Shown here: piece after piece, positions 1 to 64,000 of the stretch | How positions within the stretch are numbered: position 1 is the first letter of the stretch | Layout of the letters: every line of letters begins with the position of its first letter | Assembly (NCBI GenBank): GCA_964016885.1 | Contig: OZ024741.1 | Location: forward strand, 399,342,001 to 399,406,000 | From: Eledone cirrhosa | Lineage: Eukaryota | Length of the DNA stretch: 64,000 bases | Direction of reading: 5' to 3' | The notes under the pieces: generated by a model | Databases searched by the model: none | What the model was told of the DNA's origin: nothing | Seen by the model: only the letters and a program-made list of their open reading frames with translations | Program-made: the position numbers and the translations under genes

Positions 1-82
1 CGGTCACAAACTATCGATTAAGATTAAACCACAGCAGACTCAGAAAACTCGTCAGAGATATCGTCTTTAGCATTCTAATGGA

Positions 83-263
83 AATATATAAGCAAAAAAG
101 TAGTATATAGAGCAATATACTTGCAGATATTTGGAGAGAAGTTTACCATGCCACACCATGTTGAAAATCACATGGGAAAACTGATGGTGTAACTATGACA
201 ACGAGGACGACGACATAATATGTATTTAGTATTCAATATATTGTGTTTTCTCTGGATATATGG

Positions 264-300
<37 letters not shown>

Positions 301-527
301 CAAGTTTAAGATATATATATATAGAGAGAGAGAGAGAGAACCATATATCCAGAGAAAACACAATATATTGAATACTAAATACATATTATGTCGTCGTCCT
401 CGTTGTCATAGTTACACCATCAGTTTTCCCATGTGATTTTCAACATGGTGTGGCATGGTAAACTTCTCTCCAAATATCTGCAAGTATATTGCTCTATATA
501 CTACTTTTTTTGCTTATATATATATAT
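83..527. repeat. ~215-bp perfect inverted repeat (fold-back) with (TC)n(TA)n-CAAGTTTAAG-(TA)n(GA)n centre
   Basis: 83-300 is the reverse complement of ~311-527 (e.g. GACAACGAGGACGACGACATAAT vs ATTATGTCGTCGTCCTCGTTGTC). Confidence 0.9.
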
Positions 528-701
528 ATAGGAAAATGTTCAGGACCCCGACGGCAGAGCTCAAGCCGTTTCGACGGCTATTAACGACTTGAGCTCAGCC
601 GTCGGTGTCCTGAACATTTTCCTATTACCCACTCTACTACTCAAAGTATCGAGTACTCTGGTGCGCTATGGTCCACCTGGTTCCTTACCACACTTCCTTC
701 G

Positions 702-703
<2 letters not shown>
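528..703 (+). mobile_element. Family E short fold-back element in (TA)n carrying the 3' half of a hammerhead (other copies 14381-14576, 50478-50668, 53700-53890, 58290-58372)
   Basis: Shared core GACGGCTGAGCTCAAGCCGTTTCGACGGCTA and its reverse complement; the tail ...CCTTCGTT runs into (TA)n; five copies in the window. Confidence 0.8.
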
Positions 704-739
<36 letters not shown>

Positions 740-875
740 AATGAGTTATTTGGTTTGTTGATTATTCAACAAAGTTAATTTTACAACAGATTAGAAGCAC
801 TCAACAAGATTTATCTGGAGTATCATTAATATAAATAATATTAATAAATGGAAAATATCTTTATAAAACCATATT

Positions 876-936
876 TATTTTATTATACGTATTTCAAGGG
901 TACTAATATTTAAGTACGCTTTCGTCAGATAAAATA
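876..936 (-). ncRNA. Type I hammerhead ribozyme, family A
   Basis: Minus strand: TATTTTAT CTGACGA AAGCGTACT-taaatatt-AGTACCCTT GAAA TACGTA TA ATAAAATA. Stem I is 8 bp, stem II pairs, stem III is palindromic. Confidence 0.85.
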
Positions 937-1002
937 TAATAATTGGTGTAAAGATATCTTCATATGAACTTAATGTTATAAGTTCAGTGAGGATATCTAT
1001 AT

Positions 1003-1200
1003 ATGAATCCCTGGTTCAATCGGGAGGTGTAACCACTGTAAGGTACTCAATTAGTGGAGTGTAATCATCATGTTTAATACTGAAATGGGGTCTACAGGAA
1101 TAGAACTGTTTCATTCAAAAGAAATAATTATGAAATCTTGATGATTTCTTTTGAATGAAACAGTTGTAGTCCCGCAGAAGCAATTTCTATATTAAACATG
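1003..1200. mobile_element. Family B fold-back element with two degenerate hammerheads
   Basis: Homologous to 20415-20603; contains CTACAGGAATAGAACTGTTTCATTC and inverted TTGATGATTTCTTTTGAATGAAACAGTTGTAG; cores are mutated. Confidence 0.7.
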
Positions 1201-1267
1201 ATATATATATATATATATATATATACAATATTAAATAAATGGAAAACTATATTTATAAAACCATATC

Positions 1268-1333
1268 TATTTCATTATATATATTTCGGGGATATCATAT
1301 TAACAATATGCTATGCCTTCATCAGACAAAATA
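1268..1333 (-). ncRNA. Type I hammerhead ribozyme, family A
   Basis: Reverse-complement copy of 1548-1613. Confidence 0.75.
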
Positions 1334-1547
1334 CAATATAAACAGTTTTATAGATAAATATATTCGACATACCGTAATAAACATCAACTTCATTTGAAGA
1401 GGTTTACTCTAGCAGTAAACCTAGAGGTTACCGTAATAAACATCAACTTCATTTGAAGAGGTTTACTGCTAGAGTAAACCTCTTCAAATGAAGTTGATGT
1501 TTATTACGGTATGTCGAATATATTTATCTATAAAACTGTTTATATTG

Positions 1548-1613
1548 TATTTTGTCTGATGAAGGCATAGCATATTATTAATATGATATCCCCGAAATAT
1601 ATATAATGAAATA
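1548..1613 (+). ncRNA. Type I hammerhead ribozyme, family A
   Basis: TATTTTGT CTGATGA AGGCATAGCATAT-tatta-ATATGATATCCCC GAAA TATATA TA ATGAAATA. Stem I pairs with 2 G-U; the base of stem II is imperfect. Confidence 0.75.
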
Positions 1614-1741
1614 GATATGGTTTTATAAATATAGTTTTCCATTTATTTAATATTGTAAATATACTCCAAGTATTTGTCGAGTGCTTTTATATCAGTTATA
1701 AATATTTACTAGTTGTAACCCAACAATTTTAAATATAACTT

Positions 1742-1776
<35 letters not shown>

Positions 1777-2103
1777 AGGGTTGACGGAACCAGCATATTT
1801 ATCAATGCCAGTACCGGTTGTATCTCAGCCCACTCAATGGGCAATGTAAGATACATTACCAGAGTATACACATAGTTATTTGCCTCAACACAATACACGT
1901 AAAAAAAAAAGAAAAAAAAAAATATATATATATGTGTGTGTGTGTGTGTAAATGAAGTAATTCCGTCGGAAAAGTCCAGGAAAATCCAAATTCAATAAAC
2001 AGACCAGGATTTTTTCATTCTGATGATTGAAAGCAACAGCAACATATTTTGCTTTTAAGAAACCACTGGTAAATGGAATAATTGCCTTATGTTGTTTATT
2101 ACA

Positions 2104-2296
<193 letters not shown>

Positions 2297-4680
2297 TACA
2301 ATACAATAGGAGGGAACATAATAATAGTACCACTGAAAATGCAGTACAAGAACTCTCCCTCCCACAGCCCACAAAGGTGGTCAAAATGTACTCAATCTGT
2401 CATCTACACCTCTCACAACACACACACACACACACATACTCACCCACTCGAAACCCCATCATTTGCCGCTGCTCTCTACGCTATAGAATATGTACGGCTA
2501 GTGGCTGCAAATTCACCCATTTACCTAGGACAAAACGGTCTATCCCCACAAACAACAGCCACCACCATAATACATACTCTAATTTAACACCAACACAACC
2601 ACCAATAACTCAAACAAGGAATCGACAAATCTGCCGCTTTTCCCAGCGAGACAGATTGTGTTTACACCGGGATTGTCCCTTTTCCCATCTACCGGGGACT
2701 CGTCGGACAAATGAAAATAAAAATAAAAGCAAAAACAAAAACCATAACCTACATAAAAATAACCACTACCAGAGTCACCAACAGTCCCCTAAACAGGAAA
2801 CTTCTTCCTCTTTTTTAGCCATAATGAATCTGGCAAAAGAACTGGAAAAAACATTCGAGCTATCACCCAGCACCACCCCCCACTATCACCACACTGCACA
2901 AACTACCATTGCTGCCATTAACAAACAAACAAATTAACAACACACCAAAACAATTAAAACCATCCACTCTCCCCTCAACATTTTTGCTTAACGCCCAAGG
3001 CATCAGCCCTTCCACCAATACTCAAAAATGGAAGATCAAATTCCTGGAGGACTGGGTTGATGTCCATCCAAACCACATCCCTTTCTTCGTCCTCACTGAA
3101 ACCCATCTCAGCAACCTCCACTTGGAAGCCGAGGTGAAAGTGAAAAATTTCAAAGCCATCCGTGCTGATCGCGCTGGCAGAAGAAAGGGTGGGACAGCCA
3201 TTTATGTCCATAGCCTCTGTTGAGAAAGAATTATGGACATAAATGGCAGTCCCACCCTTTCTTCTGCTATATTTTCTAATGGATACTGCGAAGCAGTCAC
3301 TGTATTCAGTCAAACCAACAACCTAATAGTAGTTGGGCTCTATAGGCCACCCCAAACGCCTCTACCATGCTTCAAGGAATGCCTCAACAGCATAAAGTGT
3401 TTCATCCAAGAGTGTCACCCTGACAACATCTTAATGATAGGGGACTTCAACCTCCCCGGAGTTGACTGGTCCACAAACAGCCTGCCACCAGGTTCTTCTG
3501 CCTCAACCTCTGACAGGGAAGCAGTGGAATCGCTTCTTGACTTCATGGATGATTTCTTCCTGTCCTAACTGGTGCTCGAACCAACGAGGTGCCACAAAAA
3601 CGTCCTAGACTTAATTTTCAGCAATCACACTGACACTATCCACAATATTGCAGTGGAGAAAACTCTACTCTCTGATCATGACATGGTTCTCTGTGATCTG
3701 AGATTCCACCGTCCAATATACAAACCCAATGTCATCTCTCCTGTCCATCCGTTTGACGCTATGGATTTCCACAATGCAAACTGGGAAGCGATCAGTCATG
3801 ATCTTGCACATGTCGACTGGTCCTTCACGCACACTCACACACCCACTAACATCAAAAAGTCCTGGCAGACATTTGTGGACACTGTTACAAACATATGTGC
3901 AAAACACACCCCATTAAGTACTACAAACAAATCTAAGAGAAGAATCCCTAGAAATAGAAAAACGCTCATCAGGAAAATTAAGAGAACTAACAAAAAAAAT
4001 CAACAAGCTGAAATACTGTCAGCAGCAACACACCAACTTGACTGCCATTTCATCACTAGAGATTAAAAAACACAACCTCCAAAACAATATGATGTCTATC
4101 ATCAACAATCAGAGAAGAGCTGAAGAGGCTTGGGTCATTGAGAAGATCAAACTCAATCCCAAAGTATTCTTTTCATTTGCAAAAAAACACAAAATCACTG
4201 GCTCTACTATTGGCCCTCTAATTGATGAAAATGGCACTCTTCAAGACAATGCTAAAACCATGGGTGAGATACTGCAGAAACAATACTGCTCTGTTTTCAG
4301 CAATCCTGATATGGCCGATCTGGGCTGTATCGGCGATGTTACTCCCCATTACACCTTATCGGACATAACGTTTGGCGCCCCTGATGTCTTAGCGGCAATA
4401 AAGGAAATCAAGCATAATTCAGCAGTAGGTCCCGATAGGTTCCCTGCTTGTGTCTTGAAGGCGTGTCAACACCAACTTGCATCTCCTCTTGCCAATCTGT
4501 GGCGGAACTCACTGGATGCTGGATATGTGCCAGAAAACCTTCTATCCCAGTCTGTTGTCCCAGTTTTCAAAAAAGGAAACAAATCCCTTGCCGTGAATTA
4601 CCGTCCAATCTCACTCACCTCTCATATCATTAAGGTATTTGAGAGAGTGGTGAGATCGCAAATGACTCACTTCCTTGAGA
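2297..4680 (+). mobile_element. Decayed CR1/L2-type LINE: ORF1 3' part with two CCCH zinc fingers; ORF2 APE endonuclease and start of RT; 3'-truncated
   Basis: Zinc fingers [19 protein letters not shown] and CRFSQRDRLCLHRDCPFSH. APE motifs LNAQG, LTETHL, RKGGTAIYV, LYRPP, GDFNLP, LDLIFS, SDH. RT motifs GPDRFP and PVFKKGNKSLAVNYRPISLTS. Stops and frameshifts present. Confidence 0.9.
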
Positions 4681-5863
4681 GTAAACGAGAGAATAAAGAC
4701 CATCAAACCTGGTTGAAATGTGAGCAAGGAAGGAATTTCGCACAGGTCTAACGGGAGGAAGAAGGGGTCTGGTCTGCGAATTCGGTAAACATAAGTTCTG
4801 TGAAATCGTGGACGAGAGAGAAAAAATTCCGACCAGCTTGGCCGAGAATGTGAGAGAAGATCACTGATGAAGGACAAACTTTTTTCATATGTAACCCATT
4901 TTCAACTCCGCAGCGCCCTTATTATCATATTTACAGACCCCTTCTTCCTCCCGTTAGACCTGTGCGAAATTCCTTCCTTGCTCACATTTCAACCAGGTTT
5001 GATGGTCTTTATTCTCTCGTTCACGATTTCACCGAACTTAAATTCATAGAAATCTGGGACTTGTCTCCTTATTCCTCACTTTCTGTTGCCTCACCATTTT
5101 GTTTGTTTACTCTCGCGTCCCCTTTATTTACGTGTCCCAACGACTTTTTTTAGCCGTTGCTCGCACCAACCGGAGGTATATGGTCTTTAAAGCGATGAAA
5201 TGCCTATGATAGTTGGAAGATCAGTGATGAAGGACAAACTTTTTTCATATGTAACCCATTTGCAACTCCGCAGCGGCCTTATTATCATATTTACACATTT
5301 TTTTCCTCTGTTGCTACACCGTCTTTTTCGTTCTATATATCTTTACCCTTTCTAGCAGTCTCTTTCTCTGTTAGCCTCTTCCTCACCTCACCCTTCACTC
5401 ACTCATTCTCTGTCACTACCTCTCCTCCTCCTCCTCTTTCTTCCCGTTTGACCTGTGAGTAACTCTTTTCTCTCACATTCTCGGCCAAGCTGGTCGTAAT
5501 TTTTTCTCTCTCGTCCACGATTTCACAGAACTTATGTTTACCGAATTCGCAGACCAGACCCCTTCTTCCTCCCGTTAGACCTGTGCGAAATTCCTTCCTT
5601 GCTCACATTTCAACCAGGTTTGATGGTCTTTATTCTCTCGTTCACGATTTCACCGAACTTAAATTCATAGAAATCTGGGACTTGTCTCCTTATTCCTCAC
5701 TTTCTGTTGCCTCACCATTTTGTTTGTTTACTCTCGCGTCCCCTTTATTTACGTGTCCCAACGACTTTTTTTAGCCGTTGCTCGCACCAACCGGAGGTAT
5801 ATTGCCTTTAAAGCGATGAAATGCCTATGATAGTTGGAAGATCAGTGATGAAGGACAAACTTT

Positions 5864-5870
<7 letters not shown>
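4681..5870. mobile_element. Composite inverted plus partial-tandem non-coding element (family G) truncating the LINE
   Basis: 4681-4860 is the reverse complement of ~5468-5645; 4935-5250 is directly repeated at 5556-5870; ends in (TA)n; related fragment at 51440-51545. Confidence 0.8.
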
Positions 5871-5942
<72 letters not shown>

Positions 5943-6027
5943 GTTAAACATATGTTATTAAATATGTTATGATGCAACACTGAGTCCTTATTCCTTTATC
6001 CTTATAGTATATATATATATATATATA

Positions 6028-7158
6028 TTGTTATACTTGGGCAGGGTTATATTTGTGTAACAATATTGCCAGAATTAATAACAGAACACACTGTTTGGTT
6101 GGTTTTCGCTTCTGTGTCTTTTATATCGGTTAATTTAATTTATTCGGTCCTCAATGTTACAATTGACTGACCAACGGTTTGTTCTGTTATTAATTCTGCC
6201 AATATTATTACACAAATATGACCCTCCCCAAGTATAACAAGTACAGTCTAAGGATTTACAGAAACCCAAGAAGCTAGATTTAACACCTTTCTAGTGGGTC
6301 CGGGTATGATTTTACATTCATTTAAATTATTGATGTATTGTTTTATTGATATTTTTTATCTGTTTGTCCCGAATCTTCTATTATCGATTTTTTATCGTAT
6401 GGTTGATTGTAGACTTGTTCTATATGTGACGGTATTTTAACGATAGTTATAGCTCTGATTCATCTGAATTATTGAGCCCTCTGCCGCTCATTTCGAATAT
6501 TGTTTATCGTGAACTCGTGCGCCGATTTTTCGATACTCGATCTTTCTAATATTTTTAGCTCTGGACATAGCTATCCACCAGTTAATTTTATTGCTCATTT
6601 TTTGTCGATTCTATTGAGTGATGAATAGCTTTTGTTTTATTTTAACATGTCTATTGAGCACTCTTATTCGATATGTGTATTTCCACATTTCCTCGAATAG
6701 TTTTCGCGGATGTAGAGGTTATCTCCCTTGTCTAATGCCATGTGCGTTTTTCACTGGTGGTTAGCCCCTTATCCGCTAGGAAAAAAGCTCGTTGATGAAG
6801 TAAACTCCGTTCCCCTTGCTCTAGTAGGCTTTTATATTTATATGTGAGCTGATAGAGTACAGTCTAAGGATTTACAGAAACCCAAGAAGCTAGATTTAAC
6901 ACCTTTCTAGTGGGTCCGGGTATGATTTTACATTCATTTAAATTATTGATGTATTGTTTTATTGATATTTTTTATCTGTTTGTCCCGAATCTTCTATTAT
7001 CGATTTTTTATCGTATGGTTGATTGTAGACTTGTTCTATATGTGACGGTATTTTAACGATAGTTATAGCTCTGATTCATCTGAATTATTGAGACCTCTGC
7101 CGCTCATTTCGAATATTGTTTATCGTGAACTCGTGCGCCGATTTTTCGATACTCGATC

Positions 7159-7167
<9 letters not shown>
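6028..7167. mobile_element. (TA)n-flanked element with terminal inverted arm and ~310-bp direct repeat (616-bp period)
   Basis: 6028-6088 is inverted relative to 6180-6240; 6241-6551 is repeated near-identically at 6857-7167. Confidence 0.75.
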
Positions 7168-7200
<33 letters not shown>

Positions 7201-7324
7201 GCTTTGTAATACATCTAATAATTTACATTGAGCTTTTCTCTTACTGGTAATTGGGTAGTGCTTAATACTACCCTTTCATATTTATAATTATATATAACTC
7301 ATATATAAGTATAAATATTATTAT

Positions 7325-10300
7325 TCATCAGCACCAACAGCAACATCAACACCACCCCCACAATCCCCGAAACGCAAACAACCAAAACAAACACAAGTAC
7401 AAATAAACACACAAATACCTGAAATTGCAGACACCACACCTACAACAAACACAGACATACCCGAAACAACACTACCAAAACCATCACCACTACAGTCACC
7501 AAAACGAAAACAAATAAAACCACACCAACAAAATGTTAAAAAGTCCGTGCTTGTCAGAAGGGCCAACGATAAACTGATGGCCCTCTTAGCGCGAAGCGAG
7601 GACATTAAAACAGAAGGGGAGATCTTTGAAATGAGCACATTTTGCGTGCCAGAAGATTTGCTTCTGGTCCGAATGTCACTCAATTCCTTCAAAGAAATTC
7701 GGGAGAGCTTTCCTCAAGACGTGGGAACCCCGAATGTGAAACCCACATCGAGACTTTTAAAGGGGTTCCCAAAAGAAACCCCACCAACCATGGAGGTCGA
7801 ACCACAAGACCTCGGGAGGTAAGTAAACCTTCCCTCTCTCTTTTAGCTTGCCAACTTGGCCATATTAAGAGTAGGAAGTTTAAATGTTCGCGGCCTGGGG
7901 TCACCCTGGAAGCAGGGTCGCCTGCTCAACGACCTCAGGTCGCTAGAAATGGATGTGATTGCCGTCAGCGAGACCAGAATTTCCGTCACGCGCGCACTAG
8001 CCCCCATTTTCAACGACTATCAGATCTTCGCATCTGTTAGCAGGCCGGGAATGGGAGGTGGGGTGGCAGTGCTGTTTAGGAAAGGACTGGATCTCGAGGT
8101 AAGGTCGATCTTCCGGGACCCGGACGGTAAGTTGGTGGTCTTGGATGTGAGCAGTAGCGAAGGTGGTGCCTTTACACTGCTGGCCGTCTACGCCCCTACA
8201 GGGGCCGGACGACCGGACTTCTTTAGGCGCCTGGAGACCTTTCTAGGTTAGCGGGGGACTGGAATGGCATCTTAGACGTACGCTATTGTGTGGGAGTAGC
8301 TCATAGGAGCGGGGGGGTGCAAAAGCCTCAAACACCTAATCAGCCAGTTCCAACTGTCTGACAGGTATCGACTAGATTTCCCCAATGTGCTAGTATGGAC
8401 ATGGACCAACCGCATGGGGTCATCTAGATCGTCTATAGACAGGATCTTCATTAGGAAAATAGATAGAAATAGTGTGGGCTGCCCACTTTTCAAAACGGTC
8501 GCCTATTCAGATCACAAATTTGTGATCTGTATGGTCGACCTAGATAAAACGCGTAGGTTGGGATCGGGTTACTTGAAGCTGAACATGTCATTTCCGGCAC
8601 GTAAGGCTTACAGGGACCGAGTCAACAATTTAGTTAAGCAAAAGTTGACAGGGAGGATCATCAACAACAGATGGTGGGGGGGGGGGGGCTCTCAAAAGAG
8701 AGATTAGAGTAACTTCGATAGAGTTCAGCAAAGAACTAGCGTTAGAGAAAAATAGAAAGGAGGGGGAGCTGGTAATATGTTAGACAAGGCTATTTGTAGT
8801 GGCATTGCAACACGAAGGTTGCATTGTCAGAGCTAAGGTGCGTGCGCTGAGAAACGAGGGAACCAAAGCTGTTCGATGGGCCCGCGTGGCGGAGGCGCAG
8901 CGTGGTAATAAAACCACAATTCGGTCTTTGGCGGACCGAGACGGACACGAGATAAGCGATTCCAAGCGGAAGTGTGAGGCCTTTCGCCAGCACTTTGCTC
9001 GGTTGTTCGGGGGGAGCGGCGAGTCAGAGAGAGTAGCGGATTTCAGTCTCTACCTTGACGGCGTGCCGCGCATCTCGACGGTTGACGCTGAGTGCTGCAA
9101 AAGGCCGATTACTTCAGCCGAAATTCACGACGCCCTTGTCGGCTGCATGAGGCGCAAGTCACTCGGTTTGGATGGCCTGCTCTACGAGCTTTACGTAAAT
9201 ATGCCAGACTTGTTCTCCGATCTCCTCGAAGCACTCTACTGCAACTGACAGCAGAATGGGAGTATTCCCAGTTCTGTGAGCAGGGGAGTGGTGACGCTGA
9301 TGAGGAAATACGAGAACAAGAGGGATTCATTAGACAACTTCAGGCCCATAACTCTGCTCAACACAGAGTTTAAGATTTTGGCCAAGGTGTTAGCAAAGAG
9401 ATTGGCGCTTGTAGTCGAGGATTTGGTTGGGGAGGCTCAAACTTGCGCAATCCCATCCAGGTCCATACACGACAATCTCCACCTCATGCGATACATCATA
9501 GAGAGAGTAGGGTGTAAACCTGGCCTCGGTGGAGCATTGATCAATTTAGATCAATCGAAAGCATTCGATATGGTCGACCAATCGGTATCTGAAGTTTGTC
9601 CTCAAAGCGGCTGGCTTCTGCCTGCCTTCAGAAGCTGGATCGCTGCAATGCACAGCGGCACGCGCTCGGTGGTCAAGATTAATGGCCACCTCTCGGAACC
9701 ATTTCGGCTCTCCCAATCGGTCCGTCAAGGGTGCCCTCTCTCTTCCATTCTGTACGTATTGATTTCCGAGCCTTTACTGCGGAAGCTGGAGCTGTTGCAG
9801 GGCATCCCGCTCGAACCGGGACGTGGAAGGACGGTGTCGGCTTATGCGGACATCACCGTGATGGTGTCGGACACCTCAAAAATCGAGGTGGTCGGCACTT
9901 TATTGAAGGAATATGAAAGGTTGACAGGAGCCAAACTTAACCCGGAAAAGTCGGTGGGCTTGCAGCTCGGAATCTTGAGAAGCAAGCCTATGCCGTCCAA
10001 CAGTGTCGGGGGCGCTGGACGGACGGACCGGTAAAGATGCTCGGGGTTTGGTTCGGACCAGACCTCCAGGTGGAAAAGAATTGGGACGAGGTAACGAGCA
10101 GAGTAGCCAGTCTCACCCAAAAATGGGCTGGGAGGAAGCTATCACTGAAAGGTCGCGCGGAGGTGGCGAATGCGTACATCGCGTCCGTCATCTACTACCG
10201 CCTGACCGTCGTGCCTTGAGCCCGTCCGCGCCTCGTCAAGTTGGAACGGCTCCTCTTCAAATTCTTGTGGAGGGGACAAGTTCCGTTGGTGAGGCGGTCC

Positions 10301-11472
10301 ATCTGCTGCCAGCACCCTCTACGCGGAGGGCTGGGCATGCCGTGGCTAATGATGCGCAGACATGCGTTGAGGCTGCGACGTCTCCAGACATTCTGCCTAA
10401 ACGGTGAACAGGTGTGGTCGCCGTTTATCAGACGGGCCTCTCCGCAGCTCATTTCTTTGACTGAGCTGCAGTCCTGGGTCAAATAGAGACCGAGACAGGG
10501 TGACTGGCACCTGGAATGTTGCCAGGCACTCACTGCCCTCTACGAAGCGGGTAATGCGATCAGTGGAACTTCCACTCTCGAGTTCTATAGAGGATTAGTG
10601 GTGGGAAAGTGCGATGACGCACTCGGAGAAGCTTTGGGCCTCGACGAAGTGGAACTGACCAGTCTGTACCGGAGGACTTTCGAGCCGGGGACGATGGACA
10701 ATTTCCAGAAATCCCTCGCTTGGCAGTGCTACCGGGGGGGAGGGGCACTGCTGGTTCGGGATAAACTCTACCGGCACGGAAGTACTGTCAGACGGACCTG
10801 CCCAAGATGCGCACAGAACGACGAAACCGTTCTGCACGCACTTTCCAATGTCCGTGCATTACTGACTTGTGGAGTTATGTCGAACAGCTACTGTCGCGTG
10901 TGGAACGAATCCGGCTATCGGCCGAGTCCATAGTGAAGATCGACCCACCGCCTTCCTTACGTCAGGAAGAGCAGGAAATTTTCCTTTGTTTGGTGGCCGT
11001 TGCGAAAGAGGTTATATGGTGGACCAGATTAAAAGGACTGAAGACAGACACTTTTCTCTTCGGCCAATCCCTCATCAACTTCTACAAGTTTCACCTGGAA
11101 AAGAAGGTGAGGGTGGAGAGAGAAGTGCTGCCCCCCAGTACATTTGCTAAAAGATGGATGAATGTGGCGAGAATGGCCCGTGTGAATGGGCCTACTCTGA
11201 CCATGCGCCTATAGGCTAGCTAACTTGAGGAGAGGGGTGCTCTCCCTTGGTGCCCTAGAAGCGCAGGGTGGTTCAGGATTGGTGAGGTAACTGAGTCACC
11301 CCAGGGAATTTATTTTGTTATATTTATGCATAGTTTATTTTATATTTTTATATCTTCATTGTTAAATTAGTCTTGTCATTGTGCACTTTTACTCAACCTT
11401 ATTGTAAACCCCACTGTCCCTGGCTTTGTATTGTCCCCTACATGTCGGCCCTTGTGGCTAATAAATGAAATC
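7325..11472 (+). mobile_element. Tx1/L1-clade non-LTR retrotransposon, decayed ORF2 (APE-RT-CCHC finger) at ~7856-11214 with 3' UTR and AATAAA
   Basis: Motifs SLNVRGL, SETR, GGGVAVLF, VYAP, IDRIF, SDH, GLDGL, NFRPITLLNTEFKILAK, LDQSKAFD, SVRQGCPLS, AYAD(-)IT, CPRC..ETVLH..C; many stops and frameshifts; polyA signal at ~11460. Confidence 0.92.
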
Positions 11473-11481
11473 ATTATTATT

Positions 11482-11660
11482 TGGCAGTATCGGTAGAGGG
11501 TCGGATGCCATGCTTTGACGCATAGAGTTACGGCCCTTGCCATTCTGAGTTCAAATCCCGCCGGGGTTAACTTTGCCTTTCATCCTTACGGGGTCGACAA
11601 AATAAAGTACCAGTAATGCACTGGAATAATTGCTGGCCTTGTGCCAAAAGTAGAAACAAT
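11482..11660 (+). mobile_element. tRNA-derived SINE family 1 (other copies 12070-12258 +, 23145-23330 -, 39868-39975 +, 40315-40490 -, 57330-57510 +, 61965-62085 +, 62092-62280, 63915-64000 -)
   Basis: A-box-like TGGCAGTATCGGTAG, B-box GAGTTCAAATCCC, conserved central domain GCCTTTCATCCTTACGGGGTCGATAAAATAAAGTACCAG. Confidence 0.85.
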
Positions 11661-11661
11661 T

Positions 11662-11692
<31 letters not shown>

Positions 11693-11723
11693 GTATATAT
11701 ATGTATATGTATATATATATATG

Positions 11724-11775
<52 letters not shown>

Positions 11776-12268
11776 AGAGTGTGTGTTTTTGCGAGTGTGT
11801 GGGAGTAAGGGGTTTATATTTGTGTGTCAATGTGCTTGTAGACACCTGACCAAAGGCATTGTTAGCTTAAGTGAACCTTAAAAATCAGGAGTGGCACCCC
11901 CAGGGTGAACCTGTCTATAGAATTGTTTCTGCCTTTGTTACTCTAAATATAGTTTATAAAGAATTCCCTTTTCTTTAAACCCATCAACCAATGACCTCCA
12001 CCCATCCCAATCGCCACCCTCTCCTACCACCAGAAAAGATATAAATACCACCATATTATTTGGACAGTCGCCGGTGAATTGGCAGTATCGGTAGAGGGTA
12101 GGATATGCTTTCCAGCATAGTTACGTCCCTTTACGATCTGAGTTCAATTCCCGCCGAGGTTTACTTTGCCTTTCATCCTTACGGGGTCGATAAAATAAAG
12201 TACCAGTAATGTACTGGGATAATTGCTGGCCTTGTGCCAAAAGTAGAAACAATTATTTGGACAGTCGC

Positions 12269-12315
12269 CTTCCTGATGATTTTTCCCGAATGAAACAGTT
12301 CTAGTCCTGTAGAAG
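12269..12315 (+). ncRNA. Type I hammerhead ribozyme, family B
   Basis: CTTC CTGATGA TTTTTCCCGAAT GAAA CAG-ttctagtc-CTG TA GAAG; GUA cleavage triplet; stem II is weak. Confidence 0.7.
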
Positions 12316-12486
12316 CCTTTCTATATTAAATATATATATATATACTTTAGTAAGACCTCCTATGTATAGACCAGGATCTCAGCAGACTCACAACGTACCG
12401 TACCACTTGCTCGGACTCCCACTCTATGTGACTGATGTTCGATTCGTTGTGGCGTGCGATTGCTAAGTGGGCCTGGGACCACCTTG

Positions 12487-12530
<44 letters not shown>

Positions 12531-12844
12531 CAAAGAAATAAATTGAGTAAAAGCTGGAGAGTTAAAATACATTTAAACGATATATTGTAGAATAGTTGGG
12601 TTTCAACAGGATATTTCAGACACCTCAGTGTCCATGGAACGATATTCGGCGTATTTTATATATAATTATAATAATCTTTACTGATGTTGTTTTAGAAACA
12701 TGCAAGAAAAGAGATATGTATATAGAAATATATACTTTAAAAAATATTTATATAAGTACATATACATATACGTATGTATGTATATAGATATGTGTGCGCG
12801 TATGTGTACATATATTTGTGTGTGCATGTGTGTATAAGTATATG

Positions 12845-12898
<54 letters not shown>

Positions 12899-12906
12899 TA
12901 TATGCT

Positions 12907-12942
<36 letters not shown>

Positions 12943-13151
12943 ATCGATTGTGTTGTTATTTCTGTTTACCTTTTACATGTATATAGTGTACTGCAACACT
13001 CATATTTTTCTATTTCTCCGAGGGTTATAAACCCCACTATCAGGCTAGAAATTTCTTTAGTCTAAAATACGGTGAAAGCTTATAATTTCTAATTTCAAAC
13101 TCGCGCACCTGTTTCAAAAACATACTTACATGTTTACGTTTATAATTTGCT

Positions 13152-13242
<91 letters not shown>

Positions 13243-13760
13243 GCACACACATGCACGCACACACACACCCAGACACATATACACACAAACATACGTACAC
13301 ATATATATATTTACTGGTCATTTGTTCAATACAAAGCTTGACCACAACAGTGAACATGATGCTTTTTTCTGGTATGAGATTTTATGTAGCTTTTGAGACC
13401 AGACACTTTTAAAAAGTTGTCATAAATTACAAATTAGTTTTGGTGCAATTTGAACTAGCAGAGTGGTCTGATCATGATCAACCTTGAAATGTTTCTTGAG
13501 ACATTTCATGTGATAGGCAAATCCTATAGCATTTGTGTCATTAATAAGGGGAACTGGTTGTTATGTTATATCGTCAGTAGGAAGTGCTAGACTATGTGTT
13601 CTGAGGATGACGTTTTTTACAAAATTATATAAACCTTTATATGTGAAGAGATGTGTAAGATGTTTGTAAGATCGAGAAAACCAAACGAGTATCAACGTTC
13701 ATCTACAGATACCTCGTTGTCTAACGACAGCAACAGTTGACTGATAAAATGACAAGTCAG

Positions 13761-14040
13761 TCAATCATTGGTGGCCTCCCCCACAGCCCCGGTGGACAGA
13801 ATGGAGAAGGCGTTTCTCCGGAAGATGGCAAGGGAGAGGCGCTGGAAAAGCCATTCCAATTCGTGAGGCTCACACCTGCGGCTGGCCAACTCAGCGCTTA
13901 TGGTAGTGAGTAGGGAGGTAGCCCTAGAGCCGAGGGAACCAGAAGTCTCCACTGCCAAGGGTACGACCGCAAACCTGTCGGAGAGTGACAGGTATTTGGA
14001 GAGTTTGGCCTCCTCAGCCCGACGTGCAGCAGAACCCGGA
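13761..14040 (-). mobile_element. 3' fragment of a CRE-like non-LTR retrotransposon (REL endonuclease C-terminus)
   Basis: Translation GSAARRAEEAKLSKYLSLSDRFAVVPLAVETSGSLG...LFQRLSLAIFRRNA matches the AExxKxxKY...P(L/F)AVETxG...QR(L)SxAxxRxNA pattern of restriction-like-endonuclease LINEs. Confidence 0.75.
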
Positions 14041-14724
14041 AGAAAAGTTCCACTAATAGATCCTCTTCAGTCAGCAATGACCATTGTTCTGCGACTAGAA
14101 AGTTCCCCTTTGAGCCACATATCCGAGAAAGGTTGTTTGTGTAAGTCCAGCAGTCACCCATGTATATCAGTCTCACCTCTACATGTCATATATGTTGTCC
14201 CAGGGAAAGGCAATGACCGATACATCTTGGTTCCAGTGACGCCACAACTCATTTCTACAGCTGAGTGAACTGGAGCAATGTGAAATAAAGGGTTTTGCTA
14301 AAGAACACAACTTATGATTGTGGGCTCAACGCTCTAACTACCAAGCCACGCACATTCATATATATATATATATATATATATAGGAACGAGTAGGATCCCG
14401 ACGGCTGAGGTCAAGCCGTTTCGACGGCTAATTTAGGCGTCCAGAATTAGCCGTCGAAACGGCTTGAGCTCAGCCGTCGGGATCCTACTCGTTCCTATTA
14501 TCCACTCTACTACCGTAAGTATTGAGTACTTTGGTGCGTTATGGTCCACCTGATTCCTTACCACATTTCCTTCGTTATATATATATATATATATATACTG
14601 GATAAATACAAGAGTATGATGGAGAAATTTAAGACGTTTTATTAGTCTTTTATATGTTCCAACAAGAGGAAATATGAAATAAGGAAATGCCAAGAATTTC
14701 GCTTAAACTGCATTTCAGTAAATA

Positions 14725-14825
14725 TATACAGAAATATGTAGAAATATATAGAAATATGTAGAAATATGTAGAAATATGTAGAAATATATAGAAATATATA
14801 GAAATATGTAGAAATTTGTAAAAAT
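14725..14825. repeat. 10-bp minisatellite AGAAATAT(A/G)T
   Basis: About 9 tandem units read directly. Confidence 0.9.
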
Positions 14826-15013
14826 ATATCTATGAACTAAAATGTGAGCATTAAATATATAGATTCAGCTAAATATGTAATTTCACATCACTGGTGTATG
14901 GTGAGAGATACGACATAGAATACAACGTGAGAGTCGGAGATCCCCCTTTGAAAAACTGGGTTTGTGGGGATGATGTTAGTACATGGAGTTATTATATAAT
15001 ACTATGTAGCTGT

Positions 15014-15250
15014 GGAGGCACATGGCTTAGTGGTTAGAGCATTGGGCTTGTAATCGAAAGGTTGTGAGTTCAATTCTCAGACCGGGTGATGTGTTGTTTC
15101 CTTGAGCAAGACACTTTATTTCACGTTGCTCCAGTTTACTCAGCTGTAGAAATGAGATGATAGGGACTGGGGTCCCTTTCATTAAATTACCCAAGATACC
15201 TTGGAGGTGGCCAGCTAAACCTGCATAGGTGTGAGCTGTCACACACACAC
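15014..15250 (+). mobile_element. tRNA-derived CORE-like SINE family 2 (other copies 14200-14358 -, 24420-24690 -, 41980-42232 -, 54560-54722 -, 59118-59342 +)
   Basis: A-box TGGCTTAGTGG, B-box GAGTTCAATTC, CORE-like CCTTGAGCAAGACACTT. Confidence 0.85.
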
Positions 15251-16194
15251 ACTATGTAGCTGAAGTGAAATTGTTCTTATTCATACACACACATACACAC
15301 AAACATACAAACACGTACACATACAAACACTTGTACACACAAAAAAAACACACAGACACATACACACAAACACATACATGCACACATACAAACACATGTA
15401 CACAGCAACACACACAGACAAACATGTAAACAGACACAAACACATAGACACATGCAAACACAAACACACTCACAAACAAACATAGAAACACACACATGCA
15501 AACACAAACGCACACAGACACAAACACACAGACACATACACACACACAGACAAACATTCAAACACACACACACAGACAGACATAGAAGCACACACGCACA
15601 CAAACACATAGACACATGCAAACATATGCAAACACAAACACACAAAGACACACAGACACAAACATACACACACATACACACAGACACAAACATTCACACA
15701 CATACACACAAAGACACATACACTCAATGACACACAAATGATAACATAAGAACTGTGTTTACTTAGGTCCTCGTAACTTGATCGTTTATAGCAAGATATA
15801 TTATTATAGAAAATGGCGTTGTTTCTCTCACGAATAAAGGTTTATTGCTTACAATAAAACATGTTTGGGGTGAAATGACAATTGAAATATCACGTTGTTT
15901 GCAGCTATGCTATGCATATGTGTTCATGAGATACATAACTATCCCCCCCCTCTCTCTGTCTCTCTCTGTCTGTCCCCCCCTATCTCTCCCCCCCTCTCTC
16001 TCTCTATATATATATATATAGTTATCTTGATGTTTATACTCTATTAATGCATTGAGTACCTTACTGTGTTTACTCCCGATTGAACCCTGGACTCTTTCCT
16101 CCCACACATATATATATATATACACACACACAAAATACACGTATATATATATATATATATATACATACAGACAAACACACACGTATATATATAT

Positions 16195-17553
16195 AACACC
16201 CACGTCCCGTAGGGCCTACATAGGGTTAACCGCCAATAGTTGCAAGCAGCGTCTTTACATGCATACCCATTCTTTTCGTTACCCTCTAAAAAGGAATATG
16301 ACGTCACTTTCAGCTTATATCTGGAGTCTAAAAGACAACCACACCCAATATAAGTTACACTGTCAGATCCTAGCTAGGGCTAGATCGTATTACGGAAATA
16401 AAAGACCATGTGACCTCTGCGCCGCTGAGGCCCTGGAAATACCCTACGCCACAGACCACATCTTAAACAAAAAATCTGAGGCAATTTCGGCCTGTAAACA
16501 TAAATTGCACAAAACTTTCCTGTATTACAGCCCCACGTTATACTCTAACGGATAGCACGATCTATACGTGGATATTTTACGTCTTGATTTGGGAGCTAAG
16601 TATATGTTTTGTTTATTCCTTTACTTATTTGCATAGGTAAGTATATATTACCCGTATGTTTTGTGAAGGTATGTATACCTTCTCGTACGTATATTTGACT
16701 TATGGCGTATAATTTTTACATATTCTGGTATTTAGGGTTTGGTTATGTGTATACGGGAGTTTTGCGTCTGCGTGAGTATGCAGGTTCGTACGTATGGTGG
16801 GTGTGTGTATATGTGTACTTCTTGTTTTAGTTGACTTACGTCTCCGAACATTCGTGTATTTATTTGTAGGCAGGTGTGTACGCTTGTTATATACGTATTT
16901 ATTTACTTATATACGTTTATATAATTATTTATTTATTTGTACACAAGCATACACACACACACATATTTATATGTGCGTGGTTTTGTATACCTATGGTAAG
17001 GTTTTGGGTATGCTTGTGTATGTACGTATCTGTTTGCGTGTATGTATTTATTTGTTTCTATTACTTCTGTATTGTATTTATTTACTTTGTTCTTAACTCT
17101 GTAGCGGAGATTCATTTGGTCTCCTAGTTATAATTTTAGTCTACGACTTCTGCTATACCATTTACGGGGTTTTGTCTTTGCGTGCTATTGTTCTCCACGC
17201 TCCACATATGACATATTATCTTCGTTTTTTCGTTCATTGCCAGAGAACGTCTCTATGCACCACCTAAGAGAACATTAGTCTACGACCTCTTTTATACCAT
17301 AAACGTGGTTCTGTCTTTGCGCGTAATTGTTTTTCACCGCTCCTATTAATGACGTATTATTCGTTTTTCCCCGTTCTTTGCCAGCGAACGTTACCACGAA
17401 CCAAAGTATCGTCTTCCTGTCTTCCTCCGGTTGCAACGTTTTTTGAAATATCCAGTTCTGCGTTTACAGATTGACTTTGTTGGTTTCAGAAGATCCCGTT
17501 AAGGGTGAAAGCAGCGATTCTTTGCTTAAACTTTAATCTGTTATTTTAATAAA
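16195..17553 (+). mobile_element. 5'-truncated Penelope-like element: GIY-YIG endonuclease C-terminal half (to 16555) plus long 3' region ending in (TA)n
   Basis: AYIGLTANSCKQRLYMHTHSF...TSLSAYIWSLK...CDLCAAEALEI...LNKKSEAISACKH is the typical PLE GIY-YIG tail. The 3' end recurs at 53428-53560. Confidence 0.8.
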
Positions 17554-17723
17554 TATATATATATATTGGAATAAATGCTCTGAAATAGCGATATATATGT
17601 GAATATAGACATAGAATATTCGAAAATATTCTGTATGTTTATAATAAACATTTTGAAGACCTAATCGCTATAGAATAGAATACGTCACGTATTACAATTA
17701 GATTCTCGATAAAAGCAAGGGAA

Positions 17724-17766
17724 GTAATCTACGCGTTTCATTCTTGTTAGAAATCATCAGGACTAC
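17724..17766 (-). ncRNA. Type I hammerhead of array 1 (also 18034-18076, 18344-18386, 18654-18696)
   Basis: Reverse complement of GTAGTC CTGATGA TTTCT-aaca-AGAAT GAAA CGCG TA GATTAC. Confidence 0.9.
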
Positions 17767-18878
17767 ATATCCAGTGCTTTTATCGAGAATGACACAGCTA
17801 GAGACTTATAGAATACTTAGCTGTGTACAGGAACTGGTTTGAAAGAGCGGTTGCCGGTCCGGCAGAAATTAGAAATTGGAATAAATGCTCTGAAATAGCG
17901 ATATATATGTGAATATAGACATAGAATATTCGAAAATATTCTGTATGTTTATAATAAACATTTTGAAGACCTAATCGCTATAGAATAGAATACGTCACGT
18001 ATTACAATTAGATTCTCGATAAAAGCAAGGGAAGTAATCTACGCGTTTCATTCTTGTTAGAAATCATCAGGACTACATATCCAGTGCTTTTATCGAGAAT
18101 GACACAGCTAGAGACTTATAGAATACTTAGCTGTGTACAGGAACTGGTTTGAAAGAGCGGTTGCCGGTCCGGCAGAAATTAGAAATTGGAATAAATGCTC
18201 TGAAATAGCGATATATATGTGAATATAGACATAGAATATTCGAAAATATTCTGTATGTTTATAATAAACATTTTGAAGACCTAATCGCTATAGAATAGAA
18301 TACGTCACGTATTACAATTAGATTCTCGATAAAAGCAAGGGAAGTAATCTACGCGTTTCATTCTTGTTAGAAATCATCAGGACTACATATCCAGTGCTTT
18401 TATCGAGAATGACACAGCTAGAGACTTATAGAATACTTAGCTGTGTACAGGAACTGGTTTGAAAGAGCGGTTGCCGGTCCGGCAGAAATTAGAAATTGGA
18501 ATAAATGCTCTGAAATAGCGATATATATGTGAATATAGACATAGAATATTCGAAAATATTCTGTATGTTTATAATAAACATTTTGAAGACCTAATCGCTA
18601 TAGAATAGAATACGTCACGTATTACAATTAGATTCTCGATAAAAGCAAGGGAAGTAATCTACGCGTTTCATTCTTGTTAGAAATCATCAGGACTACATAT
18701 CCAGTGCTTTTATCGAGAATGACACAGCTAGAGACTTTATATATCGCTATTTCAGAGCATTTATTCCAATTTCTAATTTCTGCCGGACCGGCAACCGCTC
18801 TTTCAAACCAGTTCCTGTACACAGCTAAGTATTCTATAAGTCTCTAGCTGTGTCATTCTCGATAAAAGCACTGGATAT

Positions 18879-18921
18879 GTAGTCCTGATGATTTCTAACA
18901 AGAATGAAACGCGTAGATTAC
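18879..18921 (+). ncRNA. Type I hammerhead of array 1 (also 19189-19231, 19499-19541)
   Basis: GTAGTC CTGATGA TTTCT-aaca-AGAAT GAAA CGCG TA GATTAC; stem I is extended by a 16-bp helix ATTCTCGATAAAAGCA/TGCTTTTATCGAGAAT (18855-18870/18928-18943). Confidence 0.9.
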
Positions 18922-19962
18922 TTCCCTTGCTTTTATCGAGAATCTAATTGTAATACGTGACGTATTCTATTCTATAGCGATTAGGTCTTCAAAATGTTTA
19001 TTATAAACATACAGAATATTTTCGAATATTCTATGTCTATATTCACATATATATCGCTATTTCAGAGCATTTATTCCAATTTCTAATTTCTGCCGGACCG
19101 GCAACCGCTCTTTCAAACCAGTTCCTGTACACAGCTAAGTATTCTATAAGTCTCTAGCTGTGTCATTCTCGATAAAAGCACTGGATATGTAGTCCTGATG
19201 ATTTCTAACAAGAATGAAACGCGTAGATTACTTCCCTTGCTTTTATCGAGAATCTAATTGTAATACGTGACGTATTCTATTCTATAGCGATTAGGTCTTC
19301 AAAATGTTTATTATAAACATACAGAATATTTTCGAATATTCTATGTCTATATTCACATATATATCGCTATTTCAGAGCATTTATTCCAATTTCTAATTTC
19401 TGCCGGACCGGCAACCGCTCTTTCAAACCAGTTCCTGTACACAGCTAAGTATTCTATAAGTCTCTAGCTGTGTCATTCTCGATAAAAGCACTGGATATGT
19501 AGTCCTGATGATTTCTAACAAGAATGAAACGCGTAGATTACTTCCCTTGCTTTTATCGAGAATCTAATTGTAATACGTGACGTATTCTATTCTATAGCGA
19601 TTAGGTCTTCAAAATGTTTATTATAAACATACAGAATATTTTCGAATATTCTATGTCTATATTCACATATATATATATATATATTCATATATGGCGTTTA
19701 TTATTTTTATATTTACTATTATATATATATAGTTGATAAATGAAAGAAAACAAGCACAGGGATGCAAAAATACAAAGTCATATTAGATTAACGCTTGGAG
19801 GAAGTGGAGGAGTTAATATGGTTTTACAGTGCACGTGTCGTATCTATTAGTAGCGGCATCTCTGAAGTCACCTCGACATGGTGAAATGATAGTTATTTTA
19901 GAAAAAACAAAACAAAACAAAACAAAAACCGAATCGCACCCCAAACTGTTGATTATATACAT

Positions 19963-20021
<59 letters not shown>

Positions 20022-20201
20022 AAATTATAAGAAACGAAAGGAGCTCAGTGGTTACTGTAAACAAAGTTTAAGATGGTAGTATAGACGAAACAAGAGAAGA
20101 AAAGAAATCCTTCATCAGCTGTAAAACCGAGATCAAGATGTTTCGGCCCTTAATACAGGACATCTAAAAGCGATCAGCGGCGCGCCCAAGGCCATTTATA
20201 T

Positions 20202-20415
<214 letters not shown>

Positions 20416-20495
20416 GTTATTCCGGGTTGAATCGGAGGTAACCACAGTAAGTAAGGTACTCAATACATAGCAGAGTATAAAGTTTTAATATAGAT

Positions 20496-20548
20496 GAGAT
20501 TCTACAGGACTAGAACTGTTTCATTCATTAGAAATCATCAGGAATCTC
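20496..20548 (-). ncRNA. Type I hammerhead ribozyme, family B (in fold-back element 20415-20603; the inverted plus copy 20549-20597 has GAAA->CAAA)
   Basis: GAGATTC CTGATGA TTTC-taat-GAAT GAAA CAG-ttctagtc-CTG TA GAATCTC; 7-bp stem I, 4-bp stem III, GUA site. Confidence 0.88.
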
Positions 20549-20600
20549 GATTCCTGATGATTTCTAATGAATCAAACAGTTCTAGTCCTGTAGAATCTCA

Positions 20601-20754
<154 letters not shown>

Positions 20755-21067
20755 TACATACACACACATTTATATATATATTAGAAAATGTTATAGTTTG
20801 CTTGAAGCATTGTATATGGTATATAACGTTGAAAGAGATAGAAGGCTAAACAATACAAAATGGACTGTAAGATGAGTTAACGAAAAGTTACCTGGTAACC
20901 TTTGTTGTTGTTTTTGTTGTTGTTGTTATTTTTTTCTGTCCAATATTTCGGGACCTAAAAATCCCTTCTTTAGGGGTTAAGGAACTTTCTGAGGATATTG
21001 TTCCAATTTCCTCTCTTTGGGATTAAATTTATATATCTACATATACAACACACACACTCACACACAT

Positions 21068-21127
<60 letters not shown>

Positions 21128-21600
21128 CCACGTGGTTGTGGTGGGTCTGATAACGTTGTTAGAACTCAATGTATCCTTGGAAAGATGGTTGCAGCGAGAT
21201 TAATTGGTGTGAGCAGCAGTTTTTGTGGTAGGTGTTCACCTCTTAAGGTTTCCTTGCATTAAAAGCTTTCACCGAATTTTGTTTAGCTACAGGAAATAAT
21301 TTAATAAAAAGCCATATAAATCCCCATAACGGAGAAAAAACAGATTTTTGTTGTCTTTAAGGAGATTCATACGCCTTCATATGCCTTATTATTAAATTAT
21401 TAAATAATTTTCTGCATCAAAATTCGGTGAAAGCATTTAATTCTATTTTCAAAATGTTCAATTGCTGGCTAATGTTAAAAATCACACGTGTTTATGTACA
21501 TAATAATAATAGTTTTTTTTTTCCCAAAGAAATATTTCTTTCCTTTCTGCCACCTCTCACTTTCCTCTATCTTCTTATTTCTTCTTTAATTTCTCATTCA

Positions 21601-21640
21601 AATTTCTGATGAAAGACTAGCGTCTGAAACGTTAAGAATA
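21601..21640 (+). ncRNA. Minimal hammerhead-like motif, family D (weak stem I)
   Basis: CTGATGA A AGAC-tagc-GTCT GAAA CG TT AAGA; homologous to 54285-54320; degenerate opposite copy at ~21900-21935. Confidence 0.5.
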
Positions 21641-21728
21641 TTTTCCTACTATCAAGCGGAAAACTAATATATTTCTTCATTGTACGGTTTGCCTTGTTAT
21701 TTCTGTTTACCTTTTACACACACACACA

Positions 21729-21792
<64 letters not shown>

Positions 21793-22037
21793 CACACACA
21801 CATATATATATATGAAAAAGTAATCGGAAACAAGAGAGCAAACAGCACAGTGAATTGAAGAAATATATTAGTTGAACGCTTCATATACTAGGCACAGAAT
21901 CTTAAGGTTTCGGACACTAGTCCTTCGTCTGATGATAAAAAATAAAACAGGAAATAGAAAGATTGAGAGTTAGAAGAGGAAGGAATGGAAAAATAATTTT
22001 TGAGAAAAGCACGTGTGTAATCAGTTACACCTTTTGG

Positions 22038-22075
<38 letters not shown>

Positions 22076-22146
22076 ATTATTATTATTATTGTTATAGAAA
22101 TGAATTCTAAAAGATTAGAACTCTATCATTCATAAGAAATCATCAG

Positions 22147-22199
<53 letters not shown>

Positions 22200-22202
<3 letters not shown>

Positions 22203-22650
22203 AACAATGATATTAAATAAATGGAAACTATATTTATAAAACCATATTTATTTGATTATATATATTTCAAGGGTAACCAAGACAACATTGGTACGCTTTC
22301 ATCAGATAAAATACAAAGTTTGTTTTATAAATAGAGACGTACCCATGAAAATCATACCTGATCAGTTGGAAATTCACTGGATAGAATTTCCAACTGATCA
22401 GGTATGATTTTCATGGGTACGTCTCTATTTATAAAACAAACTTTGTATTTTATCTGATGAAAGCGTACCAATGTTGTCTTGGTTACCCTTGAAATATATA
22501 TAATCAAATAAATATGGTTTTATAAATATAGTTTCCATTTATTTAATATCATTGAATATTTACTCCAGTAACTTGTTGAGTGCTCTAAATCCGTTATAAA
22601 CATTTATGTTTGTCGGACTTCCAACAAATTAAATACAACTTCTACTTATA
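22200..22650. mobile_element. Family A fold-back element with divergent hammerheads at 22249-22313 (-) and 22446-22510 (+)
   Basis: Near-perfect palindrome centred ~22378; plus HHR TATTTTAT CTGATGA AAGCGTACCAA-tgttgtc-TTGGTTACCCTT GAAA TATATA TA ATCAAATA. Confidence 0.85.
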
Positions 22651-22667
22651 TATATATATATATATAT

Positions 22668-22832
22668 GCGTCCTGGGTATGACATTAAACTACATCCTGT
22701 GGCAAGGCTCCAGTTCGGAAGTTCAGGAGCTGTGGGGAATGTGGAGTTACCCTTTAGTTGTCATAACTCCCAGGTCTGCTCTGGCCCGGAGTAGTAGTAC
22801 CTGTTAGGGCCCCATTTATGGGTTAAATAACT
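22668..22832 (+). mobile_element. Probable SINE-like interspersed repeat fragment
   Basis: GC-richer block (GGCTCCAGTT...GGGGAATGTGGAG...ACTCCCAGGTC...GTAGTACCTGTTAGGG) resembling an abundant octopus repeat; recalled from memory, not verified. Confidence 0.45.
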
Positions 22833-22991
22833 ACCTTATTCGAGTGGCGCCGGTAAGGTATTATCAGTCATTGAAAAGAACAAGGAGAGTGTATTTAACA
22901 GCACTAGGGTTAGAGCCCCTAACTAATCTCGGGAATTTTACTCGCCTTAGATAGATAGATAGATATACACATACATGCGCGCGCGCGCGCA

Positions 22992-23051
<60 letters not shown>

Positions 23052-23356
23052 TGTAAGCAATAGCCCTAATCCGGTGTAGTTCATGGTAAAGACATATCTG
23101 GCACCGTGTACAATATGTTTATGTCTAATAGTTTCTGATTTAGACACATGGCTAACAATTTTAGGGCGAGGGGAAAGTCGATTATAACGTCCCCAGTGCG
23201 TTACTGGTACTTCATTTTATCCATCTCTTGAGGATGAAAGGCAAATCTAACATCAGAACGCAAAGGGACGTAACTCAATGTCAATAAGCCTGTTCTCCGA
23301 CGCTCTATCGATACTGCTAATCCACCGCCCTTGTATAAAAATTTCTGAATAATAAT

Positions 23357-23900
23357 TGCTTTATTAGCCACACAGGGTTCACATTAAGGAAACATTAAAG
23401 ACAGTATATGACGATATAGTATGGCTTTTTTTGTGTAAAATAAAATTTATAATAGTCTCAGACAACAAACATTTAAAGAACAACCATAACAAATTCCCCA
23501 AAGGTGACGAGACTCTTAGGGTCATTCCTGTATAAATCCTACAAAAGCCATGGTCACTCTGTCCGCTAAGGCAAAGTGCCCTCTCCCAGTTTTCTACTCC
23601 AATCTACAGGTGTATTCTCAAGGCAGACCCATTCTTGCCTCTCTCCCCCACCTTTCAACAAACTGGTTGGAAGGCAGCACTGCCCTCTCCACCCTCATTT
23701 CTCTCTTCAAGTGAAACCTGAAAAAGTTAATCAGGGCTTCGCTGAAGAGGAAAGTGGATGTCCTCAACAGCTTTCAAACACGTCCACCACACGACCTCTT
23801 TCGGTTGGCCACCAGGCAGATAAAAACTTCCTGTCCTTCCCCTCTAAAGGAGGGCGGTAGGGTGACCATCGCAATGAACTCAAAACGACTGGTGACGGGT
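23357..23900 (-). mobile_element. Diverged 3' fragment of a Tx1/L1-type LINE
   Basis: The terminus TTTATTAGCCAC..AGGG matches the 3' ends of the elements at 11450-11470 and 62586. Confidence 0.55.
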
Positions 23901-24708
23901 CTGCAGAGGCAAACATTGTGTATATTTATATAAAAGTGTTATCATATAAGTTAAGCGGAAAAAATAGAATGTGATCAGAAGAAAGAGGGGACTCAGAGGA
24001 ACAAGAAAAGTCATTGTGAAGGTTACAGGATGTGTGACGAAAGAGCTTTCTCAAAAGATTTTCCTTTTTTCTCATTGCTTAATTTTGTTTTTATCTTTCT
24101 CTATCATATTTATGTAATCATCAAAGGGTTTAGGCCAACTGTGTGAATAAAATAAAGAACCACCCGTGAAAAAAAAAATGAATTAGTTACTCTAGTAACA
24201 ATAAAGTGAAGCGAATACAATAGTGCGTGTTTTTATTGGCAACATGACTACCTTTCTCCCCCGCTCTACCCCCTCATTCGCTCGTTATCAGTTAATGAGA
24301 GGTCTAAGAAAGAATGTTCACATCGCAGACCCAACAATCCTTTCCCTAGCACACAGTGCATAGACCCGAAAAAGAATAAGAGATAGATTTATTAGAATTA
24401 AACAGTGTGTGTGTGAGTGACAGCTCACACCTATGTGTGTGTGTGAGTGACAGCTCACACCTATGCAGGTTTAACTGGCCCTCTCCAAGGTATATCTCGT
24501 TGGAGGTGTCTCGGGTAATTTAATGATAGGGACCCCAGTCCTTTCATCTAATTTCTACAGCTGAGTAAACTGGAGCAACGTGAAATAAAGTGTCTTGCTC
24601 AAGGAAACAACACATCATCCGGTCCGAGAATTGAACTCACAACCTTTCGATTGCAAGCCCAATGCTCTAACCACTAAGCCATGTGCCTTCACAGTGATAC
24701 TGGATTAT

Positions 24709-24795
<87 letters not shown>

Positions 24796-24916
24796 TACAT
24801 ACATACATATATATATACATATATACATACATATATATATATATATATACATACATATATACATACACACACACACAAATATATATACACATACACATAT
24901 ATATACACAGTTATAC

Positions 24917-24947
<31 letters not shown>

Positions 24948-25268
24948 TCCGCTATTTTTATATTGTTCTGGCATCTCAAATTAGTACCATTGAACCACAA
25001 ATATTATAAACACCTTGCATATTTCTACAAGTACATAGTACCTGTTGGGGTATTCATCCACTTTTATCATTTTTCTCCTTATGTAGAGAACAAAACGTTG
25101 AATAATGCTGCTGATTTAAGTGGCAATATCAACACGTTTATAATAAACAGCTATTATCTGCGACCTGATTTTGCGTGTGTGTCATTTTAACGGCTTGACC
25201 GCATGCGTTGGGCAGGAAGCGAAATATTTACTTACTGTAGGGCTAGCAACCTTATGGTGTGGAAATAA

Positions 25269-25349
25269 GCTGTCTGAAGATTCATTTCTTTCCATTGGAA
25301 ATTCTCTGGATTTCCAATCTTTTGGAATGATGAAACCGTCGGTAACAGC
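25269..25349 (+). ncRNA. Type I hammerhead ribozyme with long stem II
   Basis: GCTGT CTGAAGA T TCATTTC..ATTGGAAATTC-tct-GGATTTCCAAT..GGAATGA T GAAA CCG-t-CGG TA ACAGC; all three stems pair; GUA site. Confidence 0.85.
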
Positions 25350-25424
25350 AATAGAACAGGTGATTATTTAAATCGTTTTTTAATTTATTTAGAGAATTGT
25401 TTGATAACCGCTTGCTCCGCTATT

Positions 25425-25473
<49 letters not shown>

Positions 25474-25590
25474 AGTGTGTAACTTGGAGTTACTGTAGGT
25501 TCACTCGGGTGAGAAATCGATGTTTAAGTTCACTTCAGTGTCGAGTTGTAGAGCCAGACAGTGTGTATTATAGTGAAAAGATAGCAAGGA

Positions 25591-25635
<45 letters not shown>

Positions 25636-25637
25636 TA

Positions 25638-25675
<38 letters not shown>

Positions 25676-25677
25676 TA

Positions 25678-25904
<227 letters not shown>

Positions 25905-26007
25905 ATATATATGTGTGTGTACATATACATATATATATATATATGTCCCAAGGCTCTGACACCATCAACACTATAAACACAGAGCTGGTATATCTAAGAA
26001 CTGACTA

Positions 26008-26063
26008 ACTGCCTGATGAGGTCATAGCCATTCAATGGCTATCATCGAAATATATATAGCAGT
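26008..26063 (+). ncRNA. Type I hammerhead ribozyme
   Basis: ACTGC CTGATGA GGT c ATAGCCAT-tca-ATGGCTAT c ATC GAAA TATATA TA GCAGT; canonical G10.1-C11.1 pair. Confidence 0.88.
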
Positions 26064-26104
26064 AAATAAAGAATTATGAGTTCATGCAATTGACTTATGT
26101 TTCG

Positions 26105-26142
<38 letters not shown>

Positions 26143-26192
26143 AGTATGTATGTATACGTACATACATATATGTATACAGACGTACAGTAGTA

Positions 26193-26262
<70 letters not shown>

Positions 26263-26411
26263 CAGGTACACATATATATATGTACGTATCAGTTTAGCGG
26301 ACGTTTATTATAACGCCCGCTTTGTCCGTTTGTAAACAAACGGACAGCCTGATTTATGCCGTACGGTGCTAAGGCAACCACGTCACCTTTTTGTTCAACA
26401 CTGACACAGGA

Positions 26412-26454
26412 ACGATGTACTAGTTTCAAGCTTCTTAGCTATCATCAGCACCGT
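26412..26454 (-). ncRNA. Type I hammerhead ribozyme
   Basis: Reverse complement of 26700-26742. Confidence 0.88.
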
Positions 26455-26699
26455 ATACCCTTCTGCCAGATGGTTGAACGTTCGAAAGTATATACTTTCC
26501 TTATGAAAATTAACGGCTGAGCAGCTTAATTTGCATATCGAGTGAGAAATGAAATTTCGTTTCATCCTATTTCAACTTATCGTTTTCGGTGCGCCTGGCC
26601 GACTGAACTCACTCGATATGCAAATTAGGCTGCTCAGCCGTTAATTTTCATAAGGAAAGTATATACTTTCGAAGGTTCAACCACCTGGCAGAAGGGTAT

Positions 26700-26742
26700 A
26701 CGGTGCTGATGATAGCTAAGAAGCTTGAAACTAGTACATCGT
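26700..26742 (+). ncRNA. Type I hammerhead ribozyme
   Basis: ACGGTG CTGATGA T AGCT-aaga-AGCT T GAAA CTAG TA CATCGT; palindromic ACTAGT stem III, GUA site. Confidence 0.88.
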
Positions 26743-26892
26743 TCCTGTGTCAGTGTTGAACAAAAAGGTGACGTGGTTGCCTTAACACCGTACGGCATAA
26801 ATCAGGCTGTTCAGTTTGTTTACAAACGAACAAAGCGGGTGTTATAATAAACGTCCGCTAAACTGATACGTACATATATATATGTGTACCTG

Positions 26893-26936
<44 letters not shown>

Positions 26937-27168
26937 TACTACTGTACGTCTGTATACATATATGTATGTACGTATACATACATACTTACATTTAAGTAAG
27001 TGCCGTACTAAGAGTGAGAAATGAAATTTCGTTTCATCCTATTTCAACTTATATGTATATGTATATATATATATACATATATATTATATAGTCTAGTATT
27101 GTCTATAGAGTATCTCTGTTTAATTCTAATAAATCTTTCTTTTCATTTCTCTCTCTTTATACACACAA

Positions 27169-27306
<138 letters not shown>

Positions 27307-27973
27307 ACTATATCATCTATTCCTCTATACAGCCTGTGTTACCCGAGGGAAGCGGAACAGTTTGACATGATAAATTAAAAGCCAATGTAAGTGGCCACTT
27401 TCTGACAACTTAAACGATTGGTATAAAGCTAAGGGTTAGTTGGGAATGATGTCTTTAACAGTGCAGTCAAACTGGTTGTTATCAGTTTCTGAAGCTAACA
27501 GAAAGTACTCCTTAGATGACAATACGGGAGAGAATAGATGGAGGGGAAATTGTGGTGGTGGTGGCGGTGATGGTGGTTGGGGAAGTGGTGGTGGTGGTGA
27601 TGGTTGGGGAAGTGGTGCTTCTGGTGGTGGTGGTGGCGGTGATTGAGATGGTGGCGGTGGTGATGGTTGTAACGGGGAATGATGTTGGGTGGAGGTGCAA
27701 AAAATAAAATGGAAAATAAAAGCAAAAAGAAGAGAATGAAAAGGAAAATAGAGACTAAGGAAAATTTCAATAAAAAAACATAATACCCCCCCCCCCCTAC
27801 AAGAACACCACCAAAAAAAAACAACAACAAACAAACCCGAACAAACCCTGGTACTAATTGTTAGTACTGCTGCCTGTGTATATTCTAGAAAGTAAGGTTT
27901 CTCACAAAAAATTGGGCATATATATATATATACATATATGGAATAATAATATCAAATACTATGCCCAGTTTGT

Positions 27974-28015
<42 letters not shown>

Positions 28016-28254
28016 AAATTAAGATACATTAAATTAAGATAGATAAAATTATCTCCTGTGATTTTTCATGTTTATATTTATTTATATATATGTTGATCAA
28101 TTCCTAGTTATATATATATATGTATATATATTATGTATGTATATATTATGTATGCATATAATATTATGTATTTAATATTATGTATGTATTATGTATTTAT
28201 GAGTATACAATATAATGTATGTATATATGTATGTATCTCCCCCCTCTCTCTCTC

Positions 28255-28982
<728 letters not shown>

Positions 28983-29099
28983 TTAGCTGTGTTATCTAGG
29001 CAGACATTGTTCCAGTCTGATATAAAATACATGTACAGTGTCAAGATGTAAAAGACAAGTAATAGTAACTACATTAGCTTGACTCTTTATCAGTTGTTT

Positions 29100-32000
29100 C
29101 ACCACCACTACCACTGCCACCATCACTACCACTGCCACCATCACTACCACTACCACCATCACTACCACTACCATCACCACTACAACTGCCACCACCACTA
29201 CCACTACCACCATCACTACCACTAACACCATCACTACCACTACCACCACCACTACCACTGCCACCATCACTACCACTACCACCATCACTACCACTACTAC
29301 CATCACTACCACTACCACCATCACTACCACTGCCACCATCACTACCACTGCCACCATCACTACCACTACCACCATCACTACCACTACCACAATCACTACC
29401 ACTGCCACCATCACTACCACTACCACCATCACTACCACTACCACAATCACTACCACTACCACCATCATTACCACTGCCACCATCACTACCACTACCACCA
29501 TCATTACCAGTGCCACCATCACTACCACTACCACCATCACTACCACTGCCACCATCACTACCACTGCCACCATCACTACCACTACCACAATCACTACCAC
29601 TGCCACCACCACAACCAATACCACCATCACTACCACTGACACCATCACTACCACTGCCACCACCACTACCACTACCACCATCACTACCACTACCACCATC
29701 ACTACCACTGCCACCACCACTACCACTACCACCATCACTACCACTGCCACCACCACTACCACTACCACCACCACTACCACTACCACCATGACTACCACTA
29801 CCACCATCACTACCACTGCCACCATCACTACCACTGCCACCATCACTACCACTGCCACCACCACTACCACTACCACCATCACTACCACTGCCACCATCAC
29901 TACCACTACCACCATCACTACCACTGCCACCACAACTACCACTACCACCATCACTACCACTGCCACCATCACTACCACTACCACAATCACTACCACTACC
30001 ACCATCACTACCACTACCATCATGACTACCACTACCACCATCACTACCACTGCCACCATCACTACCACTGCCACCATCACTACCACTGCCACCACCACTA
30101 CCACTACCACCATCACTACCACTACCACCATCACTACCACTGCCACCATCACTACCACTGCCACCATCACTACCACTGCCACCACCACTACCACTACCAC
30201 CATCACTACCACTACCACCATCACTACCACTGCCACCATCACTACCACTGCCACCATCACTACCTCTGCCACCATCACTACCACTACCACAATCACTACC
30301 ACTACCACCATCACTACCACTACCACCATGACTACCACTACCACCATCACTACCACTGCCACCATCACTACCACTGCCACCATCACTACCACTGCCACCA
30401 CCACTACCACTACCACCATCACTACCACTACCACCATCACTACCACTGCCACCATCACTACCACTGCCACCATCACTACCACTTCCACCATCACTACCAC
30501 TACCACAATCACTACCACTGCCACCACCACTACCACTACCACCATCACTACCACTGCCACCACCACTACCACTACCACCATCACTACCACTGCCACCATC
30601 ACTACCACTACCACCATCACTACCACTGCCACTACCACTACCACTACCACCATCACTACCACTGCCACCATCACTACCACTGCCACCATCACTACCACTA
30701 CCACCACCACTACCACTGCCACCACCACTACCACTACCACCATCACTACCACTGCCACCACCACTACCACTACCACCATCACTACCACTGCCACCATCAC
30801 TACCACTAACACCATCACTACCACTGCCACCACCACTACCACTACCACCATCACTACCACTGCCACCATCACTACCACTGCCACCATCACTACCACTACC
30901 ACAATCATTACCACTACCACTATCACTACCACTACCACCATCACTTCCACTACCACCATCACTACCACTGCCACCATCACTACCACTGCCACCACCACTA
31001 CCATCACCATCACTACCACTGCCACCATCACTACCACTGCCACCACCACTACCATCACCATCACTACCACTGCCACCATCACTACCATCACCATCACTAC
31101 CACCACCACTACCACTGCCACCACCACTACCACTGCCACCATCACTACCATCACAATCACTACCACTGCCACCATCACTACCAACACCAACACTACCACT
31201 GCCACCATCACTACCATCACCATCACTACCACCACCACTACCACTGCCACCACCACTACCACTGCCACCATCACTACCATCACAATCACTACGACTACCA
31301 CCATCACTACCATCACCATCACTACCACTGCCACCATCACTACCAACACCATCACTACCACTGCAACCATCACTACTATCACCACCACTACCACTGCAAC
31401 CATCACTAATATCACCACCACTACCACTGCCACCACCACTACCACTGCCACTATCACTACCACTGCCTCCATCACTACCACTGCCACCATCACTACCATC
31501 ACCATCACTGTCACCATCACTACCACTGCCACCATCACTTCCATCACCAACACTGCCATTGCCACAATCACTACAATCACCATCACTAGCACTGCCACCA
31601 TCACTACCATCATCATCACTACCACTGCCACCATCACTACCATCACCACCACTACCACTGCTACCATCACTACCATCATCATCACTACCACTGCCACCAT
31701 CACTACCATCACCACCACTACCACTGCCACCATCACTACCATCACCATCACTACCACTGCCACCACCACTACCACTGCCACCATCACTACCATCACCACC
31801 ACTACCATCACCACCACTACCACTGCCACCATCACTACCATCACCACCACTATCATCACCACCACTACCACTGCCTCCTTCACTACCACTGCCTCCATCA
31901 CTACCACTGCCACCATCTCTACCATCACCACCACTGCCTCCATCACTATCACTGCCACCATCACTACCACTACCACCATCACTACCACTGCCTCCATCAC

Positions 32001-35000
32001 TACCTCTGCCACCATCACTACCACTGCCACCATCACTATCATTACCACCACTACCACTGCCACCACCACTACCACTGCCACCATCACTACCATCACCACT
32101 ACTACCACTGCCACCATCACTACCATAACCACCACTACCACTGCCACCATCACTACCATCACCACCACTACCATCACCATCACTACCGCTGCCACCATCA
32201 CTACCATCACCATCACTACCACTACACCATCACTACCATCACCAACACTACCACTGCCACCATTACTACCATCACCAACACTACCACTATCACCATTACC
32301 ATCATCACCAACGCTACCATTGCCACCATCACTACCATTACCATCACTACCACTGCCACAATCACTACCACTGCCACCATCACTACCATCACCATCACTA
32401 CCACTGCCACCATCACTACCATCACCATCACTACCACTGCCACAATCACTACCATCACCATCACTACCATCACCACCATCACCACCACTACCACTGCCAC
32501 CATCACTATCATCACCACCACTACCACTGCCACCACAACTACCACAGCCACCATCATTACCATCACCATCACTACCACTGCCAACACCACTACTATTGCC
32601 ACCATCACTACCATCACCATCACTACCACTGCCACCATCACTACCATCAACATCACTACCACTACCACCATCACTACCACTGCCACCATCACTACCATCA
32701 CCATCAGTACCACTGCCACCATCACTACCACTGCCTCCATCACTACCATCACCAACACTACCATTGCCACCATCACTACCATCACCAACACTACCATTGC
32801 CACCATCACTACCATCACCATCACTACCACTATCACCATCACTACCACTCCTACCATCACTACAATCACCATCACTACCACTGCCACCATCACTATCATC
32901 ACCACCACTACCACTGCCACCAACACTACCACCGCCACCATCACTACCATCACCACCACTACCACTGCCACCATCACTACCATCATTATCACTACCACTG
33001 ACACCATCACTACCATCACCAACACTACCACTGCCACCATCACTACCATCACCACCAGTACCACTGCCACCATCACTATCATTACCACCACTACCACTGC
33101 CACCACCACTACCACTGCCACCATCACTACCATCACCACCACTACCACTGTCACCATCACTACCATCACCACCACTACCATCACCATCACTACCACTGCC
33201 ACCATCACTATCATCACCACCACTACCACTGCCACCATCCCTACCATCACTACCACTGCCTCCATCACTACCACTGCCACCATCACTACCACTACCACCA
33301 TCACTACCACTGCCACCATCACTAGCACTGCCACCATCACTATCATTACCACCACTACTACTGCCACCACCACTTCCATTGCCACCATCACTACCATCAC
33401 CACCACTACCATCACCACCACTACCACTGCCACCATCACTACCATCACCACCACTACCATCACCATCACTACCACTGCCACCATCACTACCATCACCATC
33501 ACTACCACTACACCATCACTACCACTGCCAGCATCACTACCATCACCATCACTACCACCATCACTACCATCACCATCACTACCACTGCCACCATCACTAC
33601 CACTGCCACCATCACTACCATCACCATCACTACCACTGCCACCATCACTACCACTGCCACCATCACTACCATCACCATCGCTACCATCACCACCATCACC
33701 ACCACTACCAATGCCACCATCACTATCATCACCACCACTACCACTGCCACCACCACTACCACAGCCACCATCACTACCATCACCATCACTACCACTGCCA
33801 CCATCACTACCACTGCCACCATCACTACCATCACCATCAGTACCACTGCCTCCATCACTACCATCACCAACACTACCATTGCCACCATCACTACCATCCC
33901 CAACACTACCATTGCCACCATCACTACCATCACCATCACTACCACTGCCACCATCACTACCACTGCCACCATCACTACCATCACCATCACTACCACTGCC
34001 ACCATCACTACCACTGCCACCATCACTACCATCACCAACACTGCCATTGCCACCATCACTACCATCACCATCACTACCACTGCCAGCATCACCATCACTA
34101 CCACTGCCACCATCACTATCATCACCACCACTACCACTGCCTCCATCACTACCATCACCACCACTACCACTGCCACCATCACTACCATCACCATCACTAC
34201 CACTGCCACCATCACTACCATCACCACCACTACCACTGCCACCATCACTACCATCACCACCACTACCACTGCCACCATCACTACCATCACCATCACTACC
34301 ACTGCCACCATCACCATCACTACCACTGCCACCATCACTACCATCACCACCACTACCACTGCCACCATCACTACCATCACCATAACTACCACTGCCACCA
34401 TCACTACCATCACCATCACTACCACTGCCACCATCACTACCATCACCACCAGTACCACTGCCATCATCACTACCATCACCACCACTAACACTGCCACCAT
34501 CACTACCATTGCACCAGCACTACCACTGCCACCACCACTACTACCACTGGCACCATCACTACCATCACGATCACTACCACTGCCACCATCACTACCACTG
34601 CCACCATCACTACCACTGCCACCATCACTACCATTGCCACCAACACTACTACCATCACCATCACTACCACTACCACCATCACTACCATCACCATCACTAC
34701 CACTGCCACCATCACTACCACCACCATCACTACCACTGCCACCATCACTACCATCACCATCACTACCAATTCCACCATCACTACCATCACCACCACTACC
34801 ACTACCACCAGCACTACTATCACCATCACTACCACAACCACCATCACTACCATCACCATCACTACCATCACCATCACTACCACTGCCACCATCACTACCA
34901 TCACCATCACTACCACTACCACCATCACTACTATCACCATCACTACCACTACCACCATCACTACCATCACCAACACTACCATTGCCACCATCTCTACCAT

Positions 35001-37610
35001 CACTATCACTACCACTGCCACCATCACTACCATCACGACCACTACCACTGCCACCATCACTGCCATCACCATCACTACCACTGCCACCATCACTACCACT
35101 GCTACCATCACTACCATCACCGTCACTACCACTGCCACCATCACTACCATCACCATCACTACCACTGCCACCATCACTACCATCACCACCACTACCACTG
35201 CTACCATCACTACCACTGCTACCATCACTACCACTGCTACCATCACTACCACTGCCACCATCACTACCATCACCATCACTACCACTGCCACCATCACTAC
35301 CATCACCACCACTACCACTGCCACCATCACTACCACTGCTACCATCACTACCATCACCATCACTACCACTGCCACCATTACTACCATCACCACCACTACC
35401 ACTGCCACCATCACTACCATCACCACCACTACCACTGCCACCATCACTACCATCACCATCACTACCACTGCTACCATCACTACCATCACCACCACTACCA
35501 CTGCCACCATCACTACCATCACCACCACTACCACTGCCACCATCACTACCATCACCACCACCTCCACTGCCACCATCACTACCATCACCACCAGTACCAC
35601 TGCCACCATCACTACCATCACCACCACCTCCACTGCCACCATCACTACCATCACCACCACTACCACTGCCACCATCACTACCATCACCATCACTACCACT
35701 GCTACCATCACTACCATCACCACCACTGCCACCATCACTACCATCACCACCACTACCACTGCCACCATCACTACCATCACCATCACTACCACTGCCACCA
35801 TCACTACCATCACCACCAGTACCACTGCCACCATCACTACCATCACCACCACTACCACTGCCACCATCACTACCACTGCCACCATCACTACCACTGCCAC
35901 CATCACTACCACTGCCACCATCACTACCATTGCCACCAACACTACTACCATCACCATCACTACCACTACCACCATCACTACCATCACCATCACTACCACT
36001 GCCACCATCACTACCACCACCATCACTACCACTGCCACCATCACTACCATCACCATCACTACCACTGCCACCATCACTACCATCACCACCACTACCACTA
36101 CCACCATCACTACCATCACCATCACTACCACTACCACCATCAATACCATCACCATCACTACCATCACCATCGCTACCACTGCCACCATCACTACTATCAC
36201 CATCACTACCACTACCACCATCACTACTATCACCATCACTACCACTACCACTATCACTACCATCACCATCACTACCATTGCCACCATCTCTACCATCACC
36301 ATCACTACCACTGCCACCATCACTACCATCACGACCACTACCACTACCACCATCACTACCATCACCATCACTACCACTGCCACCTTCACTACCACCGCTA
36401 CCATCACTACCATCACCATCACTACCACTGCCACCATCACTACCATCACCATCACTACCACTGCCACCATCACTACCATCACCACCACTACCACTGCCAC
36501 CATCACTACCACTGCTACCATCACTACCACTGCCACCATCACTACCATCACCACCACCTCCACTGCCACCATCACTACCATCACCACCACTACCACTGCC
36601 ACCATCACTACCATCACCACCACCTCCACTGTCACCATCACTACCATCACCACCACTACCACTGCCACCATCACTACCATCACCAACACTACCACTGCCA
36701 CCATCACTACCATCACCATCACTACCACTGCCACCATCACTACCATCACCACCACTACCACTGCCACCATCACTACCATCACCAACACTACCACTGCCAC
36801 CATCACTACCTTCACCATCACTACCACTGCCACCATCACTACCATCACCATCACTACCACTGCCACCATCACTACCATCACCACCAGTACCACTGCCACC
36901 ATCACTACCATCACCACCACTACCACTGCCACCATCACTACCATTGCCACCATCACTACCACTGCCACCACCACCACTACCACTGCCACCATCACTACCA
37001 CTGCCACCATCACTACCACTGCCACCATCACTACCACTGCCACCATCACTACCATTGCCACCAACACTACTACCATCACCATCACTACCACTACCACCAT
37101 CACTACCATTACCATCACTACCACTGCCACCATCACTACCACCACCATCACTACCACTGCCACCATCACTACCATCACCATCACTACCACCGCCACCATC
37201 ACTACCATCACCACCACTACCACTACCACCATCACTACCATCACCATCACTACCACTACCACCATCACTACCATCACCATCACTACCATCACCATCACTA
37301 CCATTGCCACCATCTCTACCATCACCATCACTACCATCACGACCACTACCACTGCCACCATCACTACCATCACCATCACTACCACTGCCACCATCACTAC
37401 CACTGCTACCATCACTACCACTGCCACCATCACTACCATCACCATCACTACCACTGCCACCATCACTACCATCACCACCACTACCACTGCCACCATCACT
37501 ACCATCACCACCACTACCATCACTACCACCATCACCATCACTACCATAACCATCACTACCACAGCCACCATCACCATCACTACCATCACTATCACTACCA
37601 CCACCACTAC
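29100..37610. repeat. ~8.5-kb triplet-based cryptic satellite (ACC/ATC/ACT/GCC; 18-bp core ACCATCACTACCACTGCC and longer derivatives)
   Basis: Read directly; it produces the poly-Thr/Pro/His/Val ORFs. Confidence 0.95.
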
Positions 37611-37639
37611 GTTAGAGAGAAGACTGTACTACAACGGCT

Positions 37640-38079
37640 ACTACAACGCTACCAGTACCACCACCACCACCACTAACAACAACACCATCTCTACCCCACC
37701 ACCACCACCACCAAAATCAACACCATCTCTACACCACCACCACCAACAACAACAACACCATCTCTACACCACCACCATTAACAACAACACCATCTCTACC
37801 CCACCACCACCACCACCAAAACAACACCATCTCTACACCACCACCACCACTAACAACAACAACACCATCTCTACCCCACCAGCACCACCACCAAAAACAA
37901 CACCATCTCTACACCACCACCACCAACAACAACAACACCATCTCTACACCACCACCACCAACAACAACACCATCTCTACCCCACCACCACCACCTCCAAA
38001 AACAACACCATCTCTACACCACCACCACCACCAACAACAACAACACCATCTCTACACCACCACCACCAACAACAACAAC

Positions 38080-38111
<32 letters not shown>

Positions 38112-38126
38112 CACCATCTCTACACC

Positions 38127-38157
<31 letters not shown>

Positions 38158-38230
38158 CCATCTCTACACCACCACCACCAACAACAACAACAACACCACC
38201 ACCTCTACCATCACCAACAACAACAACAGT
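37640..38230. repeat. (ACC)n(AAC)n-CCATCTCTAC composite minisatellite
   Basis: Recurrent AACACCATCTCTAC anchor about every 30 bp. Confidence 0.9.
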
Positions 38231-38519
38231 TTGTTGGTAAAGTCAATCTAGCGTAACTTAGTGTATTAGGGTTTGAATACGGGAGGGAGAGAGAGAGAGC
38301 TAGATAGATACCGAAGGAGTGAGAGAGATAGAGAGAGTTAGAGAGAGGGGGGGAGAAAGAGGGGAGGCAGAGGGGGAGAGAGAGAAGGAGAAAGGGAGAG
38401 AGAGCGGGAGAGAGGGAGAGAGAGAGAGAATCTGTTTAAGATGAGAACATGTCATTTCATATTTCGTAACAACCAATGGTGTCATCTGAAGGAGATTTTT
38501 ACTGTTCAGCATGTTACTA

Positions 38520-38687
38520 CTGGTGGTGGTGGTGGTGGTTGTGGTGTTGGTGGTGGTGGTAGTGGTGTTGGTAGTGGTGGTGGAAGTGGTGTTGGTGGTG
38601 GTGGTGGTGGTGGTAGTGGTGTTTGTGGTGGTGGTGTTTGTGGTGGTGGTGGTAGTGGTGGTGGTGGTGGTGGTGGTGGTGGTGTTG

Positions 38688-38719
<32 letters not shown>

Positions 38720-38741
38720 GGTGGTGGTGGTGGTAGTGATG

Positions 38742-38773
<32 letters not shown>

Positions 38774-39300
38774 GGTGGTTGTGGTGTTGGGTGGTGGTGG
38801 TGGTAGTGGTGTTGGTGGTGGTTATGGTGGTGGTGGTAGTGGTGTTGGTGGTGGTGGTGGAAGTGGTGTTGGTGGTGGTGGTGGTGGTGGTATTGGTGGT
38901 GGTGGTGGTGGTGGTTGTGGTGGTTGTAATGGTGGTGGTATTGGTGTTGGTTGTGGTGGTGGTGGTGGTAGTGGTGTTGGTGGTGTTGGTGGTAGTGGTG
39001 GTGGTGTTGGTGTTGGTGTTGGTGTTGGTGTTGGTGGTGGTGTTGGTGGTGGTGGTGGTGGTTGTTGTTGGTGGTGGTGGTGCTACTACTGTTACTGCCG
39101 GTGGCGGTGGTGCTGCTGGTGATAGTACTGTAACTATCACTACAACGACGACGACGACGACCACCACCACCACCATACCACCATACCACCACCACACCAC
39201 CACCATACCACCACACCACCACCACACCACCACCACCACCACCACCACCACCACCACACCACCACCACACCACCACCATCACCACCACCACCAACAATAA
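38520..39300. repeat. (GGT)n/(GTT)n tract switching to (ACC)n at ~39130
   Basis: Read directly. Confidence 0.9.
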
Positions 39301-39359
39301 CAGTAGGACCGCTGTTTCATCAAATAGAATCGAAAGTTAAAAAAGACAGGGAGCACCAA

Positions 39360-39390
<31 letters not shown>

Positions 39391-39831
39391 TAAAAAAATA
39401 ATGAATAAAACAATGAAACAGTTCCTTATATTAAACAAAAAAAGTTCATTATTTAACGATCGTTTCTAGGACATATATGTGTTAGAATTGGCATGCATAT
39501 TCAAAAGATATATCAAAATTAATCGATAACATTTCTATATCTCCTAAACTATCGATTTCAATATTCATGATACTTATTGAACTAACTATCGACACATAAT
39601 TTGGTTAAGATGATGTCTCTTTATAATATTGTGAACGGTGAGAAGTAGGTACTTATTGTTATGTTGGAGCAAATAGGCTGACCTACATTTGATTCTACAC
39701 CCCACACAGATACACACATACACACATACACACATACACACATAACACACACACACACACGCATACACACACACATAACACACATATACACACACACATA
39801 CACATACACACATACACACATACACACACGC

Positions 39832-39870
<39 letters not shown>

Positions 39871-39977
39871 TTCAAATCCCGCCGAGGTTAACTATGCCTT
39901 TCATCCTTACGGGGTCGATAAAATAAAGTACCAGTAATGGACTGGGATAATTGCTGGCCTTGTGCCAAATATAGAAA

Positions 39978-40160
39978 CTTGGCCGTGGAGACTTCTGGTT
40001 TCTTCGGCCCTAGGGCTACCTCCCTACTCACCACCATAAGCGCTGAGCTGGCGAGGCGCAGGTGTGAGCTCCGCGAGTTGGAGTGGCTTTTCCAGCGCGT
40101 CTTCCTTGCCGTCCTCCGGGGAAACCCCTTCTCCATTCTGTCCGCCGGGGTTGTGGGGAG
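39978..40160 (+). mobile_element. Second CRE-like REL-endonuclease 3' fragment, fused to a SINE 3' end
   Basis: LAVETSGFFGPRATSLLTTISAELARRRCELRELEWLFQRVFLAVLRGNPFSIL; highly similar to 13761-13960. Confidence 0.75.
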
Positions 40161-41629
40161 ACAAACCGATTATATTACGGATTCTGTTGAATAGTCTTAA
40201 ATACGATTATTTTTTTTTCAATATTTGAGTAACATTTCAGTCAGTTATGTTCGAACTACAGTTCAAAGATAGAAACCATTATATTAATAATGGGGAGTGA
40301 GATATAAAGGCTAAATAATTGTTTCTACTTTAGGCACAAGGCCAGCAATTACCCAGTGCATTACTGATACTTTATTTTATCGACCCAGTAAGGATGAAAG
40401 GCAAAGTCAACCTCGGCGGGATTTGAACTCAGATCGTAAAGGGACGTAACTATGCTTGAAAGCATGGCGTCTTACTCTCTACCGATACTGAGGCTAAATA
40501 ATGCAAGGTGGACGATAAGATGAAGGTAACGAAAAAGTAAGTTACCTGATAATCTGTTTTGTTGTTGTTGTTGTTGTTGTTTCTTGTCTTAATATTTCGG
40601 GACTTAAAATTCCCTTCTTCAGAGTATAAGGAAAATTAGATTAATATTTGAGGTTCACGGGGAATTTATTTTTCAAGTAGATTTTCAAAGAAACGAAGGA
40701 TTCAATACTTAAGTTCAGTGGAGTGTCTAATAATTCACTTCACATTTGTAGCAAAATGTTGACCTTTGATTGCTTATGAACTGAAACGGTGGTAGCATTG
40801 AAACAGAAATTGAAAATACAACGTATATATATAGAGAGATATACAGATATATACATACATATATATATATATACACACACACACACATATACACATATAT
40901 ACATACACACGCACACACTCATACACACACACACACACATATATATATATACACACACACACACCTACATATATCGTAAACTCGGTAGCGCCTTCTGTAA
41001 GCTATATAGTGCGTGTCAAAGTTTGCTCTCTGTTCACAAGAGGATCATGTAAAAGTCTAACTATGCTGTTGAGAATAAAACAAGAATATATCTATTTATT
41101 TCGTCATTATCGCAGTATCAAGCTTTACGTATAATATTTGCCTCATTTTCGTTCTAGGCACGTGGTTTCCGGCCATTTCTTTTTTCATTTCCGTCCTTTA
41201 CCATTCATTTTTTTTTGTGTTTTTACAAGTATTTTATTTTGATATTTTTTCTAGTTTCCATCAATCTTTTTATCATCGTCTATTCAAATGTATTAAACAT
41301 TTTTGTGTAAACATTTCTTGCTCAAATAGAATAGAGATTGTTTTTTTAATGTTATAATTCTTGATAAATGAATATGAAAAGAAAGATAAAATGAAGTAAT
41401 AAGAAAATGGGGAAGGGGTAAAGAGGGGCAGATCTGGATGTATGGGAGAGTAGAGGAAAAGACTATAAAAGTCATAAATAGGATGGAAAGGAAGGGAAAA
41501 AGCAAGGACTCTGGGGTCAAAGAAGAAAAGGGGCGGTGAGGGTGATGTGCTATTATGTGATATTTCCTATGTGGTTGACGGCTGAGAGGAAAGACTACTC
41601 AATACAGAAGTAGAGTTTTTTTATTTTAT

Positions 41630-41762
41630 TAAGGCAAAATAGTGACTCTTGTTGCTCTAGAGTTTCGCCTGTTTATCACAGGGTCATCAGACAAGTTCTT
41701 GTCTGATGACAATGTGACAAATAGGCGAAACTCCAGAGTAACAAAAGTCACTATTTTGCCGT
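41630..41762. ncRNA. Fold-back pair of hammerheads: 41648-41695 (-) and 41698-41744 (+)
   Basis: Minus: CTTGT CTGATGA C CCTGT-gataa-ACAGG C GAAA CTC-ta-GAG CA ACAAG (U16.1->C). Plus: TTGT CTGATGA ... GAAA CTC-ca-GAG TA ACAA (stem II decayed). Confidence 0.75.
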
Positions 41763-42249
41763 AATAAAATGCGTACACACATATATATATTTTGAAGAAA
41801 ATTGTGACAGTGACTTTGAAATACAAAGAAGACCACGGTTCAATAAAGGTGTATGTAAATATAGAATGTATATTTAGTTGAAATGTAGGACTTTACAGGA
41901 ACGAAACTGCTTTCATACATTTTGTTAATCACTTGAGATAAAAATTAATTGACTTCTCACCCCAGCTAAGTGTATGTGAGTGTGTGAGTGACAACTCACA
42001 CATTTGCAGGTTTAGCTGGCCTCCTCCAAGGTATATCTCGTTGGAGGTCTCTTGGGTGATTTAATGATAGGGACCTCTGTCCTATCATCTCATTTCTACA
42101 CCTGAGTAAACTGGAGCAACGTGAAATAAAGTGTCTTGCTTAAGGAAACAACACATCACCCGTCTGAGAATTGAACTCACAACCTTTCGATTGCAAGCCC
42201 AATGTTCTAACCACTAAGCCATGCGACTTCACCTCAGCTGAGACACAAT

Positions 42250-42683
42250 ATGTATTAAAACTGTTAGGTTCCTGTGAAAGCATACTTCTTTAATATATAC
42301 CGGTTTCGACGAAGAGTGATTCAGAGAGATCGATACGATTGGTAATCTTCTTAATCACCAGCAAACTAACGTGTGCTGGAAATATATGGGTGAATAGAGA
42401 GTTGAGTTCCAGAGGGATCGGGCTTTGGAACGATTGAGAATAGTTGTTAGCGCAAATACTGATGGAAGATTGGATACAATATCATTGACGAGAAGTGTAG
42501 ACAAATAGGTTTGGTTTACTTGAGTGGAATTTGAGTGGAATTGGAGGGCTGATATCTGATCTCGTTCAGACGAACGGCAGCAACCTAAGACAGCAACGGT
42601 CTCACACGCAAGAAGAGGAGGAATTGGAACATGATCAACCCGCTCGGGGGTTTGGAGACTGTAGTAATAGCGGTGGAAATTGC
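42250..42683 (-). mobile_element. Probable heavily decayed Penelope-like GIY-YIG 3' fragment with degenerate hammerhead
   Basis: Frame-broken residues CSN..(G)ET..VRLNE..TKPICLHFSS..SNL.SVFAL..HTL, followed by CTGGTGA...CGAAACCGGTA. Confidence 0.4.
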
Positions 42684-45600
42684 AGAGTGAGGAACCAGAG
42701 CTGTGAAGAACCAGAGCTGTGAAGAACCAGAGCTGTGAGGAACCAGAGCTGTGAAGAACCAGAGTTGTGAAGAACCAGAGCTGTGAGGAACCAGAGCTGT
42801 GAAGAACCAGAGCTGTGAAGAACCAGAGCTGTGAGGAACCAGAGCTGTGAGGAACCAGAGCTGTGAGAAACCAGAGCTGTGAAGAACCAGAGCTGTGAAG
42901 AACCATAGTTGTGAAGAACCAGAGTTGTGAAGAACCAGAGCTGTGAAGAACCAGAGCTGTGAAGAACCAGAGTTGTGAAGAACCAGAGTTGTGAGGAACC
43001 AGAGCTGTGAAGAACCAGAGCTGTGAAGAACCAGAGCTGTGAGGAACCAGAGCTGTGAAGAACCAGAGTTGTGAAGAACCAGAGCTGTGAGGAACCAGAG
43101 CTGTGAAGAACCAGAGCTGTGAAGAACCAGAGCTGTGAGGAACCAGAGCTGTGAGGAACCAGAGCTGTGAGAAACCAGAGCTGTGAAGAACCAGAGCTGT
43201 GAAGAACCATAGTTGTGAAGAACCAGAGTTGTGAAGAACCAGAGCTGTGAAGAACCAGAGCTGTGAAGAACCAGAGTTGTGAAGAACCAGAGTTGTGAAG
43301 AACCAGAGTTGTGAGGAACCAGAGCTGTGAGGAACCAGAGTTGTGAAGAACAAGAGTTGTGAAGAACCAGAGCTGTGAAGAACCAGAGTTGTGAAGAACC
43401 AGAGATGTGAGGAACCAGAACTGTGAGGAACCAGAGCTGTGAGGAACCAGAGTTGTGAGGAACCAGAGCTGTGAGGATCCAGAGCTGTGAGGAACCAGAG
43501 TTGTGAGGAACCAGAGCTGTGAGGAACCAGAGCTGTGAAGAACCAGAGCTGTGAAGAACCAGAGCTGCGAGGAACCAGAGTTGTGAGGAACCAGAGTTGT
43601 GAAGAACCAGAGCTGTGAAGAACCAGAGTTGTGAAGAACCAGAGTTGTGAGGAACCAGAGCTGTGAAGAACCAGAGCTGTGAGGAACCAGAGCTGTGAAG
43701 AACCAGAGCTGTGAAGAACCAGAGTTGTGAAGAACCAGAGTCGTTGAGGAAACAGAGCTGTGAAGAACCAGAGTTGTGAGGAACCAGAGTTGTGAAGAAC
43801 CAGAGTTGTGAAGAACCAGAGTTGTGAGGAACCAGAGCTGTGAAGAACCAGAGTTGTGAAGAACCAGAGCTGTGAAGAACCAGAGCTGTGAGGAACCAGA
43901 GCTGTGAAGAACCAGAGTTGTGAGGGACCAGAGCTGTGAAGAACCAGAGCTGTGAGGAAACAGAGCTGTGAAGAACCAGAGTTGTGAGGAACCAGAGTTG
44001 TGAGGAAACAGATCTGTGAAGAACCAGAGTTGTGAGGAACCAGAGTTGTGAAGAACCAGAGTTGTGAAGAACCAGAGTTGTGAGGAAACAGAGTTGTGAG
44101 GAACCAGAGTTGTGAAGAACCAGAGCTGTAAAGAACCAGAGTTGTGAAGAACCAGAGCTGTGAAGAACCAGAGCTGTGAGGAACCAGAGCTGTGAAGAAC
44201 CAGAGCTGTGAAGAACCAGAGTTGTGAAGAACCAGAGTTGTGAAGAACCAGAACTGTGAAGAACCAGAGCTGTGAGGAACCAGAGTTGTGAAGAACCAGA
44301 GATGTGAGGAACCAGAACTGTGAGGAACCAGAGCTGTGAGGAACCAGAGTTGTGAGGAACCAGAGCTGTGAGGATCCAGAGCTGTGAGGAACCAGAGTTG
44401 TGAGGAACCAGAGCTGTGAGGAACCAGAGCTGTGAAGAACCAGAGCTGTGAAGAACCAGAGCTGCGAGGAACCAGAGTTGTGAGGAACCAGAGTTGTGAA
44501 GAACCAGAGCTGTGAAGAACCAGAGTTGTGAAGAACCAGAGTTGTGAGGAACCAGAGCTGTGAAGAACCAGAGCTGTGAGGAACCAGAGCTGTGAAGAAC
44601 CAGAGCTGTGAAGAACCAGAGTTGTGAAGAACCAGAGTCGTTGAGGAAACAGAGCTGTGAAGAACCAGAGTTGTGAGGAACCAGAGTTGTGAAGAACCAG
44701 AGTTGTGAAGAACCAGAGTTGTGAGGAACCAGAGCTGTGAAGAACCAGAGTTGTGAAGAACCAGAGCTGTGAAGAACCAGAGCTGTGAGGAACCAGAGCT
44801 GTGAAGAACCAGAGTTGTGAGGGACCAGAGCTGTGAAGAACCAGAGCTGTGAGGAAACAGAGCTGTGAAGAACCAGAGTTGTGAGGAACCAGAGTTGTGA
44901 GGAAACAGATCTGTGAAGAACCAGAGTTGTGAGGAACCAGAGTTGTGAAGAACCAGAGTTGTGAAGAACCAGAGTTGTGAGGAACCAGAGTTGTGAGGAA
45001 CCAGAGTTGTGAAGAACCAGAGCTGTAAAGAACCAGAGTTGTGAAGAACCAGAGCTGTGAAGAACCAGAGCTGTGAGGAACCAGAGCTGTGAAGAACCAG
45101 AGCTGTGAAGAACCAGAGTTGTGAAGAACCAGAGCTGTGAAGAACCACACCTGAAGAACCAGAGAACCAGAGCTGTGAGGAACCAGAGTTGTGAGGAACC
45201 AGAGTTGTGAGGAACCAGAGTTGTGAAGAACCAGAGTTGTGAAGAACCAGAGCTGTGAAGAACCAGAGCTGTGAGGAACCAGAGTTGTGAGGAACCAGAG
45301 CTGTGAAGAACCAGAGTTGTGAGGAACCAGAGTTGTGAAGAACCAGAGCTGTGAAGAACCAGAGCTGTGAGGAACCATAGTTGTGAAGAACCAGAGTTGT
45401 GAAGAACCAGAGTTGTGAAGAACCAGAGTTGTGAAGAACCAGAGTTGTGAAGAACCAGAGTTGTGAAGAACCAGAGCTGTGAAGAACCAGAGCTGTGAGG
45501 AACCAGAGTTGTGAGGAACCAGAGTTGTGAGGAACCAGAGTTGTGAAGAACCAAAGTTGTGAGGAACCAGAGTTGTAAAGAACCAGAGTTGTGAAGAACC

Positions 45601-48600
45601 AGAGTTGTGAAGAACCAGAGTTGTGAGGAACCAGAGTTGTGAAGAACCAGAGTTGTGAGGAACCAGAGCTGTGAGGAACCAGAGTTGTGAGGAACCAGAG
45701 TTGTGAGGAACCACACCTGAAGAACCAAAGCTGTGAAGAACCAGAGCTATGAAGAACCAGAGCTGTGAAGAACCAGAGTTGTGAGGAACCAGAGTTGTGA
45801 GGAACCAGAGCTGTGAGGAACCAGAGCTGTGAGGAACCAGAGTTGTGTGGAACCAGAGTTGTGAGGAACCAGAGCTGTGAGGAACCAGAGCTGTGAGAAA
45901 CCAGAGCTGTGAAGAACCAGAGCTGTGAGGAACCAGAGCTGTGAGGAACCAGAGCTGTGAGAAACCAGAGCTGTGAAGAACCAGAGCTGTGAGGAACCAG
46001 AGCTGTGAGGAACCAGAGCTGTGAGAAACCAGAGCTGTGAAGAACCAGAGCTGTGAAGAACCATAGTTGTGAAGAACCAGAGTTGTGAAGAACCAGAGCT
46101 GTGAAGAACCAGAGCTGTGAAGAACCAGAGTTGTGAAGAACCAGAGTTGTGAGGAACCAGAGCTGTGAAGAACCAGAGCTGTGAAGAACCAGAGCTGTGA
46201 GGAACCAGAGCTGTGAAGAACCAGAGTTGTGAAGAACCAGAGCTGTGAGGAACCAGAGCTGTGAAGAACCAGAGCTGTGAAGAACCAGAGCTGTGAGGAA
46301 CCAGAGCTGTGAGGAACCAGAGCTGTGAGAAACCAGAGCTGTGAAGAACCAGAGCTGTGAAGAACCATAGTTGTGAAGAACCAGAGTTGTGAAGAACCAG
46401 AGCTGTGAAGAACCAGAGCTGTGAAGAACCAGAGTTGTGAAGAACCAGAGTTGTGAAGAACCAGAGTTGTGAGGAACCAGAGCTGTGAGGAACCAGAGTT
46501 GTGAAGAACAAGAGTTGTGAAGAACCAGAGCTGTGAAGAACCAGAGTTGTGAAGAACCAGAGATGTGAGGAACCAGAACTGTGAGGAACCAGAGCTGTGA
46601 GGAACCAGAGTTGTGAGGAACCAGAGCTGTGAGGATCCAGAGCTGTGAGGAACCAGAGTTGTGAGGAACCAGAGCTGTGAGGAACCAGAGCTGTGAAGAA
46701 CCAGAGCTGTGAAGAACCAGAGCTGCGAGGAACCAGAGTTGTGAGGAACCAGAGTTGTGAAGAACCAGAGCTGTGAAGAACCAGAGTTGTGAAGAACCAG
46801 AGTTGTGAGGAACCAGAGCTGTGAAGAACCAGAGCTGTGAGGAACCAGAGCTGTGAAGAACCAGAGCTGTGAAGAACCAGAGTTGTGAAGAACCAGAGTC
46901 GTTGAGGAAACAGAGCTGTGAAGAACCAGAGTTGTGAGGAACCAGAGTTGTGAAGAACCAGAGTTGTGAAGAACCAGAGTTGTGAGGAACCAGAGCTGTG
47001 AAGAACCAGAGTTGTGAAGAACCAGAGCTGTGAAGAACCAGAGCTGTGAGGAACCAGAGCTGTGAAGAACCAGAGTTGTGAGGGACCAGAGCTGTGAAGA
47101 ACCAGAGCTGTGAGGAAACAGAGCTGTGAAGAACCAGAGTTGTGAGGAACCAGAGTTGTGAGGAAACAGATCTGTGAAGAACCAGAGTTGTGAGGAACCA
47201 GAGTTGTGAAGAACCAGAGTTGTGAAGAACCAGAGTTGTGAGGAACCAGAGTTGTGAGGAACCAGAGTTGTGAAGAACCAGAGCTGTAAAGAACCAGAGT
47301 TGTGAAGAACCAGAGCTGTGAAGAACCAGAGCTGTGAGGAACCAGAGCTGTGAAGAACCAGAGCTGTGAAGAACCAGAGTTGTGAAGAACCAGAGTTGTG
47401 AAGAACCAGAACTGTGAAGAACCAGAGCTGTGAGGAACCAGAGTTGTGAAGAACCAGAGATGTGAGGAACCAGAACTGTGAGGAACCAGAGCTGTGAGGA
47501 ACCAGAGTTGTGAGGAACCAGAGCTGTGAGGATCCAGAGCTGTGAGGAACCAGAGTTGTGAGGAACCAGAGCTGTGAGGAACCAGAGCTGTGAAGAACCA
47601 GAGCTGTGAAGAACCAGAGCTGCGAGGAACCAGAGTTGTGAGGAACCAGAGTTGTGAAGAACCAGAGCTGTGAAGAACCAGAGTTGTGAAGAACCAGAGT
47701 TGTGAGGAACCAGAGCTGTGAAGAACCAGAGCTGTGAGGAACCAGAGCTGTGAAGAACCAGAGCTGTGAAGAACCAGAGTTGTGAAGAACCAGAGTCGTT
47801 GAGGAAACAGAGCTGTGAAGAACCAGAGTTGTGAGGAACCAGAGTTGTGAAGAACCAGAGTTGTGAAGAACCAGAGTTGTGAGGAACCAGAGCTGTGAAG
47901 AACCAGAGTTGTGAAGAACCAGAGCTGTGAAGAACCAGAGCTGTGAGGAACCAGAGCTGTGAAGAACCAGAGTTGTGAGGGACCAGAGCTGTGAAGAACC
48001 AGAGCTGTGAGGAAACAGAGCTGTGAAGAACCAGAGTTGTGAGGAACCAGAGTTGTGAGGAAACAGATCTGTGAAGAACCAGAGTTGTGAGGAACCAGAG
48101 TTGTGAAGAACCAGAGTTGTGAAGAACCAGAGTTGTGAGGAACCAGAGTTGTGAGGAACCAGAGTTGTGAAGAACCAGAGCTGTAAAGAACCAGAGTTGT
48201 GAAGAACCAGAGCTGTGAAGAACCAGAGCTGTGAGGAACCAGAGCTGTGAAGAACCAGAGCTGTGAAGAACCAGAGTTGTGAAGAACCAGAGCTGTGAAG
48301 AACCACACCTGAAGAACCAGAGAACCAGAGCTGTGAGGAACCAGAGTTGTGAGGAACCAGAGTTGTGAGGAACCAGAGTTGTGAAGAACCAGAGTTGTGA
48401 AGAACCAGAGCTGTGAAGAACCAGAGCTGTGAGGAACCAGAGTTGTGAGGAACCAGAGCTGTGAAGAACCAGAGTTGTGAGGAACCAGAGTTGTGAAGAA
48501 CCAGAGCTGTGAAGAACCAGAGCTGTGAGGAACCATAGTTGTGAAGAACCAGAGTTGTGAAGAACCAGAGTTGTGAAGAACCAGAGTTGTGAAGAACCAG

Positions 48601-49813
48601 AGTTGTGAAGAACCAGAGTTGTGAAGAACCAGAGCTGTGAAGAACCAGAGCTGTGAGGAACCAGAGTTGTGAGGAACCAGAGTTGTGAGGAACCAGAGTT
48701 GTGAAGAACCAAAGTTGTGAGGAACCAGAGTTGTGAAGAACCAGAGTTGTGAAGAACCAGAGTTGTGAAGAACCAGAGTTGTGAGGAACCAGAGTTGTGA
48801 AGAACCAGAGTTGTGAGGAACCAGAGCTGTGAGGAACCAGAGTTGTGAGGAACCAGAGTTGTGAGGAACCACACCTGAAGAACCAAAGCTGTGAAGAACC
48901 AGAGCTATGAAGAACCAGAGCTGTGAAGAACCAGAGTTGTGAGGAACCAGAGTTGTGAGGAACCAGAGCTGTGAGGAACCAGAGCTGTGAGGAACCAGAG
49001 TTGTGTGGAACCAGAGTTGTGAGGAACCAGAGCTGTGAGGAACCAGAGCTGTGAGAAACCAGAGTTGTGTGGAACCAGAGTTGTGAGGAACCAGAGCTGT
49101 GAGGAACCAGAGTTGTGTGGAACCAGAGTTGTGAGGAACCAGAGCTGTGAGAAACCAGAGTTGTGTGGAACCAGAGTTGTGAGGAACCAGAGTTGTGAGG
49201 AACCAGAGTTGTGAGGAACCAGAGTTGTGAGGAACCAGAGCTGTGAGGAACCAGAGTTGTGTGGAACCAGAGTTGTGAGGAACCAGAGCTGTGAGGAACC
49301 AGAGCTGTGAGGAACCAGAGTTGTGAGGAACCAGAGTTGTGAGGAACCAGAGCTGTGAGGAACCAGAGTTGTGTGGAACCAGAGTTGTGAGGAACCACAC
49401 CTGAAGAACCAGAGTTGTGAAGAACCAGAGCTGTCAGGAACCAGAGCTGTGAGGAACCAGAGCTGTGAGGAACCAGAGTTGTGAGGAACCAGAGTTGTGA
49501 GGAACCACACCTGAAGAACCAGAGTTGTGAAGAACCAGAGCTGTGAAGAACCAGAGCTGTGAGGAACCAGAGTTGTGAAGAACCAGAGCTGTCAGGAACT
49601 AGAGTTGTGAAGAACCAGAGCTGTGAGGAACCAGAGCTATGAAGAACCAGAGCTGTGAAGAACCAGAGTTGTGAGGAACCAGAGCTGTGAGGAACCAGAG
49701 CTGTGAGGAACCACACCTGAAGAACCAGAGTTGTGAGGAACCACACCTGAAGAACCAGAGTTGTGAAGAACCAGAGCTGTGAAGAACCAGAGCTGTGAAG
49801 AACCAGAGCTGTG
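42684..49813. repeat. 7.1-kb 16-bp minisatellite GAACCAGAG(C/T)TGTGA(A/G) with nested 897-bp and 3158-bp higher-order duplications
   Basis: Variant marker AGAGATGTG at 43401, 44298, 46559 and 47456. Confidence 0.95.
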
Positions 49814-49984
49814 AGTATATATTGGTGAGCGACTCCATAACAATCAACCAGCTGGCCTTCTTTTACATACGGTTTAGAATGTACGTATGTTAGTGGCATC
49901 TGTGAAATAAAATGGCTTCAAGCAGAGAGTTACACTGCATGGTGGTCTCGCCTTGCCGGAAACTTAACTTATGTTTTACAGCAT

Positions 49985-50056
<72 letters not shown>

Positions 50057-50111
50057 CTCTTTCTCTCTCTCACACACACATATATATATCTGTGTTGGCA
50101 TATATTTATAT

Positions 50112-50147
<36 letters not shown>

Positions 50148-50206
50148 AAGAGTCGAAGTCAGTGTTTGCTGCATGTGTACAAACTTTATTACATATTACA
50201 ATTGTT

Positions 50207-50242
<36 letters not shown>

Positions 50243-50370
50243 AAGAAATTAACCATCTCTTAATTTCTTCTTAATTTCTTCTTATATATACTCCAGTCCA
50301 ATAAACTGTTGAGTGCTACTTATCCGATATTTGCATTGTTTATTGTTCTACAATAAAACTCACCTCCTAC

Positions 50371-50479
<109 letters not shown>

Positions 50480-50699
50480 CAAAGGAAGTGTGGCAAGGAA
50501 CCAGATGGACCATAACGCACCAGAGTACTCAATACTTAGGGTAGCAGAGTGGGTAATAGGAAAATGTTGAAAACCCCGCCGGCAGAGCTCAAGCCGTTTC
50601 GACGGCTATTTCTGGCTATATCTGGTCCAGAAATAGCCCTCGAAAAGGCTTGAACTCAGCCGTCGCGATATATATATATATGTTTCGTCTTATGTTTCG

Positions 50700-50739
<40 letters not shown>

Positions 50740-51160
50740 CATATATGAGTGTGTGTGCATATGTGCGTGTGTGTGTGTTTATTGAAAATGATATGTATTT
50801 GTTGAAAATTTCGTTGCTTCTTGTTTTCCTTTACTATGAAAAATAGTCTAAGTAATTGTGTAGAAAATCCGTTGGATGGAAAAACGTTGGCAGCGTCACT
50901 GATATCAGTGAACTGACATCTGTCGTATGCTGGATAAGCTACCGATTGCTACGAAGTTAGGCGACCGAAATCCTCTCTTATTTTCAAGTCTTATCAATCG
51001 ACCAGAATGTATATATAACAATGATCTATTTTTAGAAATGTTGAACGGATATTTAGTGGTTATTTAGAATCTTCAACTTATATTCCTTTTTTTTTAAATT
51101 ATAATAAATAGTCTTTCATATTCGGCATAAAAGACTCTGGAGTCTGGAGGGAAACACGTT

Positions 51161-51198
<38 letters not shown>

Positions 51199-51540
51199 GT
51201 GAGAGAGAGACGTTGAGTGGATAAATATTTCTCTTGAAAATTTTACTTTTTTTTACTATGAAAAAAAGCCCAGTAAATTCGGCAGAAAAGCGCCTGGTTA
51301 TAAGACGAAAATAAAACAAAACAAACAACCTGGAAAAATGGAAAAACGAACATTTACTTCTCTTTAGTCCACCTGTGAACCCCCCCCCCCCCCCACACTT
51401 TATATATATTATATATACATGTATATATATACATATATAAAGTGATGAAATGCCTAGGACGGTTGGAAGGCCACTGACGAAGGACTTACTTTTTCATATG
51501 TAACCCATTTGCAACGCCGCAGCTCCATTATTATCATATT

Positions 51541-51601
<61 letters not shown>

Positions 51602-51834
51602 TATATATATAAACATATATATTATATACATATACATATATATATATGTATATATAATATATATATATATAATAATATATATATATATATATTATATATT
51701 ATATATATATGTATATATATATACATGAATATATATAATATATATATATATAATATATAAACATATATATTATATACATATATATACATATATATATATA
51801 TGTATATATAATATATATATAATTATATATATAT

Positions 51835-51909
<75 letters not shown>

Positions 51910-52518
51910 GGTTAAATGTGTGTTTATTTGTGCCTGTGTGCGTGTACGTGTGAGTGTATGTGTGATTGTGGATGTGTGAGTGTGTCGGTCTGTGTCTGTG
52001 TGTGTATGTGTGTGTATGTCTGTGTATGTCTGCATCTGTGTATGTGCGTGTGTGAGTCTGACTGTGTGTGTTTGTGTCTGTGTGTGTCTGTTTCTGTGTG
52101 TGTATGTATCTGTGTATGTATCTATGTGTGTCTGTGTGAATGTATGTGCATGTGTGTATGTGTGTGTATGTGTGTTTGTCTGTATGTGTGCGTGTCAGTG
52201 TGTGTATGTATCTGTGTGTCTGTATCTGTGTGTGTGTTCATTCCTTTCAAAGAATCAATGGTAATTAACCGGCACACACAGGTTCACGTCATATTCTCCA
52301 AGCTATTCCACTCAGAATATATCCTCCCCACCTGTCTGCCAATCTCTCATAGATGGCCTCCACGTCTAACAGAAATATAAGATTGTTTTCTCTTGTAATA
52401 TAAGTTTATATCGTCAGTAACAGGACCTAGCTTGTTAGTTTAATGAGAAATTGTATCGTAGCAAAAACAAATCAATCAAATTCAGACGGTGTGAAGAATG
52501 CTTCCTAGATAATTCGTT

Positions 52519-52571
<53 letters not shown>

Positions 52572-52574
<3 letters not shown>

Positions 52575-53070
52575 TTTTGGTCGTTTTGGAAGCCTCAACA
52601 ATGCAGATGGGTAAATCTCCGGGTAACAGAATCCGGTGGTGAAGAGAGAGATGTAAGGGAATGTAGAATGAGATGTATAGTGTGTGGAGAAACGTAGGAA
52701 AGAGCATAAAAAATAAAAATAATAACACGAGATAGAGTTACCTTGGGAGAGAAATAATTGTCCGTATATTTCGGATTCGCATCCATCAACTGGGGCGTTT
52801 TCGGGGTGGGTGGGTGGGGGTATCTGTCGGAGAGGAACGGTATGTGTCCTCTGCTGTTCGCTGTTTTTGTCTATCTCGTGTTATTATTTTTATTTTTACG
52901 CTCTTTCCTACGTTCCTCCACACACTATACATCTCATTCTACATACCCTTACATCTCTCTCTTCACCACCGGATCCTGTTACCCGGAGAATTACCCATCT
53001 GCATTGTTGAGGCCTCCAAAACGACCAAAAGAAAATAAATCTTATTATTCCACAATGCTTCAAGCAAACT
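52572..53070. mobile_element. (TA)n-flanked fold-back element (~165-bp arms)
   Basis: 52572-52735 is the reverse complement of ~52870-53033. Confidence 0.8.
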
Positions 53071-53077
53071 TCAATAC

Positions 53078-53156
<79 letters not shown>

Positions 53157-53161
<5 letters not shown>

Positions 53162-53212
53162 ATAATAATAAATTTGAAGACTAAAATCCAAAGAGGGCTC
53201 GATAAGGATAAA

Positions 53213-53299
<87 letters not shown>

Positions 53300-53642
53300 G
53301 TATATATATATATAAATGTATATATATAAAGGTATATATATAAAGGTATATATATATATATATAAAGGTATATATATATAAAGGTATGTATATATAAGGG
53401 TATATATATAAAGGTATATATATATATAGGGTGAAAGCAGCGATTTCAAAATATTTCCTTCTGCGTTCACAGATGGATTTTTTTAGTTTCAGAAGATCCC
53501 GTTAAGGGTGAAAGCAGCGATTCTTTGCTTAAACTTTAATCTGTTATTTTAATAAATATTTGCTCTACGGTTCTTATATATTTGATATATATTTATCCAT
53601 ATCGAGCCCTCTTTGGATTTTAGTCTTCAAATTTATTATTAT

Positions 53643-53648
<6 letters not shown>
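53157..53648 (+). mobile_element. 3' terminal fragment of the Penelope-like family at 16195-17553, with an inverted arm
   Basis: 53445-53558 matches 17443-17555; 53157-53215 is inverted relative to 53590-53648. Confidence 0.75.
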
Positions 53649-53703
<55 letters not shown>

Positions 53704-54053
53704 AACGAATAGGACCCCGACGGCTGAGCTCAAGCCGTTTCGACGGCTAGTCCAGAATTAGCCGTCGAAACGGCTTGAGCTCAGCCGTCGGGGTCCTACT
53801 CGTTCCTATTACCCACTCTACTACCCTAAGTATTGAGTACTTTGGTGCGTTATGGTCCATCTAGTTCCTTACCACATTTACTTCGTTACATATATATATA
53901 TTACTGTTGGTTCACCAAAGTGAGCATTCGGTGCGTAGTTTTTAGTATGTATTCTTTGGGGTTGTACTAAGCCGAGTGTAATATTAATAATAAGTTAATA
54001 AGTATGGACGAGGTGGTAACTAAAGGAAAATTTGAGATCTCGTCCATACTTAT

Positions 54054-54190
<137 letters not shown>

Positions 54191-54284
54191 TATGTATGTA
54201 AAAGGTAAATAGAAATAACAACACAATCGGTACAGTATATGGAAGGGATATATTAGGTTAACGCTTGATATAGCAGGAAGAGGG

Positions 54285-54320
54285 TCTTAACGTTTCGGAC
54301 GCTAGTCCTTCATCAGAAGA
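54285..54320 (-). ncRNA. Minimal type I hammerhead, family D
   Basis: TCTT CTGATGA A GGAC-tagc-GTCC GAAA CG TT AAGA; one extra A after the core; palindromic ACGT stem III. Confidence 0.65.
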
Positions 54321-54788
54321 AATAATGAGAAATAAGATAGATTGAGGAGACTGGCGGGTTGGAATAGGAGAAAAATGTCTTTAGATAGAAATAACACGTC
54401 CATTCCTGTTGACATCTCTTGCAAAACTGTTGGTGCTGGCATTTTGTGTATATATATATATATACATATATATATTTCCTCAAACGATCGAGAAGCTCTC
54501 AGACCTCATCCATATACCGATTTGTGAGGATCAAGAAAATAATGTTTCCTTTGGTCATTACATTGCTGATACTATTTATCGGTTGCAACTTCTGGCAGAA
54601 AGCACAACATGAAATTAAGTGTCTTGCTCAAGGACATAAGGCATCACCCGTTTCGGAAATGAAACTCTCAACCTCAGGATTGTGAATCCAATTCTCTAAC
54701 CAGTTAGCCACGCGCCTTCACGTTAGAAAATTTATTCTGATGAAAATATGAATATACTGGTTTTAAGATAATATACCATGTTGTTGAA

Positions 54789-56340
54789 GGCGGCGAATTG
54801 GCAGAGTGGTTAGAACGTCAGATAGAATGGCAGAGTTGGTAGAACGTCAGATAGAATGGCAGAGTTGGTAGAACGTCAGATAGAATGGCGGAGTGGTTAG
54901 AACGTCAGATAGAATGGCAGAGTTGTTAGAACGTCAGATAGAATGGCAGAGTGGTTAGAACGTCAGATAGAATGGCAGAGTGGTTAGAACGTCAGATAGA
55001 ATGGCAGAGTCGTTAGAACGTCAGATAGAATGGCAGAGTGGTTAGAACGTCAGATAGAATGGCAGAGTGGTTAGAACGTCAGATAGAATGGCAGAGTCGT
55101 TAGAACGTCAGATAGAATGGCAGAGTGGTTAGAACGTCAGATAGAATGGCAGAGTGGTTAGAACGTCAGATAGAATGGTAGAGTCTTTAGAACGTCAGAT
55201 AGAATGGTAGAGTGGTTAGAACGTCAGATAGAATGGCAGAGTGGTTAGAACGTCAGATAGAATGGCAGAGTGGTTAGAACGTCAGATAGAATGGCAGAGT
55301 TGTTAGAACGTCAGATAAAATGGCAGAGTAGTTAGAACGTCGGATAGAATGGCAGAGTTGGTAGAACGTCAGATAGAATGGCAGAGTTGTTAGAACGTCA
55401 GATAGAATGGCAGAGTGGTTAGAACGTCAGATAGAATGGTAGAGTCTTTAGAACGTCAGATAGAATGGTAGAGTGGTTAGAACGTCAGATAGAATGGCAG
55501 AGTGGTTAGAACGTCAGATAGAATGGCAGAGTGGTTAGAACGTCAGATAGAATGGCAGAGTTGTTAGAACGTCAGATAAAATGGCAGAGTAGTTAGAACG
55601 TCGGATAGAATGGCAGAGTTGGTAGAACGTCAGATAGAATGGCAGAGTTGTTAGAACGTCAGATAGAATGGCAGAGTGGTTAGAACGTCAGATAGAATGG
55701 CAGAGTTGTTAGAACGTCAGATAGAATGGCAGAGTGGTTAGAACGTCAGATAGAATGGCAGAGTGGTTAGAACGTCAGATAGAATGGCAGAGTTGTTAGA
55801 ACGTCAGATAGAATGGTAGAGTGGTTAGAACGTCAGATAGAATGGCAGAGTTGTTAGAACGTCAGATAGAATGGCAGAGTGGTTAGAACGTCAGATAGAA
55901 TGGCAGAGTGGTTAGAACGTCAGATAGAATGGCAGAGTTGTTAGAACGTCAGATAGAATGGCAGAGTTGTTAGAACGTCAGATAGAATGGCAGAGTGGTT
56001 AGAACGTCAGATAGAATGGCAGAGTGGTTAGAACGTCAGATAGAATGGCAGAGTGGTTAGAACGTCAGATAGAATGGCAGAGTTGTTAGAACGTCAGATA
56101 GAATGGCAGAGTGGTTAGAACGTCAGATCGAATGGCAGAGTGGTTAGAACGTCAGATAGAATGGCAGAGTGGTTAGAACGTCAGATAGAATGGCAGAGTT
56201 GGTAGAACGTCAGATAGAATGTTTTACGGTATTCGTTCCGACTCTCTGCTCTCTGAGTTCAAATCCCGCCGAGGTCAACTTTGCCTTTTATCCATTCGAT
56301 GTTGATAAAAAAAGTACCAGTCTAGTACTGGGGTTCGATT
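54789..56340 (+). mobile_element. SINE (family 1 type) whose A-box head is amplified into 49 tandem 29-bp units (54799-56219)
   Basis: Unit TGGCAGAGTGGTTAGAACGTCAGATAGAA, preceded by the SINE start GGCGGCGAAT and followed by B-box GAGTTCAAATCCC and the central domain. Confidence 0.9.
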
Positions 56341-56741
56341 CTTCCTCTATATCTCTTTCTCATTTCCTCACTTTCACTTTCTATCTCTCTCTGGACGAAA
56401 TCTGCTGTACTCAGGCCTGGAGAGGGATGGGCTCCACCAGGCTTAAAATGCCCAAGAAACGCCGTATGTCACTACGGCACCCCTATGACTCTATCAGGAG
56501 TTACGGGACCATAATACTATGTATTTAGTGAGTCAGACAGTTTTACAAATATTTATGAATGTAGCTATTGCTGCTTTGGACCTTGTTCAGCTCTGACTTA
56601 GCAAACCTTTAATCAAAAGTATTCAGGCTGTTGTCACCTAAACCTTTTTAATCAGGCATACCTTCACTCACAGACACTTTCCAGCATCTGGTCTATCGGG
56701 ACACTGTCTCCTCCATCTGTTTCTTCCACTACTACTATAAT

Positions 56742-56880
56742 AGAAGAAGAAGAAGAAGAAGAAGAAGAAGAAGAAGAAGAAGAAGAAGAAGAAGAAGAAG
56801 AAGAAGAAGAAGAAGAAGAAGAAGAAGAAGAAGAAGAAGAAGAAGAAGAAGAAGAAGAAGAAGAAGAAGAAGACGACGAC
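56742..56880. repeat. (GAA)n microsatellite ending in (GAC)3
   Basis: Read directly. Confidence 0.95.
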
Positions 56881-57935
56881 AGTTTTACCAGCTTGTTCTT
56901 CTATCGAAGATACCGTTTACAACGAACAGCAAGAGTAAAATGTTAAGGCACCATTAAAAACTCATAAATACAAACTTCTTTTGACGAATCTTTCTTTTGT
57001 TACATTCTAATCAGGCGAGTCTCGTACAGCTACGGTAGGAATCCTTCCTATCTAGCCATGGCCTGGAAAAAATGTTAGAATTTGGATTATTCTGGCACCT
57101 TCTAACATACCCGTATCTAGTAACACGATCGATGGTTCTTATCAAGTAAGTTTTTTATATTTTTCTACAGTCGTCTTTTACCTGACACTCTCATATTGGT
57201 TTACTCTATTGTCTTGGCGCTCTCTCTGGTTCTTTATTTTGCAACTTCCATGCTATTATAGTTGAGCAAAGAACATGTCACACACCTACTCTCTCTCTAC
57301 ATACACATATATATATATTGTATTATATTTGGCAGTATCGGTAGAGGGTCGGACGCCATTGCTTTGCAGCAAAGAGTTACGGCCCTTTATGGTCCGAGTT
57401 CAAATCCCGCCGAGGTTAACTTTGCATTTCATCCTTACGGGGTCGATAAAATAAAGTACCAGTAATGCACTGGGATAATTGCTGGCCTTGTGCCAAAAGT
57501 AGAAACAATTATATTTATATACATTTGTCTTGACAATTTCTTACCATTGAATTACTGTGTTACTGCTCCTAATGAAAATTCTTAAATTTACTGTTAGTAG
57601 AGCTGACTTTAGATTCTAACAGTGACTATTTCTAACAATTTGTCGACCTATACAGTTGTCAGACAATATACGTTTACGTATTAATCAACATTTTAATATC
57701 TATATATTGTTTTACTATGAAGAATAGTTTAATATGTTGGGTTTATAAACCGTGGAGAAACAAGTCATCTATGCCCAACTTCGACTATTTTTCATAGTCA
57801 AATATCGTTGATACCTCTAAATTACAAATCCAAAATATATAATATATATATATTATATATATACTATCCAGGGATAACTTGAACCGTTAAGGTATATTCT
57901 CATTGGTTATGTCAAAATTTATAAAACACACTTCG

Positions 57936-57996
57936 TATTTTATCTGATGATAGCGTACCAAAATTTTGGTACCCTTGAAATATATATAATAGAATA
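57936..57996 (+). ncRNA. Type I hammerhead ribozyme, family A
   Basis: TATTTTAT CTGATGA TAGCGTACCAA-aatt-TTGGTACCCTT GAAA TATATA TA ATAGAATA. Confidence 0.82.
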
Positions 57997-58166
57997 AATA
58001 TGGTTTTATAAATATAGTTTCCATTTATTTAATATCATATATAGCTTTCTAACGTATGTTATTACTCTAAGGTGACACAACCTTTGCGAGTGCTTTGCTG
58101 CACATTCCTGATTGTATATTGTTAGTTTGGCCACAGCCAAAACTTCGATTTTACTGAACTTCCATT

Positions 58167-58231
<65 letters not shown>

Positions 58232-58455
58232 ATGTGTGTGTGTGTGTGTGTGTAAGGTTTGTGTGTGGTGTGTGTGTGTATGGTTTGTGTAGTCCAGAAA
58301 TAGCTGTCGAAATGGCTTGAGTCAGAACCCCGACAGCAGAGCTCAAGCCGTTTCGACAGCTATTTCTGGACTCAATATATATATATATATAATATAATAT
58401 ATAATATATATTTATATATATATCATATAAATATTATATGCATCTATGCGTATGT

Positions 58456-58524
<69 letters not shown>

Positions 58525-59439
58525 AATATATAATATATACATATATAATATATATGTATTTATATATATAATATAATATAAATGTATTTATATAAGTATA
58601 TTTATAGCGACACACATATGTCCAAAGCAGCTCTCTCATATCCCAATCAAGGTAGCTGTAAATATGTAAATATATACCAGGGAAGAAGAATGAACCTCTT
58701 CTCATCTTAACGCCGTTATAAACAGCGGCATAACTGTAAAAATACCGAGTGTTGATTTAGCATAAATTACTGTATTCAGTTCTTCCTGCTCGGCCAACAA
58801 TAAACTCCACTTAACATTTCTACTTGTGTCTCACATTCTTCGAAAATGGCTGCTACCCACGTGGTACATGTATGAAATCATAGTACGGTTCATTTCCATG
58901 GTGAATACCACAATTATGTATTGAGTACTTTTACTTAAAAAACAGTGCACTATATATGCCTCTCTATATGTCTGTATGTTTCTCTCTCTCTCTCTCCCTC
59001 TCTCACTTCCCCCTCCCTCTCTCACTCACTCCCTCTCTCTCTCTCTCCCTCTCTCACTTCCCCCTCCCTCTCTCACTCACTCCCTCTCTCTCTCTTTCAT
59101 ATATACCTGTATATAGAGAAGGCGCCTGACTCGTTTGTTAGGGTGTTCGGCTCAGAATCGTAAGGTCGTGAGTTCGTTTTCTCACAGCACGTTGTGTCCT
59201 TGAGCAAGACACTTTATTTCACGTTGCTCCAGTCCACTCAGCTGGCAAATATGAGTTTTACCTGTAACTCGAAGAGCTAGTCTTGTCACAATCTGTATAA
59301 CGCTGAATCTCCCCGAGAACAACGTTATGGGTGCACCCGTCTATATGTATATAGATATATTGATATTATATATATATGTATATATATATATATATATATT
59401 GATATTATATATATATGTATATATATATATATATATATA

Positions 59440-61352
59440 AATATAGACATAGAATATTCGAAAATATTCTGTATGTTTATAATAAACATTTTGAAGACCT
59501 AATCGCTATAGAATAGAATACGTCACGTATTACAATTAGATTCTCGACAAAAGCAAGGGAAGTAAATCTACGCGTTTCATTCTTATTAGAAATCGTCAGG
59601 ACTACATATCCAGTGCTTTTATCGAGAATGACACAGCTAGAGACTTATAGAATACTTAGCTGTGTACAGGAACTGGTTTGAAAGAGCGGTTGCCGGTCCG
59701 GCAGAAATTAGAAATTGGAATAAATGCTCTGAAATAGCGATATATATGTGAATATAGACATAGAATATTCGAAAATATTCTGTATGTTTATAATAAACAT
59801 TTTGAAGACCTAATCGCTATAGAATAGAATACGTCACGTATTACAATTAGATTCTCGACAAAAGCAAGGGAAGTAAATCTACGCGTTTCATTCTTATTAG
59901 AAATCGTCAGGACTACATATCCAGTGCTTTTATCGAGAATGACACAGCTAGAGACTTATAGAATACTTAGCTGTGTACAGGAACTGGTTTGAAAGAGCGG
60001 TTGCCGGTCCGGCAATATTCTATGTCTATATTCTATGTCTATATTCTATGTCTATATTCTATGTCTATATTCACATATATATCGCTATTTCAGAGCATTT
60101 ATTCCAATTTCTAATTTCTGCCGGACCGGCAACCGCTCTTTCAAACCAGTTCCTGTACACAGCTAAGTATTCTATAAGTCTCTAGCTGTGTCATTCTCGA
60201 TAAAAGCACTGGATATGTAGTCCTGACGATTTCTAATAAGAATGAAACGCGTAGATTTACTTCCCTTGCTTTTGTCGAGAATCTAATTGTAATACGTGAC
60301 GTATTCTATTCTATAGCGATTAGGTCTTCAAAATGTTTATTATAAACATACAGAATATTTTCGAATATTCTATGTCTATATTCACATATATATCGCTATT
60401 TCAGAGCATTTATTCCAATTTCTAATTTCTGCCGGACCGGCAACCGCTCTTTCAAACCAGTTCCTGTACACAGCTAAGTATTCTATAAGTCTCTAGCTGT
60501 GTCATTCTCGATAAAAGCACTGGATATGTAGTCCTGACGATTTCTAATAAGAATGAAACGCGTAGATTTACTTCCCTTGCTTTTGTCGAGAATCTAATTG
60601 TAATACGTGACGTATTCTATTCTATAGCGATTAGGTCTTCAAAATGTTTATTATAAACATACAGAATATTTTCGAATATTCTATGTCTATATTCACATAT
60701 ATATCGCTATTTCAGAGCATTTATTCCAATTTCTAATTTCTGCCGGACCGGCAACCGCTCTTTCAAACCAGTTCCTGTACACAGCTAAGTATTCTATAAG
60801 TCTCTAGCTGTGTCATTCTCGATAAAAGCACTGGATATGTAGTCCTGACGATTTCTAATAAGAATGAAACGCGTAGATTTACTTCCCTTGCTTTTGTCGA
60901 GAATCTAATTGTAATACGTGACGTATTCTATTCTATAGCGATTAGGTCTTCAAAATGTTTATTATAAACATACAGAATATTTTCGAATATTCTATGTCTA
61001 TATTCACATATATATCGCTATTTCAGAGCATTTATTCCAATTTCTAATTTCTGCCGGACCGGCAACCGCTCTTTCAAACCAGTTCCTGTACACAGCTAAG
61101 TATTCTATAAGTCTCTAGCTGTGTCATTCTCGATAAAAGCACTGGATATGTAGTCCTGACGATTTCTAATAAGAATGAAACGCGTAGATTTACTTCCCTT
61201 GCTTTTGTCGAGAATCTAATTGTAATACGTGACGTATTCTATTCTATAGCGATTAGGTCTTCAAAATGTTTATTATAAACATACAGAATATTTTCGAATA
61301 TTCTATGTCTATATTCACATATATATCGCTATTTCAGAGCATTTATTCCAAT
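59440..61352. mobile_element. Retrozyme-like array 2: 311-bp unit, ~1.85 copies (HHR minus: 59562-59605, 59873-59916) then ~4.2 inverted copies (HHR plus: 60217-60260, 60528-60571, 60839-60882, 61150-61193), junction ~60014
   Basis: Same unit as array 1 with 4 visible differences; HHR GTAGTC CTGACGA TTTCT-aata-AGAAT GAAA CGCG TA GATTTAC. Confidence 0.9.
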
Positions 61353-61382
61353 TTATATATATATATATATTGATATTATATA

Positions 61383-61444
<62 letters not shown>

Positions 61445-62581
61445 TATATAATATCAATATATATATATATACATATATATATAATATCAATATATGTATA
61501 TATATATACATATAGACGGGTGCACCCATAACGTTGTTTTCGGGGAGATTCGCTGAATCTCCCCGAGAACAACGTTATGGGTGCACCCGTCTATATGTAT
61601 ATATATATACATATATTGATATTATACCAAGTATATATGCATGTAGATATGATACATCAAATAAAATCGTAATTCCCAATATGCAAAGAAATTGAACGAA
61701 GACTGTGTTACACTCTCTTCTATAATCAGTAACGTAATCCATGATACATTTAAAAAAGACGATATTATATATAAACTGCATTAGGAGAAAATTACCGATG
61801 GAAATATATGCGATGTTTTTATAAACGATCGTTAACCGGAAGTGTTGACATTTGAAAATTTTAAAGAAGTGAATCATTAAATCTGCAATAAAATTATTTA
61901 TATCTAATCAAAAGTTACGAAATTTAGTACATAAATTATATAATATTCATTCATTATTTATTCAAAGTTCAAAGCCCGCCAAGGTTAACTTTGCCTTTCA
62001 TCCTCATGGGGTCGACGAAATAAAGTACCAGTAATGCACTGGGTAATTGCTGGCCTTGTGCCAAAAGTAGAAACAATTATTTATTCAAAGAACTCAGAAT
62101 GGCAAGGGCCGTAACTCTATGCTTTGGCGCATAGAGTTACGGCCCTTGCCATTCTGAGTTCAAATCCCGCCGAGGTTAACTTTGCCTTTCATCTTTACGG
62201 GGTCGATAAAATAAAGTACCAGTAATACACTGGTTAATTGCTGGCCTTGTGCCTAACGTAGAAACAATTATTTATTCAAAGTAATCCAGCGCAGTCCTGC
62301 ACTCTTTTTTTTTTATTATAGTTAAGATATATATATATAATTAGGTCCAATTAGGTACAATTAGGAATCAAATGATTCTATGGACTTACTTTCTTATACA
62401 TTGCTCTGATTGTTGATTATTTAATTAATTAATTCGTCATTGAGCCACACCGTGAATGGTTGCCAAAAACATATATATATATATATGGCTCTGTCTAGTT
62501 TACGTATATGTAAACCTTTATATATATATAGATATATATATATATATATAATTATATATAGATAGATAGATAGATACATAC

Positions 62582-63226
62582 ATTTCTTTATTAGCCACAG
62601 GGCTCAAAAGAAGGGGACAAATACAAATGGGGAGTTTACATACAGGTATTTGAAAATAAAACTATTAATAAAACAACAAATAACAATTGAAATCCCCAAT
62701 AGGGGGGGAGGCGTTACACAGGGGTTGTACACACCCCGAAAAAATGTACAACCCTCATCTCCAGGAGCACCAAGAGTGAGTACTCCCCTCCTCTCTTCCT
62801 CTTTTTCCTCAACCTATAGGCTTATATAGAGAGAAAGCCCAACCACTCGGGCCATCTTTGCCACATTCACCCACCTTTTATAAAATTTGCTGGGGTACAG
62901 CACCTCTCTCTCCATCCTAATTCTTCTTCCAAAATGATATTTGAAAAAACGAATCAGTTGCTCGCCGGAGAGAAAGGTGTCTGACCTCAGCCCTTTTAAC
63001 CTCGTCCACCATATAACCTCTTTCACCATAGCCATAACACATAGGAAAACCGTCTCTCCCTCGTTTTTGAAGGAGGGTGGCGGTTTGATCATGACAATGG
63101 ACTCGGTGGTCAATTGGATTGGTCCCACCCGCGACAATAGTCGTTCTACATAGCCCCACAGGTCGGTAACGCTCGGGCAGTGTGCAAATGCGTGCGCGAC
63201 GGTTTCCTCGTCGCGCACGCATCTCA
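62582..63226 (-). mobile_element. 5'-truncated Tx1/L1-clade LINE 3' end, related to 7325-11472
   Basis: RCVRDEETVAHAFAHCPSVTDLWGYVE...KEVIWWTRLKGL is homologous to ORF 10807-11214; same 3' terminus GTGGCTAATAAA. Confidence 0.88.
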
Positions 63227-63261
63227 GATAGATGGATAGATACATACATATATATATATAT

Positions 63262-63299
<38 letters not shown>

Positions 63300-63300
63300 C

Positions 63301-63363
<63 letters not shown>

Positions 63364-64000
63364 TGATATATAGATAGATAGATAGATATATAGATAGATA
63401 GATAGATGGATAGATTGATAGATAGATAGATGGATAGATTGATGGATATATAGATTTTGAAATCCCCAATAGATTGATAGATAGATAGAGAATGAGTGAG
63501 AAAGTGACAGAGGGAGAGAGAGGGGAGGGAGAGGAGAGCGTGTGAATGAGTGAAAAGTAGGAATGTCTGTAGCCTTTGATAAAATGTCTAAATATCTGAA
63601 GTATTTGTTGTAATGTACCAATAATACAATTTATTTATCTACTTATTTATGTACAACGACGAATATATTTCTTATGAAATCTGGCAGTCAGTTACTGCTA
63701 ATAATATGTTATTTGATAAATCTTGTTTTAACAACTAACATCTGTTAAATATTGTAGTTATCATGTGGTGTCCCAGCATAACATACGAGCCCTTAACAGC
63801 ATCTTTAACGACCTCTTCAGGCGCTGTCTCTACCATGGGAAACTGAAAACTTGGATTTCTATCTTCAAATTTTCAATCATTGAAAAAGTTAAATTAAATA
63901 CGTTGGAATAATGGTTTCTTATATAGGCACAAGGCCAGCAATTTGAGGGGAGGGGAAGTCGATTTAATCGGCATCAGTGTGACTGGTACTTTATTTTATC

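What the first reader, a model, noticed from the sequence alone, without database searches (positions are those of the whole stretch)
17566..19670. 310-bp tandem repeat with one hammerhead ribozyme per unit: candidate retrozyme / self-cleaving circRNA retroelement
Seen: every unit contains a complete type I HHR (GTAGTC-CUGAUGA-stem II-GAAA-CGCG-UA-GATTAC) closed by a 16-bp perfect helix. The rest of the unit is a chain of hairpins (AGAATATT-cgaa-AATATTCT, TGTTTAT/ATAAACA, AATACGT/ACGTATT, ACACAGCTA/TAGCTGTGT, TGCCGG/CCGGCA, ATAGCGAT/ATCGCTAT). The unit has no ORF and the copies look identical. Established: metazoan non-LTR retrozymes are tandem repeats of a few hundred bp with minimal type I HHRs; their multimeric transcripts self-cleave to monomers that circularise, and palindromic stem III (here ACGCGT) allows dimeric double-hammerhead cleavage. 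Inference: this is such a family, and the identical non-integer concatemers came from rolling-circle reverse transcription of a 310-nt circle. I cannot tell whether this family has been described.
Basis: partly seen in the sequence, partly recalled or inferred. Interest (0 to 1): 0.95.

Follow-up and report, generated by a model that had tools for sequence, protein, structure and literature searches.

The report
Two-armed hammerhead retrozyme with Penelope footprints
A young, abundant non-coding jumping RNA with a self-cutting ribozyme is pasted into the genome as two back-to-back strings of copies, and its ends suggest that the enzyme of Penelope-type retrotransposons copies a small RNA circle from both DNA strands.

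Summary
The 310-bp unit and its type I hammerhead are real, but the locus is not one tandem array. It is a palindrome of two arms: 17565-18737 (3.8 units, minus strand) and 18738-19674 (3.0 units, plus strand), set in (TA)n. A second copy lies at 59429-61357. The genome holds at least 13,512 units, roughly 1,400-1,700 insertions. In 44 of 44 two-armed loci scored, one arm ends about 130 nt and the other about 165 nt past the cleavage site, while inner ends are scattered and enriched for microhomology. Both arms carry the same locus-specific haplotype. This inverted-arm, tail and (TA)n pattern is the Penelope-like element (PLE) signature, and a young intact PLE family in this genome shows it in 6 of 6 inverted pairs. 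A dimer folds best as a double hammerhead, and a sister family swaps the C3-G8 core pair for U3-A8, so cleavage looks selected. Best reading: a non-LTR retrozyme whose circle is reverse-transcribed from both nicked strands by a PLE enzyme. The class is known; I found this architecture in no retrozyme paper searched. Cleavage, expression and the driver element are not shown.

The parts
17565..18737 (-). Left arm, 3.78 identical 310-bp units; outer end is the 'long' end (unit position 165, counting from the base after the cleavage site); inner end at position 233
18738..19674 (+). Right arm, 3.02 identical units; inner end at position 133; outer end is the 'short' end (position about 130-139, merging with (TA)n)
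18737..18738 (.). Inner junction of the two 5'-truncated arms; blunt here (0-nt overlap)
18916..19225 (+). One complete predicted monomer, cleavage site to cleavage site (310 nt); closes on itself through stem I and the 16-bp helix
   Evidence: (fold); cleavage site inferred from the hammerhead consensus
18879..18921 (+). Type I hammerhead: stem I 5' 18879-18884, CUGAUGA 18885-18891, stem II 18892-18905 (U.U plus 4 bp, AACA loop), GAAA 18906-18909, CGCG loop 18910-18913, cleavage after 18915, stem I 3' 18916-18921
19189..19231 (+). Type I hammerhead, second copy of the right arm
19499..19541 (+). Type I hammerhead, third copy of the right arm
17724..17766 (-). Type I hammerhead, outermost copy of the left arm (three more at 18034-18076, 18344-18386, 18654-18696)
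18855..18943 (+). 16-bp helix extending stem I (18855-18870 with 18928-18943); kept by compensatory changes in sister families
17565..17599 (-). About 35-nt 'tail' present at the long end only (unit positions about 131-165), the stretch between the two inferred RT start sites
   Evidence: meaning inferred from PMC11167929
17553..17564 (.). (TA)n target, left
19666..19685 (.). (TA)n target, right; overlaps the AUAUAUAU tract of the unit
59429..60014 (-). Second locus, left arm, 1.9 units of a 311-bp variant with four locus-wide changes; short end
60015..60053 (+). Second locus, junction insert: three copies of a 13-nt piece of the unit
60054..61357 (+). Second locus, right arm, 4.2 units of the same variant; long end

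Best explanation
A non-autonomous, non-coding retroelement of the non-LTR retrozyme kind that is mobilised by a Penelope-like (RT plus GIY-YIG) protein in trans. Step 1 (inferred): an arm is transcribed as a multimer. Step 2 (predicted by folding, supported by covariation, not assayed): neighbouring units pair through the palindromic stem III into a double hammerhead and release 310-nt monomers. Step 3 (inferred from known retrozymes): monomers are ligated into circles, in which a lone hammerhead cannot form stem III and so stays silent. Step 4 (footprint shown, enzyme inferred): a PLE protein nicks both strands of a (TA)n tract and primes two cDNAs at two internal sites, about positions 128-131 and 165-170, both on the same RNA or on identical ones. 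Step 5 (inferred from homogeneity): each RT runs round the circle for a random distance, median 3-5 turns. Step 6 (footprint shown): the two cDNA 3' ends are joined by microhomology or short templated inserts, giving a palindrome with one short and one long outer end. Step 7 (shown for the longest arrays): some arms later expand by DNA-level duplication.
For: Layout: 12 of 15 loci chosen by the ribozyme pattern or lying in the window are two-armed, all 12 with one short and one long end. With 40 more loci chosen by end patterns, 44 of 44 two-armed loci scored show the same; long ends at 165 (31), 170 (9), 172 (2), 163, 168. All 8 one-armed loci carry the short end (6 were picked by it). Inner ends scatter over the unit, 1 of 88 within 5 nt of the cleavage site. 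Junction overlap of 2 nt or more in 19 of 31 junctions without inserts against 18.6% for random joins, p 2e-7; 13 of 44 have inserts, mostly pieces of the element. The short end differs from the internal unit in over half of 55 ends (CAT, TAT and others in place of CAC), as expected if target DNA supplies those bases. One template per locus: 320 of 378 complete units equal their locus mode, 20 haplotypes in 45 loci, 28 of 32 arm pairs share the mode and the other 4 differ by 1-3 changes on a shared background; two random loci share a haplotype with probability 0.126. Ribozyme under selection: sister families B and C are 61-67% identical to this one yet keep core and helices, 14 of 23 pairs with changes on both sides (related sequences inflate this); in family C positions 3 and 8 covary, U-A 34, C-G 5, U-G 1 of 40, a swap described as natural in PMC4209133. 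Double hammerhead is the unconstrained best fold of the dimer. PLE link: inverted 5'-truncated copy, 30-40-bp tail and (TA)n bias are described for PLEs (10.1101/2021.04.23.441226); a purified PLE protein nicks and extends both strands and starts at two internal RNA sites that bound the tail (PMC11167929). A PLE family in this genome has many open 775-codon frames, 99.9% identity among the 29 best-scoring copies, a hammerhead of the same build in its pseudo-LTR, and one short plus one long end in 5 of 5 fetched inverted pairs and in L079.
Against: No cleavage assay and no RNA data. No autonomous PLE with sequence similarity to the unit was found: a profile of families A, B and C hit none of the pseudo-LTRs in the 80 PLE loci held, only separate insertions beside them; the young PLE's tail is about 55 nt, not 35, and its end sequences differ. 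In vitro, hammerhead cleavage was not needed for insertion by the anole PLE and uncleaved RNA was the main substrate (PMC11167929). Only 1 of 9 Xenopus retrozyme dimers cleaved in vitro (10.64898/2026.07.22.740005). The longest arms (L098, L102, L103, L133) carry repeated private variants, so part of their length arose after insertion; L118 switches haplotype within one arm. The best-scoring copies of families B and C are mostly 1-2 units per arm. Inner ends are not uniform (Rayleigh p about 0.02), which I cannot explain. 40 of 55 loci were chosen by their ends and all 53 outside the window come from the first 100 Mb of one contig.
Confidence: 0.68

Rival explanations
1. Same PLE enzyme and same two start sites, but the template is an uncleaved linear multimer transcribed from a few long master arrays; the ribozyme acts at another step or rarely.
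For: Cleavage is dispensable for insertion in vitro (PMC11167929); 8 of 9 Xenopus dimers did not cleave; long arrays of 15-27 units exist and could serve as masters; L118 is mosaic.
Against: 20 haplotypes in 45 loci, 14 of them seen once and present through all units of the locus, need a one-unit bottleneck followed by re-amplification. Classical twin priming on one linear RNA (recalled from L1 work) predicts that one arm stops near the other's start site; only 2 of 44 long arms end within 10 nt of 135 and 5 of 44 short arms within 10 nt of 166. Core covariation argues that cleavage is selected.
Confidence: 0.15
2. The template is the cleaved linear monomer, and multimers arise by repeated end-to-end template jumps of the RT.
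For: 13 of 44 junctions carry inserts, several of them repeated short pieces of the unit and one a 272-nt foreign stretch, so template switching occurs. Four of 45 loci have a locus-wide 1-nt insertion two bases after the cleavage site.
Against: Only 1 of 88 inner ends lies within 5 nt of the cleavage site, and private variants in 378 units do not cluster there; imprecise jumps should leave unit-specific scars.
Confidence: 0.07
3. Short solo pseudo-LTR insertions of a PLE that are amplified locally into minisatellites by DNA slippage or unequal crossover, the route proposed in 10.64898/2026.07.22.740005.
For: Post-insertion duplication is visible in four long arms; older sister families show short arms; the window holds other short inverted hammerhead elements.
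Against: Most family A arms are multi-unit although loci are 99.1% alike; both arms would have to expand independently and stay identical; no parent PLE carrying this unit was found.
Confidence: 0.08
4. Assembly artefact (fold-back chimeric reads or collapsed repeats).
For: Copies are identical, palindromes can arise as long-read artefacts (general knowledge), and no contig in the four runs laid spans the locus.
Against: Fixed, unequal outer ends in 44 of 44 loci, arms of unequal length, locus-specific haplotypes, the same layout in 5-10% diverged sister families, and many different inversion joints in the contigs of an independent-looking public run X2 (table 5).
Confidence: 0.02

Closest known systems
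Metazoan non-LTR retrozymes (Cervera and de la Pena 2020, PMC7229834: coral, mussel, axolotl)
   Same: Non-coding tandem units of 150-450 bp with one type I hammerhead, low G+C, dispersed in many arrays; axolotl variants have a one-pair stem III with a palindromic tetraloop, or a U.U mismatch at the base of stem II, both seen here.
   Different: The word 'inverted' does not occur in that paper's main text; no two-arm layout, tail or (TA)n target is described in the parts I read. There the RNAs were shown to cleave and circularise; here they are not tested.
Animal retrozymes as non-autonomous PLE derivatives (Li, Clavereau, Pollet 2026, 10.64898/2026.07.22.740005)
   Same: Links retrozymes to PLE pseudo-LTRs and proposes mobilisation by PLE enzymes.
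   Different: Evidence there is co-occurrence and pseudo-LTR similarity in Xenopus; 'tail' and 'orientation' occur 0 times and 'inverted' only in a reference; it favours local amplification for the tandem arrays. Here the evidence is the integration footprint, and no pseudo-LTR homology was found.
Endonuclease-bearing Penelope-like elements (Neptune/Nematis-type linker; Craig et al. 2021; anole Poseidon, Frangieh et al. 2024)
   Same: Inverted 5'-truncated copy, 30-40-bp tail on one end, microsatellite targeting, hammerhead upstream of the start sites, two internal RT start sites.
   Different: No ORF; both arms are many-unit concatemers of a 310-nt RNA; start sites lie about 130 and 165 nt after the cut.
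Newt satellite 2 and similar dimer-cleaving hammerhead satellites (as described in PMC4209133 and PMC7229834)
   Same: Weak palindromic stem III, double-hammerhead cleavage in multimers.
   Different: Here about 1,500 dispersed, very young palindromic insertions rather than long satellite blocks.
L1 twin priming
   Same: Both target strands prime cDNA and the products are joined by microhomology, giving an inversion.
   Different: Here both start sites are fixed and the two arms have independent lengths, which fits a circular or repeated template.

Membership tests
Non-LTR retrozyme | Type I hammerhead in every tandem unit | tested here: met
   7 of 7 in this locus; 378 of 378 complete units held keep the invariant core (13 of the 55 loci were chosen by that core)
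Non-LTR retrozyme | Unit of 150-450 bp, G+C under 50%, non-coding | tested here: met
   310 bp; 34% G+C over 18001-20000; one 30-codon ORF per unit
Non-LTR retrozyme | Many dispersed arrays, dimers to multimers | tested here: met
   13,512 core matches; 1,358 short ends; arms of 0.2-27 units
Non-LTR retrozyme | No LTRs, primer-binding site or polypurine tract | tested here: inconclusive
   No LTR-like flanks in 55 loci; primer-binding site and polypurine tract were not searched for
Non-LTR retrozyme | Self-cleavage of multimeric transcripts | not testable with these tools
   Predicted by folding and covariation only
Non-LTR retrozyme | Accumulation of monomeric circular RNA | not testable with these tools
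   No raw RNA reads were available to lay
Non-LTR retrozyme | Target-site duplication longer than 4 bp when present | tested here: inconclusive
   Ends lie in (TA)n, which hides duplications
Non-autonomous Penelope-like element | Inverted 5'-truncated copy next to the 5' end | tested here: met
   12 of 15 loci not chosen by their ends; 44 two-armed loci in all
Non-autonomous Penelope-like element | 30-40-bp tail on one end only | tested here: met
   44 of 44; modal difference about 34-37 nt, range 24-46 given the (TA)n ambiguity
Non-autonomous Penelope-like element | Microsatellite or AT-rich target | tested here: met
   Outer ends in (TA)n or TA-rich compound repeats in the loci mapped
Non-autonomous Penelope-like element | Sequence similarity to the pseudo-LTR of an autonomous PLE | tested here: inconclusive
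   No hit in pseudo-LTRs of 80 PLE loci held, a small sample of 10,595 GIY-YIG candidates
Non-autonomous Penelope-like element | Active autonomous PLE in the same genome | tested here: met
   RT plus GIY-YIG ORFs; young intact family with the same end geometry
Autonomous Penelope-like element | RT plus GIY-YIG ORF | tested here: not met
   No ORF over 42 codons in the locus
Rfam hammerhead families (clan CL00010) | Score at or above the gathering threshold | tested here: not met
   HH9 19.2 bits against 52; family B 18.6 bits; none at gathering in the window
Ordinary satellite DNA | Head-to-tail arrays at few loci with arbitrary ends | tested here: not met
   Two-armed, fixed outer ends, over a thousand loci

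The most novel reading that the evidence does not exclude
One 310-nt RNA circle, kept ribozyme-silent by its palindromic stem III, is copied by both RT subunits of a Penelope-type dimer at once, from two nicks in a (TA)n tract and two start sites 35 nt apart, by strand-displacing rolling-circle synthesis. Each insertion is then a fossil of a double rolling-circle reverse transcription, and the tandem and inverted forms of autonomous PLEs would arise the same way from circular RNA.
Probability: 0.45. Interest if true: 0.82.

Novelty: new variant of a known kind. Interest (0 to 1): 0.62.

Why it matters
How animal retrozymes get into genomes, and why Penelope-like elements form tandem and inverted insertions with a tail, are both stated as open in the papers read. 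This family supplies about 1,500 near-identical insertions whose ends record both RT start sites, the target and the join, beside a 99.9%-identical intact PLE that is a ready candidate enzyme. The published in vitro PLE assay could test circle against linear template directly with a 310-nt RNA. It would also be a natural case of circle-templated, target-primed integration, and a source of kilobase palindromes (at least 4 Mb of sequence) in an animal genome.

Tried and rejected
A DNA similarity search of the genome with the ribozyme region returned nothing because common words are skipped; pattern searches replaced it. Expression: no RNA holder listed; the four runs laid are contigs of unrecorded kind, and the 340-nt contigs in X1, X3 and X6 (one unit plus overlap) fit a tandem DNA repeat as well as a circle, so they are not used as evidence. 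Cognate PLE: no similarity of the unit to PLE 3' regions by blastn or profile; hits near PLE ORFs (L045, L080, L084, L207) are separate insertions. A PLE family whose short end resembles this element's (L091, L045) proved old, 83-96% identical with many stops, so it was dropped as the current driver; its ends could not be sampled further. Other PLE families seen were not dated beyond pairwise protein identity. The 30-codon ORF is not kept in frame in family B (read from the alignment), so a peptide role was rejected. No hammerhead-like core on the antisense strand. Absence of core mutations among private variants is not significant on its own (about 2-3 expected by my estimate, 0 seen). Earlier findings of this scan: none returned. 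Rows left out of the end count: L115 (partial duplicate), L133 (outer end beyond the stretch fetched), L041 (runs into N); L094 failed in the junction script. The host species was not determined; 'octopus' and 'cephalopod' were my guess from genome size and microsatellite load and served only as search terms. The paper on dimer cleavage of PLE hammerheads (PMC5785218) is not held.

Full report
What is there. The 310-bp unit is real and its copies are identical, but the locus is a palindrome: a left arm 17565-18737 (3.78 units) on the minus strand and a right arm 18738-19674 (3.02 units) on the plus strand, with the ribozyme-sense direction pointing outwards and both outer ends in (TA)n. A second locus at 59429-61357 has the same layout with a 311-bp variant whose four changes are in every unit of both arms. 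I number unit positions from the base after the predicted cleavage site (window 18916 = 1).

The ribozyme. Each unit has stem I (6 bp, extended by a 3-bp and a 16-bp helix), CUGAUGA, stem II with a U.U mismatch and 4 bp, GAAA, a CGCG loop closed by one A-U pair, and GUA. A loose descriptor matched 10 of 5000 shuffles. Rfam gives only a weak HH9 match below gathering. The single-pair stem III is not predicted to form in a monomer (probability 3e-6), whereas the unconstrained best fold of a two-ribozyme transcript is the double hammerhead, -109.9 against -94.9 kcal/mol for two single ones; the domain-swapped stem I has probability 0.63. Passages of PMC4209133 describe this arrangement as allowing cleavage in multimers and avoiding it in monomer circles. 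These are predictions, not assays.

Family size and age. The ribozyme pattern has 7,105 plus 6,407 exact matches in the 3.0-Gb assembly and 0 in the reversed control; this misses variants with A at core position 7, which are common in the loci held. End-specific patterns give 1,358 short ends and 841 forward long ends (the reverse count is inflated by multiple matches), so roughly 1,400-1,700 insertions. Locus haplotypes are 99.1% alike on average.

The integration footprint. I mapped 55 loci: 2 in the window, 13 chosen by the ribozyme pattern, 40 chosen by end patterns, the 53 all from the first 100 Mb of contig C1. Of the 15 not chosen by their ends, 12 are two-armed and each has one outer end near position 130-139 and one at 163-170. 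Over all, 44 of 44 two-armed loci scored show this (3 set aside, 8 one-armed, all 8 with the short end, 6 of them picked by it). Which arm is long or short, left or right, varies (25 against 19), arm lengths are not correlated (rho 0.21, p 0.17), medians 3.3 and 4.7 units, maximum 27. Inner ends are scattered; 1 of 88 lies within 5 nt of the cleavage site; they are mildly non-uniform (p about 0.02) and nearly absent from positions 284-12, which I noticed after the fact and cannot explain. Junctions show excess microhomology (19 of 31 with 2 nt or more, 18.6% expected) or inserts (13 of 44), mostly templated from the element. At the short end the last bases often differ from the internal unit (22 of 55 keep CAC in the commonest context, 23 read CAT), as expected if the (TA)n primer supplies them.

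One template per insertion. 320 of 378 complete units equal their locus mode; 45 loci show 20 haplotypes; 28 of 32 arm pairs share the mode and the other 4 differ by 1-3 changes on a common background, against 0.126 for random pairs. Fourteen haplotypes are seen once yet run through the locus. This needs a one-unit bottleneck and re-amplification, which a circle provides. Against over-reading: four long arms show repeated private variants, so they grew after insertion, and L118 changes haplotype within an arm.

Selection on cleavage. Two older sister families, B (315-316 bp) and C (316-323 bp), align over the whole unit at 61-67% to this family and about 81% to each other. They show the same two end positions and often two arms. 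Of 23 pairs scored across the three families, 14 change on both sides, with 92% of cells paired against 41-54% when partners are slid (the structure came from these sequences and they are related, so this is supportive, not a probability). In family C the core positions 3 and 8 read U-A in 34, C-G in 5 and U-G in 1 of 40 copies; PMC4209133 reports U3-A8 as a natural covariation, and PMC11167929 that a compensatory double change partly restores cleavage. Locus-wide changes in this family fall on tolerant positions (core position 7, loop 2, wobble pairs).

The likely enzyme. Passages of 10.1101/2021.04.23.441226 give the PLE signature: inverted 5'-truncated copy, 30-40-bp tail on one end, (TA)n bias. 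Parts 1-2 of 4 of PMC11167929 show a PLE protein that nicks and extends both strands, is modelled as a dimer and starts at two internal RNA sites bounding the tail; they also show that cleavage is not needed for insertion in vitro. This genome has 10,595 GIY-YIG candidates in several RT plus GIY-YIG families. One family (L077 and kin, C-terminal GIY-YIG with a CxxxxCxxC linker, the Neptune/Nematis type) has dozens of open 775-codon frames, 99.9% identity among its 29 best-scoring copies, a pseudo-LTR hammerhead with the same U.U base and a palindromic GUAC loop, and one short plus one long end in (TA)n in 5 of 5 fetched inverted pairs and in L079. Its tail is about 55 nt and its pseudo-LTR shows no similarity to the unit, so it is a candidate by age and geometry only.

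Mechanism. Shown: layout, fixed ends, target, junction signatures, haplotype sharing, covariation. Predicted: double-hammerhead cleavage. Inferred: transcription, circularisation, rolling-circle copying by a PLE protein from both strands. I put 0.9 on 'retrozyme-type element mobilised by PLE machinery' and 0.68 on the full circle model; the main rival is an uncleaved multimeric template (0.15).

Comparison and novelty. It works like, and on every feature testable here meets the definition of, a non-LTR retrozyme (PMC7229834: term passages and parts 2 and 4 of 6); the two experimental features are untested. The PLE connection is proposed there and argued in 10.64898/2026.07.22.740005 (parts 1-3 of 5 and a term search). 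Neither text, as far as seen, describes inverted arms or tails in retrozymes, nor did passages of two reviews (PMC7761336, PMC11722881). PMC4209133 does note opposite-strand pairs of minimal hammerheads 100-700 bp apart, linked to truncated PLEs. Searches for prior description found no report of this family or of this architecture; the giant squid genome paper lists 235 hammerhead matches without analysis (PMC6962438). The library lacks most subscription journals, Repbase and Dfam were not searchable, and I saw no supplements (those of the two preprints are closed, that of PMC7229834 I did not open), any of which could hold such a description. Verdict: known class, new family, with an integration footprint that seems undescribed and makes an open mechanism testable. 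Interest 0.62.

Noticed in passing
window 928-, 1325-/1556+, 2020+, 20541-, 26013+, 26448-/26706+, 57944+: At least five other type I hammerhead families in this one window, most with palindromic stem III loops; several form two-armed inverted elements in (TA)n (1067-1663, 20487-20607, 26221-26932) and recur in other loci. The genome looks saturated with PLE-type hammerhead elements.
   Followed up: partly
window 26693-26883: The inverted element here matches the profile of families A, B and C weakly (E 2.7e-5) and occurs as a 511-bp tandem in L086: possibly a fourth, distant sister family.
   Followed up: partly
window 17300-17556: The left flank is itself a very high-copy repeat in run X2 with a decayed hammerhead-like stretch near 17478-17520; the element inserted in its TA tail.
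   Followed up: no
L103:1599-1870: 272-nt GC-rich foreign sequence captured at the inner junction; no match among sequences held. Possible template switch to another RNA.
   Followed up: partly
L031, L037, L130 and window 59429-61357: Locus-wide 1-nt insertion two bases after the cleavage site (C in three loci, T in one); could be a ligation or RT scar at the circle junction.
   Followed up: no
L031, L032, L034, L036, L042 and window 59342-59440 / 61354-61514: The same imperfect TA-repeat variant lies on both sides of the insertion, fitting either insertion into a compound microsatellite or amplification of the target during repair.
   Followed up: no
window 59303-59345 and 61513-61600: Flanks of the second locus mirror each other as an inverted repeat followed by a direct copy, suggesting insertion into, or rearrangement with, another palindromic element.
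   Followed up: no
G000:C4:322583028-322592379 and C26:20694069-20705896: The young PLE family itself forms tandem copies with a period of about 4.2 kb and two-armed arrays, the same layout as the retrozyme at larger scale.
   Followed up: partly
L091 and L045 3' regions: An older PLE family has a pseudo-LTR hammerhead with a U3-A8 core, a U.U-based stem II and a palindromic CCGG loop, and an end resembling this element's short end.
   Followed up: partly
window 15023-15080: tRNA-like match (31.4 bits), probably the head of a tRNA-derived SINE.
   Followed up: no
window 29100-37610, 42687-49814, 54799-56221: Large minisatellite arrays (18/33-bp, 16-bp and 29-bp periods); the 29-bp unit resembles a tRNA 5' end.
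   Followed up: no

Follow-up and report, generated by a model that had tools for sequence, protein, structure and literature searches.

The tandem array at positions 59440-61354 of the window (the whole stretch of 64,000 nucleotides of Eledone cirrhosa DNA analysed here) is best explained as a non-coding hammerhead retrozyme that inserted very recently and was probably laid down by the reverse transcriptase (RT) and endonuclease of a Penelope-like element (PLE) as two head-to-head arms from one small, probably circular RNA; the probability assigned to this explanation as a whole is about 0.7. The locus, hereafter array 2, is an ordinary member of a large family to which array 1 of the same window also belongs, and its mechanistic content is the stereotyped two-armed layout. 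An initial annotation of the window overlooked this Penelope-type insertion structure, together with the flank duplications and the filler of array 2. Statements taken from PMC7229834, PMC8557442, PMC4209133, PMC13282606 and the vertebrate retrozyme preprint (bioRxiv 10.64898/2026.07.22.740005) refer to the accessible parts of these sources.

An exact 311-bp period runs through both parts of array 2, which consists of two inverted arms joined 5' to 5' with three copies of a 13-nt filler between them (Table 1). The filler may have formed by slippage or re-priming during the joining of two cDNAs. In the right flank, the sequence of the left flank recurs first in inverted form (61411-61551, 93% identity) and then as a direct copy of approximately 90 nt (61551-61650, 85% identity). 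Such duplication of the target sequence in both direct and inverted form is unusual; across the family, direct flank duplications were found in 3 of 93 arrays and inverted ones in 4 of 93 (control, 0 of 93).

Table 1. Features of arrays 1 and 2 and of related elements. Positions refer to the window unless a locus label is given; distances marked + are counted from the predicted ribozyme cut.
Feature	Position	Strand	Remarks
Array 1	17565..19674	opposite orientation to array 2	same element; common 310-bp haplotype; 3.8 + 3.0 copies head-to-head
Family C terminal-repeat insertion	20414-20605		short, head-to-head, in (TA)n
Array 2, left flank	59301..59439		end of SINE-like sequence and TA-rich target
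Array 2, left arm	59440..60014	-	1.85 units of 311 bp; ribozyme on the minus strand
Array 2, outer end of left arm			'short' site, ~+129; merges into (TA)n
Left-arm hammerhead motifs	59557..59611, 59868-59922	-	predicted by pattern
Array 2, junction filler	60015..60053	+	first 13 nt of the right arm, present three additional times
Array 2, right arm	60054..61354	+	4.2 copies; outer end at 'long' (tail) site, +168, then (TA)n
Long helix closing the hammerhead	60193..60282	+	16-nt arms flanking the hammerhead; A>G wobble at 60274
Type I hammerhead motif (predicted)	60211..60265	+	first plus copy; read by eye; predicted cut after GUA at 60253
Core N7, U>C	60227	+	first plus copy of array 2
Loop II, C>U	60237	+	first plus copy of array 2
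Extra U directly past the predicted cut	~60256	+	first plus copy of array 2
Long helix, A>G	60274	+	first plus copy; partner is U, pairing probability 1.0
Further hammerhead motifs	60522-60576, 60833-60887, 61144-61198	+	predicted by pattern
Array 2, right flank	61355..61650		(TA)n and duplicated left-flank sequence
Sister family, examples	L053:8128-8435, L086:174-483, L108-L137

The unit measures 310-311 bp, has a GC content of 34% and contains a predicted type I hammerhead ribozyme, identified from a motif read by eye together with the topology given in the literature. Internal loop 1 in stem I is predicted, together with a palindromic, minimal stem III and a stem II whose base is formed by a U-U. 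The pattern is present in all six copies in array 2 and in seven in array 1, and the stems pair. Rfam returned no hammerhead match at gathering level across the window, nor at E<=5 for positions 60050-60700. The predicted fold of the monomer exceeds chance in both linear and circular form (z = -3.8; 0 of 100 shuffles equal it). Neither array contains an open frame of at least 220 aa or an ORF for a telomerase-like RT or GIY-YIG endonuclease, and the ends of the unit, which pass directly into (TA)n, give no sign of LTR structure. The element is not an autonomous PLE; in all testable features it is, as judged from the sequence, an animal non-LTR retrozyme with predicted cleavage. In the preprint, eight of nine predicted Xenopus retrozymes failed to cleave in vitro (10.64898/2026.07.22.740005).

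Full copies within array 2 are 100% identical to one another and 98.7% identical to array 1, in agreement with the initial annotation, which had described a 311-bp variant homogeneous within itself. Its list of four differences between the arrays is also complete: there are exactly four, each fixed in all copies of both arms. Three of the four lie inside the 55-nt hammerhead, so that the claim that they spare the ribozyme is incorrect, even if no invariant core base is hit. The extra U reduces the predicted stability of stem I from -8.1 to -4.7 kcal/mol. Three of the differences mark a 311-bp subfamily that accounts for 2 of 66 arrays chosen by end, and the A>G change recurs on three haplotype backgrounds; array 1 carries one of the two most frequent haplotypes. 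No flanking sequence is shared between the two arrays, and an origin of array 2 by segmental duplication of array 1 is therefore ruled out. The arrays had further been said to differ in start, end and junction phases. This is true of the inner junctions. The outer ends, however, lie at +166 (left) and ~+140 (right) from the predicted cut in array 1 and at ~+129 (left) and +168 (right) in array 2, i.e., array 2 is array 1 flipped, with the same two sites.

Genome-wide, an internal 26-nt block of the unit has 16,622 exact matches on many contigs, which serve as the unit count. Exact junctions between the unit and (TA)n at +166 occur 1,051 times (control, 0), and slightly longer ends add 266 forward-strand matches, the reverse count being inflated by overlapping matches. 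The family amounts to well over a thousand fresh insertions, or roughly 1,500 arrays. A set of 122 stretches was analysed, composed of the two arrays of the window, 15 chosen by sequence score, 94 of the first 100 sites with a +166 junction and 11 with longer ends; thus 105 of the 122 were chosen by the long end, all from contig C1. Of the 15 selected on sequence score only, one is interrupted by an assembly gap; the other 14 are head-to-head, each with a short and a long end. Inverted arms were found in 107 of the 122 stretches, 13 of them with one end outside the stretch; the 15 others comprise three with gaps, seven cut by the stretch end and five that are single-armed.

The outer ends fall at two fixed sites approximately 30 nt apart, the short site at ~+129 to +140 and the long site at +166 to +175. 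The 94 fully resolved arrays include 92 with one long and one short end and two that are internally rearranged; none has two long or two short ends. A tail at one end only, corresponding to two start sites, is accordingly present in 92 of 94. TA runs border both sides in 80 of 93 arrays, most of which were chosen by one TA junction. The phases of the inner junctions are scattered over the unit (3 of 188 near the cut), arm lengths range from 0.2 to ~30 units, and either arm may be the longer one (correlation of log arm lengths, r=0.25).

Haplotypes were compared in 96 arrays with at least three full units each (833 units). The majority type of the respective array is matched by 726 of the 833 units, and both arms share a haplotype in 67 of 73 arrays, which supports the earlier suggestion of a mobile family with one template per array. 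Of the 35 haplotypes, 23 were seen in a single array. Sporadic substitutions number 85 in the 833 units (~3e-4 per base). Where the two arms overlap in coverage, none of 60 sporadic variants is mirrored (present at the same rank in both), a count from which arrays out of register through indels, including L080 and L099, are omitted. In these two arrays the order of variants is mirrored in both arms, and in L071 the haplotype changes inside one arm. Most arrays are therefore consistent with a one-monomer bottleneck, and a few with a template that was multimeric or with template switching.

These data bear on two other origins of the arms. The second arm could derive from the first cDNA by fold-back or DNA-templated copying (twin-priming or repair synthesis) and not from a priming event of its own, as might be suggested by the inverted copies of flanking DNA at array 2 and by the mirrored arrays L080 and L099. 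This is extremely improbable given the different fixed outer ends in 92 of 94 arrays, the weak correlation of arm lengths with either arm being the longer, and the lack of mirrored sporadic variants. Alternatively, the PLE machinery could copy a linear multimer that was transcribed from an existing array and left uncleaved, in which case a circle would be unneeded and the ribozyme dispensable for insertion. Insertion by a PLE in vitro is indeed unaffected by hammerhead mutants, so that cleavage is dispensable there (PMC11167929); a homogeneous source array would likewise be expected to give homogeneous daughters, and the mirrored variant order in L080 and L099 is in line with such a template. 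The 23 haplotypes found in one array each are fixed through both arms, however, which indicates a bottleneck of one unit, and sporadic variants are not shared by rank. In addition, arms of ~30 units would probably not be sustained by 5'-truncating linear copying unless another form of amplification contributed. A linear multimeric template is considered fairly unlikely.

Another possibility is that a short insertion of one or two units was later expanded and homogenised in the DNA by unequal crossing-over or gene conversion, and expansion at the DNA level has been proposed for retrozyme arrays (bioRxiv 10.64898/2026.07.22.740005). In a few long arrays the sporadic variants are periodic (period 7 in L061, period 5 in L060) or irregular (L084), suggesting some local duplication or assembly effects. 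The low sporadic variation of ~3e-4 per base leaves little time for such a process, though, and the arms share haplotypes, both outer ends are precise and variants that break pairing are not inherited. The combination of inverted arms with a shared haplotype, precise ends and uninherited pairing-breaking variants therefore indicates selection at the RNA level, and later expansion in the DNA is very improbable as the source of the arrays.

Selection on pairing was assessed on a fold predicted from a single haplotype, with 100 confidently paired sites. All nine inherited helix changes keep pairing, compared with 7 of 28 sporadic ones (Fisher p=9e-5), and one array completes the path from U-A via U-G to C-G. 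Selection on RNA base-pairing is thus supported family-wide. The initial annotation had proposed selection on ribozyme structure from the pattern of differences between arrays 1 and 2; four differences are too few and could not demonstrate it. The proposal is upheld by the family for the helices but not for the catalytic core, where the 12 core bases carry 0 of 32 inherited and 4 of 85 sporadic changes (p=0.57, low power). For the core, support comes from a C3-G8 / U3-A8 swap in a sister family, a sequence comparison that would point to core-specific selection. Frequent variants are clustered in the ribozyme (6 of 11 sites within 43 of 310 nt, p=0.002).

The inherited helix changes are dominated by A>G (seven of nine), which affects 7 of 29 paired As, whereas none of the 20 paired Cs is changed (p=0.03). 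A 30-nt helix segment has 14,387 exact matches genome-wide; a further 23 are matched with C>T permitted at four paired Cs and 1,847 with A>G permitted at eight paired As, counted as units and not as events. The small number of C>T units is in line with selection on structure. Three A>G sites recur on three to four backgrounds, each with a 5' U. The asymmetry is attributed to the cost in predicted fold stability, since A>G is nearly free (median 0.0 kcal/mol) and C>T is costly (median 2.1 kcal/mol). ADAR editing as a needed cause of the bias was set aside; the stability costs suffice. In an additional reading, A-to-I edits of the RNA template would have been fixed in DNA via reverse transcription and would account for the recurrent helix A>G changes, including that of array 2. 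The predominance of A>G among inherited helix changes, its recurrence at the three 5'-U sites and the excess of 1,847 over 23 units are compatible with editing, but selection on stability alone predicts an excess of A>G and template switching may explain the recurrence, and we regard such edits as distinctly unlikely.

The insertion signature of PLEs supplies the basis of the proposed mechanism. Published PLE insertions comprise an inverted, 5'-truncated copy, a tail of 30-40 bp at one end and a bias towards microsatellites (PMC8557442), and a purified PLE protein, predicted to be dimeric, cuts both strands of AT-rich DNA and starts at two internal RNA sites, by which the tail is defined (PMC11167929). 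Circular RNAs are expressed from animal retrozymes (PMC7229834), and PLEs have been proposed to mobilise retrozymes (PMC7229834; bioRxiv 10.64898/2026.07.22.740005). In the model, transcription, cleavage, circularisation and the enzyme are the conjectural steps. A tandem array would be transcribed, and its hammerheads would cut the transcript to monomers of 310-311 nt, probably as dimers via the palindromic stem III; by analogy with the published retrozymes (PMC7229834), the monomers would then be circularised by a host ligase. At a (TA)n tract, a dimeric PLE enzyme would cleave both strands and begin priming at two fixed positions within the RNA approximately 30 nt apart, in the manner of the purified enzyme (PMC11167929). 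Each RT would then travel around the circle, crossing the ligated cut site, and stop at random after 0.2 to ~30 rounds, and the two cDNAs would be joined, often via microhomology or filler as in array 2, giving inverted arms with one shared haplotype. As a single RNA molecule lies behind each insertion, new variants would occupy the whole array and be screened for base-pairing, a filter observed for the helices. Several findings speak against the mechanism, namely the lack of an Rfam hammerhead match and of an end-matched PLE among the families compared, the eight Xenopus retrozymes that failed to cleave, the dispensability of hammerhead cleavage for PLE insertion in vitro, the mirrored arrays L080 and L099, the switch in L071 and the five single-armed stretches.

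A more specific reading, in which a PLE RT dimer carries out two-ended rolling-circle copying of one 311-nt RNA circle, with both cut ends of (TA)n priming at fixed sites, is given roughly even odds. If it is true, a single RNA molecule has been cloned into DNA in each of the ~1,500 arrays, and the genome documents how a viroid-like RNA population evolves under base-pairing selection. An extension of the two-ended rolling-circle reading, by which some inherited A>G changes would be RNA edits returned to DNA, is doubtful to the same degree as template editing in general.

The element resembles the non-LTR retrozymes of coral, mussel and axolotl (PMC7229834), which are non-coding tandem repeats of 150-450 bp with one type I hammerhead per unit, a GC content below 50% and strong self-pairing; its short palindromic helix III and the U-U with which its helix II begins have been reported separately, for the two axolotl motifs. 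The head-to-head arms, the fixed internal ends and the (TA)n targeting seen here are not described in the available text of PMC7229834, and the words 'inverted' and 'microsatellite' do not occur in its main text. For the animal retrozymes of that report, expression and cleavage were shown, whereas the 310-311-bp family is known here from sequence.

With the endonuclease-bearing (EN+) PLEs the family shares the inverted, 5'-truncated second copy, the tail at one end and the two internal start sites, as well as an AT-rich target and a hammerhead with a palindromic helix III (PMC8557442, PMC11167929, PMC4209133). In contrast to EN+ PLEs, the RT/GIY-YIG ORF is absent, a single short unit is repeated along both arms, and an end-matched PLE was not found among the PLE families compared. 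The vertebrate retrozymes interpreted as PLE derivatives (10.64898/2026.07.22.740005) are similar in their co-occurrence with PLEs and in a hammerhead resembling the PLE terminal repeat (here 24 bases in common with family C, see below). The preprint bases its case on co-occurrence and phylogeny and suggests that tandem expansion was local; in the present family, by contrast, the insertion footprint itself is of the PLE type, which favours amplification in the course of reverse transcription. A literature search that took in few of the subscription papers revealed no published description of two-armed, fixed-end retrozyme insertions or of an octopus retrozyme, and ribozymes are unmentioned in the main text of a paper on the repeats of O. 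vulgaris (PMC13282606).

The mobilising enzyme and the rolling-circle origin of retrozyme arrays have been proposed rather than shown in the available text of earlier work (PMC7229834; 10.64898/2026.07.22.740005). The present family provides exact RNA start sites, a target and a two-ended geometry, which opens the question of the mobiliser to a direct PLE assay (PMC11167929), and it also bears on the origin of the inverted copies of PLEs. The comparison of inherited with sporadic variants is a simple gauge of selection on a parasitic RNA from one assembly.

A sister family of 318-320 bp, 63-68% identical to the unit and older (2,303 motif matches), retains the end motif and the long helix. Its core pairs are U3-A8 (18), C3-G8 (7), U-G (2) and C-A (0) among 27 pattern matches, in which a few loci are perhaps counted twice; PLE hammerheads are also known to carry the U3-A8 swap (PMC4209133). 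A pattern for families with the shared conserved block gave 45 matches, and a profile of the 310-nt and sister families run over the collected loci found those two families and family C only. Blocks upstream of the ribozyme are common to the 310-nt and sister families and could be promoter elements.

Young PLEs with intact ORFs in the same genome end at two 3' sites in (TA)n, like the 310-311-bp family. One such family with a 775-aa ORF (L104 / L138-L167) is very young and forms head-to-head pairs with two 3' ends approximately 52 nt apart in (TA)n; its tail of ~52 nt has no end matching that of the unit, and the two show no similarity beyond TA-rich sequence. Family C is an autonomous PLE with a 758-aa ORF (L229) and 4,311 hammerhead matches. 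Its 24 bases in common with the unit lie in the hammerhead core and stem II, and its ends lie at ~+12 to +21 and +89. None of the PLE families compared has the end sequences of the unit.

Horizontal transfer of the element was considered and rejected. The unit occurs in 20 of 24 listed sequencing runs (18 organism codes), but trace levels of a high-copy repeat are no evidence of transfer. Among four runs in which depth was determined, it is very high in X1, reaches 5-7 on one contig each in X5 and X18, and amounts to 0 reads in X24; its presence in X5 and X18, which have other organism codes, is probably trace carry-over of the high-copy repeat.

Several other repeats were noted in the window. 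At ~26150-27050 an inverted hammerhead pair (cores at 26448, minus, and 26706, plus) of another repeat family ends in (TA)n; this family has a period of ~490 bp in L052. A hammerhead motif at 2020 (plus), within ~1960-2110, is followed by a (TA)n end and looks like a PLE-type 3' end, as do similar sequences in L047 and L066. Part of an endonuclease region of PLE type occurs at 16196-16552, with 46% identity to the protein of family C. A block of 49 tandem 29-bp units at 54799-56221 resembles, by eye, the 5' part of a tRNA-derived SINE. Two strand-skewed minisatellites occupy positions 29100-37610 (8.5 kb, 18/33-bp period) and 42687-49814 (7.1 kb, 16-bp period).
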